Shown: one piece after another, positions 1-64,000 of the stretch
Numbering within the stretch: the stretch's first letter is position 1
Layout: the number at the start of each line of letters is the position of its first letter
Virus record (IMG/VR): IMGVR_UViG_2061766007_001954
Source: an uncultured virus (IMG/VR IMGVR_UViG_2061766007_001954)
Lineage: Duplodnaviria > Heunggongvirae > Uroviricota > Caudoviricetes
Length of the DNA: 64,000 nucleotides
Reading direction: 5' to 3' (one strand)
Made by a program: the position numbers and the translations under genes
Notes under the pieces: model-generated
Databases searched by the model: none
What the model was told of the DNA's origin: nothing
What the model saw: the letters and a program-made list of their open reading frames with translations, nothing else

Positions 1-2
1 AT

Positions 3-755
3 GCACAGGTCTATTGCTATGAGAACTGCTATGTCGATACCATTATTGTCCAGCATGGCGGTTTCGTCCGAGTTGACAAGGGAGCATTTGCACATTATCT
101 GCATATCTATAAGGAAGGCAAGGCAACGGTTCATATCGAAGCCAGCATCTATAAGCTCCAGGCAGAACCAGGCGCCCAATGGTGTCATGTCTATGATGAG
201 AATGTGAAGCCATATCGTGTAAGCATTTTCTTCAAGGACCGCACTATGGCTCTTAATTTCTGCACGTGGTTTACGGTTATGTATAACAATCATTATCAAG
301 CTGTGGAGTTTGGGGATATGTTCTTCAAAGGGATCAGCCGTTGTCTTATGCTGCCTGCCGATAAGGGCTATGAAGTTGAGTTTTCTGCTGAGACTTGTAA
401 CAGAAACAAGATCGACCAAATAAAAGAAGCTATTCAGAAACACAGCCCCTATAAGGGAGATGTGACTGTGTGGCTTAACGGAAAGAATGAGCTTGAATTG
501 AAATACGCAGCCATCATTAAAGAAGAAAAGCCCAGAAGCCCGGAACCAATGAAGAGAAAAGGCTTCTGGAGTCAGCTTATGGAGACCAATGACACTATTA
601 AAGTGCAGGATGACCTTGCCGATATTCATGCAGAGTGGGTTTCAGAGTTCGGAGAAGAGCTTGCTGCCAAGCTTGAGAAGTATATCGATGAGAAGGCGAA
701 AGACCCGAAGGTCGTTGCTCTTTTTGAACGCGCCTTCGGAAAGGCGCACAACTAA
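3..755 (+). CDS. hypothetical protein, 5'-truncated by the window edge
   Basis: Frame 3 is open from nt 3 (AQVYCYENCYVDTII...) into track ORF 204..755, so the gene starts upstream of the window. Confidence 0.7.
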   Translation, partial: AQVYCYENCYVDTIIVQHGGFVRVDKGAFAHYLHIYKEGKATVHIEASIYKLQAEPGAQWCHVYDENVKPYRVSIFFKDRTMALNFCTWFTVMYNNHYQAVEFGDMFFKGISRCLMLPADKGYEVEFSAETCNRNKIDQIKEAIQKHSPYKGDVTVWLNGKNELELKYAAIIKEEKPRSPEPMKRKGFWSQLMETNDTIKVQDDLADIHAEWVSEFGEELAAKLEKYIDEKAKDPKVVALFERAFGKAHN

Positions 756-782
756 CGCATCACCTCTATTAGGAGGTGGAAT

Positions 783-881
783 ATGACAGATCCTATTAAC
801 ATCATCGTATTTTGCACAACAGTAATTGGTATTGCTGCCATGGTCGCTATGGTGTATTACTGGTGGAAGGACGGCATGTGA
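783..881 (+). CDS. 32-aa single-TM small protein (not in ORF track)
   Basis: SD AGGAGG at 771-776; MTDPINIIVFCTTVIGIAAMVAMVYYWWKDGM. Confidence 0.65.
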   Translation: MTDPINIIVFCTTVIGIAAMVAMVYYWWKDGM

Positions 882-982
882 TGGTTTACAGCATGTGGAT
901 GCATATCATCTGGAATTTGCTGGATGTTGTCGTCTACCAAGGATAGTATACCGACAGTTTATTTTTACGGTTCAGTTTTAAT

Positions 983-1098
983 GCCATTAGAGTTTGTTTG
1001 TTTCCTCGATGGCTGATTCTCCTTGTTGTTGCCTGGTCTGACGGGTGGCCAGGTGAGTGTGGGTTGCCCTGTGATGCTTCGGTGTCACAGGGTTTTTT
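983..1098 (+). ncRNA. candidate small structured RNA
   Basis: Hairpin 983-1013, single-stranded TTCTCCTTGTTGTT, hairpin 1032-1053, then a terminator; G/T-rich, no good plus-strand ORF; 5' end unknown. Confidence 0.3.
1067..1098 (+). terminator. intrinsic terminator
   Basis: CCCTGTGATGC-TTCG-GTGTCACAGGG followed by TTTTTT. Confidence 0.85.
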
Positions 1099-1169
1099 AT
1101 TGCCTGGATTGTAGGCATAATAAGATAGCGGAATAACCGCTACAACTAACCACACAGAAAGGAATCACA

Positions 1170-1376
1170 ATGACAACAGCAATCACATTGATTGTAATCG
1201 GGGCAGTCTTATTGCTGCCGTTCGCCCTTTTGTTTCTCTGTCAAGTCATCGATACATTCATGACAATCTGCAGCAACAACTACTGCAAAGATGATGTCAT
1301 CTTCGGTTTGACAGTTGTATCCGCTACGGCGCTTGGCAGCTTACTGCTTGTTATTGGCATAAACAAATTACCATGA
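1170..1376 (+). CDS. small 2-TM membrane protein
   Basis: SD AAAGGA; two hydrophobic segments. Confidence 0.7.
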   Translation: MTTAITLIVIGAVLLLPFALLFLCQVIDTFMTICSNNYCKDDVIFGLTVVSATALGSLLLVIGINKLP

Positions 1377-1385
1377 GGAGCATCT

Positions 1386-1715
1386 ATGGTAACAGGTTCA
1401 GTTAAACCAGGCGAGATTCTATGGTATGCACATAATGGAGCCACTGTAAAGCCTCTTGAAGTTGCCGATAACAAAGGCGAGCCACGCACAACTGATCTAA
1501 TCTATGTTCGGACTCCCGGCAATCTGGAGAAGCCTCCGTGGCATTGTTGGGAAGGTTGGCTTTTTCGAGACAGGAAAGAAGCCTATAAACAGGCATGTAA
1601 GTTCTGCAGAGATGCAATAGATTCCAACAATTGGAAGATTGGAGATCTTCAAAAGCAGAACCGCATGATTCGTAAACAGCTCGACAGACTAACCAAGGAG
1701 GCTAAACGTGGCTAG
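1386..1715 (+). CDS. hypothetical, paralog family A (beta-barrel + LFxxxxxA helix + coiled coil)
   Basis: KPGEILW...WHCWEGWLFRDRKEA; SD GAGGAG. Confidence 0.75.
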   Translation: MVTGSVKPGEILWYAHNGATVKPLEVADNKGEPRTTDLIYVRTPGNLEKPPWHCWEGWLFRDRKEAYKQACKFCRDAIDSNNWKIGDLQKQNRMIRKQLDRLTKEAKRG

Positions 1716-1962
1716 ATTACGTCTTGATGATCGATCTCAATGGCGCTATTGGGTAGCAGATCATTCCATAGCGAATTGTATTTTCTGTCCAAAGCGCATA
1801 CCACCCGTTATCAAATGCTGCGTTATTCGCCGCATAGAAGGGATGGAAGCAGAAGTTGTCGATGTGTCGAACAGCTGCACAGCTTTCGTTCCTGTTAACA
1901 AACTATTCAAAACGGGGCAAGATGCGTGGGAAGACTACTACTTACAACAACAGAAGGAGTAA
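1708..1962 (+). CDS. hypothetical, family A-like
   Basis: VNKLFKTGQDAW; SD AAGGAGG, GTG start. Confidence 0.65.
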   Translation: MARLRLDDRSQWRYWVADHSIANCIFCPKRIPPVIKCCVIRRIEGMEAEVVDVSNSCTAFVPVNKLFKTGQDAWEDYYLQQQKE

Positions 1963-1967
1963 CACAT

Positions 1968-2246
1968 ATGTACAAATCCAAACATAAACAGCAAATCGCT
2001 GAACCTACTGGTGTGCTGGGTATCACAACAGAGCAGCCTATTCAGCCCGACAGCTTTAAGTCGCTGCTGATACCATTACAGCATCAGAGCCTTGTCAAGT
2101 TGCATACACAAGGAGGCATCGAGCAAGGAGAGGATAGAACAGCAACCCGCATATTCTTCAAGCTAGGCAAGTTGCCGTCTTCCAATAACGTGTACTTCAT
2201 GCTCGGTGATATCCATCAGCTGATCGGCTCGCTGCAACCAGAGTGA
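1968..2246 (+). CDS. hypothetical, possibly frameshifted (natural end 2322)
   Basis: SD AAGGAG, ATG 1968; coiled-coil continuation in the +1 frame. Confidence 0.55.
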   Translation: MYKSKHKQQIAEPTGVLGITTEQPIQPDSFKSLLIPLQHQSLVKLHTQGGIEQGEDRTATRIFFKLGKLPSSNNVYFMLGDIHQLIGSLQPE

Positions 2247-2318
2247 TATCGAAAGGCTGCAACAGCACAACGATAACATTCGCTCTAGACTGAAACAGCT
2301 GGATGAGGAGGAGGCAAC

Positions 2319-2501
2319 ATGAGTGACCGTTGTAACAAATGTCGGTATTACTCTAAATTGCATTTTTGCACAAAACATAAGCGAGATGCACATTCCAGAG
2401 ATCATGTGTGCCGCGAGTTCAAACCACCAAAAACAAATTTCAACCAAAAGGAGAACAAACATGGAACCGGACAGACGTGTAACACGTTTAAGGACCCTTG
2501 A
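2319..2501 (+). CDS. small Cys-rich protein
   Basis: CNKC..CTKH..C; SD GAGGAGG. Confidence 0.6.
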   Translation: MSDRCNKCRYYSKLHFCTKHKRDAHSRDHVCREFKPPKTNFNQKENKHGTGQTCNTFKDP

Positions 2502-2700
2502 CAAACACAACGACACTATTAACGCAATCAGAGAGCGTTGGAAAAAGATAGAGGAAGAGAAGAAAAAGATACTCGATCAACTCAAATCTATCAAGAAAGA
2601 TATCACGGATGATGATACTTCCTATAATATCGGGTTCACCGTCAGAGTCAAATGCGCGGATCTAATCGAAGCAATCGAGATGGATCCGTTTGCCATCTAA
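2461..2700 (+). CDS. hypothetical coiled-coil protein
   Basis: SD AAGGAG before ATG 2461 (track ORF starts too early). Confidence 0.65.
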   Translation: MEPDRRVTRLRTLDKHNDTINAIRERWKKIEEEKKKILDQLKSIKKDITDDDTSYNIGFTVRVKCADLIEAIEMDPFAI

Positions 2701-2716
2701 GAAAGGAAAACTAACA

Positions 2717-2959
2717 ATGGGTAGTACCGAAGAAGCCTTTATGGGCGCTGTTTGTATTGCAATGGTTGTTGCAGTTCTCGCTCTTATTGGCGGCTGCACG
2801 TACAACGAACGCAAAGCAACCAATGAAAAGTTCCGGCTCGAACAACAGCAAATGGAGCTTACTGCACAAGGCAAACCCACAAAGCTCGAAGTGGTAGTTC
2901 ACAAACTGGACGACGAGCAGTTCAAAGAACTCATACAGGCCATAAAGGAGAACAAGTAA
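2717..2959 (+). CDS. membrane-anchored protein, possible lipoprotein
   Basis: Hydrophobic N-terminus ending LIGGC; SD GAAAGG. Confidence 0.6.
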   Translation: MGSTEEAFMGAVCIAMVVAVLALIGGCTYNERKATNEKFRLEQQQMELTAQGKPTKLEVVVHKLDDEQFKELIQAIKENK

Positions 2960-3273
2960 TGAGTGCTCCTAAATACAAACCAGGAACACTCGTTTGGTGC
3001 GTTGAATGCGGTGATATCAAACAAGTCGAGGTTGCTGAAATGCAGCAGGGCTTTGATAACGAGACACGCATTAAATATCCAAATGATGATGTTATGCAGC
3101 CGTGGTATTGTTGGAATGGCTATTTGTTTAAGTCACGCAAAAGGGCTGTCAGAATGGCTATTGTGCAGCTCTATGCAAAGCTTGCAGATAACAGTCGGCT
3201 TATCAATGAGATAAATGCCGAAAATAAAGCTATCGAGGCCAACATTAAAAAATTACAACAGGAGACACCATGA
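2959..3273 (+). CDS. hypothetical, paralog family A
   Basis: KPGTLVW...WYCWNGYLFKSRKRA; clearly similar to 1386..1715. Confidence 0.75.
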   Translation: MSAPKYKPGTLVWCVECGDIKQVEVAEMQQGFDNETRIKYPNDDVMQPWYCWNGYLFKSRKRAVRMAIVQLYAKLADNSRLINEINAENKAIEANIKKLQQETP

Positions 3274-3455
3274 GACCCTTCAATGAGCAAGGTAAATATG
3301 CCAGACATGAGTTCTTCAAGCAATGCAAACGGCTGCAATTGTTCCGGCCATATCTGGGTCCGGACATTATTCCGCCAAAAGCATCAGATCATCAAGGACA
3401 GCCAAAAGCAATTGTTGGCACTGGTGGCTTCAGAGTAAAGAAAGGAGATAAATGA
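3270..3455 (+). CDS. small basic protein, PKAxxGTGGF family
   Basis: Ends PKAIVGTGGFRVKK; ATGA coupling on both sides. Confidence 0.65.
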   Translation: MRPFNEQGKYARHEFFKQCKRLQLFRPYLGPDIIPPKASDHQGQPKAIVGTGGFRVKKGDK

Positions 3456-3754
3456 TAAAGAATCCTGAAATAGGCATGACTGTCTTCTCTGTGTTCGGCA
3501 TACTTAATAAAGAGCATATGTACATAGGGAAGATAGTCGACATCCATCCTGAGTGGGAGAGTGGTATCATTGTGCAGTGGCAGCATCCGATATCAGCAAA
3601 AATACCTGCAAGCGAGGATGAGCTGTTCACTTCCATGTTAGATGCCAAGCATGCACATTCGGATAAGCTCAATATGGAATTGGATAAAGAGATACTTGCT
3701 ATCTATAATAAATATCCAGAAGCCATGGACACTGATAAAGGAGTTGAAGGATGA
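3452..3754 (+). CDS. hypothetical, family A-like
   Basis: PEIGMTVF...ELFTSMLDAK. Confidence 0.7.
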   Translation: MIKNPEIGMTVFSVFGILNKEHMYIGKIVDIHPEWESGIIVQWQHPISAKIPASEDELFTSMLDAKHAHSDKLNMELDKEILAIYNKYPEAMDTDKGVEG

Positions 3755-3912
3755 AGCAGATTCCTTATTGGCAATTTCAGTTAAGCATACCGAAATGGAT
3801 GTCCAATGGAATAAAATATGCCTACAAACCCAACAAGCCGCCTAAACCAAAAGCCTTGGCAGGCACAGGCGGCTTCAAACTAAAACGAAAACACAAACGA
3901 GGTGGTGAGTGA
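3751..3912 (+). CDS. 53-aa basic protein, PKAxxGTGGF family (not in ORF track)
   Basis: MKQIPYWQF...PKALAGTGGFKLKRKHKRGGE; ATGA/GTGA coupling. Confidence 0.65.
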   Translation: MKQIPYWQFQLSIPKWMSNGIKYAYKPNKPPKPKALAGTGGFKLKRKHKRGGE

Positions 3913-4277
3913 TTATTGTAATAAGCGCAAGGCACCGATTTAAGAAGGGCAGCAGGCCTTGGCGTTATGTTATAGGAGCAACCTATTACAGACTAGAAAG
4001 GCTGTTGATTGTCTGCAGAAGACATAATGCCGGGCCATATCCCTGCTATAAGGCAAGACTCGATTCTGATACCACATTGGAAATCTTGGATCAATATCTG
4101 TTTGCTACACGCAAAGAGGCCAAGCAAGCGCTTATTGATGAGATGCAAGAGCGTGAGCGGGCCTATGCTTCCGAGATTACCAGATGTCTGGACACCATTG
4201 ATGCTAGACAGAAAGAACTGAAGTTCTTGCGTTCCAGATTACGTATTCTGACTAAACCACAAAAAGAAATGAGGTAA
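3909..4277 (+). CDS. hypothetical, family A-like
   Basis: YLFATRKEAKQAL + coiled coil. Confidence 0.65.
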   Translation: MIIVISARHRFKKGSRPWRYVIGATYYRLERLLIVCRRHNAGPYPCYKARLDSDTTLEILDQYLFATRKEAKQALIDEMQERERAYASEITRCLDTIDARQKELKFLRSRLRILTKPQKEMR

Positions 4278-4278
4278 T

Positions 4279-4908
4279 ATGTCTAAACAAATCGAAATCA
4301 ACGACGAGGCTTTCATTCTGGATAAGGACTGGGCTCGCGTCTTTCCTGTCAAAGTCACAGGCAAATCCGGCAAAGACTACAATGCCAGATACACCGTGAA
4401 ACTGGATGTTACTCCAGGCGTACACGATGAGCTGACGTTTAATGGCATTGCCAAGCCGTGTCCGTTCACGATCCCAGAAGACAAACAGTTCACATCCTAT
4501 GAGCTATATCCAACGGCTGTGAAGGCTTACGAACATCTCATCCGGGAACTCGAAAATGACAGGGACGAATGCAAGAAACGTCTTGAGGCGTTTCCGTGGC
4601 TTATCAAATCAGCAAAGAAACGTCTCGATGGCGCCCTTAAAACGGCAGGCAGTGTGTTCAGGCTTAATCAGACCGTGTGGGTGATTGAGCAGCACTATGG
4701 TGAGACTGCCAGAGTCGAGGAAGCCAAGATCGAATCTTTCGATAGAGGCGACTTTCAAGATCGTCCGTATATGGTCAGCACCAAAAGAAGCCAAAACGCT
4801 CTTTGGTGCAACGTCGAGTCCATTTACACTACCAGGGAAGCTGCTGTCAATGCTCTCAAGGCAAAACTCAAACAAGAGTACGACAAGAAGCTGGCGGAAG
4901 TCAGCTGA
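4279..4908 (+). CDS. hypothetical with two family A-like modules
   Basis: ELYPTAVKA and SIYTTREAA, each after a beta-rich segment. Confidence 0.7.
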   Translation: MSKQIEINDEAFILDKDWARVFPVKVTGKSGKDYNARYTVKLDVTPGVHDELTFNGIAKPCPFTIPEDKQFTSYELYPTAVKAYEHLIRELENDRDECKKRLEAFPWLIKSAKKRLDGALKTAGSVFRLNQTVWVIEQHYGETARVEEAKIESFDRGDFQDRPYMVSTKRSQNALWCNVESIYTTREAAVNALKAKLKQEYDKKLAEVS

Positions 4909-5028
4909 GACATATCTATGCAAGACCCAATATCACCGAAACAAGGTCAGCACTATGAGGGTTCCTGTGGTGTGGACCGACACAGAAAGGCCAGATTGGC
5001 TCTGTGATTAACAATAAGGAGAACAATA

Positions 5029-5232
5029 ATGTCAATTCATGATGGTCTTACCAAGAAAACGTACACCATTACGACCTGTAATCTGCTTTTTCAGCAGGAG
5101 TTGGAAGGTGTTCTGAAACGCGTACAGGAAAGCGAGAAGACTGCACCGGGTGCAAAGATTCTCGTTGACAGCGGCAATGAAACCAAGTTCGTTATGACTA
5201 AGGAACTTCTTCCTTGGCCTAATATCAAGTAA
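5029..5232 (+). CDS. hypothetical
   Basis: SD AAGGAG. Confidence 0.65.
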   Translation: MSIHDGLTKKTYTITTCNLLFQQELEGVLKRVQESEKTAPGAKILVDSGNETKFVMTKELLPWPNIK

Positions 5233-5243
5233 GGAACCTACAA

Positions 5244-5432
5244 ATGAGCAAGTGTCCTGAATGCAAATCCGAAGACACTTTCGTCGATGATGGTCCCTAT
5301 CTGGACGGACCCGACGGAATGTATCTTACTCGCGCCTGTGATGCATGCGGCTGTGAGTGGCGTGAGGAATTCGCCATCACGCCGTATGATTCCGAAGTCA
5401 CCAAACATGGAGATCAATACAAGGCAGAATAG
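5244..5432 (+). CDS. zinc-ribbon protein
   Basis: CPEC...CDAC. Confidence 0.7.
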   Translation: MSKCPECKSEDTFVDDGPYLDGPDGMYLTRACDACGCEWREEFAITPYDSEVTKHGDQYKAE

Positions 5433-5435
5433 CAA

Positions 5436-5906
5436 ATGCTGGATCTGCTCGATGTATTAAAGGCATTGGCAAACTCCACACAACTCACATCCGATCTAAT
5501 CAGACCGTATTTCGCTGACATCGATCTCGTGCTTGTTGCAGAGCTAACAAGCGATTCGCTTGGCGCCTATATGGCAGAGATGTCTACTATTTTGATGTGT
5601 CCTTATAGCATATGGATGGCTTCTGTGGAGAATAAGCTGGCATATGACTATCTACTTGTACGTGTTCTGGCACATGAGTTCAGACACGCGCAACAGTTTG
5701 TAGACGAGACACTGCCTGCTGTTGATCCATATGCATACAGCAAAGCAGACGGTACTGTCGATTTTGATAAGTATAAGACCGACAGAGGAGAGATCGACGC
5801 TGTGGATTATGCCAATGCTGTAATGAACCGTATCAATAAAACAACAACGATGTCCGATATAGCTGAATACATCAATTATAAATGGCGTATTCAGCTGTTA
5901 GGATAG
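5436..5906 (+). CDS. putative zincin-like metallopeptidase
   Basis: VLAHEFRHAQQ plus downstream GEIDA. Confidence 0.6.
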   Translation: MLDLLDVLKALANSTQLTSDLIRPYFADIDLVLVAELTSDSLGAYMAEMSTILMCPYSIWMASVENKLAYDYLLVRVLAHEFRHAQQFVDETLPAVDPYAYSKADGTVDFDKYKTDRGEIDAVDYANAVMNRINKTTTMSDIAEYINYKWRIQLLG

Positions 5907-5985
5907 AGTTGATCATTCTTGTCATATCAATAAGAAAGGAACTTAACAGTGCCGCCTGATTATACAGAAGACTAAGGAATCGACT

Positions 5986-6375
5986 ATGCGCTTTTGGACA
6001 TCCTATTTCGGTAATGTGAGAAATCTGCCATCAGATATCGTACCTATTGGTATTGCCGGTAAATCACCCAAAGGCTGGAAAGGCTTGGAATACAAAAAGC
6101 TTGCTCCCTCCTGGGACATCTACAGCACGTGGAAATACCAGCACCATGACGACGGTCTGTATACAGCAAGATTTAAGGCAGAACGCCTTGGTAAGCTTTG
6201 TTTCGAGAATGTCCTGAATGATCTTGAAAGACTTACCAAAGGACAAGATGCCTGTCTTCTCTGCTATGAAATACCAGGTATGTTTTGTCATAGACACCTT
6301 GTGGCAGACTGGTTCACAGCAAATGGTTATACAACACTGGAATTAACTAATGGAGCTCTTCCAACTGTTATGTAG
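5986..6375 (+). CDS. DUF488-like protein
   Basis: TSYF...LAPSW...LLCYE....CHRHLVADW. Confidence 0.75.
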   Translation: MRFWTSYFGNVRNLPSDIVPIGIAGKSPKGWKGLEYKKLAPSWDIYSTWKYQHHDDGLYTARFKAERLGKLCFENVLNDLERLTKGQDACLLCYEIPGMFCHRHLVADWFTANGYTTLELTNGALPTVM

Positions 6376-6381
6376 GTTCTT

Positions 6382-6413
6382 GCCCCGGTCTAATAAACCG
6401 GGGCTTTTCTTTT
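6382..6413 (+). terminator. intrinsic terminator
   Basis: GCCCCGGT...ACCGGGGC + TTTTCTTTT. Confidence 0.8.
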
Positions 6414-6452
6414 ATGCTACAGTAAGTGTAACCATTAACAAAGTAGTTTATT

Positions 6453-7079
6453 ATGGATTTCGGATGGGCAATCAACGCACTCAAAGCAGGCAACAAGGTG
6501 ACGCGCAAGGGCTGGAATGGAAAGGGCATGTACCTTTGGCTTATGCCTGCCACCACTGTGAAAGCCGATTGGTGCAAGGAGCCGGTGCTGAAGAGGCTCG
6601 CGGAAGACAATGGCGGCGAGATCGAATGCCTCGGCACTATCAGGATGTACACGCATGACAGCACTGGAAGAAAGGCCGTTCTTACAGGCTGGCTGGCTTC
6701 CCAGAGCGATATGCTGGCGGAGGACTGGGATTACGCCTGCGTCTCGCCAAAGGACGAACAGGACAGCATTGCCAAGCTCCCCAAAGCAGGCAGCATGGAA
6801 AACTGCGAGATCCTCAGCAATGCCATCAACCAGTTGCTGGAGAGTATCGGAGTTATGCCGCATCTGACAGTGACTCTGGTGCCTGGGCCGGAAGACAAGG
6901 AACTCCTTATCTCTATCGAGGAGAGGAGTGATCGCGGGGCATCCAACTTCCCTCTTTATGTAGCTGATGTGGATGGCATCATCAAGACTAATATCGGATC
7001 TCCTGTGAAGAGCATCAAGACTGTCGCTGGTGGCTACGAAGTGGAAGACATGCAGAGCAGTCTCGGTAAGGAGGACTGA
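6453..7079 (+). CDS. DUF2829 (Tad2-like) domain with C-terminal extension
   Basis: MDFGWAINALKAGNKVTRKGWNGKGMYL...GWLASQSDMLAEDW. Confidence 0.8.
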   Translation: MDFGWAINALKAGNKVTRKGWNGKGMYLWLMPATTVKADWCKEPVLKRLAEDNGGEIECLGTIRMYTHDSTGRKAVLTGWLASQSDMLAEDWDYACVSPKDEQDSIAKLPKAGSMENCEILSNAINQLLESIGVMPHLTVTLVPGPEDKELLISIEERSDRGASNFPLYVADVDGIIKTNIGSPVKSIKTVAGGYEVEDMQSSLGKED

Positions 7080-7082
7080 CGT

Positions 7083-7583
7083 ATGGATTTTGCATGGGCA
7101 ATGAAAGCATTGGGAGAGGGCAAGAAGATCACGCGCAGATCGCTGGCTGGAGATCCGCCTATTTATCTTTATTGGAATAAGACGGATGACACTATCATGC
7201 GTGACTACGGAGCTCGCACAGACAGTAAATGGCATCCTTCATTGGATAGCTTGTTCGCTGAAGATTGGGAAGAATACGTGGAGCCCAAGAAGGCAGCACA
7301 GGATAAGCTCCCCAAGGAAGATCTTCCTGTGTGGCCGGAAGTCAATGCTGACGGTTATGCCCGCATGAGCAAGGATTCAGATGCGGTTGTTCATGACGGT
7401 GTCTACAGGCCCAAGAAGGAGCCGAGTGTGAAAGCTGCGGAAGACCAGATAGACTATGCCAAAGAGGCTAGGAAGATCGTGGACGGCCTGCCTGAAGACT
7501 ATTACAAGATACAGCTTATTGATGCTCTGGTGGATGCTTTTGTCGATAAGATCAGCCAGCGCGTTGCCCGGCTATTGAAGTAA
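7083..7583 (+). CDS. divergent DUF2829 (Tad2-like) domain with C-terminal extension
   Basis: MDFAWAMKALGEGKKITR...WHPSLDSLFAEDW. Confidence 0.65.
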   Translation: MDFAWAMKALGEGKKITRRSLAGDPPIYLYWNKTDDTIMRDYGARTDSKWHPSLDSLFAEDWEEYVEPKKAAQDKLPKEDLPVWPEVNADGYARMSKDSDAVVHDGVYRPKKEPSVKAAEDQIDYAKEARKIVDGLPEDYYKIQLIDALVDAFVDKISQRVARLLK

Positions 7584-7610
7584 ACGGGATACGTCGTGAA
7601 GTGAATAAGT

Positions 7611-7645
7611 AAGCCCTGGCTTGTAAAAAGCTGGGGCTTTATTTT
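7611..7645 (+). terminator. intrinsic terminator
   Basis: AAGCCCTGGCTT...AAGCTGGGGCTT + T-rich tail. Confidence 0.75.
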
Positions 7646-7692
7646 AGTGTTAATTTGAGCTTAAAATAGCTTAATTTTCGGGGTTTTGTGGT

Positions 7693-7745
7693 TATAATTA
7701 CATAGAGGAGAATACTCTTTAACAACCAACTAAACACAGAAAGGA
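7693..7745 (+). promoter_or_regulatory. putative -10 (TATAAT) plus leader ending CACAGAAAGGA
   Basis: Same layout as 1116-1163 (CATAAT, short hairpin, CAACTAA..CACAGAAAGGA). Confidence 0.4.
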
Positions 7746-7752
7746 TCCTCCC

Positions 7753-7992
7753 ATGAAATTCCAATCAATTCGCATAGATGCAGATAATAATCTGCTCGTC
7801 GAAGAAAACAATGGATCGCTCACCAGATTAGTTTGCCCCTATAGCGGCAAACCCTGTGGATTCTCATGTCCACACTGTGGACGTCCAGCCGATTATGGGC
7901 CACTTACGGGGCCTGGCTATTATCTGGATTTGCATTGTGCATCCAGAACAACCCGCATTGAAGCTTACGCAATCTCATACAAATTAGGCTAA
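7753..7992 (+). CDS. small Cys-containing protein
   Basis: CPY..C...CPHC; SD AAAGGA. Confidence 0.65.
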   Translation: MKFQSIRIDADNNLLVEENNGSLTRLVCPYSGKPCGFSCPHCGRPADYGPLTGPGYYLDLHCASRTTRIEAYAISYKLG

Positions 7993-8004
7993 GGAGAACA
8001 AACA

Positions 8005-8109
8005 ATGAATCCAAATGATCTTTTCAAACCCGCCGTAGCCATTATTCTTTGGCCTATCGTCATTCTGTTCTGCATTGTTTGCGCCGCTATCCCGGCGATC
8101 AGAGACTAA
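8005..8109 (+). CDS. 34-aa membrane peptide (not in ORF track)
   Basis: SD AAGGAG; MNPNDLFKPAVAIILWPIVILFCIVCAAIPAIRD. Confidence 0.6.
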   Translation: MNPNDLFKPAVAIILWPIVILFCIVCAAIPAIRD

Positions 8110-8141
8110 TAAACAATGGGTTCTGAATAAGACCGATAAAG

Positions 8142-8179
8142 ACAGGTGCTACCTACTGGCTACACCTGTTTTTTCTTTT
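8142..8179 (+). terminator. intrinsic terminator
   Basis: ACAGGTG...CACCTGT + T-tract. Confidence 0.7.
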
Positions 8180-8255
8180 ACTGTGTAGCTGGTACTGTAA
8201 AGGCAGATGACGCTTACTATAATATAAGAATATAACTCGAAGGAGATTTAATATA

Positions 8256-10136
8256 ATGGCTGATGTCTTTTTTCGAAACGACGGACTTGGTACTCCCAGA
8301 GGAGGGCGTAATAATCCATTCCGAACTTACAGCAATTGGGTATATCCAAGAACAGTCCAAGAAGTCCAAATTTGGGCCGCCTGGTTCTATGAGCGCAATG
8401 CCAAGTACCGTACTCTTATAAATAAAGTTTGCGACTATTTTTTAGCAGGTATTAAGGTCGAGAGTGTCGGAAGTCAGGATTCTGTCGATACAGATGAGGT
8501 AAAGAACTTCAAAGATAGCCTTGAGAAAACATATGATATTCTTGAGCTTACGCATAAGATGGGTGTGGAACTTGCCAGTATGGGCAATGTTTTTGTCTCT
8601 TGTGAGCGTATCTTTTCCCGTATGCTTCTGTGCCCTAAATGCTCTTGGCAAATGGCTCTGAAACAGCTGCATAAAGGCAGAGACTATACATGGGATAGCG
8701 GCAAGTTCAAGGGAACATGTCCGCAATGCCACTCTGATGTTGTCTTTAAGATAAAAGATGTGCCGTCTCAATCACATGATGGCAAGAAGCTGCGTTTTAT
8801 TTTCCGCGATCCAAGGGCGATGAGCGTCCAGCTGAATCAGCTTACAGGCACCTACAAATATTATTACAAGATGCCTGATTATATCAAGGATGCCATTAAG
8901 CGGGGAGATGAGGTTTATCTGCAGGATACACCGAAAGTTTTTCTTGATGCAGCTGATCAAGACACATATATAGCTTTTCCGGAAGATATGTTCTTCAGTG
9001 CCAAGACAGATACCCTGACTGTTATGGATAAGTTACTGAAGGGCTGGGGCCAGCCGCTGTTCATGCCAGCATTCGATTTGTTTATTCAGCTGGCGCAAGT
9101 TGAAAAGTTCGGAGAAGCTGTTGCCATGGACTTTATTCGCCCTATGCGTATAATTAGTCCAGATGCTTCTAATCTCAAGGCGGGTGTGGATGATCCAAAC
9201 AGAATGCCGATGAGTGGATCTACTTTCCGTAACTTTATGTTGTCCTCACTTAATAAGGTTAAATCAAACGACACCACTTATATTGTCAGTCCTGTTCCGG
9301 TTAATGCGCAGATGGTGGGCGGCGAGGCAAAAGAGCTGGCACCTGTTAATCTGCTTGAGTGGTACGCCGACCAGATTATGCAAGACCTTGGTATCCCGAT
9401 GGAGTTTAAGCAGTCTTCTTTCCAAGTTGTTGCACCCTCTATGGGTCTTCGTATGTTTGAACGGCAGTGGGTGATGTTTGCAAAATCTCTACACAAGTTT
9501 ACAAACTGGGTTGGTAATAAAGTTTGCGATGTAGATAACATCGAGAATATGCGTGTCGATCTTGATATTACCAGCTTTGTAGAAGATGATATGAACAAGC
9601 AGGTCAGACTGCAATTGATGCAGGCTGGTGTTATTTCCAAAACAGAAGTGCTGCAGGGACTGGGTGTTGACTTCCAGAAAGACCTTGATCAGCGTATGCA
9701 AGAACAGAAGGCAGAACAGGAAGCTGCTATGGATATGCAAACTCAGGATGAGGGTGCTCAGATGGTTCAGTCTGTACTGCCGCCTCCTGGTTCACTTGGC
9801 GTTGGTCAGGCTCAGATGGCTATTCAGGCAACACAAGGTGGTGGAGAGGGACAGCCTGCTACTCCGGGAGCTCCCGCAGCTCCTGCAATGCCAGCCGGTC
9901 CAGGTGCTGCTCCTATTGGTGGTGGACAACCCGGCACGCCGGAACAGATGTGGGAAGAGGCCAACAACATGGCACAACAGCTCTATAACGCGCCGCCTAA
10001 TGTTAGAAGGAGTCAGCTTGTTACTCTTAAGGCGAATAATCCGCAGATGCACTCCTTCGTCAAGTCGATACTGGAACAGATGGAACAACAGGTGTCTAGT
10101 GACGCAGTTGCGCAGAGCAAGATGCCACAGGGTTGA
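8256..10136 (+). CDS. portal protein (putative) with zinc-ribbon insertion
   Basis: First gene of the head module; 626 aa; WGQPLF...EAVA.DFIRPMRII portal-like segment; CPKC/CPQC; Pro/Gln-rich tail. Confidence 0.6.
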   Translation: MADVFFRNDGLGTPRGGRNNPFRTYSNWVYPRTVQEVQIWAAWFYERNAKYRTLINKVCDYFLAGIKVESVGSQDSVDTDEVKNFKDSLEKTYDILELTHKMGVELASMGNVFVSCERIFSRMLLCPKCSWQMALKQLHKGRDYTWDSGKFKGTCPQCHSDVVFKIKDVPSQSHDGKKLRFIFRDPRAMSVQLNQLTGTYKYYYKMPDYIKDAIKRGDEVYLQDTPKVFLDAADQDTYIAFPEDMFFSAKTDTLTVMDKLLKGWGQPLFMPAFDLFIQLAQVEKFGEAVAMDFIRPMRIISPDASNLKAGVDDPNRMPMSGSTFRNFMLSSLNKVKSNDTTYIVSPVPVNAQMVGGEAKELAPVNLLEWYADQIMQDLGIPMEFKQSSFQVVAPSMGLRMFERQWVMFAKSLHKFTNWVGNKVCDVDNIENMRVDLDITSFVEDDMNKQVRLQLMQAGVISKTEVLQGLGVDFQKDLDQRMQEQKAEQEAAMDMQTQDEGAQMVQSVLPPPGSLGVGQAQMAIQATQGGGEGQPATPGAPAAPAMPAGPGAAPIGGGQPGTPEQMWEEANNMAQQLYNAPPNVRRSQLVTLKANNPQMHSFVKSILEQMEQQVSSDAVAQSKMPQG

Positions 10137-11260
10137 TTATGAAATACAGTGAATTTAAGAAAGCTGCCAGTAGCTATATGAATCAAGACTGGTACAGGGC
10201 TACACAGGGGGGTAATCAGGGCTTGATGACAGAACCAGAGGCTGCCAGGAGATTTAGTTCTGTTCCTGCAAGTGGTTCTTGGTTGTTTGGTTCGTCTTAT
10301 GCTAATGCTGATAAGTCGATAGTCGATACAGCAAACCAATATAAGCGGTATCTAAAATGGCGTATGGATAATAAGAAGGATCTCCCAGATAACTTCAATT
10401 ATCAGACATATCAGTATAACAATAAAACCTATGGTATGCTGGATCTTCCATCGGCGCCTAAGGCGTCACAAGTCGATGCTACAGAGCCACCACAGCCGCA
10501 ACCAACTAATCAGTCTACACAGCAGCAAGCCTACCAGACTAATCAGCAAGGTGTTCTAACACGCAGCACTGCTCCTATGGGTGTTGGTGCAAATAGAACA
10601 ATGCAGACCGCCGATATTGCTCCTGATCCTAATAAGCCCGTTGGCTATAGCGTAACTAAAGATGCACTAAAGGATCCAGAATCCGTTAAGAAGTTCCTTG
10701 AGAGTATTCCGGGCATTGTACGAGATAATACCGGTTTCGCTGCGAAAGCCGACTCACTTGGCTATATCGATTTGATCAGTGCAGCTAACGGCGATATGGA
10801 TCAGGTGCCAGAAGCTGATAAGGTTAAGCTATTCCAGAAATTCAAAGAAGAGAATCCTAATTTTGTTCCATCACTGGCAGAGGCTGTGAAGAATGGCTCA
10901 CCTGAGGCTATAGAAGAATTGCAGAAGTTGGCATCCGGTAAAGACGGCTCCTCTTATTTCACAGAGGATGAGATGAAACAAATCACAGATGCTGCTAAAT
11001 CTGCTAGCTGGAATGCTATAAAGAGCGATCCATTTGGTAATCTGCCAAAAGTAATGGGGCTGTTCCTAAGACAGCAGGGCCTAGGCGGTATTGCTGGTTA
11101 TGCTGAGAACCCTCTTGTATTCTATGGCGGATTACTTGCTCTTCTGTTTGGTGGAGGGTCTATGCTATTCGGCGGCTCCTCCTCTAATCAGCCGACTGTT
11201 GTGAATAACTATTATGGACAGCAACAGCCGAAGGGCTATAACATTGTTCCGTATGCGTAA
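10133..11260 (+). CDS. putative virion internal/ejection protein with C-terminal TM
   Basis: Leader YSEFKKAAS; hydrophobic LVFYGGLLALLFGGG. Confidence 0.5.
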   Translation: MIMKYSEFKKAASSYMNQDWYRATQGGNQGLMTEPEAARRFSSVPASGSWLFGSSYANADKSIVDTANQYKRYLKWRMDNKKDLPDNFNYQTYQYNNKTYGMLDLPSAPKASQVDATEPPQPQPTNQSTQQQAYQTNQQGVLTRSTAPMGVGANRTMQTADIAPDPNKPVGYSVTKDALKDPESVKKFLESIPGIVRDNTGFAAKADSLGYIDLISAANGDMDQVPEADKVKLFQKFKEENPNFVPSLAEAVKNGSPEAIEELQKLASGKDGSSYFTEDEMKQITDAAKSASWNAIKSDPFGNLPKVMGLFLRQQGLGGIAGYAENPLVFYGGLLALLFGGGSMLFGGSSSNQPTVVNNYYGQQQPKGYNIVPYA

Positions 11261-11262
11261 TT

Positions 11263-12246
11263 ATGAATAAGAAAAGCGATTTCAACGATATTAAACGCAT
11301 GCTTGGCATGACAACGCCTGCTGTCGGTAAGGACACGCTGCTTAAAGGAACAGCTTCTGATCTCGTTAAGGGAATGCGCAAGAAGCCGATTCAATATAGC
11401 AGCACTCCTATGACAACGACAATGCGCAGCATACCACAGCAGCCTAAGATGAGTCCTGCACCAAAGCCTAAATTCGACTGGCTTTCGCGGGAGGGTGTAT
11501 CTGCAGCACTAGACCCAATCAGAAAGTTCACAGGATCTCCACTTGGCGCTGCCGGTGCTCTTGGTCTTGCCGGTGTTGGTCTTGGTTATGGCTTGTGGCG
11601 TAATGCTGTGGAAACAGGTGGTTCACTTGGAAGATATCCTATCCGTAAGCTTACTGGTATGACAGATGAAGAATATGACCAGGCAATGGAAGAGCTTGCA
11701 TCTGACAGCAGATATAAGTGGCTTATTCCTGGTACACTGGCAGCTATTCTTGGCGGAGGTTATCTTGCACTGAAAGCGAATCCGAATCAGGAGCATTACG
11801 GTTTAACCAGTTGGACACCAAAAACGGCTTCTGTTAATTCTGGTAGCGATGAGCTGTTTCGTTATGGTGGGTATGTACCCGATATTGATTTCAGTCAGGT
11901 CGTGAATGCCAGACAAGCTAAGGATATGTTCTCTAATGATCCTAATCTGAAAGACGATCCATATGTCCGTAATATGGGTATCAGCATTATTAATAATGCC
12001 TCCAAGAAAGCCGGTTTTGTAAATCCGACGCTTGGGGATATATATGACAGCACTGCATCCAAAGTAAAGAGCAAGCTTAGCTGGCAAGGTGTTACAGGTA
12101 TTGCAGCCAACACTATGATCGCCAATGCAACAGCGCATCTGTTTACTGCCGGACTCGGAGCTGTCCTGCCGTTGTCTCAGGATGCTAAGCGTACTATTAT
12201 AGATGCTGGCACTTGGGCTGCTTTTGCATCATCTATATTTAATTAA
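11263..12246 (+). CDS. Gly-zipper membrane protein, putative virion protein
   Basis: GAAGALGLAGVGLGYG; KTAS site. Confidence 0.5.
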   Translation: MNKKSDFNDIKRMLGMTTPAVGKDTLLKGTASDLVKGMRKKPIQYSSTPMTTTMRSIPQQPKMSPAPKPKFDWLSREGVSAALDPIRKFTGSPLGAAGALGLAGVGLGYGLWRNAVETGGSLGRYPIRKLTGMTDEEYDQAMEELASDSRYKWLIPGTLAAILGGGYLALKANPNQEHYGLTSWTPKTASVNSGSDELFRYGGYVPDIDFSQVVNARQAKDMFSNDPNLKDDPYVRNMGISIINNASKKAGFVNPTLGDIYDSTASKVKSKLSWQGVTGIAANTMIANATAHLFTAGLGAVLPLSQDAKRTIIDAGTWAAFASSIFN

Positions 12247-12258
12247 GGAATAAGAACT

Positions 12259-12579
12259 ATGACTTATAACGAATTCAAAGGAATGCGGAAGACTGCTAAT
12301 CCTCTGCAGTGGCTTGTTAAGGGCGTCGGTGGGCTGTCTGAGATCGGAACATCGGCTGCTGTTATGCTGCTGGCTGCAGGTGCAGGTATTGGTGGTGCGG
12401 GTGGTTGGCTTGCTGCAAAGCTTAATGCCAAGGACAAGCAGGACATTGATACCATCCAGAAGGAGTACGAGAACGAGCGACTGAAAGCCGATCTTGGGTA
12501 TCTTTCTGCTAAGACGAACCAGGAGTTGCAATCAGCTAAAACGAAACAGCCGCCTAAAGCAGCCAGGGTGATGGCATGA
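12259..12579 (+). CDS. small Gly-zipper protein
   Basis: YNEFKGMRKTAN leader; AGAGIGGAGG. Confidence 0.55.
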   Translation: MTYNEFKGMRKTANPLQWLVKGVGGLSEIGTSAAVMLLAAGAGIGGAGGWLAAKLNAKDKQDIDTIQKEYENERLKADLGYLSAKTNQELQSAKTKQPPKAARVMA

Positions 12580-13034
12580 GCGAATTGTCTGACGAAAGCT
12601 TCGGACATATGGTATCACCGCAGGAAGCAATGCTTGCAGAGCTTCCTCTTGGCGAGGATCAAGTACAGTCTCAAGGCATCACAAATACAGGTAATCTGAC
12701 ATGGGAATACCAGAATCTTGGAACTCTTAATGGAATGCCTGTTGCAGAATCCGATCAAAATCTGGCGGTGGATCGTGATGACCTTATTGACGCTGCTTTT
12801 ACACTGAAGTGTACTCCACGATCTAAAGTCTTTTGGATGAGTCCTGATAACGAAGATTCTATCAAGCTCTATGATGAGCTTCTTAGGCGTCAGGAAAATA
12901 AAGAGATCCGGATTATGGAGGAGCTCAAACAATATGACACCACCAAGAGTGCTTTTATGGTGTGGGTTCGCTATGACGAAGTTGAATGGCAGCTTAATCC
13001 GCGCTTTGCATATATGAGAGAGGAATTGAAATGA
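12576..13034 (+). CDS. hypothetical
   Basis: ATGA-coupled to both neighbours. Confidence 0.65.
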   Translation: MSELSDESFGHMVSPQEAMLAELPLGEDQVQSQGITNTGNLTWEYQNLGTLNGMPVAESDQNLAVDRDDLIDAAFTLKCTPRSKVFWMSPDNEDSIKLYDELLRRQENKEIRIMEELKQYDTTKSAFMVWVRYDEVEWQLNPRFAYMREELK

Positions 13035-14446
13035 ATTATATAGATGCACAAAAGGGTATGACTAAGACCGCACTGTCTGCTGGTACACTTAAGCTGCTCG
13101 GCAAAGTGCTTCCACGAACGGCTCAGAGGTTGTCCCGTGCGAATCATGCCCGGCTATTTGGCAAGACACGACTTGCACGCAGACTGCTTGGTCCTGTCTT
13201 TAAGGATACTCTGCTACTTGCTCCAAAAGGAACCTGGGCAGGTGTTAGAGGTCTCGGTCATTTGGAGGCAGCTGGATTCAAGTCGCATCCAATTTATACA
13301 ACCCTTGCTAACCTTGCGCTCGGTGCCGGTGGCTATAATCTTTTAACTGGAGATAAAAGGCAGTCGAAGCTTACCAGATTCACCAGCCCTACTCTTGATA
13401 CGGCAGGAAAAGCTGTCAGCTATGTAGGTGATGCGCTTAGTGGAGGCCTTGAGGATGCAGGCAAGAAGCTCAATGCACCAAGCGGGCCTATAGCTACTAC
13501 CAAATTTAGTCCGGAAGCGCTTGTCAGCACCTTTAATCCTATTAGCGGTATTACAGGCGGTAAGGACTATGTGCCAGCCGGGCTTGTGTCCGCTATCCAG
13601 AAAGTTCTTCCAGGACATAAAGGAGAACTGGCTGCACATGCTGTTACTAAGGTCGGTGCTTCTGCGCTTCTTGCGGCTGGTCTTGTTGGTGCATATCGTG
13701 CAGCTAAGCATGTTGGTGATCTTGGTTCCATTGATAGCAAGAGCACAGCAGGTAAAGGTATGTCCGGTCAGCTCTCTACAACGTTCTCTGGTAATCTCGG
13801 TGATGAAGACGAGCAAAAGAAGACGGCAGCAGAGGGTGACATCATGGCTCCTGCCAACTTCTCTGTGCAGAACCTTACAGGAACAGCTCTTCCGCTTGCA
13901 TCAATGCTTCTGGCAGCAGGTCTCACCTATAAGGGTGTGGATGCAGCGTTTGATAAGATTCGTAATAAACGCCTTGACAACGCTATTTCTCAAAAAGAGC
14001 AGGCTGTTAAGAATCTTATTACTGCTCGTGCCAGACTTGCCAAAGGTGATCTCACTGATACGAATATTCAGGAAGCCACAGCTCCTTTGAAGGAGAAGGA
14101 CATTTATACGAAGGCAGCTTCTCAGGATAAGGAAGCTGTTGTTCAGGAAGGCGTTCAATTGTTTGGCACACTGAGTGCAGCACTGCTTCTGGCATCAGCT
14201 ATCGGCAGTTATGCTTATACGAGTGCTTCTGATGAGAACAATCTTAAATACAAGGCTTATAAGAAAGCTCTTCGTGAATATGCCAAGAATAAGAGCGGTA
14301 TGACTCCTATTACTGTTGCTCCTAAAGATGCTCCTTCCTACTTCGCGGCTATTGATGCAGCTCGCGAACAGAAGATTGATACTCCGCGTGATCTACCAGC
14401 ATATGATGCAGATGCGCTTAACAAACCGATTTCAGTTAGTTTTTAA
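13031..14446 (+). CDS. multi-hydrophobic-segment putative virion protein
   Basis: KTAL, KTAA and KAASQDKEA motifs separate hydrophobic modules. Confidence 0.55.
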   Translation: MNYIDAQKGMTKTALSAGTLKLLGKVLPRTAQRLSRANHARLFGKTRLARRLLGPVFKDTLLLAPKGTWAGVRGLGHLEAAGFKSHPIYTTLANLALGAGGYNLLTGDKRQSKLTRFTSPTLDTAGKAVSYVGDALSGGLEDAGKKLNAPSGPIATTKFSPEALVSTFNPISGITGGKDYVPAGLVSAIQKVLPGHKGELAAHAVTKVGASALLAAGLVGAYRAAKHVGDLGSIDSKSTAGKGMSGQLSTTFSGNLGDEDEQKKTAAEGDIMAPANFSVQNLTGTALPLASMLLAAGLTYKGVDAAFDKIRNKRLDNAISQKEQAVKNLITARARLAKGDLTDTNIQEATAPLKEKDIYTKAASQDKEAVVQEGVQLFGTLSAALLLASAIGSYAYTSASDENNLKYKAYKKALREYAKNKSGMTPITVAPKDAPSYFAAIDAAREQKIDTPRDLPAYDADALNKPISVSF

Positions 14447-14470
14447 CATTGAACCAATACGAGGTTTTAT

Positions 14471-15628
14471 ATGATTGATAGACAACAGATGCTTATCAAA
14501 GTGGCGAAGCAGGATAAGTCTGCATCGCTGGTCGCTACAGTCGTCCTTGCGGACAGAATGACGAAAGTTGCCCGTAAGGAAGCGATTCGTGGTTTTGTTG
14601 CTGCCAAAGCTATGAACAAGAAGGCAGACTTCTCCAGTTTCCTGAATCAGGCTTGGGACAATGCCAAGAACTGGTGGGCTGATGATTCCAATAAGGCAGG
14701 TCTTGCCGGTGGTGCTCTTGGTGCTCTTGGTACCTATGGTCTTACTGGTCTGGTTCCTGGTCTGAAGAATAACACGGCGCTTCGCCTGGCACTGTCTGGG
14801 GCTGGGGGTTATGCAGGTCTTAAGGGTGGCCAAGCTGCCTGGAACACTGCGCTGTCTCGTGGTAATGCAGCCGGACAGGAAGCACAGAAGAAGCTCGATG
14901 ACGAAGAGCTCAAGAACCGTGAGTCTGAATGGAATGCAGAGCGCACTCGTCTGAATGAAGGTATCACTGCTGCAGAAGATAAAGGTAAAGCTGACGTGGC
15001 TGCAGCCAAGGCGCAGGGCGCTAAAGATCTTGAAGCCGCGAATGCAGCTTCTGCTAAAGCACTGGATGCTGCCAATGCAGCTGCGGCAAAAGAACGTGCT
15101 GCATTTGGTGAAGAGCGTACTCGTCTCCAAACTGCTATTGATGCAGCCAAGGCGCGTGAGAAGGAACTTATTGATGCAGGTGCAGCTGAGAATGCAAAGT
15201 ATGTCGCACAGGCCAAGGCTCAGGAACAGCTTCGCCGTCAGGAGTCTCAGAAGCTTGTAAATGCCGAGTTTGAGAAGAAGCTCAGCGGGCNNNNNNNNNN
15301 AGAACTTACTGATGCAGGTGCGGCTGAGAATGCAAAGTATGTTGCACAGGCCAAGGCTCAGGAACAGCTTCGCCTTCAGGAATCGCAGAAGCTTGTAAAT
15401 GCCGAATTTGACAAGAAGCTCAGCGGGCATTTGCAGTCGCTTATTGGCGCAGATGGCAAGATCCCCTTTGATGTTGCAAACGAACAGTTCGAGGCTTTGC
15501 ACGCTCGTAGACGCGCGACAACAGATCCAGAGCAGAAGAGGATGCTTGGTGAAGCTCTTCGATTTATTAACATCCACTCAGCGCCCGCTCCGTCTAAGCC
15601 AAATACATTCACCTTTGGTGGTAAATAA
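14471..15628 (+). CDS. putative ejection protein: leader + membrane hairpin + Ala-rich coiled coil (about 339 aa after collapsing the gap duplicate)
   Basis: KVAKQDKSA leader; VPGLKNNTALR hairpin; N-gap 15291-15300. Confidence 0.55.
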   Translation: MIDRQQMLIKVAKQDKSASLVATVVLADRMTKVARKEAIRGFVAAKAMNKKADFSSFLNQAWDNAKNWWADDSNKAGLAGGALGALGTYGLTGLVPGLKNNTALRLALSGAGGYAGLKGGQAAWNTALSRGNAAGQEAQKKLDDEELKNRESEWNAERTRLNEGITAAEDKGKADVAAAKAQGAKDLEAANAASAKALDAANAAAAKERAAFGEERTRLQTAIDAAKAREKELIDAGAAENAKYVAQAKAQEQLRRQESQKLVNAEFEKKLSGXXXXELTDAGAAENAKYVAQAKAQEQLRLQESQKLVNAEFDKKLSGHLQSLIGADGKIPFDVANEQFEALHARRRATTDPEQKRMLGEALRFINIHSAPAPSKPNTFTFGGK

Positions 15629-15645
15629 TTTGAAAGGTATATACT

Positions 15646-16461
15646 ATGACTCAGAAAACTCTTAATACTGTTTTCACGAAAGTTGCCACTCAGGATAAGG
15701 CAGCTCGTGTTCTTTCCATGATGATCGGCGTCAACAAGCAGATCAAAGTTGCTAATAAGCAGGCTGTTCAGACTAAGGTTGCATCTATCGTTGATGGTGT
15801 TCTTGGAAAGACCGCTGCACAGACTAAACAAGCTGGTCCTCGTGGCGAGATTGCTTCTACACTTCTGTGGCCACTGCTTCCGTATGCAGGTTCTGCAGCT
15901 GTCGGTATTGGCTCTACAGCGGGTGGTCTTGATACGCCAGCGACTGAGAAAGCAGAAGAAGAGTGGGATAAGACTCCTGGTAAGAATTGGATCCCTGGTG
16001 TTGGTACTTATCGCCTTGCTCGTAGGCAGCGTCGCCAACTCGTGGATGATAAAGGCAATGCTCCGCATGCTATTTCGCAGAGTTTCGGTCCTGCCACAAG
16101 TATCCTTGCATCTATGCTCGCAGGGGGCGCAGCCGGCAGTTTGCTCGGTGGCGGAGTGGGGGCTGGCGTTGGCGGAGCCGGTGGAGCGCTTGATGGTGCG
16201 GCTGGCGGCGCAGGTGTAGGCGCTGCTGTTGGCGGCGGCGCGGCGCTTCTTGCCACCTTGCTGGGCTCCGGAGCTGCGGCATTTACCCCACGTAGAACAA
16301 AGGAACAGCAGAAGGCGTATGCAAATAGTGGCACGCTGAAAGAATATCTTGTTCCTGGTGTTGCTTCCTACAATGCCTGGAAGTCTCTTGGTCGCACAAT
16401 CGGAGAGTCCGACGAGCGTCAGGCAAAGAAGAAAGACAAAAAGGACGAAGAGAAGGCGTAA
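15646..16461 (+). CDS. Gly-zipper membrane protein
   Basis: KVATQDKAA leader; long GxxxG tract. Confidence 0.55.
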   Translation: MTQKTLNTVFTKVATQDKAARVLSMMIGVNKQIKVANKQAVQTKVASIVDGVLGKTAAQTKQAGPRGEIASTLLWPLLPYAGSAAVGIGSTAGGLDTPATEKAEEEWDKTPGKNWIPGVGTYRLARRQRRQLVDDKGNAPHAISQSFGPATSILASMLAGGAAGSLLGGGVGAGVGGAGGALDGAAGGAGVGAAVGGGAALLATLLGSGAAAFTPRRTKEQQKAYANSGTLKEYLVPGVASYNAWKSLGRTIGESDERQAKKKDKKDEEKA

Positions 16462-16464
16462 TCT

Positions 16465-17193
16465 ATGCCTGACACTAATCCCACAATCAACAATCTGATG
16501 CGGGCACAGCAGAAGTTTATCTCTAATGTGCTCGCTAAAAACCAAAAGGATATTCAGGTTTTCCGGATGGATGATTATCCAACCATCCGGAAGATCCTAT
16601 TTAACAACGTCAAGAATGCTATCTCTCAGCGCTTCCCCCTCTATAATGACAGATATACGCTCACTATAGAGGACGTCGACTACGATGATCCAGAAGACAT
16701 CGATATTGCCAAGCAGAAACAGGCAATCCTTGATGGTGCATCTGTTACTCGTCGACTTCGTGGCACCTGGGTTCTCCGAGATGCCAAGACCGATAAAGAA
16801 GTTAGTCGCACCAAGCGTATGACTCTTATGAGTGTTCCATATATTACAGATAGGGGAACATTTATCCGCAATGGCCATGAATACGCCTTTTCTAATATCA
16901 TGCGCATGGAGCCCGGCGTATACACGAAGCAGCGTGATGACGAGGTATCTGCACAGTTCAATATCCAGCAAGGCACAGGCTCAGGTTTCAATATGATGCT
17001 GATGCCGAATACCGGTGTCTTCAAGATCAAAAGAGGCACAGCTACCGCTCCTGCTTATACAGTGTTTCATGATCTTGGCGTCTCTGATGATCAGATGAAA
17101 GAGGCCTGGGGTCAGGAATTGTTTGACAAGAATAAAGCCGCCGGTACGGATGAGAAAGCTATACAGGCTGCCAGCAAGATATATAATATGTAA
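16465..17193 (+). CDS. rpoB: RNA polymerase beta N-terminal fragment
   Basis: VPYITDRGTFIRNGHEY...MRMEPGVY matches bacterial beta IPLMTDNGTFVINGTE...LHRSPGVF. Confidence 0.85.
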   Translation: MPDTNPTINNLMRAQQKFISNVLAKNQKDIQVFRMDDYPTIRKILFNNVKNAISQRFPLYNDRYTLTIEDVDYDDPEDIDIAKQKQAILDGASVTRRLRGTWVLRDAKTDKEVSRTKRMTLMSVPYITDRGTFIRNGHEYAFSNIMRMEPGVYTKQRDDEVSAQFNIQQGTGSGFNMMLMPNTGVFKIKRGTATAPAYTVFHDLGVSDDQMKEAWGQELFDKNKAAGTDEKAIQAASKIYNM

Positions 17194-17194
17194 C

Positions 17195-18241
17195 ATGACC
17201 TACGAAGCCTTCAAAAAGCAAGCAGATAGAAGCTTCTTCCCAGGAAGCACCATGCCGGTACCATATACTGGCAGGTCGGCTGCTGCACCCACAGAAGGCG
17301 CTATTCCTGCGACAGCTGAGCAGATTCGTAGCCAGGAGGCCTGGAAGGAAGGCTTCAAAGAAGGACTTGCTGGTGCTCTCAAAGGTGATGGATTTAGAGG
17401 CTTGGCGCGTGGGGCGTTGCATGAAACAGCAGATACACTGGATTTCATACAGAATGCCCCTGTTAGGACTGCTTTCATTTCACCAATGTTAATTGGCAAA
17501 GGCATTACCTATACAACAGGTAATGATAGGGCTGAACAAGGTATTCGCAAGACACGCAACTTCCTGAACAATCTGCTTAATTTTAGCGGGCATCAGATAA
17601 CTGGCAGTATGCGTCAGCTTGCAGAGACCACGGCACTTGATCCCAAGCATCTGTCCCAGGAGGCTTACGATCAATCTGTGTTGGCCGGTAAAGGTGGTAT
17701 TATGGCTGCCGATCTTGCTATCTCTGGTAAGCTTCCTACAAAAGCTCTGAATATTTTGGCTGCTACAGAGATACCTGATGCCGTTACACAAGGGGCAGCA
17801 GCTGTGGAGCCTGTTGTTAAAGAGATCAGATCCGCTGCTAGAAGACAAGCAGGACACGATGCAATGACTGAGTACTTCAAGAACAGGACACAGACGCCTG
17901 CTGGTCCATTCATTGCACATGTACCTAAGTTAGAAAAGAACTTTATTAATGATCTTGCTATTAGTGAAGCTGCTAACGATCTGGAAGGTGTAGAGATACT
18001 GGACAGGATCGAACAGGACGCTGATGCCATCAATACACAGCGCGCTATTAAGGAGCTTAAGCAGATAGCAAAACAGACAGCTGGTGCAGGCACCGGAGGT
18101 CTTATTGGGCTTACCACTGCACATCAGATAACAAAACGTATTCCAGCCCTCAAGAAGAGACGCATCTTACGGTATCTTCTGAATGCAGCTGCTGCAGGTG
18201 GGCTTGGATATGCAGGATGGAAACTAACACAGAAGGTGTAA
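17195..18241 (+). CDS. putative virion cargo protein with C-terminal membrane hairpin
   Basis: MTYEAFKKQAD leader; IPALKKRRILR between Gly-rich helices. Confidence 0.55.
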   Translation: MTYEAFKKQADRSFFPGSTMPVPYTGRSAAAPTEGAIPATAEQIRSQEAWKEGFKEGLAGALKGDGFRGLARGALHETADTLDFIQNAPVRTAFISPMLIGKGITYTTGNDRAEQGIRKTRNFLNNLLNFSGHQITGSMRQLAETTALDPKHLSQEAYDQSVLAGKGGIMAADLAISGKLPTKALNILAATEIPDAVTQGAAAVEPVVKEIRSAARRQAGHDAMTEYFKNRTQTPAGPFIAHVPKLEKNFINDLAISEAANDLEGVEILDRIEQDADAINTQRAIKELKQIAKQTAGAGTGGLIGLTTAHQITKRIPALKKRRILRYLLNAAAAGGLGYAGWKLTQKV

Positions 18242-18242
18242 C

Positions 18243-18701
18243 ATGAATATCAATACAATTCGTACAGCGCTTATTAAGCGTGCCGGTCTTTTTGATGGGC
18301 TTGGTGATAAGCTCGGTGAATATAATGCTGCAAAAGCGGCAGCACAGCCTGGTGCTATGGCTGGAAAGTGGCTTCGTGGAAAGCTTGGTCTTGATGGTCA
18401 GCCTCAACAGCAGCCACAGGCACAGCAACCGCAAGCAACTCAATCTGTGCAGCAGCCTGCGGCCAATGCGCTTCCACAGGATGCCCAAGTGCAGCAACAG
18501 CCCAATCAGGTTGCCCAGCAGAACGAAGCGCTCATCTCTTCTTTTAATAAGATGATGAACACAATCAATTCCAGCAACAAAACAGTTGCTCCACAGCAGG
18601 CACCTGCAGTGCAACCACAGCAGCAAACAGGGGCCTCTTCACTGCCTGCTATGAAATCTCCGAATTATCTCGATGCCGTTAAGCCGAATAACCAGAAATA
18701 A
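18243..18701 (+). CDS. Gln/Pro-rich low-complexity protein
   Basis: LIKRAG leader; Q-rich body. Confidence 0.55.
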   Translation: MNINTIRTALIKRAGLFDGLGDKLGEYNAAKAAAQPGAMAGKWLRGKLGLDGQPQQQPQAQQPQATQSVQQPAANALPQDAQVQQQPNQVAQQNEALISSFNKMMNTINSSNKTVAPQQAPAVQPQQQTGASSLPAMKSPNYLDAVKPNNQK

Positions 18702-18747
18702 GCATACGACAAGAGTAATATAACAGGTATATTTGCATAAGAGTTTT

Positions 18748-20547
18748 ATGGGTATCGAGCGTGTTAAAGCGTTTATGCTAAAGAAGGCTGCTGATCCGTC
18801 CTGGAAAAAGTGGCTTAACAGCATAGGCTTTACTGGGTCATCTCCAGAAGATGAACAACGCAGGGCACAGGCATTTCGTGCGTCTAATATTCATACTTAT
18901 GCGACTGAAGAAGCCTTTGAAAATGCTGGTTTCAATTCAGATAAAATTGATACCACAGCTGCTTCTATGGGGCATGCTCCAAGATCTTATAGGAATGAGG
19001 GTACACTAAGAGATGGGCACATACCTTATTCTTATAAGCCAATAAATAATAGCTCTACAAACCGCAGTGGCTGGTCTTACACAATATATAAACCCACACC
19101 AGCGAGTGATGGCGTTTATAACACTAGGGATAGCGTTAACTTTAATGTGTATACAGAAAGGCTGCCTAATTACAGATATGGGAAGCAGTTGCAAGAAGCA
19201 ACATCCGGCTATACTAAACAGCCTTTTAACATGCAGCAATTGATGTCCATGCAGGCTGGTGATAACGGTTATTTGGACAAGCTCTTGGCACACTATAGAT
19301 CGATCAATCCAGCATATTGGAGAGATGCTAATTTGCAACTAAGTTCTCCTGCTGAGATTGAAAAGTGGAAAGCAGCTGTACCATCTATAGCGCCTAAGGT
19401 GATTAATGATCCTTTAGGTAATTCTTCCAGATACAATTCAGATAGCGGATCTATAACGACTACTCCTTATAACCAGAGGATAGATGATTATGAAAATCAT
19501 GTGAATAATAGTAGCGATGATCCTGGTCAGAGTCCTTTATTGGCTAAACCCTCCAATAATGCAGATTCATTATTTCGGATGCGACATACACCATACGCGG
19601 CCGCTGCTGATTCCTTCTTCCATGAGCTAAACCATTATAATTCTATAGGGCAGCTTAGAATGGGAACTAAGCCTTATCCGCATATGGAAAATATACCAGC
19701 TGATCGTGGCGGTAATGCGGTGCTCATGCGACAAGCTACACCAAAAGGTCTATATCTTACTCCTATGCAGGGAAAATGGATAGAGAATCATAATATTGAG
19801 CCATATGTAGTAAACGAAAACGAAATGAATCAAGCACTTCTGAGCTTTAATGCCGGACGATATCGTCTTCAGAAGGATATGCAAGAGAATCCAGATAACC
19901 CGAATTATGCACAGATTGATCCAAGCGTTCGACAACAGTTTGCTAACTTTCCACAGTTTATACAACCCGGTGAAGCCGGAGCTAAACAGTTAGATGAGTT
20001 GATGGCATTCTATGACCAGAACCCACAATTCATTACTATGATGCCAGAACAGGCACGACTTGTTGGTTATTATAAGAATCTTAAAGCAGCTGTTGAAAAT
20101 GCAGAAGATTCAGTAGAGAAAGAGTTCTTTCAAGGTATGATGAATCGAATGATATATAACAAGGCGTTTCTTGCAAATAATCAAAGAAGTAATCCTAATC
20201 AACCAAAGGTAGCATCATATACAGAGTTTAAGAAACAAGCCGCACTTAGTGCAATTATTGCCCCTGGTCTTGTAACAGCAGGCGGTTTATATTTAGGGCT
20301 TAACAGTGTTCCAGCACTTAAGAAGAAACGACTGCTTCGTGCTATGCTTGCTACAGCAGGTGGACTCGGTGTATCTGGTTCTATTTATGGCTTACAAAAG
20401 CTCGTTACTCCGGATATGGCTGGCATTAAAGATCATATCCATTCTAAGTACGAAGATTGGAAACGCAATGAGCTGAAACGCTATCTTATGTCAGACGAAT
20501 TAGGGCAGCCGTATCAATCAGAATGTTTTGATACAAAGAGCAAATAA
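18748..20547 (+). CDS. HExxH zincin-domain protein with C-terminal membrane hairpin
   Basis: FFHELNHY; flanked by KKAAD and YTEFKKQAA; VPALKKKRLLR; start uncertain. Confidence 0.55.
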   Translation: MGIERVKAFMLKKAADPSWKKWLNSIGFTGSSPEDEQRRAQAFRASNIHTYATEEAFENAGFNSDKIDTTAASMGHAPRSYRNEGTLRDGHIPYSYKPINNSSTNRSGWSYTIYKPTPASDGVYNTRDSVNFNVYTERLPNYRYGKQLQEATSGYTKQPFNMQQLMSMQAGDNGYLDKLLAHYRSINPAYWRDANLQLSSPAEIEKWKAAVPSIAPKVINDPLGNSSRYNSDSGSITTTPYNQRIDDYENHVNNSSDDPGQSPLLAKPSNNADSLFRMRHTPYAAAADSFFHELNHYNSIGQLRMGTKPYPHMENIPADRGGNAVLMRQATPKGLYLTPMQGKWIENHNIEPYVVNENEMNQALLSFNAGRYRLQKDMQENPDNPNYAQIDPSVRQQFANFPQFIQPGEAGAKQLDELMAFYDQNPQFITMMPEQARLVGYYKNLKAAVENAEDSVEKEFFQGMMNRMIYNKAFLANNQRSNPNQPKVASYTEFKKQAALSAIIAPGLVTAGGLYLGLNSVPALKKKRLLRAMLATAGGLGVSGSIYGLQKLVTPDMAGIKDHIHSKYEDWKRNELKRYLMSDELGQPYQSECFDTKSK

Positions 20548-20570
20548 CCTCTACTCCCGGTATACATTTT

Positions 20571-20596
20571 AGCCCCTCCACAGTGAGGGGCTTTTT
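20571..20596 (+). terminator. intrinsic terminator
   Basis: AGCCCCTC...GAGGGGCT + TTTT. Confidence 0.8.
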
Positions 20597-20647
20597 GTTG
20601 TACAGTAGTTACGTTCAAGCTCTATTAAGATTTCAGGAGATTACTAC

Positions 20648-23600
20648 ATGAATGAACCTAATGTGAATCCTATTCAGCAACAGGCTGCTACAGTTAGCCC
20701 GGTGCATATTCATAATGAGAAGCCAAAAAAGACTGCCCAGGATTGGGTACGTGATATGCGTATGTCTGCTGCGGTCAATAAGGCTACTACAGGAGTAGAA
20801 ACAGACCAAGTTACTCCTGATCTGCTGCTTGCAACTTCCAAGCGTCTTCTTGGTATTTCTAAACGTGAGCAGGAACCAGATCCTAAGGACTCACTTGCAT
20901 TCCAGCGTTTTTATGGCCCGGAGATGTTGTTCTCCGAGCATATTCTGCGTGATAACGGAAAGCTTGGACGTAATATCCTGTGGAAGGCAACCAATCGTGG
21001 TAATCTTGATTTCATGCCTGTCGGTGCACTTGAGAAGCATATCTCATCGGTCTTTTATGATAGCAAGCTTGCTCAGATGATGGATGGTTCTTCGCCTCTT
21101 GAGACTGTCGACTCTGCCTATAAGACTACACGACTTGGTGAGGGCGGTATTGGCTCACTAGAGTCTGCGCCTGATGAAATGCGCACTGTGCAACCTTCTT
21201 ATTTTGGTTATATAGATCCGATCAGATGCTACGCAGAAGATACGGAGCTGATGACCGAAAATGGCTGGAAGAAAGTTCAGGATATAACCGGTGATGACAA
21301 GCTTGCATGTTATGTAAAGGGACGGCTAGAGTATCATAAGCCCTCTGCACTTAGTGTCTACGATTATAAAGGCGAAATGTGTGGATACGACGATGGTTAC
21401 GTATCCTACCTGGTCACACCAAATCATAGAATGTTTACAAGGACCTCATATCCGAAACGTAACGGAAAGGCATGTGGTTATAAGATACAGACCGCAGAGG
21501 ATATTCATGGTACCATGCGTACTGTTGACACTGGTATGCATGCTCCAGTTCTGCGGGATGAGGATGAGACAGTATTCCACCTGCCACAGGTAGATGCAGC
21601 ACTAAAGCATGAGCAGGTTCATGGGATGCCACCACAGGGGGCATCTCTAAAGAATATTGATGAGATTGATATTGTTGATTTTGCTGAATACCTTGGTTGG
21701 TATCTCTCAGAGGGTTCCTTTGCCATTGACCATAAGAAGGGCTATTATAGGGCGGATATCACACAGTCTTCTAAGGTGAACCCTGAAAATTATCAACGTA
21801 TCAAAGATCTGATCGAGCGACTGCCTTTTAATGCCACATGTCCTCCTGTAGAGGCGGGTAAGAGCAGGTTGTCTATAGGACGGAAGCAGCTCGTTGTCTA
21901 TTTGTCTCAGTTTGGTAAATGCGACGATAAGTTTATACCAGAGTGGATTTTCAATGCCCCTTTGAAGGCTCGTTGTGCTTTTCGTGATGCTATACTGATG
22001 GGTGATGGCAGAGATCAGAGACACCTGTGTACTAAGTCTAAGCGCCTGGCGCTCGACTTTGAGCGCCTACAGTTTGAACTTGGAGAATCTGTGTTTGTAT
22101 ACAACGAACCAGAGAAGCGTTATGAAGGGCATCCTGGCATCTGGATTGTATATTGGCACAAGAGAAAAGAGATCGGCCTGCGTAAGAAGATAGCTAGATC
22201 GGGGAAGATTCCGTATTTTAAGGAGCAGTATGATGGCAAAGTTTATTGTCCGACTGTTCCTGGTGGTTTGGTCTATTGTAGACGAAATTCGAGCTCATTT
22301 GGGTTCTGGTGCGGGCAGTCTCCGGAGAGCTTGAGAGTAGGATTAGATATTTATATGTCTAAGAATGTTATGAAAGGTACAGATGGAAAACTGTATCAAA
22401 AGTTCATAGATGCAAAGACAGGTAAAGAGGTCCTGCTCGACTCGGAAACGGCTGCTAACTCTGTAGTTGCAGCTCCTGAAATGATGGAAGCCAAGACCAA
22501 GTCTGTATATGCGCTTGGTGGTCCAACTGGTATCCATGTCGTTCCTCGTTCTTCTGTGCAGTATTATCTGCCACGGGCTGATGAAGCTTATTCTGCAGCA
22601 TCCAATCTGATTCCTATGCTTTCCGGTGTGAAGAACATGCGTGTACAGATGGGCTGCCTGCATCCGGATACCAATGTAATTGTAATTGATAAGCATGGTC
22701 TCATTACATCTAAGCAGGCGAAGGTTCTTAGTAAAGGTAGTCTTCCTGGTAGTACAAAAGAAGGCGCATCGCAAGTCTATCCTATTAAAACGACTGTAGC
22801 TAAGTTCCCTCCGCAGAAGAATTGGTTCCGCAAAGTAATCCTCCGCTCTGGCCGCTCTCTTATAACATCCGCTGATCATAGATGGTCAGTCCTTCGTGGG
22901 GGTGAATATAAACTTGTAGCAGCAAAGGATCTTCGTAAGGGCGATATTGCTCTGCGTACTACTTTTAAGGATGTCCCATCTCGCCGCACTTTCATCAACC
23001 ATATGCTTGTCAATAAACAGCTGGCTAAAGCGCTAGGTATTATCGCTCGTTCCTTGGATGAGCCAGATAATAAGAAGATGCGTGTTACCATGCAGGAAGC
23101 CGATTATGATGACTTCCTTGCAGCGATGAAGCGTATCGGCTATACAGAAGGCTTCAATACCTATTACGTTGAGCACAATTTCTATGTCGGCATTCGTGAT
23201 GAGGGTCTTCGTAATCTTTTGAGAGATTTGTTCGACTCCGATGATCGCTATCGCCATATTCCAGCAGAGATCATGTCTGCCGGGGCAGCTATTGTCGCCG
23301 CCTTTATTGATGGTTATACATCAGATCTTACTAAGATGGGACAGGATTCCAATGATGATATCTGGGTTCTCGATATTCCTAATCTTCGTATGAGAGATGA
23401 ACTTGCTTTTTTGTTCGCAAGACTTGAAACAGATACATTGTATCGTGACAGAGTTGCGGGTAAGGCTATGGACCTTGCGCTTAAGCTGGTTCCTATGGAG
23501 ATCGGCTATGGCGATATGATTACAGATGAGATCAAGCTGGTGCAGAAGGGTATTCATGCGCCGCTGATGATTGATATCGACATCAATGATAATCTGTATG

Positions 23601-26600
23601 CAACCGCTAATGGTGTTGTTACACATAACAGCAAATATCCGTTGCAGGCTATCAGTATCTCTTCTAGGGAGGCTCCACTCGTGCGCGGTCTGGATGAAGC
23701 CACGGGTAAGGATATGCCCACACTGGTGGGTAAATATCTTGGTGCTAGATTCGCTAATAAGGACGGTGTTGTTACAGCGGTTCGTAAAGATCGTATTGAT
23801 GTGCTCTATAATGACGGTACTAAAGGGAAGATCGATATGTATGTCAACTTCCCGATGAATGCTAAGGGCTATATCAACAACACTCCTGTTGTTAAGGCTG
23901 GACAGGCGTTTAAGAAGGGTGATGTGCTGGCTTCTTCTAATTATACGGATGACAAAGGAGTGGCTGCTATAGGAACGAATCTGCGCACTGGCTGGCTTAG
24001 CTGGAAGGGGGGTACTTATGAGGATGCCATTGTTATAAGTGAGTCTGCTGCCAAGAAGTTAACTAGTACCACTATGTACAAGACAGCAGTGGATCTTGAT
24101 AAGACAGTTACGCTGGGCAAGAAGAATTATCTTACTTGGAAACCTACCGAGTTTACAAAAGAGCAGATGGCTAACCTCGATGATAATGGTATTGTTAAGC
24201 CAGGTACACTGCTGCATAAAGAAGACCCAATGGTGCTGGCTGTAAGAACGACAGAACCGTCTCCTGGTACTATGGGTAAACGCATTCTTACAGATCTCAG
24301 CGAGCGCTGGGAGCATGATAACCCCGGTGTTGTGACAGATGTTGTAAAGACACGTAATGGTGTTAAGGTTTACGCGACTGTTACGGCACCTGCAGAAATT
24401 GGGGATAAGCTCAGCGGTTGCTTTGATGACAAGACTGAGGTTTTTACCGAAAAACGAGGCTTTGTGCTGTTCAAAGACCTCATGCCCGAAGATAAAGTTG
24501 CTGTGCTTCATGAGGATGGCTCTGCTACGTTTGATCTGCCGCTCGCATATCAGACTGCCAGATATACAGGCTGTATGATAGAACATAAAACGCGCAGAAC
24601 AAGCATGATGGTAACGCCAAATCATAATATTGCATTTGTGCCAAGACGCGACTATGAGAAGGGTAATATAGTGCCAGTCAAGCGAGAGGCGCATGAGGTT
24701 TATGGAAAACGCATTTTTATGCGGGTCAGCGCAAACTTTGATTCTGTCTTAGCAAATCCTATCCATAGCACTATAAGTTTATCTGGTGGGAACACCTCTG
24801 GTGATAGTCGTTTTAAGTCCATTTTCCTTAGAAAAGATTTTGCTGCATTCCTTGGTCTCTATTTGGCTGAGGGACATTGTGCACATAAGAATGGACAGCA
24901 TTGGATACGTATCTCACAATACGATAGTGTAGATGGTGGTGAAGAGCGTTGCGCCCAGATTCGTAGATTGCTTGAATCTATGGGGGTTAGGTGGTATTAT
25001 TATGATCACCAGTATTTTACAATTAATAACCATATTCTTCACGCTTATGTCGAGCCGCTTGGTAATAGCTATGGAAAATATATACCGGAAGAGGTGTTTA
25101 CAACGTGGTCTAAAGAGGATATGAACACACTTTTGGACTGGTTTTATCTTGGTGATGGTGAGAAGACCATTAAAGAAGGTGGTTCAAAGCGCTGCGCCAC
25201 AGTTTCACTGCAGTTAGCAAATGACCTACAGCGGCTCTATATCTTAACAGGTCATTATAGTGCACTTCATAGTACATTCGCAAAGAACACGAAGACAGGA
25301 GTCATTTACAAGATTTCCAGTTCGTATAGAGAATTTGTGGAGTTTGGCACGCAGGATGGTTGGAGGATAGCTGATAATTATGTAGGTATGGTGTATTGTG
25401 TTACATCAACGACCGGCATAATTCTTACGCGTAGAGATGGCTGCATCGCATGGAATGGCCAGTCGTATGGTAACAAAGGGACCATCTCACAAATCATTCC
25501 AGATGATGAAATGCCTCGTGGTGCCAAAGGTGAACCTCTTGAGCTGCTCTTTAGCCCCCTGGGCTTGATTACCCGTACGAATCCCGCCCAGCTTTATGAG
25601 GCTCAGCTTGGTAAGATTGCTAAGAAAACAGGCAAGCCGATCGTGGTGCCTTCTTTCTTCAAGGGCTCTATGCAGGAATATGTAGCAGACCAGTTAAAAC
25701 AGCATCATATCAAGCCCGATGAAGACCTCGTTAACCCCGAGACAGGCCTTCCGATTAAAGATGTGCTTACTGGCTATTCCTATATATACAAGTTGAAGCA
25801 TTTGTCCGAGTCTAAGATGTCGGCACGTGGCACGTCTACCTATGATGCAGAACAGGTCCCTGCCGGCAAAGGCATGGACGGTTGTTTTCCATATCATCAG
25901 AAGCTCCTTACTCGCGACGGGAAACAGACTATCGGTTCTATTGCCTCGAACTTTGGCATCGCCAGAGTGACTACCCTTAATGATGATAAAGAACGACGCT
26001 ACTTCAGAGTTACTGACAGATTCCAGCGAGTTGTTCCTCGTGACCAGCTTGTTGAAATTATTCCTGCCTGGTCCTATGATAGCCTCGGTCGCGTTACTAA
26101 GCCCATAAGCATGATGCCTACTGTGAACCATGCAATCTATATGTATGATATGACTCAGCAGCATGCAGGGTTTCTCAAGCCGGGCTGTAAGCTTGCCGGT
26201 GTCGGTATGCGACCCTCTGATGAGCAGATGCAGGTGCTTTGGCAGCTCATACATAGTGTTGGTGTTGTGCAGAATGACGAGCTTCATGTGCTCTATGATG
26301 TGGAAGCCTATTCGCTTGCCAAGTTTAAGCACAGTATTCTAAAGCCGCTTGGCTGTAAATTGGATAAAAAGAATCAGACGCTTATTCTGCCTCGTTATAG
26401 GCTTTGGGAAGCAGCTGTAACAGATAATGACTGTGGCGAGCTTGCCAAGTCTATTGATATTCTGGAACGCGCAGCTGAGGGTAGTCATCGTGTTAACTCG
26501 AAGCTTTTCAATATGATTGCAGATTGGATTCCTGCAAAGTATATTCCAGCTTATGCAGGTAGTGTTAAAGTCTTTGCAGAAAAAGCTCAGAGAGTTGTTC

Positions 26601-28563
26601 CTTGCATCGAAATTCGTACAGCTTCCCATATGGGGCTTATGCCGATTATAGTTACCGGTGTCAAACGCCAGAAAGGAACAGACCCCGTTAAGGTGTTTGA
26701 TATCACTGTTGAGGAGTCACACCGCTATACACTTGATGGTGGGTTCCTTGTCAGTAACAGCAAGCGCTTCGGCACACTTGAGCAGTCGGCGATGGCCGGA
26801 CACGGAGCTTTCGATATTATTAAGGATTCTAAATATATTAGAGGTCAGAGTAATAGCGACTTCTGGCGCTCTCTTAGAACTGGTGATATTCCAACTGTTC
26901 CTGGTGAGCCTCTAGTGCATAAGAAGTTCTTTGCGCATCTTACCGGTGCTGGTGTTAATGTCAGAAAGACTCCACAGGGCGTTAGTATCTTTGCGCTTAC
27001 TAATAAAGATGTCGATGAGTTAGCTGGTCCACGGGAACTGAAGAGTCGTGATACCTACGAAGCTCGTACATTCCGTCCGATGGATGGTGGACTGTTCGGA
27101 CAGGATGTCTTTGGCATTAACGGAGACAAGTGGGGTTATATACAGCTGGATGAACCTGTTCCTAATCCTGTTATGGAGGAACCGCTCGCGCGTCTGCTTG
27201 ATATCCCTGAAAAGCAGTTCGCTGATGTTGTATCTGGTAAAGTAGAAGTTAATGGTATTCGTGGGCCTGTTGCTATGAAGCAAGCGTTGGAAAAGATGGA
27301 TCTTACAGCTGCAGCGGCAAGAGCGCTCGATGAATATAAGCGCAGTTCTGCGTCCAATAAGGACAAAGCCCTTAAAAAGTATGTAGCTATCGAGCGTATG
27401 CGCCGGCAAGGCGTGAATCCTGCAGAGTACATGCTTGATAGGATTCCTGTGTTACCACCCATTTATAGGCCCATCAGTACGCATAACGGGCTTACCATGG
27501 TTGCTGACAGCAATTATCTGTATGCACAGTTGCTGGACGCCAGAGATGATGAACGTGAGTCTAAGAACCTGCCGAAGGAGCTGCAACAAACTGCACGAGA
27601 AAATCTTTATAATAAATGGNNNNNNNNNNGGATAGGATTCCTGTGCTGCCTCCTATTTATAGGCCTATCAGTACACATAACGGACTTACTATGGTTGCTG
27701 ACAGTAATTACCTGTATGCGCAATTGCTGGACGCAAGAGATGATGAACGCGAGTCCAAGAATTTGCCGAAGGAGCTGCAACAAACTGCACGAGAAAATCT
27801 TTATAATAAATGGAAGGAACTGACCGGACTTTATGCTCCACAGGATGTAAAGCTTCAAAGCAAACATGTGCAGGGGTTGCTGAAGTGGGCCCTTGGAGAT
27901 TCACCGAAATTTTCAGCGTTACAACGCAAGGTTTTAAGCGCAACGGTCGATACAGTTGGGCGCGGAGCGATTACACCTGATAGCAGACTTCGGTTGAATG
28001 AGCTTGGTATTCCTGCAGAAATGGCTTTTAATATCTTTGCGCCTATGGTTGAGCGTAGCTTGGTCAAGCGGGGCTACACACCGGTGCAGGCTATGAAGAT
28101 GGTAAAAGAACATAATGATCAGGCGCGTGATGTCTTGAATGAGGTTATGAAAAACCATCCAGTGCTGATGAATCGGGCTCCCACGCTGCATAAGCTGAGT
28201 ATTATGGCATTCAATCCTAGACTTGTGGATGGACATGCGATCCACGTAAATCCTTCTATAGTGGTGCCGTTCGGTGCCGACTTCGACGGGGACACTGTTA
28301 ATATTCATGCACCTGTTTCTGATGCTGCACGTAGACAAGCATATGAAAGAATGATGCCAGAACGCAATCTTATTTCGATGCGTTCCCGTTCTATTCTTTA
28401 TAAGCCTGAAAAAGAGTATCAGCAGGGCCTTTATATCGGAACCCGCATCAAGAAGGGCAGTGATGTACGCACGCATTACTTTAATACGTTGGAAGAGGCT
28501 AAGCAGGCGTATCGACAAGGCCTTATAGATATCGACGATCCTATTGAAATTAGACAAAAATAA
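20648..28563 (+). CDS. rpoBC: RNA polymerase beta(mid/C)-beta'(N/catalytic) fusion with four inteins; one gene once the 194-nt gap duplicate is collapsed (2573-aa precursor, 1244 aa spliced)
   Basis: beta motifs RLGEGG, GDKLSG|SYGNKG, YKLKHL, KRFGTLE run without a stop into beta' motifs GGLFG..FG, PVLPPIYRP, NRAPTLH, GADFDGD (28273-28293). Confidence 0.9.
21227..22318 (+). mobile_element. intein 1 (364 aa, LAGLIDADG-type, C-terminal Gln)
   Basis: PIR|CYAEDT...VTPNH...LGWYLSEG...LMGDG...WCGQ|SPE. Confidence 0.85.
22655..23629 (+). mobile_element. intein 2 (325 aa, canonical HN end, degenerate endonuclease)
   Basis: QMG|CLHPDT...TSADH...VTHN|SKY. Confidence 0.88.
24419..25462 (+). mobile_element. 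intein 3 (348 aa, LAGLIDADG-type, C-terminal Gln)
   Basis: GDKLSG|CFDDKT...VTPNH...LGLYLAEG...YLGDG...WNGQ|SYGNKG. Confidence 0.87.
25883..26758 (+). mobile_element. intein 4 (292 aa, SN end, degenerate endonuclease)
   Basis: GMDG|CFPYH...PTVNH...VFDITVEESH...LVSN|SKRFG. Confidence 0.85.
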
Positions 28564-28581
28564 CATACAGGAGCATTTCTT

Positions 28582-29589
28582 ATGCACAATATCGCTAATG
28601 TCATCAATGCATTTAACAAGCGGGCAACCGCTGTTCTGACACCGGAAGCCATGCAGGCTGCCATTCAGCCGCCTATGGATCCGGCTGCTGCAGGAGGTGC
28701 TCCGATGGATCCTTCTATGGGTGGAATGCCAGGAGGTGCTCCGATGGGCGGTGCCCCTGCTGATCCTGCTGCTATGGGCGGTGCCCCAACAGCACCCCAG
28801 GGTTCCGGTGGTGGTGCTATCCCTCCGGAGATCCTGAATGACCAGCTCTTCATGCAGTTTATGCAGGCTATGGGTGTTACCTTTGATCCACAGTCTGGTA
28901 ATTTTATCGATCCAAATGGTCAACCGCTCTCGGTCGACGAGGTGACGCAGATCTACGACATGTTTCAACAGCAAGTTGCCGCGCAGCAGGGCGGAGCCGC
29001 TGAAGGTGCTGCGGCAGCTGATCCTGCTATGGGCGGAGCGCCAATGGATCCTGCTGCTATGGGAGCACCCATGGGCGATCCCGCTGCTATGGCTGGTATG
29101 CCGCCTGAAGCTGCAGCAGAAGTTCCTCCTGCTGGCCCAGAAGCTATGGTACCAGCCGGACCCGATATGGGAGGAGATCCTGCTATGGGGGCTGCCGATC
29201 CTGCAATGGATCCTGCTGCTGTTGGCGGTGGTGCTGCTACTGGCGCTGAAGATCCAGTAATGGAAATCGCATCAGCTGTTATGACTGGCGTGGAAGCGAC
29301 ACTTGAAGACTTTACTCAGGCACTGACCGAGAAGATTTCTTCGCTTATGGAAAAGATCGAAGATCTCTCCAAGGCTGTTGAAGCAATTGAGAAGACGAAA
29401 GATGGTCGCTCTGATGATGATAAGAAAGAACAGCTGAGTGTCGAAGACGAATTGGCCGCAGATCTGGCGCTTGATGAGAATATTCAGCCTGTTGCAGAAC
29501 CAGTGCCTCCTATGCTTTCTCCTAAGACCGCTAGTATGCAGGCTCCTCAGCCGATCAATCTTTATAATTTCATTTGCAAAAAGGCGTAA
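28582..29589 (+). CDS. Met/Asp/Pro/Ala/Gly repeat protein with C-terminal coiled coil
   Basis: Repeated (P)MDPAAMG/DPAMG; KRAT and KTAS near the termini. Confidence 0.7.
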   Translation: MHNIANVINAFNKRATAVLTPEAMQAAIQPPMDPAAAGGAPMDPSMGGMPGGAPMGGAPADPAAMGGAPTAPQGSGGGAIPPEILNDQLFMQFMQAMGVTFDPQSGNFIDPNGQPLSVDEVTQIYDMFQQQVAAQQGGAAEGAAAADPAMGGAPMDPAAMGAPMGDPAAMAGMPPEAAAEVPPAGPEAMVPAGPDMGGDPAMGAADPAMDPAAVGGGAATGAEDPVMEIASAVMTGVEATLEDFTQALTEKISSLMEKIEDLSKAVEAIEKTKDGRSDDDKKEQLSVEDELAADLALDENIQPVAEPVPPMLSPKTASMQAPQPINLYNFICKKA

Positions 29590-29592
29590 TCA

Positions 29593-31443
29593 ATGCCTAC
29601 TACTTTAGGTCGCGAAATATTGAGGTCCAGATTACCGGACCAGTATAAAAGCCTTGCAGATCGTACTTGGGATAAGAAAACATCTGATCAGATAACGACA
29701 CAGATGGCCCAGGACGATCCCGATGCTTACATTGACATCCTGCAGGATTTGAATAACTTTGGGCAGACTGTTGTGTCTACTTATGGTAGAGACGCTGCTT
29801 TGCCGTTCCGTGACTTAAAGGTCAGCGCTAACATCCGTAATATCAATGCCAAGATTCGTCAGCTCATCGACAAAATACTGGATGATGATCGACTGACAGA
29901 CTCCCAGAAAGAGCAGAAGATAACAGAACTCGGCTATAAGTACACACAGAAGGTAGAAGACGCTGTATTCGATGATATGGATAAGCGCAACACAGCGCTT
30001 GCCAGTCAGATAAATTCTGGTGCTCGCGGCAAAAAAGTGCAACTTCGTCAGATGCTGTTTGGCGACATGCTGATGAAAGATGCGCTGAATCGTGATATGC
30101 CTTATCTGATGATGGATGCATACGCTGATGGCGCTACGCCTACGGGCTACTGGGTAAGTGCGAGCTCTGGGCGTAAAGGTTACTATGATGTCCAGATGGC
30201 AACCGGTCAATCCGGCTATCTGGGCAAGCGTGTAACAGCTGCTACTCATGACACTATTATTAGTGAGGATGACTGCGGAACTACTGATACAGGTGTTCCA
30301 TTCCCTGCCAACAGCACCAGCAATATTGGAGCTGTATTGCTGAAGCCCTTCCATGATCACCCGGCTGGAAGTATCGTCGACAGTAAGATGGTAGCAGAGG
30401 CGGATGACGATGAAGAGATGATTCTTCGTAGCCCTATGACATGCAAAAGCAAGATCGGTGTATGTGCCAAATGCAACGGACTTGGTGAGAATGGAAAATT
30501 CCCTGGAATTGGTGAATATGTTTCTTTGAATGCTGCTAGAAGCTTCGTGGAACCTGTTACTCAAGGCGCTGTTGGTTCCAAGCATGCTGGCGGTATTGGT
30601 GGCAAGAAAGTCATTAATCCAGAGGGTGAGGACCAGCCTACTGGTTTCCGTTCGCTGGAGCGTATGTTCACCACGCCATCCAACTTCCCTGGTGGCGCTG
30701 TATTGGCTCCCGTCGATGGGACTGTCAGCAAGATTCAGCCAGCGGCTCAGGGTGGTACCTATGTTACTGTTGGTAATAAGACGTTGTATTGTTCCCCTTA
30801 TCGCACAATTAAAGTAAAGGAGGGTGATAAGGTTTATGCAGGTGATGTTCTTACCAATGGTGTGCCTAATCCGATGGAACTGGTGGCATTAAAGGGTCTT
30901 GGTGCTGGTCGTGTTTATTTTACAAAACAACTTGGAAAAATTTTGAAGGAAAGCGGCTGGGGGACGGAGCGTCGTAATCTTGAGTCTTTCTCTAGGGCCT
31001 TCCTTAATAAGGTTGAGATAACCAATCCTGACGGTTATCATAATTTCCTGCCAGGAGATACTGTCAACTATAGCGAGATCATGGCTGATTATGAACCGCG
31101 TGATAACTCAGAAGAGCTTGAGCCCTCCAAAGCCATTGATCAGTATCTTGAGAAACCGGTTCTTTATTACAGCATAGGCACTCGCATTACACCTGAAGTT
31201 GCTGCTGACCTTAAGAAGTATCAGTTCAACAGCATATTGGTGAATAAAGAGGCGCCTCCGTTTGCATCCAAGTTTATGAGACCTGCTGAAGGATTGCAAA
31301 AGGATAAGAACTGGCTTCCTCGTCTGTCTGGTGAACGGCTTAAAGAAGGGCTGTTCGATGCAGCAAGACAGGGTATTACAGATCCATATGACTCTCCATC
31401 CTACGTGGATAAGATTATCATCAACCCATTGAAACCGAATTAA
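29593..31443 (+). CDS. rpoC: RNA polymerase beta' C-terminal fragment
   Basis: SGARG, bridge helix GRKG..D...T.QSGYL, DCGT, RSPMTC..VCAKC, trigger loop EPVTQ..KHAGG. Confidence 0.9.
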   Translation: MPTTLGREILRSRLPDQYKSLADRTWDKKTSDQITTQMAQDDPDAYIDILQDLNNFGQTVVSTYGRDAALPFRDLKVSANIRNINAKIRQLIDKILDDDRLTDSQKEQKITELGYKYTQKVEDAVFDDMDKRNTALASQINSGARGKKVQLRQMLFGDMLMKDALNRDMPYLMMDAYADGATPTGYWVSASSGRKGYYDVQMATGQSGYLGKRVTAATHDTIISEDDCGTTDTGVPFPANSTSNIGAVLLKPFHDHPAGSIVDSKMVAEADDDEEMILRSPMTCKSKIGVCAKCNGLGENGKFPGIGEYVSLNAARSFVEPVTQGAVGSKHAGGIGGKKVINPEGEDQPTGFRSLERMFTTPSNFPGGAVLAPVDGTVSKIQPAAQGGTYVTVGNKTLYCSPYRTIKVKEGDKVYAGDVLTNGVPNPMELVALKGLGAGRVYFTKQLGKILKESGWGTERRNLESFSRAFLNKVEITNPDGYHNFLPGDTVNYSEIMADYEPRDNSEELEPSKAIDQYLEKPVLYYSIGTRITPEVAADLKKYQFNSILVNKEAPPFASKFMRPAEGLQKDKNWLPRLSGERLKEGLFDAARQGITDPYDSPSYVDKIIINPLKPN

Positions 31444-31495
31444 TTTTATGTTAAACGATACTAATATAAGACAACAGAGCACTAAAGGAGCTACT

Positions 31496-33613
31496 ATGCA
31501 TCGTCTTATCATCCAACAGAACATGACAAAGAACGCGGCAGAAGAAGACGGTCCTTCTTTCGAGCAGCAGTTCGGTATCCTGGCAAACGCTGTGATAGCG
31601 GACAAGTTCCCGCAGCTGGACGCTATGAAGCTGGCGTTCCAGTTGATTGACAAGACCGAGGACAACTCCAAAGCATGTGGCGCTGCTGTCTACATTGTTG
31701 GTAAGACCGTTATCTTTGTGCCTGCATTCTGCCGTAACGGTCAGATCAATACAGGTGACATGATGCTGATTGGCGAATCGCAGACCTTCCTGCCTATGAG
31801 TGATCCTTGGCTCAGTTGGCTGAAGAACAAAGATCTTGTTCCGGAAGGCGAGCTTATTCCAGCAAACGAGATGGATCCTATTGGCAGCACAAAGGGAACT
31901 ACGATTCGCGAGATCGCTGATCCTATTATCAAGACTGCCAGCGTGTTCTTGAAGGGCCTCTGCAAGCTTGATCCGGAACTTACGAAGACAGCAGCTGCTA
32001 TGAATGTCCTCGATACTAGTCTTCATATGGGTAAGCAGGCTACAGAAGTCATGCTTGACACTGTTATGAAGCCGGACATTCTGAATGCCACCCTTTCTTT
32101 TTACAATCCAGAAGACCTTCAAAAGTTTGCATCAGCCGCTAATGATATGGTTCCTGCTCCGAATGTGCAGGTTATCATGCCATTTGACAAGGAAGCTAAG
32201 GAGCTTAAACCGAATGAACTGAATGCTCTTTATAAAGATGGCTTCTTCATCAAATGTGCCAAGGAAGCAGATGCCCCCAAGGTGATGAGAAAGCAGAAAG
32301 TCAACAATCTCTTTGGAATGATCAAAGAGCCTGGCAAGACCGGTCTGCTGCAGCCTGATGGCACTATTAAAGATGTATATATCATCAAAGGCAGCTATAG
32401 CGGATCTGATGCCGTGTGTTGGGATCACAATAGTAAAGGCGGTACTAGCTATACAAGTGACCATGACGGTTTTATGCCTCCTCGTACTTTCTCCAGAGAG
32501 CAGCCGGAATTCATGATTGTTGCCGATGGTAAGCCCTGCTCTGCTAAGGCCGGTGCTATGGAACTGCTCGCCGATCGTAAGGATTTTAATGAAAATATTT
32601 TGTCTGAAATCGGCAGTCCTCTTAAGGGTTATGAAGGCAGCGAAGAAAAAGGCGTCTTTCTTGTGTTCCCCGACGGATCATTCACTCGTATGTATAATTT
32701 GAAGAAAGGAAAGGATAACACTTGGACACATTGGGACACCACAGTCCAGCTTGCTGAGGATGATAGCACCCTCCAGAAGCCTCTGCCTGTTAGTACGGGC
32801 CTGCTGATTGTTCCTAACAAGACCCGCGTTATTAAGGAAGACAGCGATAGTCGTGCAACAACCGCTGTGCCTGTCGTTACGATGGCAACGCTGGAAGCTT
32901 TCCTTGAGAATTTCACAACAAAGCATTATAACAAGGCTCGTATTTATAATAATGGCTCTGATTACACTGTCAGTGGCAGCAATACGCAGGACGGTGATAA
33001 GCCTCTCAGCTTTAAGGAAGCTTGTCTTGCCCTCGTGAATGATTATGGTGTTGCACCTGCGGATGCGAAGATCATGCTTAAGGACGCCAGCAACGGCGCC
33101 ACTTATGATAATCCGAAGAGTACGGCTTATCTGATCGAAAAGAAAGCCAGTATAGATGGTGGCTGGCAGGATGCCAATATTCCTATGGATCAGCATATCA
33201 ATCAGCCTCCGCAGATCTCTCAGCGCGAGATGCCTACATTCCTGGAAGATCCTGCACAGCTTGAACAGGCTGTTACGCAGGCTGCTCAGGACGGCATCAA
33301 GGAAGTCTTTGATGTTACGATTCTCAAGCTGCTGGTTAAGCAGAACCGTTTCTTTGATGAGATCCAGGAAGACCTGCCTGTATTTATGCAGGTACTCGAC
33401 AGCCTCTGCAGAAAGCTTTTCCAATTCTACTGGCATACGGAGAAGATGGAAGAGAAGTACGGTATGGTAAAGCTTAGATCACTTGAAGAGAGTCTTAAGG
33501 TGACGCTTGAGAGCCTGTCAGAACTTACGATTTTCTTCAAGCTCCGTACAGTTGATGGAACAGGAAGTACAGGCGATGCAATTGGTGGTCTGGTCGCAGA
33601 TTCCATGATGTAA
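31496..33613 (+). CDS. large head-module protein, function unknown
   Basis: SD AAAGGAG; KNAA/KTAS/KTAA/KKAS sites. Confidence 0.6.
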   Translation: MHRLIIQQNMTKNAAEEDGPSFEQQFGILANAVIADKFPQLDAMKLAFQLIDKTEDNSKACGAAVYIVGKTVIFVPAFCRNGQINTGDMMLIGESQTFLPMSDPWLSWLKNKDLVPEGELIPANEMDPIGSTKGTTIREIADPIIKTASVFLKGLCKLDPELTKTAAAMNVLDTSLHMGKQATEVMLDTVMKPDILNATLSFYNPEDLQKFASAANDMVPAPNVQVIMPFDKEAKELKPNELNALYKDGFFIKCAKEADAPKVMRKQKVNNLFGMIKEPGKTGLLQPDGTIKDVYIIKGSYSGSDAVCWDHNSKGGTSYTSDHDGFMPPRTFSREQPEFMIVADGKPCSAKAGAMELLADRKDFNENILSEIGSPLKGYEGSEEKGVFLVFPDGSFTRMYNLKKGKDNTWTHWDTTVQLAEDDSTLQKPLPVSTGLLIVPNKTRVIKEDSDSRATTAVPVVTMATLEAFLENFTTKHYNKARIYNNGSDYTVSGSNTQDGDKPLSFKEACLALVNDYGVAPADAKIMLKDASNGATYDNPKSTAYLIEKKASIDGGWQDANIPMDQHINQPPQISQREMPTFLEDPAQLEQAVTQAAQDGIKEVFDVTILKLLVKQNRFFDEIQEDLPVFMQVLDSLCRKLFQFYWHTEKMEEKYGMVKLRSLEESLKVTLESLSELTIFFKLRTVDGTGSTGDAIGGLVADSMM

Positions 33614-33626
33614 GCCTAATAGGACT

Positions 33627-34523
33627 ATGGCAGAAGAACTCATACTTGCAGAAGAATTGATACCAGCTGAAAGACCTCCCGAGAATACAAGGGAGGTCTT
33701 TCTCAATCCTCCTGATTGGCGGTATCATGCAGCTTGTGCTTATCTCGATGATGAGAAAGCAGGGCTGGCTGCTACAATTCCAACAGACCCCATTGTGCTC
33801 TTAACTATCAGAGCACTTAGAGCATTCAGACGTATTCCTAATAGATTATATATGGATGCCCTTTGGAATGATACAGAGGAAACCATCAGGCTTGGTACCT
33901 CTATGAAGCATTCTGCCATAGTCGCAGAGATTGAAGCACATCTCATTAGCGGACATACAGCGCAGGATCTTAAAGAACATAATAGCATGATTCCTTCTAA
34001 GGTCTACGAGCTTTATAAGTATATCTTCTTTGATCTTACTGGCATAACAGCGGTACATAGTTGGATTCATGATTTCCTGATTGAACCGGAAAGACATACT
34101 CGCAATCAAATTCTACTTCGGTCGAGAATCTTGGCTTACTTGAGTTCGGCTGAGGATGCTGCAGCTTCTGCTGTCTTTGGATTGCCTAATAAGTCTGTGC
34201 AGGAATTGCTGAAAAAAATAGGCTCTAATGAGCGAAATAAGCAACTGTTCGATTACATGGTGAAGCATACAAAGATCCCTCAGGACATCTATGTAACACT
34301 CATGGAAACAGCGCTTAAGAGTATGACGGATAGAGATTTTCAGGAGCATATGCGCGATAGGGACGAGGCTGGAAGCGGCTCACTTGAAGAGTTGTCCGAA
34401 GGCATCGAACAAGGCATTCGTGCTTATAGCCAACAAGAAATAGCAGACGCAAGTGCGGCTGGTAGCGATTTTACAAACCAATATACAGCGTTTTTAACAC
34501 ATAAGGATGCATCTAATGGATGA
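33627..34523 (+). CDS. hypothetical helical protein
   Basis: SD AGGA; position in operon. Confidence 0.65.
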   Translation: MAEELILAEELIPAERPPENTREVFLNPPDWRYHAACAYLDDEKAGLAATIPTDPIVLLTIRALRAFRRIPNRLYMDALWNDTEETIRLGTSMKHSAIVAEIEAHLISGHTAQDLKEHNSMIPSKVYELYKYIFFDLTGITAVHSWIHDFLIEPERHTRNQILLRSRILAYLSSAEDAAASAVFGLPNKSVQELLKKIGSNERNKQLFDYMVKHTKIPQDIYVTLMETALKSMTDRDFQEHMRDRDEAGSGSLEELSEGIEQGIRAYSQQEIADASAAGSDFTNQYTAFLTHKDASNG

Positions 34524-36432
34524 CAACAGAGTTAACCCTATGGAAGAGCGTGCACTGACCAACGCTATTGAGCGTGCGGCAACTGTGGCGTCTATCAATA
34601 CGGATCTTGACCGAAACCAGCTGCTTGCTAATCAGCTGAAGAAAGCGAACATTGATCCGAAGTTCGCAAAGACGGCTTCACAGGCTTTTAATAAGCGTCT
34701 TACTGTGCTGACATTCCAGAAGACTGCAGATGAACATAAGGCAGACAGCTTTCCGCTTACTGATGCTGACGTTGTTTATGGTCTTGTGTCCGGTGCTATC
34801 GAGAAAGCAAGTCAGGACTTTATTGAGAAGGCAGCTGCTTTCCAGATCAACATCGAGGCTACCGAAGAGGAGCCTGCTATGGAGAAAGCTGCCAGCACGC
34901 AGTTTGATTCGTCGAAGCTCTATGAGTATCGTGTCAGCATGGATACCTTTGAAGAACATCTTGACAGCATGATGGATAAGTTTGCTGCAGCTGCCACAGA
35001 GCTTACCTGCAAAGCGCTTTGTCTTAAGAATAAGATTGCTGACGAAGCTGATGAAGTTGCAAATCTGTTCAAGCAGGCGCACTATAATTACGATTTCACA
35101 ACTGCTGTTAATCTGTATGGTGATAAGCTGAAAGCAGCGATTGGCGATAAGTTGGATAAGGAAGCGTCGTTTGTCCCTACATCCAAATTTGTTATTAAGC
35201 CACAGAAGGCTATCTTTGATAAGGTTGCCAAGTTGATCGCTGATAGAGAAGCACTCGAAGATATTGAGACATTCGCTGGTGATTTTGTTAAGGGTGTCAA
35301 CGAATTCATCAAGAGCGCAGCAGATCTTAGTCAGGAATGGCAGTTTAAGAAGTTCGCCGCACCCACATCGCTTGAGCAGGCACAGACTGATTATGACGAG
35401 CTGAACCGTCGTTATACTGAAGCTCTGGCTAATGCGACTGCTAATGGCACAGGTCCTGCCAAAGCTATGGCGGCTGCAGATCTGCTTGCGGGTGGTATTG
35501 CAGGGGGTGCGCAAGCTGGTATTAAGAGCATCAATGATATTACTGGTGCTGCTCGTACTGCTCTCGGCAATGCTCGTGCTCTGTATAGTGCAGGAAACAA
35601 TGTCAGCATCAGTCCTGGTGATTTGCTGGATGCTGCATTCCTTACAAAAGATCGTTATCGTGATCGTCTTCTTGCATGGTCTGATATGAGCGCGGATCCA
35701 CAGCTGGCTCTTTATCCTGCCGAGCAGGTATTCCAAGCCACAAATAAGGCTATGGATATGGATACTTCTCTTGAGCGTCCCGATCAGCGCGAACTTCTGC
35801 GCACACAGGTTGCACAGCTGCTTGCCCAGAACAATAGAGCCTCCACGGCTGATATCGCTGCTCTTGCCAGTACACTTAAAGCGCTTTCTAGCGCTCGTGG
35901 TAACGCTGCTATCGAAGGCGACAAGGCTGTTAAAGAGCTCAGTGATAAGACCAAGCCCGCAGAACCCGAACTTAAGGATATTGTCGGTGTTTATGGTAAG
36001 GATACCGAGGGTCTTAAAGGACTGGCTGAATCTGCAGAGAAAGATTATGATCGCCAGATCTCCAAGCTGGATAAAGCTAATGAGACAAATGCCGCTGCCA
36101 AGCAGAAACAGATCGATGCTCTTGGTAAGAGTGTTGACCAGGCTCGTGGTCGTGTTTTCCAGGCTCTGCAGCAAGGTGAACAGCAAGCATATGCCAGAGA
36201 CCAGAAGGAAAAGGATCGTAACGATAAGCAGAAAGATAGAGATAGTGCCGAAAAGATCCAGCAGTCTAAGAACATTCCTCTGCTTGCTTTGATCCAGGCT
36301 ATGAAGGACGGCAAGATCCCGAAGAATGTTAATCTGAACTTTGGTGATACTACTAATAATTATGAGTCTCGTTCCAAGGATAAGAAAGACAAAGATAAGG
36401 ACGAGAATCAGGCGGATGGGAGTGGCATCTAA
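34516..36432 (+). CDS. helical K-x-A-rich head protein
   Basis: KTAS, KTAD, KAAS, KEAS, KFAA and others; precedes the protease. Confidence 0.6.
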   Translation: MDDNRVNPMEERALTNAIERAATVASINTDLDRNQLLANQLKKANIDPKFAKTASQAFNKRLTVLTFQKTADEHKADSFPLTDADVVYGLVSGAIEKASQDFIEKAAAFQINIEATEEEPAMEKAASTQFDSSKLYEYRVSMDTFEEHLDSMMDKFAAAATELTCKALCLKNKIADEADEVANLFKQAHYNYDFTTAVNLYGDKLKAAIGDKLDKEASFVPTSKFVIKPQKAIFDKVAKLIADREALEDIETFAGDFVKGVNEFIKSAADLSQEWQFKKFAAPTSLEQAQTDYDELNRRYTEALANATANGTGPAKAMAAADLLAGGIAGGAQAGIKSINDITGAARTALGNARALYSAGNNVSISPGDLLDAAFLTKDRYRDRLLAWSDMSADPQLALYPAEQVFQATNKAMDMDTSLERPDQRELLRTQVAQLLAQNNRASTADIAALASTLKALSSARGNAAIEGDKAVKELSDKTKPAEPELKDIVGVYGKDTEGLKGLAESAEKDYDRQISKLDKANETNAAAKQKQIDALGKSVDQARGRVFQALQQGEQQAYARDQKEKDRNDKQKDRDSAEKIQQSKNIPLLALIQAMKDGKIPKNVNLNFGDTTNNYESRSKDKKDKDKDENQADGSGI

Positions 36433-37865
36433 TGATTAATAAACAAGTGCTTCCTGAGTCGTTCGATTTTGGGATGCCTTCTGTGGAGATAGTCAATGTC
36501 GGGTCCAAAGGACTCGATAAGACTGCCATGGTTAAAAGAGCATCTGCATTCGACGACATCCTGGACAAGATTGAGAAGAAAGCCAACCGGACATACCTTC
36601 ATGTTATCACCACTGGAGCCTATGAGCGCTATGGGAGTAACGCAAATTGTGATGCTTGGAATGGTCATGAGATGGAGCATATAGCGCCCTATCCGGAAGA
36701 TGAGCAGCATAAGATTGCGCATTTTGATGGCGGGCTATCTAAGTACCACGACGACACCTACATGAAAGATGGTGCTGTATATCAAGAACATCAGACTAAG
36801 ACTGCTGGTGTGGAGCCATCAGGCGAGATTATTGCAGCTCGTTATAATCAGGATATGGAACGAGGAGAACTCGTTATAGCTGTTGATACAATAAAATGGG
36901 CAGACAGATTACAAAAGAAAGCTTCTGGTCATGATATTTATCTTAGCATAGGTGCCAGCGTACCACATGATACCTGTGTACTGTGCCACCATCAGGCCAA
37001 AGTTGCCAGCGAGCATTGTGATCACTTTAAGAAGCAGCGTGGACAGCTGTTTGAATGTGGCAAGGTTGCTTGCGTCATGAATGACACACCCTCCTTCTAT
37101 GATATTTCCGGTGTGAATGTTCCTGCTGATAAGATTGCATTCGTTCTCCGCAAGATGGCATCGGTTCCTGGTACCATGGAAAAGGAAGCTTCTCTGGAGG
37201 CGGTTACCGCTGTTGGTACGCGGCGTCCTATGCTTCTTACAAAAGCGGCATCCATTCTTGCCAAGCTTGCAGAAATGGAAAAGCAGGTGCAAGGACTTGT
37301 GGAAGGCGACAAAGTCGATCTTGATGCTTTCAAAGACGACGATGATGAAAAGAAAAATCTTATACTACGGGTAGAATCTTATCCAGCAGATGAGGTTATC
37401 GACTCTTGCAACAGAAAAGGTATTCTTCTTTCTCCAGGTATGCTTTTTAAGCTTCTTGGCTCGGATCTCGAAGATGGCAATATCCTCTCTAAGCTTGATG
37501 ACTCCAGCTGTGGTGATATGAGCTGCATGATGCGGGAGCTTGAAGAAGATGAGGACCGTAACGATGAACTTCAGGACGGTTCTTTCGACCAGCATTTTCC
37601 AGCAGACCTGAACCTGGATGATATCCTTAATAAGTTCCTTCCGGAATTTGGTACAGATAATCCAGCCATTCAGGCTAAAATCATTCGTATTACTGTCTCT
37701 CCTAAAGAACATAAAGAAGAGCAGACCAAAGAAGCTTCTTTCAACCCACAGGCCGAACAAGCACTTCGTAAAACCTATGCACGCTATTTGATTAGTTTTG
37801 CTGAGCGTAATTCTGATCAGGCTTGCATGAATGCGCTTATGAAAGTAGCAGCCCTGGGAAAATAA
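36432..37865 (+). CDS. prohead maturation protease (HK97/assemblin-like) with Cys/His zinc insertion
   Basis: SN.NCD, VYQEH, LSIGASV.DTCVLC...CDH, FYDISGVNVPAD; lies upstream of scaffold and MCP. Confidence 0.7.
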   Translation: MINKQVLPESFDFGMPSVEIVNVGSKGLDKTAMVKRASAFDDILDKIEKKANRTYLHVITTGAYERYGSNANCDAWNGHEMEHIAPYPEDEQHKIAHFDGGLSKYHDDTYMKDGAVYQEHQTKTAGVEPSGEIIAARYNQDMERGELVIAVDTIKWADRLQKKASGHDIYLSIGASVPHDTCVLCHHQAKVASEHCDHFKKQRGQLFECGKVACVMNDTPSFYDISGVNVPADKIAFVLRKMASVPGTMEKEASLEAVTAVGTRRPMLLTKAASILAKLAEMEKQVQGLVEGDKVDLDAFKDDDDEKKNLILRVESYPADEVIDSCNRKGILLSPGMLFKLLGSDLEDGNILSKLDDSSCGDMSCMMRELEEDEDRNDELQDGSFDQHFPADLNLDDILNKFLPEFGTDNPAIQAKIIRITVSPKEHKEEQTKEASFNPQAEQALRKTYARYLISFAERNSDQACMNALMKVAALGK

Positions 37866-37935
37866 CCAGATTTCTTCACTCGTTCACTTAGATAACACCA
37901 CAAATTGTGGAACTTAACACAAAGGAATTGTTGAC

Positions 37936-39207
37936 ATGACAAATCAACTTAAGCTGAAAGCTAAGACGCTCCAGGACGTTCTCATGCAGAGCGGCCTTCT
38001 GAAGGATGCGTCTCAGGAAATTACTCATAAGACCCTGCTCGACCAGGATAATCTTGGTAAGGAACAGACGAAGGATCTTCACGAAGGTGTTGAAGGCACC
38101 CTTGCTGATACCGAAGCTGCGAAGAACACCACGACTGAAACTGTTCCGGATCTGCCTGGTGTCCAGGATCTCAATGCCTCTGGTGAGGAGGGTATTCGCG
38201 CTGAGGGCAAGTCTATTGATCTGCAGACCACTGACGGCTGTCCATCCGGCACACCTGCGCAGGAAGCCAAGAAGATGGCTACTGACTATCGCACAGCAAT
38301 CGCGCAGCTCATCTCCCAGAAGCGCGAGCAGGTTAAGCAGGCTTCTGAAGCCCAGGAAAAGAAGGCATCTGAAACCCCTACTGAAACTGAGCAGAAGGTT
38401 CTCACTGGTACTGAAGTTATGGCGAAGTTCGCCTCTCTGTCTCAGACCTCTACCGAAGCCGATATCAAGGATGCCGAAGAGTCTCTCATGAAGCTGGCTT
38501 CCACCAATCCGGCGTTCAATGTCATCCGTGATCGCATTATCATGCGCAAGATGGCTGAGGATATCGATGCTCTGGCTGAAGCTGAAGGCATTAGCCCCGA
38601 AGAGGCTGCTGCTGAGCTTCAGGCTGCTGCGGACGCTGATCCGGCGATGGGTGCAGAACTTGAAGATGAAGCTACCGGTGAAGCGGTTGCCGATCTCGCG
38701 GGTGCAGAAGCTGCTACTGGTGATCTGATGGCTGGTATTGATGAAATGGCTGCCAATGCCTCTGAAGCGCTCGGCCAGGAAGTTACTGCCGATGACATCA
38801 TCGCTGCTGCTGATGAAGTTGTTGCCCAGGCAGAGGCACAAGGGGTAGAACCGGAAGCGATCCTACAAGCTGCAATCGAACAGATGCAGGGCGGTGAGGA
38901 AGATGTTTCTGAAGAAGATCTCGCAGCTGCGGAAGAGATTCTCTCCCAAGCTGCTGAACAGGGAATTAGCCCTGAAGAAGTTATCCAGGCCCTCTCTGAG
39001 GATCTTGGTGGTGACGAAGCTGAAGCCGCTCCTGCGGAAGAAGCAGCCCCTGCTGAGGAAGCCCCTGCGGAAGAGCCTGCTGAAAATGAAGGCGAAAAGA
39101 AGGAAGCGTCTGCAGTCCAGACTACTGAGAAGGTTGCCAGTGTGCAGCAGAAACAGGCTAGTACGACACGCGCAGCATACGTTCAGTTCCTTCGCCATCA
39201 GAAATAA
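37936..39207 (+). CDS. acidic scaffold/core protein
   Basis: Very E/A-rich; many KxAS; between protease and MCP. Confidence 0.6.
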   Translation: MTNQLKLKAKTLQDVLMQSGLLKDASQEITHKTLLDQDNLGKEQTKDLHEGVEGTLADTEAAKNTTTETVPDLPGVQDLNASGEEGIRAEGKSIDLQTTDGCPSGTPAQEAKKMATDYRTAIAQLISQKREQVKQASEAQEKKASETPTETEQKVLTGTEVMAKFASLSQTSTEADIKDAEESLMKLASTNPAFNVIRDRIIMRKMAEDIDALAEAEGISPEEAAAELQAAADADPAMGAELEDEATGEAVADLAGAEAATGDLMAGIDEMAANASEALGQEVTADDIIAAADEVVAQAEAQGVEPEAILQAAIEQMQGGEEDVSEEDLAAAEEILSQAAEQGISPEEVIQALSEDLGGDEAEAAPAEEAAPAEEAPAEEPAENEGEKKEASAVQTTEKVASVQQKQASTTRAAYVQFLRHQK

Positions 39208-39218
39208 GGAGTCCTATA

Positions 39219-39635
39219 ATGCAGGACGAAGCTCTTGAACAAATGACGAAACTGGCAAACGAGCTCTGCGATAAGCTTGAGGCTACAGAAGCAGAGAACA
39301 AGAGCCTTAAGGAGCAGCTTGCGCAGGTCAAGACCGCCTCTGCTGCTCTGGCAGAAGCTCCTACGCTGTCAGAGGAAGTCGTGCAGGCTACCTGCGATGC
39401 GCTGGTGAAAGCTGGCAGCATTACCGCAGAGCAGGTTGCAGACTGCAAAGAAGCATTCAATAAGGATCCTGAAGCTGTGCACCGCACTCTTGTTCAGATC
39501 CTTAACGCGCCAGCTCAAACAAAGGTCGCACACTCTGAGGAAGATGTGAGCGGTGGTACTCTTGTTAATGGTACTCCCGCCGCTGAAACCGACAAGTATG
39601 CGAAAATGTACGAACAACTCGGCCTTTATTTTTAA
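39219..39635 (+). CDS. small scaffold-like protein
   Basis: Coiled coil, KTAS. Confidence 0.5.
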   Translation: MQDEALEQMTKLANELCDKLEATEAENKSLKEQLAQVKTASAALAEAPTLSEEVVQATCDALVKAGSITAEQVADCKEAFNKDPEAVHRTLVQILNAPAQTKVAHSEEDVSGGTLVNGTPAAETDKYAKMYEQLGLYF

Positions 39636-39654
39636 CAAGTGAAAGGTAATTCAT

Positions 39655-40275
39655 ATGGCTATTACACGTACTGATCAGCTTTCTCGGCAGATGGAACACT
39701 CCGCCGTGATCGCTCACGGTGCACATCCGGAATATCGCCTTGAGTTTCCTGCTGAAGTTGATGGCACCGCTGCCAACTTCGACAAGATCTATCAGGGTTC
39801 CGTCGTCTCGCTGAATGCCAGTGGCAAGTATGTCATTGGTTGCGGCGCTGGCTCCGATGTTAACTACCCGGTTCCGTGCATCTCCCTCAAGAACGTCTTC
39901 GATCCAGATGTGACGACTGGCAAGCTCGGCACTGGCACCTATGTTGTCGGTGGCACTGCTTTCGTTCTTCCTGACTATCGTAAGACCACTTACAGCGCAG
40001 TCGGTGGCAAGATTACTGCTATCCCCTGCACTGGCGGCTATGAAATCGAAACGACTGAGTTCGACAGCTCCAAGACGTATCATCCGAATGATGTCCTCAT
40101 TCCTGGTACCACCGCTGGTGTTGATCTTGGTTTCGTGACCGTTCCTGCGTCCAGCACCGTTGGTATTGGCGCGGCTCCGGTTGTCGGCTTTGTGTCCCGT
40201 GCGACGTTCACTGTTGATTCCTATCAGCAGAAGCGCATTTCGTTCTGGACCAACTTCATTCCGGCGACTCACTGA
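39655..40275 (+). CDS. capsid decoration/cement protein (putative)
   Basis: Beta-rich 206 aa directly before the MCP; strong codon bias. Confidence 0.55.
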   Translation: MAITRTDQLSRQMEHSAVIAHGAHPEYRLEFPAEVDGTAANFDKIYQGSVVSLNASGKYVIGCGAGSDVNYPVPCISLKNVFDPDVTTGKLGTGTYVVGGTAFVLPDYRKTTYSAVGGKITAIPCTGGYEIETTEFDSSKTYHPNDVLIPGTTAGVDLGFVTVPASSTVGIGAAPVVGFVSRATFTVDSYQQKRISFWTNFIPATH

Positions 40276-40295
40276 TAACAGAAGGAGTATGAACT

Positions 40296-41285
40296 ATGGC
40301 TTATAACATGCAAAAAGTCGCTGCTGCTTCTGAAGATATCAAAGCGAAGCTCCTGTCCGGTGATTCTGAAATGATGAAGACCGCTGGCCTTGCTGCTAGC
40401 GAATACTTCCGCGTTGAAATCCGTGAAAACGGCATTCGTCGTCAGATCACTCCGCCTACCACCGTTACGAAGGAAAACTTCGACGTCGTCGAAGATACCG
40501 ACTTCCCGGTGATGTTCGTTGAAATCGCCCCGCAGTCTGCTGGTGCCTACAAGGTTTCCTTCGAGACTGGTCCTAAGGGCGAAGTCATCCACGGCAAGAA
40601 ATCCCGTGTGGAATTCAACCGTGTTATGACTGACAAGTATTCTATCGACAAGATCCGTCTTGAGACCTACAAGATGCCGATCCTTGACATCTTCTACGAC
40701 CTGATGCTCAAAGACATCATGGACACCGAAGATGAGATCTGCATGGCTGTTGACGATGAGATCTGCGGTACCCTCAATACTGTCAATCCTTCCATGGGCA
40801 TGTGCCGCTATGCTACCGTTGGTACCATGAGCCGCGCTGCTCTCGTGTCCCTCAAGAAGGGCATGTTCTACAGTCCTGGTGGACCTCACGAACAGGGCCT
40901 CATTCCGACCAAGTTCCTCATGAACAACCTCACGCACGCGGACTTCGGTATCCTCGGTCGTGATGCGGTCGGCGGTGATCTTGCTCAGACCATGTTCACC
41001 GATGGCGTTGCTCTCACCAAGATCGCTGGTGTTGACACCATCCTCACGACCAAGCGCGGCTTTGTCAAGGATAAAGATGTCTACATCTATGCTGATCCTA
41101 AGTTCTACGGCGGCTTCTACACGTATAAAGATGTGTCGATGGTCGTTGATGAAAAGGACGACATCTGGCTGACCTTCTTCGCTCATGAGACCATTGGTGC
41201 CTCCGTTATCAACGCGGCTGGCGTTCTCAAGGCCTCTATGACCGGTAGCACGGTTGACTGGACCACTGGTCAGGTTCCTGCGTGA
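40296..41285 (+). CDS. major capsid protein (HK97 fold, putative)
   Basis: 329 aa; strong codon bias; IRE.G..RQI.PP, FFAHETIG; followed by a terminator; synteny. Confidence 0.75.
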   Translation: MAYNMQKVAAASEDIKAKLLSGDSEMMKTAGLAASEYFRVEIRENGIRRQITPPTTVTKENFDVVEDTDFPVMFVEIAPQSAGAYKVSFETGPKGEVIHGKKSRVEFNRVMTDKYSIDKIRLETYKMPILDIFYDLMLKDIMDTEDEICMAVDDEICGTLNTVNPSMGMCRYATVGTMSRAALVSLKKGMFYSPGGPHEQGLIPTKFLMNNLTHADFGILGRDAVGGDLAQTMFTDGVALTKIAGVDTILTTKRGFVKDKDVYIYADPKFYGGFYTYKDVSMVVDEKDDIWLTFFAHETIGASVINAAGVLKASMTGSTVDWTTGQVPA

Positions 41286-41314
41286 TAATCGCGTAAGACT
41301 TGATTGATCCTCCT

Positions 41315-41347
41315 GCGGGCGCTCATGTATGTGGGCGCTCGCTTTTT
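41315..41347 (+). terminator. intrinsic terminator
   Basis: GCGGGCGCTCA...TGGGCGCTCGC + TTTTT. Confidence 0.8.
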
Positions 41348-41386
41348 ATGTGTTACTGTAGGAAGGTAACCAACTATAAAGGAGTT

Positions 41387-41944
41387 ATGATGACACCTAT
41401 CTACACCATTATTCGTAACAAGCGTGACACCTCTCGTACTATTTATTGGGCCGGCAAGGACTCTAAATGGCTTGCTGCCAAGAGCGATCTTATTGTGCCG
41501 TTCGAAGTCTGGTCTCTTGCGGAAGACTACCAGAAAGAGGCTATTAAAGCCGAGATGCGCAATGATAACGTTGAGCTGATTCTTTGTGTCACCAGCACGG
41601 ATGGCAAGGTTATGCAGGTTCCGTTTGTTCCCTACCCAAATCTTAAACCGGCGGAACAGCCTAAGCAGGCTACCGTGTCGATTGATACTACCAAGCAGAA
41701 AGTTGCAGAACTTGATCACACTGTTAAGGTCACCAGCACTGAAACTTCTGATATTCTGAAGAGCATGGGCGCTAAGCCTGTTGGCTTTGAGGATGAGATC
41801 GTTCCTATGCGCGAAGTTAAGAACGGCGAGCCTGAGCCAGTTAAAGAAGCAGTTAAGGAAGAGCCTAAGCAAGAAGCTACTGTAAGTGAAGAAGCCACTG
41901 CGGAACAGCCTGTCAAGAAGACTCGATCCAAAAAGAGTTCTTAA
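41387..41944 (+). CDS. hypothetical with charged disordered tail
   Basis: SD AAAGGAG before ATG 41387. Confidence 0.65.
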   Translation: MMTPIYTIIRNKRDTSRTIYWAGKDSKWLAAKSDLIVPFEVWSLAEDYQKEAIKAEMRNDNVELILCVTSTDGKVMQVPFVPYPNLKPAEQPKQATVSIDTTKQKVAELDHTVKVTSTETSDILKSMGAKPVGFEDEIVPMREVKNGEPEPVKEAVKEEPKQEATVSEEATAEQPVKKTRSKKSS

Positions 41945-41965
41945 TCCCGGGGTCGTTCAGGGACT

Positions 41966-41994
41966 GCGGTCGGTCTTGTGGCCGACCGCTTTTT
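41966..41994 (+). terminator. intrinsic terminator
   Basis: GCGGTCGGTC...GGCCGACCGC + TTTTT. Confidence 0.8.
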
Positions 41995-42031
41995 GTTACC
42001 GCCTACGCTCTTCTAGAAATAAGGATATAAT

Positions 42032-42661
42032 ATGGCAGCTCGAAACTACATCATATTAAAGAATAGAGATCTTGCAGTCACAAAAGGTTCCACTGGTTGT
42101 ACACGGATTGCTTTCAAACAGTCTGATCTGAACAATATTACAACCGGTGTGAAAGCAACCACTGTGACTTTCGACACACTGAATCCGTGTGTTGCTGTTA
42201 TTGATGCAGACGGAGTTCAGTGGGATCTCAATTCTAAGCGTGTGCGGTATAATAACACCACAGAGCAGACGACTATTGATTTAATCGATATTCTGTATGC
42301 CAAGGGATTGATTACTACACCAGCTACCATCAGCACTTCGCAAGCGACCTATACACGTTATCGGGAGAAAGATACCGACACTGGCTATGCATGGGCTAGA
42401 ACCGCTGTAGAGCCTTCTGTACAGACTGATCCTCCGTACAGACTGTATACTAAATCTGAAGCGCCTGCTGTCGGTGATGTTGCTTATCTGGATTCCACAA
42501 CAAGTGGATCCAATACTGTTGCTATCACTGCCGTAACAAATCCTGCGTTTATTCCTATTACTTCAGGCGATGAGACATGGGACGCCATTTTCACTGTATC
42601 GACTGTATCTCCGTCAGGTGGAACAGTAACCGGTATTGCATATGAGATTGTGGATGACTGA
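42032..42661 (+). CDS. Thr-rich beta protein, possibly virion-associated
   Basis: Composition and position. Confidence 0.5.
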   Translation: MAARNYIILKNRDLAVTKGSTGCTRIAFKQSDLNNITTGVKATTVTFDTLNPCVAVIDADGVQWDLNSKRVRYNNTTEQTTIDLIDILYAKGLITTPATISTSQATYTRYREKDTDTGYAWARTAVEPSVQTDPPYRLYTKSEAPAVGDVAYLDSTTSGSNTVAITAVTNPAFIPITSGDETWDAIFTVSTVSPSGGTVTGIAYEIVDD

Positions 42662-42697
42662 CCTGTGCTCTATTAAAACGAAAGTTGAACTCAAATT

Positions 42698-43182
42698 ATG
42701 GTGGTAGTAGCACAAATGGAAATGTCAGTTGAACAGTTTGAACAGATAATCAATGCGCTGAATTCCCAGCACGGGAATCATGCAGCTGTATTGCTGCTGC
42801 TTGGTGTGCTGGCGTTTGCAGGTATAATCTTCGCCATGTGGTGGGTGCTCAATTTGAAGCTCTCCCCAATGGAAAAATTAACAAACGCGTTAGAGGCATC
42901 TGTTAAAGAGCTTAATAGACAAATATCAGAGCTTTCTCAGAAGATGTGGTCGAAAGATGCTCTGCAAAATGAGATCNNNNNNNNNNTAATCTTAAGCTCT
43001 CTCCAATGGAAAAATTAACGAACGCATTAGAGGCATCTGTTAAAGAGCTTAATAGGCAAATATCAGAGCTTTCTCAGAAGATGTGGTCGAAAGATGCTCT
43101 GCAGAATGAGATCAAGCTTCAGATTCAAGAACAGCTTAAAGAGCATGTTCAGAATTGTCCATTCAAAGATCGTTTCAAATAA
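42698..43182 (+). CDS. single-TM + coiled-coil protein, holin-like architecture (115 aa after collapsing the gap duplicate)
   Basis: TM VLLLLGVLAFAGIIFAMWWVL; frame restored by removing the 137-nt duplicate at gap 42977-42986. Confidence 0.5.
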
Positions 43183-43293
43183 TCACGTTGGCATGTCGGG
43201 TCCTCCTTCCCACGGGAGCTGTGCGGTTTTGTAGTGTTTCCTGCATAGCTCCCTCTTCTTGTACCTGTTGCCTTAATTAAGGAGACTATCTAA

Positions 43294-44187
43294 ATGATTT
43301 GTATTGCTGAAAATAGCGGCGGCAAAGGTGGTGTTGCTGGCGGGGCTGGGGCGCATGGACAGGCATCACAGTCTGCTACAGGGGCGGGCGCCAGCGATTA
43401 TGGTTATCCGGTGCTTGAAGTAGTTACTGGCATGACTACCGATCTTACTGTGCAGCTCACCAAAGATTATAATGGCACTTTGCCGGCCGACCTGTCGAGT
43501 ATAACGAAAGTCGAGTTTAGAGCTCGGCCTTCTATGATATCCAGTACGCCAGAAATTAAAGTTGATTGTACATACACAGCAGATGGACAGGTAACTGTAC
43601 ATCTTACACCAGCTGAATTGGATTATCATAATGGTGTGTGGTATGCAGAATTTCTGACATATCAAGATGATCTGCTGCTTGCCAATTATAGAGCTTACCT
43701 CTGTATCCGTAAGGGAATGACAGGCTCTCAGACGGGCGCACCCAACACAATTACAGCACTTGATGTTCGACTTGCTGTAATGGATACATCTCCGGAAGCT
43801 AACCAGCTGCTTGATGATCTGGAGTTCTCTGATATGATGATATATCACGCGGTTGAGAGAGCAATCAATGAATGGAATGAGACACCACCGACACTGGAAC
43901 AGTGGTTTGATGCAACGAATTTCCCATGGCCTGAAGCGCTCATTAAAGGCGCCGTTGGTTTCCTTATGCAGGAAGTGGCTTATCGCTATAATCGAAATCG
44001 TATGCAATATTCTGCTGCTGGTCTTACCTTGGATACTAGTGATAAGGGTCCTGTTTATATAGCTATGGCACAGACAGCCAGACTTGAATGGAAGAACTTT
44101 GTTGCTGCTAAGAAGACAGAACTCAATATGAACGAATGCTTCGGTACCTTCAGTCTTCCTTATTTTGGTAATCGTATTTACTACTGA
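43294..44187 (+). CDS. head-tail adaptor/neck protein (putative)
   Basis: N-terminal Ig/BppU-like beta domain, then helical DVRL..D..PE.N.L...AI.EWN. Confidence 0.55.
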   Translation: MICIAENSGGKGGVAGGAGAHGQASQSATGAGASDYGYPVLEVVTGMTTDLTVQLTKDYNGTLPADLSSITKVEFRARPSMISSTPEIKVDCTYTADGQVTVHLTPAELDYHNGVWYAEFLTYQDDLLLANYRAYLCIRKGMTGSQTGAPNTITALDVRLAVMDTSPEANQLLDDLEFSDMMIYHAVERAINEWNETPPTLEQWFDATNFPWPEALIKGAVGFLMQEVAYRYNRNRMQYSAAGLTLDTSDKGPVYIAMAQTARLEWKNFVAAKKTELNMNECFGTFSLPYFGNRIYY

Positions 44188-45092
44188 TGAAAACTCCATT
44201 TGAAGATCTGCAAGTAACGATTCGCTATGACAATGCCAGAGTCCTGACATGGACGATGACAAGCGGTGTCATATTGCCTGCAGACGCTATACTGTCGGTA
44301 GAGAATTCAAGGGCTGGAGGCACTTGGGAGACTCTTAGTGATACAGTGATAGATGAATGCTTCTTCATAGACACTCGCCGCAGGAACTATAATAAGTATA
44401 TGAATGAATGCTATAGACTCCGTCTTGTTGTTCCCCACGAGAATGCTGAAGATGAAGTCTATGTGAGCTCTGTAGTACAGGCTGGTAATTTTGAAGCATA
44501 TCCATTCAGCAGTGAAGCAGAGAACGTCATTAAACAGGCTGAGAAGGCTATAGAATTGAGCGGCGTTACTGGTGTGTTGCTTAAAAAGAAACATTGGGGA
44601 CAGCGTTGCACTCATTGCACAGACTTTGAAGATCAGACAACTGTGAATGAACATTGCCCCTGGTGTCTTGGTACAGGCTTTGAAGGCGGTTTCTATAATG
44701 GCATCTCTATGGCTTTGATCAAAGATAAGATCAGTCGTGAAGAGAAGCAGGGTAAAGACTGTGTCGAAGAGAGCGAGGTAATTGATGGCAGATGTCTCGC
44801 TTATCCTTGGGTTCGTTATATGGATGTTTGGGTTGAAGATAAAACCAATAAGCGGTATCAGATCAACCATGTAACTCCAATCAGCAGCTATAAACAAGTT
44901 CCTCTTATCTATCAGATCCAGATGAGTAAGATTGAATACAGTGATGTTATGTACACACCACCTGCCGATGCTAAAGTTTTGGTTAAAGATCTGTATGACA
45001 GCGCACTCGTTGAATATACACCAGAACTGGATAAAGAGCTCGAAGATAATGCGATGAGAGCTTGGAGGGATGACTTTGAAGATAACGACTGA
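44187..45092 (+). CDS. head closure/neck protein (putative) with CxxC...CxxC
   Basis: CTHC...CPWCLGTGFEGGF; synteny. Confidence 0.5.
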   Translation: MKTPFEDLQVTIRYDNARVLTWTMTSGVILPADAILSVENSRAGGTWETLSDTVIDECFFIDTRRRNYNKYMNECYRLRLVVPHENAEDEVYVSSVVQAGNFEAYPFSSEAENVIKQAEKAIELSGVTGVLLKKKHWGQRCTHCTDFEDQTTVNEHCPWCLGTGFEGGFYNGISMALIKDKISREEKQGKDCVEESEVIDGRCLAYPWVRYMDVWVEDKTNKRYQINHVTPISSYKQVPLIYQIQMSKIEYSDVMYTPPADAKVLVKDLYDSALVEYTPELDKELEDNAMRAWRDDFEDND

Positions 45093-45753
45093 TTATACAA
45101 CAGAGTCGAATCCTGATAATCTGCTTGGTGGTGCTCTTAGCGCCTATCGCTCGTTGTATTGGCTCAAAAGCATTCTGCAGAATTTTCTGTCAGACTCTAT
45201 TAATATCAAAGACGAACGTCTGGCATGGATGTTTAATTTCCAGGACGATGATTCTGATGCCACAAAAATAGATGGGTTGTTCGAGGTTGATGTTGCCTAT
45301 AGCGATAAAACCAAGACAGCTTGTCGCACGCCTATGATTTTCATCACCTTAGGCTCTCGTCAATACTCTGTGAGGGGTATAAATGTTATTGGAATGGGAG
45401 AGGTCGCAAGTTGTGGAACAATTCCTATGAGCCAGGGTGCGAGACATAAAGTTATTCCGATGAACATCACAGTTGTCACAGAAAAGTATGCTTCTACAGT
45501 GGCTCTTGCAGAGTTGATGGAGGATTTCATGCTGATTAATGAAAACCTGTTCGTAGCAGATAATCATTCCATCAGCGAGTTTCATGTTGCGGGTGTATCA
45601 GAGGTAAGAGCAGAGAATATTGGAGAGGGGCCTCACGCAAAAGTTGTCTATGAACAGAACATCGGCGTTTATGTGGTCGGCGGTATCAGCTGGACTACAG
45701 ATACGCAGGGTCCTGTGTTCCGTGGTGTCACGCAGAAGGTGGATATCAAGTAA
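45070..45753 (+). CDS. tail completion/terminator protein (putative)
   Basis: Synteny, directly before the sheath. Confidence 0.45.
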   Translation: MTLKITTDYTTESNPDNLLGGALSAYRSLYWLKSILQNFLSDSINIKDERLAWMFNFQDDDSDATKIDGLFEVDVAYSDKTKTACRTPMIFITLGSRQYSVRGINVIGMGEVASCGTIPMSQGARHKVIPMNITVVTEKYASTVALAELMEDFMLINENLFVADNHSISEFHVAGVSEVRAENIGEGPHAKVVYEQNIGVYVVGGISWTTDTQGPVFRGVTQKVDIK

Positions 45754-45787
45754 AACGAGTTTACTTCGAGGTTTTTATAAATATGAC

Positions 45788-45844
45788 AGGCAGCGCATAC
45801 TGACAGCCTGCCTAGATAAACTTGTCAGTAGAAGGTAATAACCT
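45788..45844 (+). promoter_or_regulatory. candidate H-type pseudoknot abutting the sheath RBS
   Basis: AGGCAG/CTGCCT interleaved with TACTGACA/TGTCAGTA. Confidence 0.4.
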
Positions 45845-47528
45845 ATGGCTATAAACAATTTCAAATTCCCTGGCGTTGAGCTGCATCAGGAGTTCGTCGA
45901 GACGCCTGTTACTGGTCAGAGCCAGCTCAGTGTTGTGGTCGTCGGCTATCAGTACAAGCTGAATCCGTATGCTACCACCTATAATGGTGCGGCAACAACC
46001 ATCAGCCTGTTCGATGTCCCCGGCTATCAGGATAATGAGACTATTGATACCAGCTCCGGCGCACCTGTTGGTGTTATCGTTACTGATGGTATCTTCAAGA
46101 ATGCTGAATGCGGTGCATCCGGTGGTGCAATTAATATCAGCGGGAGCACGATTGCCACTGACAGAAAATCCGCACAGGTTGTTTTCGATGCTCCTATTCA
46201 GGCTGGCACTGCTTCGGTGACTGCTTTCGGTACTCTGCCTCCGCAGGTTGGTGATACCGTTGATGTCTATATCGGAACGGGTACCGCCGGTACGGCGGNN
46301 NNNNNNNNNNNNNNNNNNNNNNNNNGTTGAGGTTTCGAATAGTACAGTTTCCCTTAGCGCGGGTACTATCTCGAAGGTTGCTTTTTGGACTGTCACCGAG
46401 GCTGAGCTGGAAGGCGTGACCGCGACTGATACCGATATCACGATTCCGGCTAATGCTACTGCTAAGATCGGTGGTAAGAGTACGGCAGTTCCGCTGATGA
46501 AAGATTGGGAATACAATTTCCTGCTGAAGTATCGCGATAGTGCGAATTCGGCTGTTCGTAAGCTGAAAGTTGTTGGTAGTCTTGCTGAGATTCGTGAAGC
46601 CTTCGGCGCCATCAAAGCAGATAATCCGATGGCGATCTCCTTGGCATTTGCGCTCCTTGCAGCTAGTGGCAACGTCGTGTATTATACATCTGTTGCAACC
46701 GACGATGCAGATGGTTACACAGACGCACTCGATTTCATCGATAAGTATCAGACCGTCTACAGCATTGTTCCTGCGACACTTGATACCGATATTATTAAAG
46801 CTTGCATCACGTTTGCTGAACGTGCTTATAGTGATGTTGAAAGCAAGACTCGTTACAGTGTTTGGTATGGTCTTGCAAACGATGATGATCCCGAGACTAT
46901 TGTTGGTGTTCGTCAGACTATTGGCTCCAGCTTTACTGCTCAGGCAGTTCTTGGCGATGATGCTATCTATAATGGTCAGGTTGTTCCTAACTATGCGCTT
47001 GCAGCTGCAGCAGCTGGTATGCGCTCTTACGAGCCTGCCTATCGTCCGATCTCCAATCTCGGCTATAGCTTCTTCTCTCTTGCAGAGACGAATGGCTTCA
47101 CCAAGTCCCAGCTTGAATACATGGGCGCTAATGGTGTGTGGCTGATTGGTAACAACTATGATGGTACTCCGATCAACCTTCGCCAGATTACAACCGCTGT
47201 TTCCAATAACATCAACAAAGATGAAGAGAGCATTGTTGCAAACGCTGACAGTATTGCTCTTACGCTTTGCCGCGTTGGTGAGAATCTGGTTGGCTGCAGC
47301 AATATCAGTCCTGATCTTCTGGTTGCTCTTCATGACACACTGACTGGTAGCATGGAACGTTATCTGGTCAATCTGACTGGTAACGTTTATATTGGTCCGC
47401 AGCTGCTCTCTTACAGTATTGATCGCCTGGAGCAGGATCCTGTGCAACTTGATCATATTTATGCAACTATTACCTGCGAGCCTCCGAAGCCCTTCAACCG
47501 CTTCGTTCTGACTCTGCGCATTGTCTGA
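45845..47528 (+). CDS. tail sheath protein (spans N-gap 46299-46325)
   Basis: N-terminal PGVELHQEF; C-terminal LR.ITT...EESIV.N.D...PKPFNRFVLTL. Confidence 0.8.
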
Positions 47529-47543
47529 TAAGGAGACCATAAG

Positions 47544-48062
47544 ATGCTTAAGGTTTTCAATAATCCCTATAAAACAACTGAATCCTGGAGTGCGCAGGGT
47601 GCCATCATTATGTGGTATCTGGGTACACCGGGTGCTGATAGTGACGCTAACAAGATTCCTCTGATGGTTAATGCTGTCAGCATGCAGTACAACCGTCAGC
47701 AAATTTCGTTCTATCCTCTGAATGCTGATGCCAGCGGCAATGCCACGAAAGTTAATGTCAAGGGTGCTCCTACAGGCAGCTTGCAGCTTACTTCGATTTA
47801 TTGCCCAACTCCTGGTGAAATCGGCAAATTCCTGGAAGCAGCTGCCCGTGACTGTGCGAAAGCTGGCGATGAGATGTATGTTACCATTCGTCCGTTTGGT
47901 ACTATCAAATGCGGTGATCAGCCTGTTACAAAGGCACCCCGCTGGATTCTCAGCGGTGTTGAGCTGAATGGCCTGGCTCTTAACATCCAGAGTGCTGAAG
48001 TTACGCTTGTCAATATGCCTCTTGCTTTCACGTTCTCTGGCCTGCAGATCGAGAATCCGTAA
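47544..48062 (+). CDS. tail tube protein (putative)
   Basis: 172-aa beta-rich protein after the sheath, before a terminator. Confidence 0.65.
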   Translation: MLKVFNNPYKTTESWSAQGAIIMWYLGTPGADSDANKIPLMVNAVSMQYNRQQISFYPLNADASGNATKVNVKGAPTGSLQLTSIYCPTPGEIGKFLEAAARDCAKAGDEMYVTIRPFGTIKCGDQPVTKAPRWILSGVELNGLALNIQSAEVTLVNMPLAFTFSGLQIENP

Positions 48063-48089
48063 GGATACGTTAAGCAGTGTGATTTCTGC

Positions 48090-48125
48090 AGCCGCGTAGC
48101 CGCCTGATGGCTGCGCGGCTTTCTT
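48090..48125 (+). terminator. intrinsic terminator
   Basis: AGCCGCGTAGCC...GGCTGCGCGGCT + TTCTT. Confidence 0.75.
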
Positions 48126-48140
48126 GTTAAGGAGAACCCT

Positions 48141-50618
48141 ATGGACGATCTTGTATTCCTCGGCACTTTGCTGGTGTCTGTTCCTACCTACGGTGTCGGT
48201 CTCGTTACGCCAGAATTTGGATCTACAGAGATTAAAGATCTGTATGTAGCAAGGCTGCCTATTAATGATGCCACATCTGGTGCTATCAGGCAGGCTCACT
48301 ATGTTGATGGTACCGCTGTTGTCTGCCTCAGAGATGTGACCAATCCAAAGCGTGCCTATATTCTGTGTCCTGCTGCATATGCTGCTGCCAATTACAATGA
48401 TATTCTGGAAGCAGAGTCTTTGTATGATGTTGGCAACTATAAGCAACTCGATGACGATGTATTCACAGATGTGCTGGCTTATTTCATGCAGTCTGACAGC
48501 ATTGGATTCAAGAATCAGGCACATGGTGCAGATATCGATGCACTTCCCGGTGACAGTGATACAGTCGACCTCAGAGGCAATGCGGGAACACATATTGGTC
48601 GTTATATAGCACAGCTTCGTGGTTCTCCTTTCTGCTATATTGATGCTTCCAATATTACAAATAAGATTCGTACTGTCTCGCTGGCTGTAGAGACTAATCT
48701 GCCGTGTAGCTATACACTGTCCAGCAAAGAACTAAATGTTGAAGATATTGCCATTAATGATCAAGAGGCTTTTGGCGTTATAGCAGGCACACCTCTCACA
48801 GTGCTTGGTGAGACGGATGAATTGGCGTACACAGACGAGAATGCTCTACCTCTGTATAGATTTCAGCATATTTCAGGTGCTGCAGCTGACGGCATAGAAG
48901 ATATTGTAGTGGCTGCGCCTGATACGACTCACTATTGTACTGTTGAGCCTCCTATACTTAGTAAGAAGCGTAGTTCTCTGTCAGGCGAGCTGTTTAAGGC
49001 ATCAGCTGTCGGCATCCAATCTATCAAGTCTCCTGCTATCGAAGCTATTCATCAGGTCAATTATGATACTGCCAGAAGCCTGCAGGAGCAACAGGACATT
49101 CTTAAGCCCTGGGAATACCAAGAGGAAGAAGATATCCAAAATACGGCTTCTATTGATGAACAGATAGACGACGCTGCACTGAATAAGATCATAGACAAGC
49201 TATTCACAGGCGACTATCTGAATAAACTGAAAGCAAAGATGGCAGAGCATGGCCTGGCTGTCTCTCACTCCGAAGCAACCATCGACAGCAAGATCAAAGA
49301 GGAACAGGTTACAGGGCCGTCTACAGATCAGGAATATGGTCTTCCTCCTTCCATACAGCTTACAGATCCTATTAGTGGTAAGGTAACGACTTACTATGCT
49401 TCTACATCTTTTATCACACAGGAGCCAGATGGCAGTATTCTTATCTGTGATGGTTACGGCAGCGAGATCAGGATGTCAAGAGGCAATATCTATATAAGCC
49501 CTGCTTTGGATCTTTTCTTCAGACCTGGCAGAGATTTGTCTACTATGGTGCCACGTCATCAGAGTTACAACGCACAGGGACACACCACCATCAATACAGG
49601 CAAGTCTATGTATCTGCGTGCTGTCAATGATATGAAGATAGTCGGTGCAACAGATGGTAGCGGCATGGTGACGCTTGAAAGCAGGGCTGTATCGAATGAG
49701 CTGCTTACTAACGGTTTGCTTATCAAATGTAAGGTTGGTACGGCTATTGTTGGTAATGACATCTATATCGGCCGCAATAGTGGTAACGGTGTGACAGAGA
49801 ATAGAGTGGAAGAACCAAAAGAGACAGGCACAATTATTATTGATGCATGTTCCAACGGTGTTATCAACGAGAGATGTGGTGCACAAACGCTTGATACAGG
49901 CTCCCTGTGTATGGTTGCCTCCAACAACAGGTCTGCCTCTGCAATCAGACTTGAAACAACCGCAGTCGGTATATATACTAACTCTGTAGAGTTGCCTGCG
50001 TTTGTTAATATGATCGGCAAGGGTGCTCAAGAGAAGGTAACGGTTGTTCGTAATGGGCTAACACAAGAGCTTACACTGAATACCAGAACAGGTGCTCCAC
50101 AGCTTGTTGTAGAAGGTGCCTGTCTTGTTGGCGGTCAGTTTATTTGCAACGGCAGAGGGCATTTCTGCGGGCAGGTAGTTGCGAATGGTGTTTTCTCAAT
50201 CGATCCGTATTGCAGCGTTGTCGACACACGCTACAATGATCCATTCAAGAAGACTGATATCAAAAAGCTGGAAGCAGGTATTTCTGGCACAGCTGTTGCC
50301 AATATGGTTGTGACTGCTTCTCGGTATCTGTATCAGGATCTATTCATTACAATCAATGGTTTTTCATTCCCCACCACTTATAATGTTCCGACACATATAA
50401 GAGTACCTGGTATGGTGTGGCAATCCATGGATCGTAATAATGCCCGTAACTGGGAAGAGGTAGCTGTAACTAGCATATTGCCTACAGGAGAAACTGTATA
50501 TACTATGTGTTATCCAGGCAAAGATGTCTGGGACACCGCTACAGTAAGTGGCATAGATTATCAAATATATAACCTGAGTGATGGTTATACAACTAACATA
50601 CCGGAAGGAGCCCTATAA
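48141..50618 (+). CDS. baseplate spike (gp5/VgrG-like, putative)
   Basis: Beta-helix-like repeats DGSILICDGYGSEIRMSRGNIYI. Confidence 0.5.
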   Translation: MDDLVFLGTLLVSVPTYGVGLVTPEFGSTEIKDLYVARLPINDATSGAIRQAHYVDGTAVVCLRDVTNPKRAYILCPAAYAAANYNDILEAESLYDVGNYKQLDDDVFTDVLAYFMQSDSIGFKNQAHGADIDALPGDSDTVDLRGNAGTHIGRYIAQLRGSPFCYIDASNITNKIRTVSLAVETNLPCSYTLSSKELNVEDIAINDQEAFGVIAGTPLTVLGETDELAYTDENALPLYRFQHISGAAADGIEDIVVAAPDTTHYCTVEPPILSKKRSSLSGELFKASAVGIQSIKSPAIEAIHQVNYDTARSLQEQQDILKPWEYQEEEDIQNTASIDEQIDDAALNKIIDKLFTGDYLNKLKAKMAEHGLAVSHSEATIDSKIKEEQVTGPSTDQEYGLPPSIQLTDPISGKVTTYYASTSFITQEPDGSILICDGYGSEIRMSRGNIYISPALDLFFRPGRDLSTMVPRHQSYNAQGHTTINTGKSMYLRAVNDMKIVGATDGSGMVTLESRAVSNELLTNGLLIKCKVGTAIVGNDIYIGRNSGNGVTENRVEEPKETGTIIIDACSNGVINERCGAQTLDTGSLCMVASNNRSASAIRLETTAVGIYTNSVELPAFVNMIGKGAQEKVTVVRNGLTQELTLNTRTGAPQLVVEGACLVGGQFICNGRGHFCGQVVANGVFSIDPYCSVVDTRYNDPFKKTDIKKLEAGISGTAVANMVVTASRYLYQDLFITINGFSFPTTYNVPTHIRVPGMVWQSMDRNNARNWEEVAVTSILPTGETVYTMCYPGKDVWDTATVSGIDYQIYNLSDGYTTNIPEGAL

Positions 50619-51378
50619 TGGCGGAAGAAACACTTACACAAGCAACTGAAACTCAACAAGATAAGCCGACTAAGATGAAATGTCCGTGCTGCGGCGAGCT
50701 GACTCTTAACAGACCTCCGGATATTAAGAGCGCTGTTCTTGATGAATATATGGCAAGCATTATCAGCGGTGTGCCTTTTGCACATACGTACACAATCTAT
50801 AGCACGGTAGACATTACTGTGTCTGTTCTCAGCAAACAGCAGTCGCGTACTATGTATGTCACACTGCAGATGCTGGATAAGTTGATCAAGAGTCATAATA
50901 TCGCAGATCCTAAATTGCTGGCATCACTGTCAGAGCTGTATGGTTGCCTGCAGCTGTATAGCGCTATTCCTATGATTCGCACTTATAAGGATAAGCGCCT
51001 GCAGAAAGAATTCACGCCTAGTCAGATCGTCTTTCAATCCTGTGATAAGCTACTCAAACTGCAGCATGCTATCGAGGTTTATTTCNNNNNNNNNNTCCTA
51101 GTCAGATCGTCTTTGAATCCTGTGATAAGCTACTCAAACTGCAGCATGCTATCGAGGTTTATTTCGATCCGGAAGTTGCTGTGCTAGAAGATGCAGATAA
51201 CATTGATGTGCTTGAAGCGCTGAATGCTATTTATGCGGATTGCTGCAATGAGGAAGAGCTGTCTTCGCTTCCGGATGTGATGCTTCGTGCTATTGTCAGA
51301 ACGCATAATGACATCTATAATATTCTTATGGAGACAGGATTCGACGCAAATTTTTGGAAGGGTATCGAGCTAGCCTGA
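50618..51378 (+). CDS. tail assembly chaperone (226 aa after collapsing the 80-nt gap duplicate)
   Basis: Upstream of the TMP; slippery site near the 3' end. Confidence 0.6.
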
Positions 51379-51405
51379 TACTTTGCATGCCTGAGTTCGA
51401 TACCT
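51348..51405 (+). other. programmed -1 frameshift signal
   Basis: In-phase A AAT TTT, 6-nt spacer, stem 51361-51371/51394-51404. Confidence 0.7.
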
Positions 51406-51686
51406 ATAAGGCAATAGAAAGGTATGCAAAAAACAACGATAACCCGGAGGCTTTTCTGGGTTATCAGTTTCTTAAAAGACGAACGCAAGCGACTATAATG
51501 TGGAGAACACTTATGACAGGGCTTGACTCAAGTGCTGCCATTAAACTGTATCTTGGTATTAAGGAAAGTGTCGGGGCCAGCAGAGATCTTGCTGATATGT
51601 CTGAGGAAGAGCGGAAGGCTATGTACGCTGCCGCTTGTAGGGAAGCAGGAATTCAGCTTGACCCATCGACTTTTAAGAATAAATAA
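51354..51686 (+). CDS. -1 frame extension of the tail chaperone (lambda gpT-like)
   Basis: Track ORF begins at the slippery site; no obvious SD. Confidence 0.6.
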   Translation: MEGYRASLILCMPEFDTYKAIERYAKNNDNPEAFLGYQFLKRRTQATIMWRTLMTGLDSSAAIKLYLGIKESVGASRDLADMSEEERKAMYAAACREAGIQLDPSTFKNK

Positions 51687-51697
51687 GGGCACTATCA

Positions 51698-54226
51698 ATG
51701 AGCATATTTGATACACAGTCAGCAGGCGCGTTTACTGTTGATGATATGATGACACAAGCGTTGGGTTCCGTATTAGGCGGTACCCCGTTTGCTGCACTTC
51801 AGCCGTTCTTACAGGGTCAGGCATACAGCATGCTTGGTCTGGCGGGTAACGGCTATCGTGATGCGTTGCTGGACACGGTGTTGTTCTCAAATATGACTCC
51901 CTATGGCACAGCTGTAGAGATGCAGCGGCGCCAAATCAATAGAGTTGCTGCCGATGTATTAAAGACACAGCAATTCCAGGCACGTACAGGCTTTTTCCAG
52001 AATCTAAGTAAGACAGCAATGTCCTATGATTCCTGGGCTGCACTTAAGCTAGAGAATGCTGCACTTGGAAAATCGGGCTACGAGAATTACATACAGAATC
52101 AGGCTATGGGGATGTCCGATAACTTCCTGTGGTCTACAATGTATCAAATGCTGGATCCAGATGGCATTATAGCAGCTGGACAGAATCTGCAGCAGGCTGG
52201 CGCTAATGTCATCCGCAGAAGTCGTACATATGGCAGACGTAACGCTTTCCTGCAGGCAAGAGCCGTTGGCAATCTGTTCACAGATGAACAGGGCAATTAT
52301 TCCTTCAATGCCAAAGATTACGGCTTTATGGATGTCGGCGAAGCCTCTGCAGTAGCTGCTGCTCTAACTAAAGACTTAGACTTCTTTGGCGGAACAGATC
52401 CAAAGTCAATGGAAGATGCTGCAAAACGTCTTAAAGACCAGGTGCAGGCATATACTAAAGCATTGGCGCCTCTTAAAGATGTATTCGGCAAAGACGTGCC
52501 TGCTATGATCAATGCTATTGAAGACTTGTCTGGACAAAAACTGTCTCAAATGTCTTCTGTGAGGGTTCAGGATGTAGCACAACGTGTAATGGCAGGGGCA
52601 GCTGCTGGTAATTATAATCTTGGACAGCTGTCTGCTATGACCCATCAGGTGGGTGCTGCTATCCTTGGTATGAATGTGCCATACATCAACGATCTTGGCG
52701 CATTAGCCCAGTCTCAAACGATTCTCAGTGTTACAGAGGGTGGCTTAGCACCTGCTTTCATGTCGAAAGCCAGATTCGATAATATGGTTACGGATGCGAC
52801 TATAAGAGCATCGAATTCCCGTGGTGCCGATATGCTGAATCTCGCTTACTCTGCTTGGAAGAATACCGGAGACGGCCGCAATGGCGGCACTATGGATCAG
52901 TTCATGCAGCAATATAATATACTGCGTGAGACAATGGGCACCGATAAGGCTATTCTTGCGATATCTGGTACAAACAGCCTTTATCAGCTGGAACAAGTCG
53001 GTGCTCGTTATGGCGACTATGCTACAGCCGTAGAAGCAAACCTCGGCGGTCAGATGGCTCTTGGTGAAAATCTAGATGACATGATAGAGTACGGAAAATA
53101 CTATATCGATAATTTAGAGGGTCGTGCTGTCTATGATAGAGCAGTTGCTGGTATTAAAGAACACCCAGAGTGGCTCAGCAATCCTGAATTAGCCCCCGCA
53201 GATCTTAAAGGTGAGATTTATGCTATCTCTTATGGTAAGCGTGGAGACGGCTTAGCCGCAGGATTGCAGAGTGCTGCTAATAGACAAAAATACAAAGAAG
53301 CCTATCAGCAGCAAACTAAGATGATGGAGAGCGCTAATAACATAAAAGGCTTCCTTGGTTCCAACCTTGGTAGTGCTATTAGAATGCTTATAGGCGGCGA
53401 TTTGTCTGCAAATAAGATACGTGAAGTAAACGCTGCTTTGTCTGCACTTGATCCAGAAGATCAGAAAATGATCCAGGAGTCTTCCACTCGTGCTATTTCT
53501 ATGATGAAGAAGGAAGACTTTGCTACAACTGAGGAATATGAGAAAGCAATTGCTGATCAGGTTAAGTGGGAATATAATAATGGTGTCAATAACTTGATGT
53601 ATATGGATCTGACTGCCGAATGGTCTGAGGCACATGCTGCGGGTAGGGATACAGCAGAGATCGAATCCAGAATGAATATTGTTCGTAATCTGGATCAGAA
53701 TTTGCTTGGCGAGTACCTTGGTGCAAAGGACAGCGAAGGCTATGCAGATCGTATGCAAGGTCTAAAAGACTTTTATTATGGTAAAGGGGGAAAGAGCAGC
53801 ATAGAGGCTACTGATTTTCTGCGGAAAGAGATGATTACAAAATCTCTGATGGCATCGAAGTTTGGTGACTCTGACAAGGCTATGAAAGCCGCTGAATCCA
53901 TGCTTGAACAAGAGAGCACGGCAACTGGCTCTATGACAAGACAGCAATTAATGTCTAGGGCTAAGGGCATGGAAGAAGCCGGTATGATCACAGCTGAACA
54001 ACGTGTAGATCTTGAAAGTTCTATTAATAAAGCCTACGGTCCGCAGGATCAGACCACACAGATAACGGATCTCTTCGGTTCTATAGGTGATCTTGTTAAA
54101 GCCGTCGGTGAACTGGTCGGTGTGATGAAGAAGGATGAACAAAAGAAGACAGAAGATCCTGCGCCAGCACAGCCATCTGAATCAGGTATGGGGAGCTTCT
54201 TCTATACGACATATCGTCCGAAATGA
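51698..54226 (+). CDS. tape measure protein (putative)
   Basis: 842 aa, A/G/M/Q-rich helical, after the frameshifted chaperone. Confidence 0.65.
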   Translation: MSIFDTQSAGAFTVDDMMTQALGSVLGGTPFAALQPFLQGQAYSMLGLAGNGYRDALLDTVLFSNMTPYGTAVEMQRRQINRVAADVLKTQQFQARTGFFQNLSKTAMSYDSWAALKLENAALGKSGYENYIQNQAMGMSDNFLWSTMYQMLDPDGIIAAGQNLQQAGANVIRRSRTYGRRNAFLQARAVGNLFTDEQGNYSFNAKDYGFMDVGEASAVAAALTKDLDFFGGTDPKSMEDAAKRLKDQVQAYTKALAPLKDVFGKDVPAMINAIEDLSGQKLSQMSSVRVQDVAQRVMAGAAAGNYNLGQLSAMTHQVGAAILGMNVPYINDLGALAQSQTILSVTEGGLAPAFMSKARFDNMVTDATIRASNSRGADMLNLAYSAWKNTGDGRNGGTMDQFMQQYNILRETMGTDKAILAISGTNSLYQLEQVGARYGDYATAVEANLGGQMALGENLDDMIEYGKYYIDNLEGRAVYDRAVAGIKEHPEWLSNPELAPADLKGEIYAISYGKRGDGLAAGLQSAANRQKYKEAYQQQTKMMESANNIKGFLGSNLGSAIRMLIGGDLSANKIREVNAALSALDPEDQKMIQESSTRAISMMKKEDFATTEEYEKAIADQVKWEYNNGVNNLMYMDLTAEWSEAHAAGRDTAEIESRMNIVRNLDQNLLGEYLGAKDSEGYADRMQGLKDFYYGKGGKSSIEATDFLRKEMITKSLMASKFGDSDKAMKAAESMLEQESTATGSMTRQQLMSRAKGMEEAGMITAEQRVDLESSINKAYGPQDQTTQITDLFGSIGDLVKAVGELVGVMKKDEQKKTEDPAPAQPSESGMGSFFYTTYRPK

Positions 54227-54236
54227 TAGGTGAACA

Positions 54237-54779
54237 ATGGGTAATTTGAAAATATTTGATGCGCTGGGCGGTATTTCCCAGAATGTGCTTAAGGGTGCAT
54301 CTTCTTTTATAGCTCTGGTAAAAGTCGCTAATAATGCAGCTGCCACCACTAGAATAGCAGGTATAAGTTCTATATTGGCTAGTGCCCCAGCAACTGCCAT
54401 TACGATTCAGCAGCTGACCGATTTTTCGCTGACTAAATCGCTCGATAACGACTTTCTGGTTACAGCATTTGGAGATACCCCTGTTAAAATAGAACTTAAG
54501 GGTATCAACATCATTGGTATTGATAACTGCTATTTGGATGGCTCGAGTGCCGAGTCGGCAAAGACACAGATTTTGAATTTCTACGATAAGAATAAAGTTA
54601 GCGCTAATCTGCAGGCTAGATTTGATCTTGCGATTTCAAACGGCCCTAAACAACCAGCTTCTTGTTTCCGCTGTGTAATTGTAGCACTCAATGTGTCGAA
54701 TTCAAACCAATCAGGTATTAATGCTGTTCACAAGACTTACGATTATTCCATGTCTCTTATAGGAGTTAGGAAGCAATGA
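54237..54779 (+). CDS. tube initiator-like baseplate protein (putative)
   Basis: Synteny; beta-rich. Confidence 0.4.
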   Translation: MGNLKIFDALGGISQNVLKGASSFIALVKVANNAAATTRIAGISSILASAPATAITIQQLTDFSLTKSLDNDFLVTAFGDTPVKIELKGINIIGIDNCYLDGSSAESAKTQILNFYDKNKVSANLQARFDLAISNGPKQPASCFRCVIVALNVSNSNQSGINAVHKTYDYSMSLIGVRKQ

Positions 54780-55210
54780 ATACGCTCTACGGAATACTTG
54801 TACAAACTGTTCCATCCTCGCCTGATTATGCGTGGTATGACAAACAATATGATCTGACTGTGCCAACTACTAAGATGCAGAATATTCGGGATATCCTTCT
54901 CACAGGCGTGCCTGTAGAAAAGATTCGCATGTTTGCATCGGTTGTGTGTAACCTTGTGCTGTATACACGCTTTGGAGCAGACATACAGAATCTTGACCCA
55001 AATAATAGCTATGTCGATGTCACTCGCCCAGATGATTCAGATCATAGTGATCAATCCTATTGTTGCTATGGGCTTATTCAGCCAGTTACAGCTTATAAGA
55101 AACTGCGCATGTTCCTGGATGACGATATCTCTGGTTTGCTGAATAAAGATTCTTGGGTTGATTGGATGGCTGCAGGTTGTCTGCAACTTCTCAGGGAGAC
55201 AAATGAATGA
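54776..55210 (+). CDS. hypothetical baseplate-region protein
   Basis: ATGA coupling. Confidence 0.55.
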   Translation: MNTLYGILVQTVPSSPDYAWYDKQYDLTVPTTKMQNIRDILLTGVPVEKIRMFASVVCNLVLYTRFGADIQNLDPNNSYVDVTRPDDSDHSDQSYCCYGLIQPVTAYKKLRMFLDDDISGLLNKDSWVDWMAAGCLQLLRETNE

Positions 55211-56955
55211 CTCAGAGCGAACTCAATAGCACCAAGGTTGGTGTCATTGTTCTGAAGGTTGGTGGGGTGAACTATGTTTGCTCCGCCTTCAATATGACAA
55301 TGGCTATCAATCAGATACCTGTTGCTTCCTGTGTTGTTGGTTGTGGTCATAGTATTCTTGGAGATACTAAGGCTGACAACAACGCAGAGGTTCTCTATAA
55401 CCGCATACAGCAGGAAGAAATGAAAGATGAGCCGAAGTTCATCGACTGCACTGTGTGTGAAGTTTTAGACGGCACAGAGTATCAGATCTTTAAGGGTGTT
55501 ATTGTTGGTGCTTCTCTTGTATATAAAACAGGCGGCTCAACAATTAGAGCTATCCGGTTTGAAATGATGTATTCTGTGTGTAAGTTGAAGGCCCAACCGC
55601 TAACTGCATATAAGAACATATGTGGCTCCCATATTGTAAACACGCTTCTTAATACTAACGATAAAAGCCAGAACCTTACAGATCTTGAGGCAATGGCTAA
55701 ACAAGGTATGCAGCAGCCAAATGGGCCACAAGCAGCTACTTTTATTGCCACTGCGCTTGGTCCAAAGATTAAACATAGAGACATCGCTACCAAGATTTCG
55801 TGGCTATGTGATGCATTCGTTGCATCCATATCATATACATTCGATTTGATAGCGGCATTAGAAAGCAATCTGCTTGGAAATTTCCTTCATGTTAAGGATT
55901 ATATCAAGTCATCGTATAGATTGGATGAAGCAAAGCTTAGAATCTCCAATAGTCTGACAGACTCGGAGTTTAATACGGCGCTGTGCAAATGGCTTATGCA
56001 GGGCATATATGGTGGATCCATTTTCGATGCTATAACGCATGCATTGATATCTCCTGAGTTTATGCTTTCGCTGGTCCCTCGTTTCAGGGATGGAAAAATG
56101 GAAATAAAACCATCTAGTGCGTGGGGGACCAATAATACAATCCATACGATTCCATTGGCATCTGTCACATCAATCAATTCTTCTTTCCATCCGCTGGATC
56201 ACATTAACGATCCTAATGTGTTTGCTGTAAACTTCACAGATGCATTAGATATGAGGGGGAATAAGAATCAGTCCGGGATTCCTGGGTATTTGCTTGGAGC
56301 TTACTCTACAAGTCCGGAAGCCTCTAAGTGGATTAAGCTGCGCTTCATGAATAAAGGGTCACAGCAAGAAAAAGAGGCTCTGACAAAATCGACTGCTAAC
56401 TATAAGTGGAAGCTTTATCCTGCTCCAACCTGGTTGTCTAGTGCATTTGTTAAAACAAAACAGTCAGCTGGTAAGGATATTGATAACCCTGTTGCTCAGG
56501 TACAAGCTATTAAGGATCAAAAACTTAGAAGGAACGCCAAGCAACAATATAACTATCCGACTCAGGCAGATCAACAGAATTATAAAGACGGCGAGCTTTT
56601 AGCTGATTATGTCGCTCAATCTCTCTATACGATGCTTTATAAGCAGACAGCAACAGCAGAGCTTATCCTGCTTCCTGACATCCGCTTTGGTATCAATCGC
56701 GAGAAATACGGCTTCGTTCTGGAAGAGCAGCTTGGTGAACTCATTGATGTTACTTATATAGACAAAACAGATGCAGCAGGTATCAGTAATAAGCCGCTGG
56801 CAATTCGTGGTATGGTATCTGCAATAACTTTTGCATATAATGCGGGGCAATCAGCCTCTTGCACTTATCAACTCACACTATCCCGTGTGCGTAAGCATGA
56901 CGCCAATGAGCCCAAGCTTATCTGCCCATTGTACGCAAAAATTACTGAAAAGTAA
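55207..56955 (+). CDS. baseplate hub protein (putative)
   Basis: IFKGVIVG N-terminal motif, size, synteny. Confidence 0.45.
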   Translation: MTQSELNSTKVGVIVLKVGGVNYVCSAFNMTMAINQIPVASCVVGCGHSILGDTKADNNAEVLYNRIQQEEMKDEPKFIDCTVCEVLDGTEYQIFKGVIVGASLVYKTGGSTIRAIRFEMMYSVCKLKAQPLTAYKNICGSHIVNTLLNTNDKSQNLTDLEAMAKQGMQQPNGPQAATFIATALGPKIKHRDIATKISWLCDAFVASISYTFDLIAALESNLLGNFLHVKDYIKSSYRLDEAKLRISNSLTDSEFNTALCKWLMQGIYGGSIFDAITHALISPEFMLSLVPRFRDGKMEIKPSSAWGTNNTIHTIPLASVTSINSSFHPLDHINDPNVFAVNFTDALDMRGNKNQSGIPGYLLGAYSTSPEASKWIKLRFMNKGSQQEKEALTKSTANYKWKLYPAPTWLSSAFVKTKQSAGKDIDNPVAQVQAIKDQKLRRNAKQQYNYPTQADQQNYKDGELLADYVAQSLYTMLYKQTATAELILLPDIRFGINREKYGFVLEEQLGELIDVTYIDKTDAAGISNKPLAIRGMVSAITFAYNAGQSASCTYQLTLSRVRKHDANEPKLICPLYAKITEK

Positions 56956-56965
56956 AAGGCATATT

Positions 56966-57775
56966 ATGGAATCCCTGTTCGAGACTATTACAAAGAATCT
57001 TCCTAAAGCTACCGAAGAGCAGAAGCGCCAGCTTGCAGAGTTGGAACCTGCTCCTGTTCAAGGTGTTGGCTATGATAAGATGCCGCTTAAAGATTTGGTT
57101 GCTGTCTGGAATAAGGAACCAAAAGAAGAGCTGACATCATTGATTTTGCAGAGACTGAAACCTACAATCAATTCTGCGATTACAAGCTACGCTCCGGGTC
57201 ATTCTACTGATCTCGCGGTAAAAGCAGCTAAACTCTCCTTGGATGCGCTAAAGACTTTTGATCCGACCAGAGGCGTTGATCCGTCTACGCATGTGTTCAA
57301 CAACCTGAAGCGTCTTAGCCGTATCTCCAATAGACGCCAAAATATCATTCCGATCTCTGAACGTAGAGCGATGGAATTCAAGTTGCTTCAACAGGCAGCT
57401 GATAAATTCGCTGATACGTTCGATAGGGAGCCTTCTGATATGGAGCTTGCAGATGCTACCGGGTTCAGCCTTAAGAAGGTGCGTAAGCTGCTGGATGGCT
57501 CTCCTGTCGCATCGGAGTCTTCGCAGGTTAATCCAGAAACGCATACATCTACGTCTTTTGCTTCTGATGTAACGGATGATGACTATTATGATTATGTCTA
57601 TAGATCTGTCGGTCCGATCGATCAAAAGATTATGGAGTGGTCTTCTGGTAAATACGGAAGAAAACCGCTTAATAACAAGCAGATCGCAGAGAAGCTTCAT
57701 ATGACACCCGCTGCTATTTCTCAGCGCAGCAAAAAGATCATGGCGCTTATGTCAGAAGTGCGAGGGCTTGTATGA
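56966..57775 (+). CDS. sigma70-family (group 3/FliA-like) sigma factor
   Basis: Region 2 LKTFDPTRG..STHV; region 3 REPSDMELADATG; region 4 QIAEKLHMTPAAISQ. Confidence 0.85.
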   Translation: MESLFETITKNLPKATEEQKRQLAELEPAPVQGVGYDKMPLKDLVAVWNKEPKEELTSLILQRLKPTINSAITSYAPGHSTDLAVKAAKLSLDALKTFDPTRGVDPSTHVFNNLKRLSRISNRRQNIIPISERRAMEFKLLQQAADKFADTFDREPSDMELADATGFSLKKVRKLLDGSPVASESSQVNPETHTSTSFASDVTDDDYYDYVYRSVGPIDQKIMEWSSGKYGRKPLNNKQIAEKLHMTPAAISQRSKKIMALMSEVRGLV

Positions 57776-58131
57776 GTATCGGTTCCATGCAAATGCTGGA
57801 AAGAGCGGCCTATAAAGAACTGGCTACCATCAATGATGTGCTTGCTCCTGCGGGCATTGTAAATGAAGTGGATGGTCTTATCACCAAAGAACAGCTCAAC
57901 CGTGCAGAAGCTCAAACTACTGAGCGTACTGAGATGTCTACCGCCCTGTCTACAAATGATACAGAAATCGTAGCTGCAGCAGCCCGTGCTATTCATGAGG
58001 CTACCAGAGTGAGACGTGATATCAATATTGCACAGGCTACACACAAACAGCTGCTTCTTGGTGCCTATAGAACCTTGTATCAACGCAAGCTGAAACTGGA
58101 ATCTGACATCCAGGAGGGACATTATGCCTAA
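57772..58131 (+). CDS. hypothetical coiled-coil protein
   Basis: ATGA-coupled to the sigma gene. Confidence 0.6.
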   Translation: MSIGSMQMLERAAYKELATINDVLAPAGIVNEVDGLITKEQLNRAEAQTTERTEMSTALSTNDTEIVAAAARAIHEATRVRRDINIAQATHKQLLLGAYRTLYQRKLKLESDIQEGHYA

Positions 58132-58495
58132 GGATCTAAAAATGATTCCAGAAGTCAGCGGACAGGTTGTATTCTCTATTACAGGAGATTCACAGGACAC
58201 TGGGTTGATGCTGCTGCAGCGTTTGTATGTTATGCTGCTGTCTGATCCGCAGGGCCCGTATCGGGACAGTGACGGTGGCGCCACTTTGCTCAGGTTTTTG
58301 GAAGGCGCAAATATACCGGCAGACTCTATTATGAACACTTATCTGGCGCTTGGCTGTGCTACTGCGGTCAGCATGCTGGATGACATTGATAAACAGAATA
58401 TAGAATCCTTCACAGGAGAGTGTGAGAACGGTGTTATTACATGCACTTTGGTGTTAGTTGATGGCACTACAGTGAAAGGGCAGTTAAATGGCTGA
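58124..58495 (+). CDS. gp25-like baseplate wedge protein (putative)
   Basis: LLQR....LLSD.....GG; precedes baseplate J. Confidence 0.45.
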   Translation: MPKDLKMIPEVSGQVVFSITGDSQDTGLMLLQRLYVMLLSDPQGPYRDSDGGATLLRFLEGANIPADSIMNTYLALGCATAVSMLDDIDKQNIESFTGECENGVITCTLVLVDGTTVKGQLNG

Positions 58496-60038
58496 TTATA
58501 TAGAACCTACTAAGACATCTTTTAATGCTGCAGAGCAGGTTGCAATCGATGCCGTTACACAGACTGCACCAGATCTGCTCACCAAGACTGGCTCCGCTAT
58601 TCGAGAGCTGATTATTCGCCCTATCGCATATCTGCTTAGTTGGGCGTCCGGCAATGTCGATAACAGTATCAAACAATACAGTGTCTCTTACCTCAAAACT
58701 TCGCAGCTTACAGTCAACCCCATAGCAGATCTGGTGGCATCGAACTATTTTGTTACACGTAAGGAAGCCACATCGGCGAAAGGGATTATTACACTGACAC
58801 TCAGTACAGGTAGCTGGACTATTGCAGCAGGCGCTGGTTTTAGTGTTGCCGGTGTTGCCTGTGCTACAACTGCGCAGTGTGTTATCAGGACTTCTACAAC
58901 CGGTTTGGTTGATACTGACAGCATCCTCTATATTAAGGCGATTTCTCTTAGCGACGGAAACTATATGGCTAATATTCCAGTGGAAGCTGTTACTCCTGGT
59001 AAGATAGAAGTTCCGGTTGGCTCTGAAGTTGTTCTGAATTTCAGCTGTCCTTATTTTGTAGCAGCTGATCTTACTTCTCCGCTTACGGGAGGATCTGGTA
59101 CAGAGACAGACGCGGAGCTAATGGTTCGGGCTGAATATAATACGGCCGCAGCTGGTATCGGCACTTATTATGGTATCAAGAAAAAGATGACAAAGGCGCC
59201 TGTTGCTGTTATGGGGCTCTCCGTGATTGCTGGTGAGGACAAACCACTCTTCAGGGGGCGCTACAATAGTGTCAATATCAATCCTGGTGGTTATGTCGAT
59301 TGCCATGTAAAGACCAGTAATCAGGCTGTCACACAGATGGTTACTGCACCAATGACAATTACTGGCGGCACTGTTTATTCAATAGCATTGGATAGTACGC
59401 AGTGTCCTGGTTTCATTCGAGTTGCAGCTGTTTATGCTGATGGACAGAATGTGCAGACATACGCAACTACTTATGGAACTGATGATGCGCTTACGAATGC
59501 AGACGGTGCTCGTCTTTCTGTTGATCAGACTGCAACAGTATCTTTCATAAGCGATGCTGATATCACAGGATCTACAGCTGATGTCTATCTGACTTATATG
59601 GCGGGTCTCCAGGATCTGCAGACCTATGTGGATAAAGACACAGAACATTTTATTGGTCAGGATATCAAGATTAAAGCAGCAGTCCCTGTTAATCTCAGGG
59701 TTGCTTGCACTGTGCATAGCAATGATACACTGTCTGAGGATGACCTGGCTGGTATCAGTCAGGCTATCGTTGATTATGTTAATGCTATGGAAGTCGGTAC
59801 AGGTGTTATTAACTTCTCTGACATTAGAGCAGCTGTGCTGGTCTCTTATCCTAATGTGGATCTTAGACTGCCTTGTGTGCTGACTGGTGATATCATGACC
59901 AAAGACGGAGCTCTGGATACTATTGTTAGTAATACCGGCATCTTTGATATCCGTCAGCTGACAAACACTAACTACTGGGGTTATCAGGTCTGCTTCTTCA
60001 GTTGCTGCCTTGATAATGTGAGGCTCAACGTTTTATGA
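58488..60038 (+). CDS. baseplate J-like protein
   Basis: A.G.ITL, VEAVTPG, LTGGSGTETDAEL..R. Confidence 0.8.
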   Translation: MADYIEPTKTSFNAAEQVAIDAVTQTAPDLLTKTGSAIRELIIRPIAYLLSWASGNVDNSIKQYSVSYLKTSQLTVNPIADLVASNYFVTRKEATSAKGIITLTLSTGSWTIAAGAGFSVAGVACATTAQCVIRTSTTGLVDTDSILYIKAISLSDGNYMANIPVEAVTPGKIEVPVGSEVVLNFSCPYFVAADLTSPLTGGSGTETDAELMVRAEYNTAAAGIGTYYGIKKKMTKAPVAVMGLSVIAGEDKPLFRGRYNSVNINPGGYVDCHVKTSNQAVTQMVTAPMTITGGTVYSIALDSTQCPGFIRVAAVYADGQNVQTYATTYGTDDALTNADGARLSVDQTATVSFISDADITGSTADVYLTYMAGLQDLQTYVDKDTEHFIGQDIKIKAAVPVNLRVACTVHSNDTLSEDDLAGISQAIVDYVNAMEVGTGVINFSDIRAAVLVSYPNVDLRLPCVLTGDIMTKDGALDTIVSNTGIFDIRQLTNTNYWGYQVCFFSCCLDNVRLNVL

Positions 60039-61363
60039 ACTGGTTGCTGACACTTAGACGACTGCTCGGGCGATTTTGGTATGATTGCTTCGAGGACAGC
60101 CACTTTCTACTTGGAGTAGAGCATCTGCTGTCATATTATAGTCAACTCGTTGAGAATCAATATCTTAACTGGCGTAATGGTATGATCGCGAAAGATCTTA
60201 CCGTTGAGCAGGATGGTCAGCCATTTATTGTTTATCTGGACACTGATGTTGTTAAAGAATGGAAAACTTGGGAACATCTGTGGGATGCAAACTCTGCCGT
60301 AGCGTTTGTCGAGGACATTGCACCGACTACCACAGGATGGATTACCTATACAAAGAATCCTGTTCCTGTTCCGTTCTATATGGTAGACCATACCATAGGC
60401 TATACAAAGATGCTTATCAAGGGCATGGACTATGATGTGTTTCAGGATAAATTCCTGTTCTATACGGATCCTTCGGCACTTGGCCTCCAGAAAGTGAAAA
60501 TCACGGATAAAGACGGGATACCTCATGAATATTTCCGTATGTTCGGCTATCCCAGAAAGACAGTAAAGATCTGCGACCCTGTTACAGGCTTTGAATCTAG
60601 TTGGCTTAATGACTGCAGTGACATTGCGTGGGATATACATCAGAACGGCGTTACCTTCTACAATATGAAACAGTTGCTCGGCAAGGTTACTGGTTCTGTG
60701 ATTTGTGAGAATGCTGGTACGGTTGAGAAAGTTTGGACAGAGCAGGACTATAATTGTATGTCGGTTGATGGCTGGCTTTACTATTCTAAAGCAGCAGCCA
60801 ATTATGAAGCAAACGATACTGTAGAAGTCGGCGATGTTTTATTTGGTTCTCTTACAGTTTATAAGGGATCAGACAATCCAACGTCTACACAGGTTCCCGG
60901 TATTCGGATTCAGACAGATGCTGGAGAACTGGTTGCTGTCAATAGTACAGAAGAAGCCGCCGAGGTCGATGGTATGTTTATTCTTCCGCTTGATGGACCT
61001 GAAGATACCGTGCTCAAGTATCAGGCTATCTGTGCTGCTAATATGAAGAATGCCAACTGTCCGTATATCCAAGTTCCACCTTCCGTTAATCCCTATAAGT
61101 TCGTTACGCAAACACTTCGTAGAGGCCGTTCGGTTACGATTAGACTGGTGGCTAAAGGTCTGGAAAGGTTGTCTGCGGCTCTCAGAACGATTCGCAAGAG
61201 TTGTTGTGCTTCTGGTATGGTGAATGTTTATGTGGCTGCTGAAGCCGATACTGGTACATTAAATACATCCGTGTTCTCAGCAGACGCAGGTATGATGGCA
61301 GTTGCTGTGACCGAGACATTGACTATAAAAGAAGAATGTGCCAAAGCAGAGGTGATACTATGA
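60035..61363 (+). CDS. baseplate wedge protein (putative)
   Basis: Follows baseplate J. Confidence 0.45.
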   Translation: MNWLLTLRRLLGRFWYDCFEDSHFLLGVEHLLSYYSQLVENQYLNWRNGMIAKDLTVEQDGQPFIVYLDTDVVKEWKTWEHLWDANSAVAFVEDIAPTTTGWITYTKNPVPVPFYMVDHTIGYTKMLIKGMDYDVFQDKFLFYTDPSALGLQKVKITDKDGIPHEYFRMFGYPRKTVKICDPVTGFESSWLNDCSDIAWDIHQNGVTFYNMKQLLGKVTGSVICENAGTVEKVWTEQDYNCMSVDGWLYYSKAAANYEANDTVEVGDVLFGSLTVYKGSDNPTSTQVPGIRIQTDAGELVAVNSTEEAAEVDGMFILPLDGPEDTVLKYQAICAANMKNANCPYIQVPPSVNPYKFVTQTLRRGRSVTIRLVAKGLERLSAALRTIRKSCCASGMVNVYVAAEADTGTLNTSVFSADAGMMAVAVTETLTIKEECAKAEVIL

Positions 61364-61782
61364 AGTTACTTAAAGACGGTAAGCTTGTTATCGCAAATAA
61401 TCTGCGTGGTCTTAGCATGCCGATCAACGGCATGTATGTTACATATGGTCCAGCTAAAGAAGCTGCTGCACCCGATGCTGATCTCAATTATTTCAATTCT
61501 ATTGGTCAGCAAGAAGGAAAAGGCTATGCCCGTATCGCTGTTACAAGTTCTGAACTTAAGGATGATGGCACTGTTATGTTTTCCGGCATGCTGACAAGTA
61601 ACGATTTGATTGGTGCGCCTGTTGCGGAAAACACTACACTGCTGACAGCTACTCTGGTACATATGAATGGTCATAATAAGACAGAGGACCTGTTTGTTTA
61701 TTCGGCTGTATTAAAGAATAACATAAAGATTGTTCCTGGTACCTATATCGTTGTAAACGTTGGTATCAAGATCGGAGATTGA
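61360..61782 (+). CDS. baseplate/tail-fibre attachment protein (putative)
   Basis: SD GAGG; GYARIAV motif. Confidence 0.4.
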   Translation: MKLLKDGKLVIANNLRGLSMPINGMYVTYGPAKEAAAPDADLNYFNSIGQQEGKGYARIAVTSSELKDDGTVMFSGMLTSNDLIGAPVAENTTLLTATLVHMNGHNKTEDLFVYSAVLKNNIKIVPGTYIVVNVGIKIGD

Positions 61783-61783
61783 G

Positions 61784-63760
61784 ATGTCTACAACGTATCA
61801 AATTTCTATGCTGCAGGATTCAAGCCCGGCAAGCACCGATGCAGCTGTTAAGACGATAGATACCAGCCTGACCGAGATTCAGAGCGCTCTGAACGATCTG
61901 TCTGGACGCGTTGATAATTTGAATACCAAGAGCGCCGTCATTCGGCAGCACGTTCCGTTGGCTGCAGGTGTGCTCATCGGTGATCTTGTCTATTATAATG
62001 CTAACCTGGATCAGGATCTTGAATCCAGACGTGGTGAGTATGCAAAAGCACAGGCACTTACGTTGTCTGAGACGACAACAGGCGGTCAGACCATAGAAGC
62101 TCCTTGTGCTCGTACAGAAGGTATGGTGATTGCCACAGACAGTGGCAGCAGTCCTCTTACCGGTACGCTGCTTGTTGGTGGCTATTGGGAGGATCAGGGT
62201 GCAGCTGACAACTGCCTCGGTTCCACAGCGAGTCCTGGTATTTATTATCTGAGTCCGACACTGGCTGGAAAAGCAACTCTGAATACTTATGGGCATCTTC
62301 GTCAGCCTGTTCTGTCCTATTATGGTAATGGCGCCTTCAGCCTGTCACTGTTCTATATGGCGCATGATAATCATTTTCACAGTTCGCAGGTCCTGCAGTC
62401 AGTGTGGGATGATGTGTCTGATGTTGTGATTGGCGGACAGACTGCTTATTATAAATATGGTGGAGATACAGCTCCAGGGCTTGGCGGTCTAGGTGATACG
62501 ACTGCTGTGTTCTACAACGGTGTTCTGCAGAATACGACTGGCAGCAATACGCTGTTTAAGATTTACAATGGCGAGCTGTATTATATGGATGGTACAGAGC
62601 CCACCGGTGTAGTGACTGTCTTCAATCATTATCCTTTCGCCTATGAGAGCGCTATTGTTAAGTCGGTCTATAGTACCAATGATGCGATAACTGTCAAAAA
62701 TACGAATGGACAGGTTGCGATTACTGGCAATGATTTTATTCAAGGTATTACTGCCAAAAGTTCCCAGGCAATCTACAGTGTCAACGGTAGAGAGCTTAAT
62801 TACACACCGGTGATTACTGATGTGGTTGCTGGCCCTGGTATTAATGTTAGAAAGTCGCTAGATGGCACTGCCGTTGTTGCGGCTTCTACGAATGTTGGCG
62901 GGCTTATGGATGCTTATAGCATTAACCACAACGGTACAACTCTTATCAGTGATGCCGGTAATCCTCCGCTTCAATATATCACATTCCCTGCAGGTCAGCG
63001 TGCATCCAATTTTGTTATGTATCTTCCTGTTCATGATATCGGTGATGCGGTTTGCAATGTTGCTGTGTGGGGAATTAAGCTTGGTACAGAGACTGCGACT
63101 TTGAATGTGTCTGCCAAGTTTATTCCAGATCCTACTGCAACGGCTCAGAGCTCTACAAGCGGCGAATCTAATACACGTTCCATGGTTATTTCTGGTGGCA
63201 GCAGCTCAACAGCTCTTACTTATGATGAGGTTGAGATCACTGGTTGCACAGTGCAGGGCAGCGGTATGTTGGTTGCTGTTGTAGGTTGTACGAACTCAGC
63301 CAATCAGGTACAGCTTCTTAGAACTGGTTTCAGACTCAGTGTTGCTGAAGCCTCCGATACAACAGATACTTCGGATATTATGAATGGTATTACACAGACA
63401 ATGACTGTTGCCACCGGCGAAACCATCCATGTCGGTGATGCAGTTATGATCAGTAATGGGCTGCTTCTGAAATGCACCAACTACAAGACCAGCCTCGCTG
63501 ATAACACCAATAAGTGCGTCGGTATTGCTATGGATGATGCAACTGAGGGCCAGCAGCTTACCTATATGATCACGGGTACTATGACATTTGCAGTTACCGC
63601 TGAGCCTGGTCAATCACTGTATATCCAGCCTAATGGGACCATAGGAGCTGTTGCAGACGTCGATGACTTCATGACAACTGCACGTTATCTGCAGAAGGTC
63701 GGCACAGCGCTTACTGGTAATAAGATCCAGGTGAATATCGAATCCGCTGTCAGAGGTTAA
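61784..63760 (+). CDS. tail fibre/baseplate appendage protein (putative)
   Basis: T/G/S-rich beta protein; two similar G..YY/LY.....G modules. Confidence 0.5.
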   Translation: MSTTYQISMLQDSSPASTDAAVKTIDTSLTEIQSALNDLSGRVDNLNTKSAVIRQHVPLAAGVLIGDLVYYNANLDQDLESRRGEYAKAQALTLSETTTGGQTIEAPCARTEGMVIATDSGSSPLTGTLLVGGYWEDQGAADNCLGSTASPGIYYLSPTLAGKATLNTYGHLRQPVLSYYGNGAFSLSLFYMAHDNHFHSSQVLQSVWDDVSDVVIGGQTAYYKYGGDTAPGLGGLGDTTAVFYNGVLQNTTGSNTLFKIYNGELYYMDGTEPTGVVTVFNHYPFAYESAIVKSVYSTNDAITVKNTNGQVAITGNDFIQGITAKSSQAIYSVNGRELNYTPVITDVVAGPGINVRKSLDGTAVVAASTNVGGLMDAYSINHNGTTLISDAGNPPLQYITFPAGQRASNFVMYLPVHDIGDAVCNVAVWGIKLGTETATLNVSAKFIPDPTATAQSSTSGESNTRSMVISGGSSSTALTYDEVEITGCTVQGSGMLVAVVGCTNSANQVQLLRTGFRLSVAEASDTTDTSDIMNGITQTMTVATGETIHVGDAVMISNGLLLKCTNYKTSLADNTNKCVGIAMDDATEGQQLTYMITGTMTFAVTAEPGQSLYIQPNGTIGAVADVDDFMTTARYLQKVGTALTGNKIQVNIESAVRG

Positions 63761-63763
63761 TAA

Positions 63764-64000
63764 ATGAGTGACTATAGCCTGACAAATACACTGGAATGGC
63801 TGAATGGCAATATGCACCGCAACTATCCGCTTCTGGATTCTGCGGTGCCTGTTGATGATACAGACGAACATACGTTGCCATCGTCTTTTCTTACTGACAT
63901 GCAGCTGGTAGTTCCTTATGTTGAGGGACTTGATTCCAGCAAGTTCTTTATCTCGTCTGTTGTTAGGCAGGTTAACTCCTGGCTGGTTACAATCGGCTAT
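63764..64000 (+). CDS. structural protein, 3'-truncated by the window edge (not in ORF track)
   Basis: MSDYSLTNTLEWLNGNMHRNYPLL..., open to the window end. Confidence 0.65.
   Translation, partial: MSDYSLTNTLEWLNGNMHRNYPLLDSAVPVDDTDEHTLPSSFLTDMQLVVPYVEGLDSSKFFISSVVRQVNSWLVTIGY

What the first reader, a model, noticed from the sequence alone, without database searches (positions are those of the whole stretch)
16465..31443. Re-partitioned three-gene RNA polymerase with a beta-beta' fusion inside the head operon
Seen: beta-N (242 aa), a single chain containing both catalytic barrels (beta end GAGVNV runs into beta' start VSIFALT), and beta'-C (bridge helix/trigger loop), separated by putative virion genes. 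No alpha or omega subunit in the window. The fusion has KKTAQ at about residue 28. Established: full RpoBC fusions occur in Helicobacter and Wolbachia; phiKZ-like RNAPs are split differently and are far more divergent; a metagenomic Caudovirales lineage with multi-subunit RNAP (mReC) is reported and is the first comparison to make. Inference: a minimal, possibly alpha-independent and virion-packaged RNAP.
Basis: partly seen in the sequence, partly recalled or inferred. Interest (0 to 1): 0.85.

Follow-up and report, generated by a model that had tools for sequence, protein, structure and literature searches.

The report
Phage RNA polymerase with fused β–β'
A gut phage carries its own bacterial-style RNA polymerase whose two large subunits are fused and re-cut into three genes interrupted by four inteins, an arrangement that proves common in uncultured phages but that I could not find described.

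Summary
Window 16465-31443 (+ strand) encodes a bacterial-type RNA polymerase core in three genes. They are betaN (242 aa), a chain joining the rest of beta to the N-terminal part of beta' (both catalytic barrels), and beta'C (616 aa).

The fusion frame is broken in the window only by a scaffold join at 27620-27813 (10 N plus a 183-nt duplicate). Contigs from three independent runs and 7 of 7 relatives read straight through. The precursor (2,573 aa) carries four inteins in beta; the mature chain is about 1,244 aa.

The fusion plus a separate beta'C is not a one-off. It appears in 78 of 80 IMG/VR loci, in 112 of 120 database proteins, and in cultured phages (Salmonella phage Arash, Vibrio phage D181), where it is annotated 'beta' or hypothetical. 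The separate betaN is derived within the window's subclade.

No alpha, omega or second polymerase set was found in five related genomes. Sigma-like genes are present.

Virion packaging is inferred, not shown. The genes lie between portal and capsid genes, sit in the TAG-recoded block of one relative, and Arash virion proteomics found both chains abundant. The intervening genes are not shown to be virion genes.

This is a new variant of a known kind.

The parts
16465..17193 (+). betaN gene, 242 aa. It corresponds to about the first 210-225 residues of bacterial beta.
   Evidence: Mean column identity is 81% over 6 relatives. It is a separate gene in L002-L006 and L008.
17123..18241 (+). Unknown gene. 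The ORF runs from a TTG; the real start is probably later. The C-terminus has a Gly-rich hydrophobic stretch, then PALKKRR, then a second hydrophobic stretch.
   Evidence: A homolog was found only in L002 (46% identity, alignment from residue 66). No hits in Pfam, PHROGs or NCBIfam. The Atlas search gave only weak leads.
18243..18701 (+). Unknown gene, 152 aa.
   Evidence: No family hit. No tblastn match in the relatives at 1e-5.
18733..20547 (+). Unknown gene, 604 aa, with the same C-terminal hairpin motif. It is absent from the closest relative, L002.
   Evidence: homolog only in L004. No family hit.
20571..20592 (+). Terminator-like hairpin (8 pairs, 6 G-C) followed by a T run, between the 604-aa gene and the fusion gene.
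   Evidence: The overall count of such sites is not above the shuffles. An AGGAG lies 8 nt before the ATG at 20648.
20648..21226 (+). Fusion gene, extein 1 (193 aa). It continues beta where betaN stops.
   Evidence: Aligns to Arash gp206 residues 225-416 and ends exactly at the intein Cys.
21227..22318 (+). Intein 1 (364 aa; Cys1, ends Gly-Gln, next residue Ser).
   Evidence: Absent from Arash, D181 and L003-L006. Its middle part matches the intein endonuclease PI-PkoII, E 1e-4.
22319..22654 (+). Extein 2 (112 aa).
   Evidence: Aligns to Arash gp206 residues 415-525.
22655..23629 (+). Intein 2 (325 aa; Cys1, ends His-Asn, next residue Ser).
   Evidence: Pfam Intein_splicing E 2e-4, below Pfam's cut-off. 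Absent from Arash. Vibrio phage D181 has its beta gene cut at this same site, with a free-standing homing endonuclease gene in the gap.
23630..24418 (+). Extein 3 (263 aa), first part of the beta catalytic domain.
   Evidence: Rpb2_6 profile positions 2-229, E 1e-20.
24419..25462 (+). Intein 3 (348 aa; Cys1, ends Gly-Gln, next residue Ser), with a LAGLIDADG domain.
   Evidence: LAGLIDADG_3 E 5e-5, 23.9 bits against a cut-off of 22.5. It splits Rpb2_6 between profile positions 229 and 232.
25463..25882 (+). Extein 4 (140 aa), second part of the beta catalytic domain.
   Evidence: Rpb2_6 profile positions 232-361, E 1e-23.
25883..26758 (+). Intein 4 (292 aa; Cys1, ends Ser-Asn, next residue Ser).
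   Evidence: Absent from Arash, D181 and L003-L005. No significant domain hit. It is called an intein from its position and end residues only.
26759..27619 (+). Extein 5 up to the scaffold join: the beta C-terminus, a short linker (RKTPQG, about 26963-26980) and the beta' N-terminus.
   Evidence: A profile matches bacterial beta' residues about 150-280 at E 5e-20. Rpb1_1 E 1e-5. In Arash the Rpb1_1 match starts at profile position 11, 88 residues after the end of Rpb2_6.
27620..27813 (.). Assembly artefact: 10 N plus a second copy of the preceding 183 nt. It is not part of the gene.
   Evidence: contigs of X3 and X16 skip 194 nt; X7 continues from 27619 into 27814 onward.
27814..28563 (+). End of the fusion gene (249 aa): the beta' catalytic barrel with GADFDGD (about 28273-28293). 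The stop comes 89 residues after the motif.
   Evidence: Rpb1_2 E 1e-28. Positions 321-535 of 1147 of the rpoC model. Ends at the same point as Arash gp206..
28582..29589 (+). Low-complexity protein (335 aa): Pro/Met/Asp/Gly-rich repeats, then a charged helical tail. Kept between the fusion gene and beta'C in relatives.
   Evidence: Alignment A1. Homologs in L002-L008. No family hit.
29593..31443 (+). beta'C gene (616 aa): the bridge helix and trigger loop region, with an inserted sandwich-barrel-like piece.
   Evidence: Rpb1_5 E 2.5e-16 and a weak Peptidase_M23-like hit at 367-420. Positions 550-1065 of 1147 of the rpoC model. Bacterial beta' chains from about residue 590-668 on, E 6e-41. Arash gp216, 97% coverage.
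8256..10136 (+). Portal gene (context).
   Evidence: Arash gp204 portal, tblastn E 3e-47.
40296..41285 (+). Major capsid gene (context).
   Evidence: Arash gp226, E 1e-18. phrog_2522 major head protein, E 3e-6.
56831..57775 (+). Sigma-like gene among the baseplate genes; a likely specificity factor for this polymerase.
   Evidence: Sigma70_r3 E 2.9e-7. FliA/WhiG family E 1e-6, far below the model's cut-off.

Best explanation
The region encodes the catalytic core of a phage-owned, bacterial-type multisubunit RNA polymerase that is cut differently from cellular enzymes. There are three chains.
1. betaN, about the first 225 residues of beta.
2. The rest of beta, continued through a six-residue linker into beta', up to about 90 residues past the Mg-binding DFDGD loop. 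One chain therefore holds both catalytic barrels.
3. beta'C, with the bridge helix, the trigger loop and the C-terminal parts.

The fusion is made as a 2,573-aa precursor. It must splice out four inteins that sit in conserved beta motifs, giving a chain of about 1,244 aa. The whole core is about 2,102 aa.

Shown: gene structure, continuity of the frame, homology, conservation, and purifying selection.

Inferred:
- The three chains assemble without an alpha dimer or omega. The covalent beta-beta' link does part of the tethering job.
- Phage sigma-like factors give promoter choice.
- The enzyme is made late together with head genes, packed into the capsid and injected to transcribe early genes. 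It is the only phage polymerase.
For: Architecture:
- for domains and boundaries.
- Continuity across the join.
- Spread of the fusion: 78 of 80 IMG/VR loci have the junction and the beta' barrel in one table-11 frame. The other 2 are TAG-recoded.
- 112 of 120 listed database proteins carry both PF00562 and PF00623, and 119 of 120 hold the junction and the barrel segment.
- beta'C lies downstream on the same strand in 67 of 80 loci.
- The top 150 of 974 representative clusters (E <= 1e-30) all have the beta'C match starting at their own N-terminus or, where an intein splits the match, lengths and paired stretches that fit that form.

Separate betaN is derived:
- 66 of 80 loci have betaN in the same frame as the fusion.
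- The 9 split taxa form one clade with support 1.0, nested among full fusions.

No alpha, omega or second polymerase set:
- PF01000, PF01193 and PF01192 gave 0 of 5 related genomes (4 of them 93-100% complete), with controls 14 of 14.
- Rpb1_2 and Rpb2_6 each hit one frame per genome.
- The phage beta' families phrog_3015 and phrog_2962 hit only the beta'C gene.

Sigma:
-.

Late expression and packaging:
- The genes lie between portal and capsid genes.
- In the TAG-recoded relative G005, betaN, the fusion and beta'C hold 10, 64 and 35 in-frame TAGs, like the portal and tail genes. The block with NrdD, ThyX, helicase and RNA ligase has almost none.
- Arash virion mass spectrometry: Gp206 had the most spectra (3,516). 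Gp216 had 1,210 and sigma Gp10 had 467 (PMC10585845, passages).
Against: - There are no virion data for this phage.
- The Arash study lists 116 proteins in particles, including ribonucleotide reductases, a primase and helicases. Carry-over of abundant non-structural proteins is therefore possible, as its authors say themselves.
- TAG density is not a clean late marker. The capsid gene of G005 has only 1 TAG.
- Profile searches could miss a very divergent alpha-like platform or a phiKZ-like second polymerase.
- Host alpha could be recruited.
- Two inteins end in Gln, not Asn.
- Intein 4 has no domain hit, and Pfam gave intein 1 none.
- Splicing has not been shown.
- The Asn of the cellular NADFDGD motif is not kept (Gly here; Ala or Met in relatives). 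The meaning of this is unknown.
Confidence: 0.6

Rival explanations
1. The same enzyme, but not packaged. It would be a middle or late polymerase made during infection, like the non-virion enzyme of phiKZ-type phages. Host RNA polymerase would then transcribe the early genes and the polymerase genes themselves.
For: - The Arash particle preparation also held many metabolic and replication enzymes (116 proteins). Presence in that list is therefore weak evidence.
- Relatives carry a Sigma70_r2 sigma in the TAG-poor block. That sigma could equally redirect host polymerase.
- Sigma-70-type promoter-like sites are somewhat more frequent than in the shuffles in 14000-33900 (42 against 29.8, sd 5.9).
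Against: - The polymerase genes sit inside the portal-to-capsid block on the same strand.
- They are as heavily TAG-recoded as the portal and tail genes in G005.
- Gp206 had the highest spectral count of all Arash particle proteins.
- No second polymerase set was found that could play the virion role.
Confidence: 0.3
2. The phage chains do not work alone. They borrow host alpha (and perhaps omega) as an assembly platform, giving a hybrid enzyme.
For: - The enzyme is close to bacterial RNAP in sequence.
- It uses sigma-like factors.
- No phage alpha was found, which fits borrowing as well as independence.
Against: - A packaged enzyme would have to carry host alpha along or meet it after injection.
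- Alpha-less phage multisubunit polymerases are on record (review PMC7598289, passages).
- The covalent beta-beta' link removes part of the need for a platform (inference).
- Nothing here tests alpha contact surfaces.
Confidence: 0.25
3. The long fused frame is an artefact of metagenome assembly or scaffolding: a chimera of separate beta and beta' genes.
For: The window is a scaffold with 5 N-runs. One of them lies inside this gene, with a duplicated flank.
Against: - The beta to beta' junction lies 675 nt before the gap, in an uninterrupted frame.
- Independent contigs bridge the gap.
- 7 of 7 close relatives, 78 of 80 wider loci and the finished genomes of cultured phages Arash and D181 show the same fusion.
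Confidence: 0.02
4. The genes are decaying: intein-ridden, split remnants of a captured host rpoBC that no longer make an enzyme.
For: Four insertions and two cuts in essential genes. Two atypical intein ends (Gln).
Against: - There are no stops or frameshifts.
- 39 of 40 listed differences between runs are synonymous.
- betaN has 81% mean column identity among relatives.
- The three Asp of the Mg loop and the conserved beta motifs are kept.
- All four insertions start with Cys and are followed by Ser.
- The arrangement is kept across a very large clade.
Confidence: 0.03

Closest known systems
Salmonella phage Arash gp206 + gp216 (OQ632216; BMC Microbiol 2023, PMC10585845)
   Same: - The beta-beta'N fusion ends at the same residue, and beta'C is a separate gene.
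- The genes lie after the portal gene and before the capsid gene.
- Sigma genes are present.
- No alpha or omega was found.
- Both chains are abundant in particle proteomics.
   Different: - Only 25-37% identical.
- The whole of beta is in the fusion, so there is no separate betaN.
- There are no inteins.
- The paper and the record call gp206 'subunit beta' and do not note a fusion (passages and record annotation).
Vibrio phages D181, D148, D69 (OZ196140 and others)
   Same: A three-gene layout with a betaC-beta'N fusion (1,006 aa) and a separate beta'C (609 aa).
   Different: - Beta is cut later (first piece 514 aa), at the very site where the window has intein 2.
- A free-standing homing endonuclease gene sits in the gap.
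- All pieces are annotated hypothetical.
Natural RpoB-RpoC fusions of Helicobacter and Wolbachia (NCBIfam NF007172, NF011417 'subunit beta/beta'')
   Same: The beta C-terminus runs directly into the beta' N-terminus in one chain. The window's pieces match these models.
   Different: - Those are whole beta plus whole beta' in cells that have alpha and omega (recalled).
- Here betaN and beta'C are separate chains, and no alpha or omega was found.
phiKZ/AR9-type split phage polymerases (review PMC7598289; PMC7824862)
   Same: - A phage multisubunit enzyme without alpha or omega.
- The beta' is cut after the catalytic barrel.
- A virion-packaged form exists (passages).
   Different: - Those have four or five separate chains, no fusion, two enzyme sets per genome and no sigma, and they are far more divergent.
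- Here there is one set, sigma-like genes, and easy recognition by cellular models.
mReC, multisubunit-RNAP-encoding Caudovirales (Weinheimer & Aylward 2020, PMC7481178)
   Same: Tailed phages from metagenomes whose beta and beta' are recognisable with cellular profiles.
   Different: - In the rows I read of their table (supplementary file 5, parts 12-13), beta and beta' are always different ORFs, mostly about 1150 and 1410 aa.
- The main text does not mention fusion, split or inteins for mReC.
- Their Gp23-type capsid family was not found here.
- Some rows with 'beta' of 1400-1590 aa could be unrecognised fusions. I could not check this.
Cyanobacterial and plastid split beta' (gamma/RpoC1 + RpoC2)
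   Same: The cut is in the same region after the catalytic barrel. The fusion ends at position 553 of 619 of the gamma model. beta'C residue 99 aligns to position 82 of the RpoC2 model.
   Different: The cut is not at the identical residue; it is offset by some tens of residues. There is no fusion to beta in cyanobacteria.

Membership tests
Bacterial-type multisubunit RNAP catalytic core | Beta catalytic domain (Rpb2_6, double-psi barrel region). | tested here: met
   E 5e-43 on the whole chain. The profile is collinear across intein 3.
Bacterial-type multisubunit RNAP catalytic core | Beta' barrel with the three-Asp Mg loop. | tested here: met
   Rpb1_2 E 1e-28 and GADFDGD. The cellular Asn before the loop is replaced.
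Bacterial-type multisubunit RNAP catalytic core | Beta' bridge helix and trigger loop region. | tested here: met
   Rpb1_5, positions 550-1065 of the rpoC model, and alignment to E. coli beta' 724-1029. The individual helices were not mapped.
Bacterial-type multisubunit RNAP catalytic core | Alpha dimer and omega encoded with it. | tested here: not met
   No hit in the window's ORFs of 100 aa or more. PF01000, PF01193 and PF01192 gave 0 of 5 related genomes, with controls 14 of 14.
Bacterial-type multisubunit RNAP catalytic core | Sigma-70-family initiation factor. | tested here: inconclusive
   Sigma70_r3 E 2.9e-7 in the window. Sigma70_r2 in 5 of 5 related genomes. That these serve the phage enzyme and not the host's is untested.
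Natural RpoBC fusion (Helicobacter/Wolbachia type) | Beta C-terminus joined to beta' N-terminus in one frame. | tested here: met
Natural RpoBC fusion (Helicobacter/Wolbachia type) | Complete beta and complete beta' in the one chain. | tested here: not met
   betaN and beta'C are separate genes.
phiKZ/AR9-type phage multisubunit RNAP | Beta' cut after the catalytic barrel. | tested here: met
   The stop comes 89 residues after DFDGD. The rpoC model is covered to position 535, then from 550. The family's site is taken from passages of a review.
phiKZ/AR9-type phage multisubunit RNAP | All pieces on separate chains, two enzyme sets, no sigma. | tested here: not met
   Fusion. One set in 5 of 5 genomes. 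Sigma-like genes present.
phiKZ/AR9-type phage multisubunit RNAP | Packaged in the virion. | not testable with these tools
   Only indirect evidence: gene position, the recoded block and Arash proteomics.
mReC clade | Tailed-phage contig with beta and beta' found by cellular profiles. | tested here: met
mReC clade | RNAP falls inside the mReC branch of the RNAP tree. | not tested
   I held no mReC sequences. The five IMG/VR contig number prefixes were not in the paper's supplementary files.
mReC clade | Capsid of the Gp23 family (PF07068) and terminase PF03237, as reported for the mReC contigs that had them. | tested here: inconclusive
   The window capsid protein has no Pfam hit. PF07068 gave 0 of 5 genomes, but no control genome rang. 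PF03237 gave 0 of 4 IMG/VR relatives and 1 hit in Arash.
Inteins | An insertion at a conserved host-protein site that is absent from homologs. | tested here: met
   The four gaps in the Arash alignment fall exactly at the insert ends. The inserts vary among relatives.
Inteins | First residue Cys/Ser/Thr and a nucleophile after the last residue. | tested here: met
   Cys1 and +1 Ser in 4 of 4.
Inteins | Terminal Asn (often His-Asn). | tested here: inconclusive
   Asn in 2 of 4 (inteins 2 and 4) and Gln in 2 of 4 (inteins 1 and 3). Gln-ended inteins that splice are known (recalled).
Inteins | Hint and/or homing-endonuclease domain detectable. | tested here: inconclusive
   Intein 1: PI-PkoII, E 1e-4. 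Intein 2: Intein_splicing, E 2e-4, below the cut-off. Intein 3: LAGLIDADG_3, over the cut-off. Intein 4: none.

The most novel reading that the evidence does not exclude
A third kind of virion RNA polymerase, beside the single-subunit N4 type and the five-piece phiKZ type. It would be a sigma-using, alpha- and omega-free bacterial-type enzyme held together by a covalent beta-beta' link. It would be packed into the capsid and injected as the sole transcriptase of a large, widespread clade of 150-225-kb phages. Mobile elements (inteins, homing endonuclease genes, inserted gene islands) keep re-cutting its genes at the same few conserved sites.
Probability: 0.4. Interest if true: 0.8.

Novelty: new variant of a known kind. 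Interest (0 to 1): 0.65.

Why it matters
- Cellular RNA polymerases need an alpha dimer to bring beta and beta' together. This is a natural, bacterial-like enzyme that seems to do without it by fusing the two. It still appears to use sigma factors.
- It has a cultured representative in a laboratory Salmonella strain (Arash). How a minimal core assembles, and whether it can be injected, could therefore be tested directly.
- Database labels such as 'subunit beta' hide a fusion found in at least 188 IMG/VR stretches and over a hundred protein clusters. Phylogenies that treat these as plain beta and beta' need care.
- The clade is a rich natural series of split sites and inteins in an essential enzyme.

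Tried and rejected
- Intervening genes: Pfam, PHROGs and NCBIfam gave no hits. The 24 ORFs from the relatives' variable regions gave nothing beyond a ferritin-like and a TPR protein in L007.
- Atlas look-ups of 31448-33613 and 17288-18241 gave nothing usable. A P22 gp16-like cluster at 0.80 is below the level of a lead worth quoting as evidence.
- Earlier findings of this scan: none.
- No whole genome is held for the window.
- mReC identity by contig name: none of five number prefixes was found in the supplements.
- PF07068 search: no control rang, so it says nothing.
- Run X5 has only short contigs that do not bridge 27554-27794. That is a part without cover, not evidence.
- X16 is an RNA-seq library, but a contig in it does not show transcription.
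- Split-intein joining of betaN to the fusion was considered and rejected. betaN plus extein 1 account for all of Arash gp206 residues 29-416, with no extra 100-aa halves.
- Literature: searches for a description of this fusion found none. Searches were listings. Passages were read in PMC7481178, PMC7598289, PMC7824862, PMC10159854 and PMC10585845. PMC10159854 mentions a viral gene annotated 'beta and beta prime' at the base of the mReC branch, without further comment.
- I ran no structure or complex prediction. The chains are too long for the tools, spliced exteins may not be typed, and halves of a split gene would pass by likeness to solved RNAPs.

Full report
WHAT IS IN THE SEQUENCE

The stretch 16465-31443 lies in a long block of + strand genes. 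Four ORFs there carry RNA polymerase signatures.
- 16465-17193 (242 aa).
- 20648-27823 (2,391 aa as listed).
- 27616-28563 (315 aa as listed).
- 29593-31443 (616 aa).

Pfam places Rpb2_6 (beta catalytic domain, E 5e-43), intein and LAGLIDADG signals and a weak Rpb1_1 in the long ORF. It places Rpb1_2 (beta' barrel, E 2e-28) in the next ORF and Rpb1_5 in the last.

The 242-aa protein has no Pfam hit. It does match:
- the N-terminus of a phage protein, Arash gp206 (E 1e-20);
- the NCBIfam rpoB model at positions 15-211 of 1096 (E 1e-8);
- bacterial beta chains around residues 100-270, as a six-sequence profile (best E 3.8e-5).

THE BREAK IN THE FUSION FRAME IS AN ASSEMBLY ARTEFACT

The window has 10 N at 27620-27629. 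The 183 nt before the gap (27437-27619) recur after it (27631-27813). The copies share 166 of 183 identical bases and give the same 61-aa translation. Four of the window's five N-runs have such flanking duplicates. This is what overlapping contig ends of two strains joined by a scaffolder look like. The out-of-frame tail of the '2,391-aa' ORF and the first residues of the '315-aa' ORF are therefore not real.

The true chain is 20648-27619 followed by 27814-28563, that is 2,324 + 249 = 2,573 aa. Three lines of evidence confirm this.
- In 7 of 7 IMG/VR relatives found with the junction segment (61-86% identity), the two parts abut in frame. The closest, L002, has an unbroken 2,575-aa ORF.
- Contigs of public runs laid on 26600-28700 bridge the spot. 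One contig of X3 (12,304 nt) and one of X16 (6,013 nt) skip exactly 194 nt, which is the duplicate plus the N-run. A contig of X7 ends at 27619 and goes on with the letters of 27814 onward.
- No insertion or deletion was seen in four runs. Of 40 listed differences, 39 are synonymous, one is Ala>Thr and none makes a stop; 15 more were not shown.

THE FUSION

The string ...HLTGAGVNV-RKTPQG-VSIFALT... (26945 onward) lies 675 nt before the gap, inside the uninterrupted frame. Upstream of it the chain is beta. Rpb2_6 profile positions 2-229 and 232-361 flank intein 3. Downstream it is beta'.
- A nine-sequence profile of the junction segment hits bacterial beta' residues about 150-280 at E 5e-20.
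- The last 249 aa match positions 321-535 of 1147 of the rpoC model and hold GADFDGD.
- In intein-free Arash gp206 the Pfam order is Rpb2_3, Rpb2_6 (to residue 934), Rpb1_1 (from profile position 11 at residue 1022), Rpb1_2.

The chain stops 89 residues after the Mg loop. beta'C resumes at rpoC model position 550, so almost nothing is lost at the cut. Against the cyanobacterial models the cut lies some tens of residues before the gamma/RpoC2 boundary. That is the same inter-domain region where a review places the phiKZ-type and cyanobacterial cuts (PMC7598289, passages).

FOUR INTEINS

BLASTP against Arash gp206 gives five collinear blocks. Their gaps coincide with inserts at residues 194-557, 670-994, 1258-1605 and 1746-2037 of the precursor.
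- Each insert starts with Cys and is followed by Ser.
- Two end in Asn and two in Gln.
- Domain support is uneven. Intein 1 matches the intein endonuclease PI-PkoII (E 1e-4). Intein 2 matches Intein_splicing below Pfam's cut-off, and intein 3 matches LAGLIDADG_3 above it. Intein 4 has no hit.

The inserts sit in conserved beta motifs; for intein 3 this is seen directly from the profile break. Intein load varies among relatives. Fusion ORFs are 1,574, 1,574, 1,965, 2,074, 2,457 and 2,575 aa. Some relatives have further inserts in the beta' barrel segment and in beta'C. After splicing, the fusion would be about 1,244 aa and the three chains together about 2,102 aa.

HOW COMMON THE ARRANGEMENT IS

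Cultured phages have it.
- Salmonella phage Arash has gp206 (1,525 aa), annotated 'subunit beta'. It is really all of beta plus beta'N, and it ends at the same point as the window's chain. gp216 (606 aa) is beta'C.
- Vibrio phage D181 has a 514-aa first beta piece, then a homing endonuclease gene, then a 1,006-aa betaC-beta'N fusion and a 609-aa beta'C. All are annotated hypothetical. Its beta cut is at the site of the window's intein 2.

Metagenome data show it widely.
- In the 5.8-billion-protein collection, 133 proteins of 504-2,000 aa match the junction segment at E <= 1e-5. Of the 120 listed, 112 carry both PF00562 and PF00623, and 119 hold the junction and the barrel segment.
- In IMG/VR, 188 stretches encode a relative of the barrel segment. 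Of the 80 kept, 78 have junction and barrel in one table-11 frame, and the other two are TAG-recoded. In 67 of 80, beta'C lies downstream on the same strand.
- beta'C alone has 974 representative clusters at E <= 1e-30. In the top 150 the match starts at the protein's own N-terminus or, where an intein divides it, the lengths and paired stretches fit that form. Many of these proteins carry C-terminal extensions up to about 1,680 aa.

THE SEPARATE BETAN IS DERIVED

- Of the 80 IMG/VR loci, 66 have the betaN region in the same frame as the fusion. Five start without it, five run off the locus, two have it upstream in another frame and two are recoded.
- Among the 120 database proteins, 40 are full fusions (junction identity 38-51%). 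Sixty-one start at extein 1; 60 of these are 51-84% identical.
- I built a FastTree tree of junction plus barrel segments. It used 66 of the 80 loci, the window, Arash and D181. Fourteen loci were dropped as identical, partial or intein-interrupted in that segment. It was rooted on Arash and D181.
- In that tree the nine taxa with a separate betaN form one clade with support 1.0. Their sister group is two full fusions (support 0.994).
- The genes between betaN and the fusion differ from relative to relative. The window's 604-aa gene is missing from its closest relative, and a terminator-like hairpin follows it.

This pattern fits gene splitting by insertion of foreign DNA, as in D181. No endonuclease gene was recognised in these islands, however.

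WHAT THE NEIGHBOURS ARE

The portal gene (8256-10136) and the major capsid gene (40296-41285) were identified through Arash gp204 and gp226. 36432-37865 matches an Arash 'structural protein'. The polymerase genes thus sit inside the head-gene block.

- They have no family hits.
- Two of them (ending at 18241 and 20547) share a C-terminal motif: a Gly-rich hydrophobic stretch, PALKK(K/R)R, then a second hydrophobic stretch. It looks like a membrane hairpin.
- 28582-29589 is a Pro/Met/Asp/Gly-rich low-complexity protein, kept at that place in the relatives.

ALPHA, OMEGA, SIGMA AND A SECOND ENZYME

- No alpha or omega family matched the window's ORFs.
- In four IMG/VR relatives (CheckV 93-100%) and Arash, PF01000, PF01193 and PF01192 gave 0 of 5 at E <= 0.1, with 14 of 14 control genomes ringing.
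- Rpb1_2 and Rpb2_6 hit one frame per genome.
- The phage beta' families phrog_3015 and phrog_2962 hit only the beta'C gene.
- A very divergent platform protein or second enzyme could still escape these profiles.
- Sigma70_r2 is present in 5 of 5 genomes. The window has a sigma-like gene among the baseplate genes (56831-57775).

TIMING AND PACKAGING (INFERENCE)

Three indirect lines point to an enzyme that is made late and packaged.
1. Gene position, as described above.
2. One relative, G005 (192 kb, terminal repeats, 100% complete), reads TAG as sense.
   - In-frame TAG is dense (2-4.6 per 100 aa) from about 24 to 128 kb. This block includes the portal, tail and baseplate genes, the sigma-like gene and all three polymerase genes (10, 64 and 35 TAGs).
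   - TAG is nearly absent from the rest, which holds NrdD, ThyX, RNA ligase, a helicase and mobile-element genes.
   - If recoding marks late translation, as has been proposed for recoded phages (recalled), the polymerase is a late product.
   - The capsid gene has only one TAG, so the marker is imperfect.
3. In Arash particles, Gp206 had the highest spectral count (3,516). Gp216 had 1,210 and sigma Gp10 had 467. But 116 proteins were listed, and the authors themselves allow for carry-over (PMC10585845, passages).

A sole phage polymerase that is made late is most simply explained as cargo for the next infection. I put this at about 0.55-0.6.

COMPARISON WITH WHAT IS KNOWN

- The enzyme works like a bacterial core. 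Its best PDB matches are all bacterial beta' chains, E 6e-41 to 5e-24.
- It shares the fusion idea with Helicobacter/Wolbachia RpoBC.
- It shares the alpha-less state, the beta' cut and the virion idea with phiKZ-type enzymes.
- It is a member of none of these. It fails 'whole beta and beta' in one chain'. It also fails 'all pieces separate, two sets, no sigma'.
- As for mReC, the 2020 paper's main text does not mention fusion, split or inteins for its clade. The rows I read of its table list beta and beta' as different ORFs, mostly about 1150 and 1410 aa. Whether the window's clade branches inside mReC was not tested.
- A 2023 paper notes a viral gene annotated 'beta and beta prime' at the base of that branch, without comment (PMC10159854, passages).
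- My seven literature searches found no description of the arrangement. The library lacks most subscription journals.

VERDICT

It remains undescribed as such, and it gives a tractable model for a minimal, tethered RNA polymerase. Near-identical DNA occurs in contigs of 20 public runs from 12 studies, labelled bovine, sheep or goat gut metagenome among others.

Noticed in passing
L008 = G005 (IMG/VR contig, 192,052 bp); also L047: This relative reads TAG as sense. The polymerase-homologous segments hold 98 in-frame TAGs and no TAA or TGA. The TAG positions align mostly with Glu. The majority residue is E at 45 and D at 23 of 98 positions. Of the 28 positions invariant in at least 5 standard-code relatives, 22 are E, 4 D, 1 Q and 1 A. 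This points to TAG = Glu, not the usual Gln. ARAGORN found only two tRNA-Met genes and no suppressor tRNA. TAG use is confined to about 24-128 kb.
   Followed up: partly
window 15291-15300, 27620-27629, 42977-42986, 46299-46325, 51086-51095: There are five N-runs. Four are flanked by near-identical direct duplicates, which marks them as scaffold joins of overlapping contig ends. ORFs across them are misread in the window as given.
   Followed up: partly
window 28273-28293; L002, L006, L001, L009: The Asn that opens the cellular NADFDGD motif is not kept. It is Gly in the window and L003, Ala in L002, Arash and D181, and Met in L006. L002 has DFDSD in place of DFDGD.
   Followed up: no
window 17123-18241 and 18733-20547; L005 4894-5640: Otherwise unrelated proteins share a C-terminal motif: a Gly-rich hydrophobic stretch, P(A/S)LKK(K/R)R(I/L)LR, then a second Gly-rich hydrophobic stretch. 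It looks like a membrane hairpin or a common anchoring tag.
   Followed up: partly
L009 (Vibrio phage D181) 8265-13779: The beta gene is cut at the same conserved site where the window carries intein 2, with a free-standing homing endonuclease gene in the gap. Intein and endonuclease gene thus appear as alternative occupants of one site.
   Followed up: partly
window 6453-7079 and 7083-7583: Two adjacent genes carry a Tad2-like (Thoeris anti-defence 2) domain, E 1.9e-21 and 6e-8. A DUF488 gene lies just upstream at 5986-6375.
   Followed up: no
proteins P0175, P0202, P0211 and others: Many beta'C homologs of 1,000-1,680 aa have the polymerase part at residues about 1-600 and then a long unexplained C-terminal extension.
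   Followed up: no
L002 12181-12641; L007 16171-16610; L008 19434-19846; L004, L007 and L008 within the beta' barrel segment: Relatives carry further inserts, probably inteins, in beta'C near residue 330 and in the beta' barrel segment near residue 160-168.
   Followed up: no
L007 5062-5688: A ferritin-like gene (E 4.5e-25) lies directly upstream of the fusion gene in one relative.
   Followed up: no
G005 (L018, L025-L027): The TAG-poor block holds three TnpB-like genes (OrfB_IS605), a reverse transcriptase, an intein-bearing gene and six of the eight paralogs with pentapeptide repeats. Six of those eight also carry DUF7666, five of them in this block.
   Followed up: no
L041 and L068: In two IMG/VR relatives the betaN region lies upstream of the fusion in another frame. 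These are further independent cuts or frameshifts in beta.
   Followed up: no
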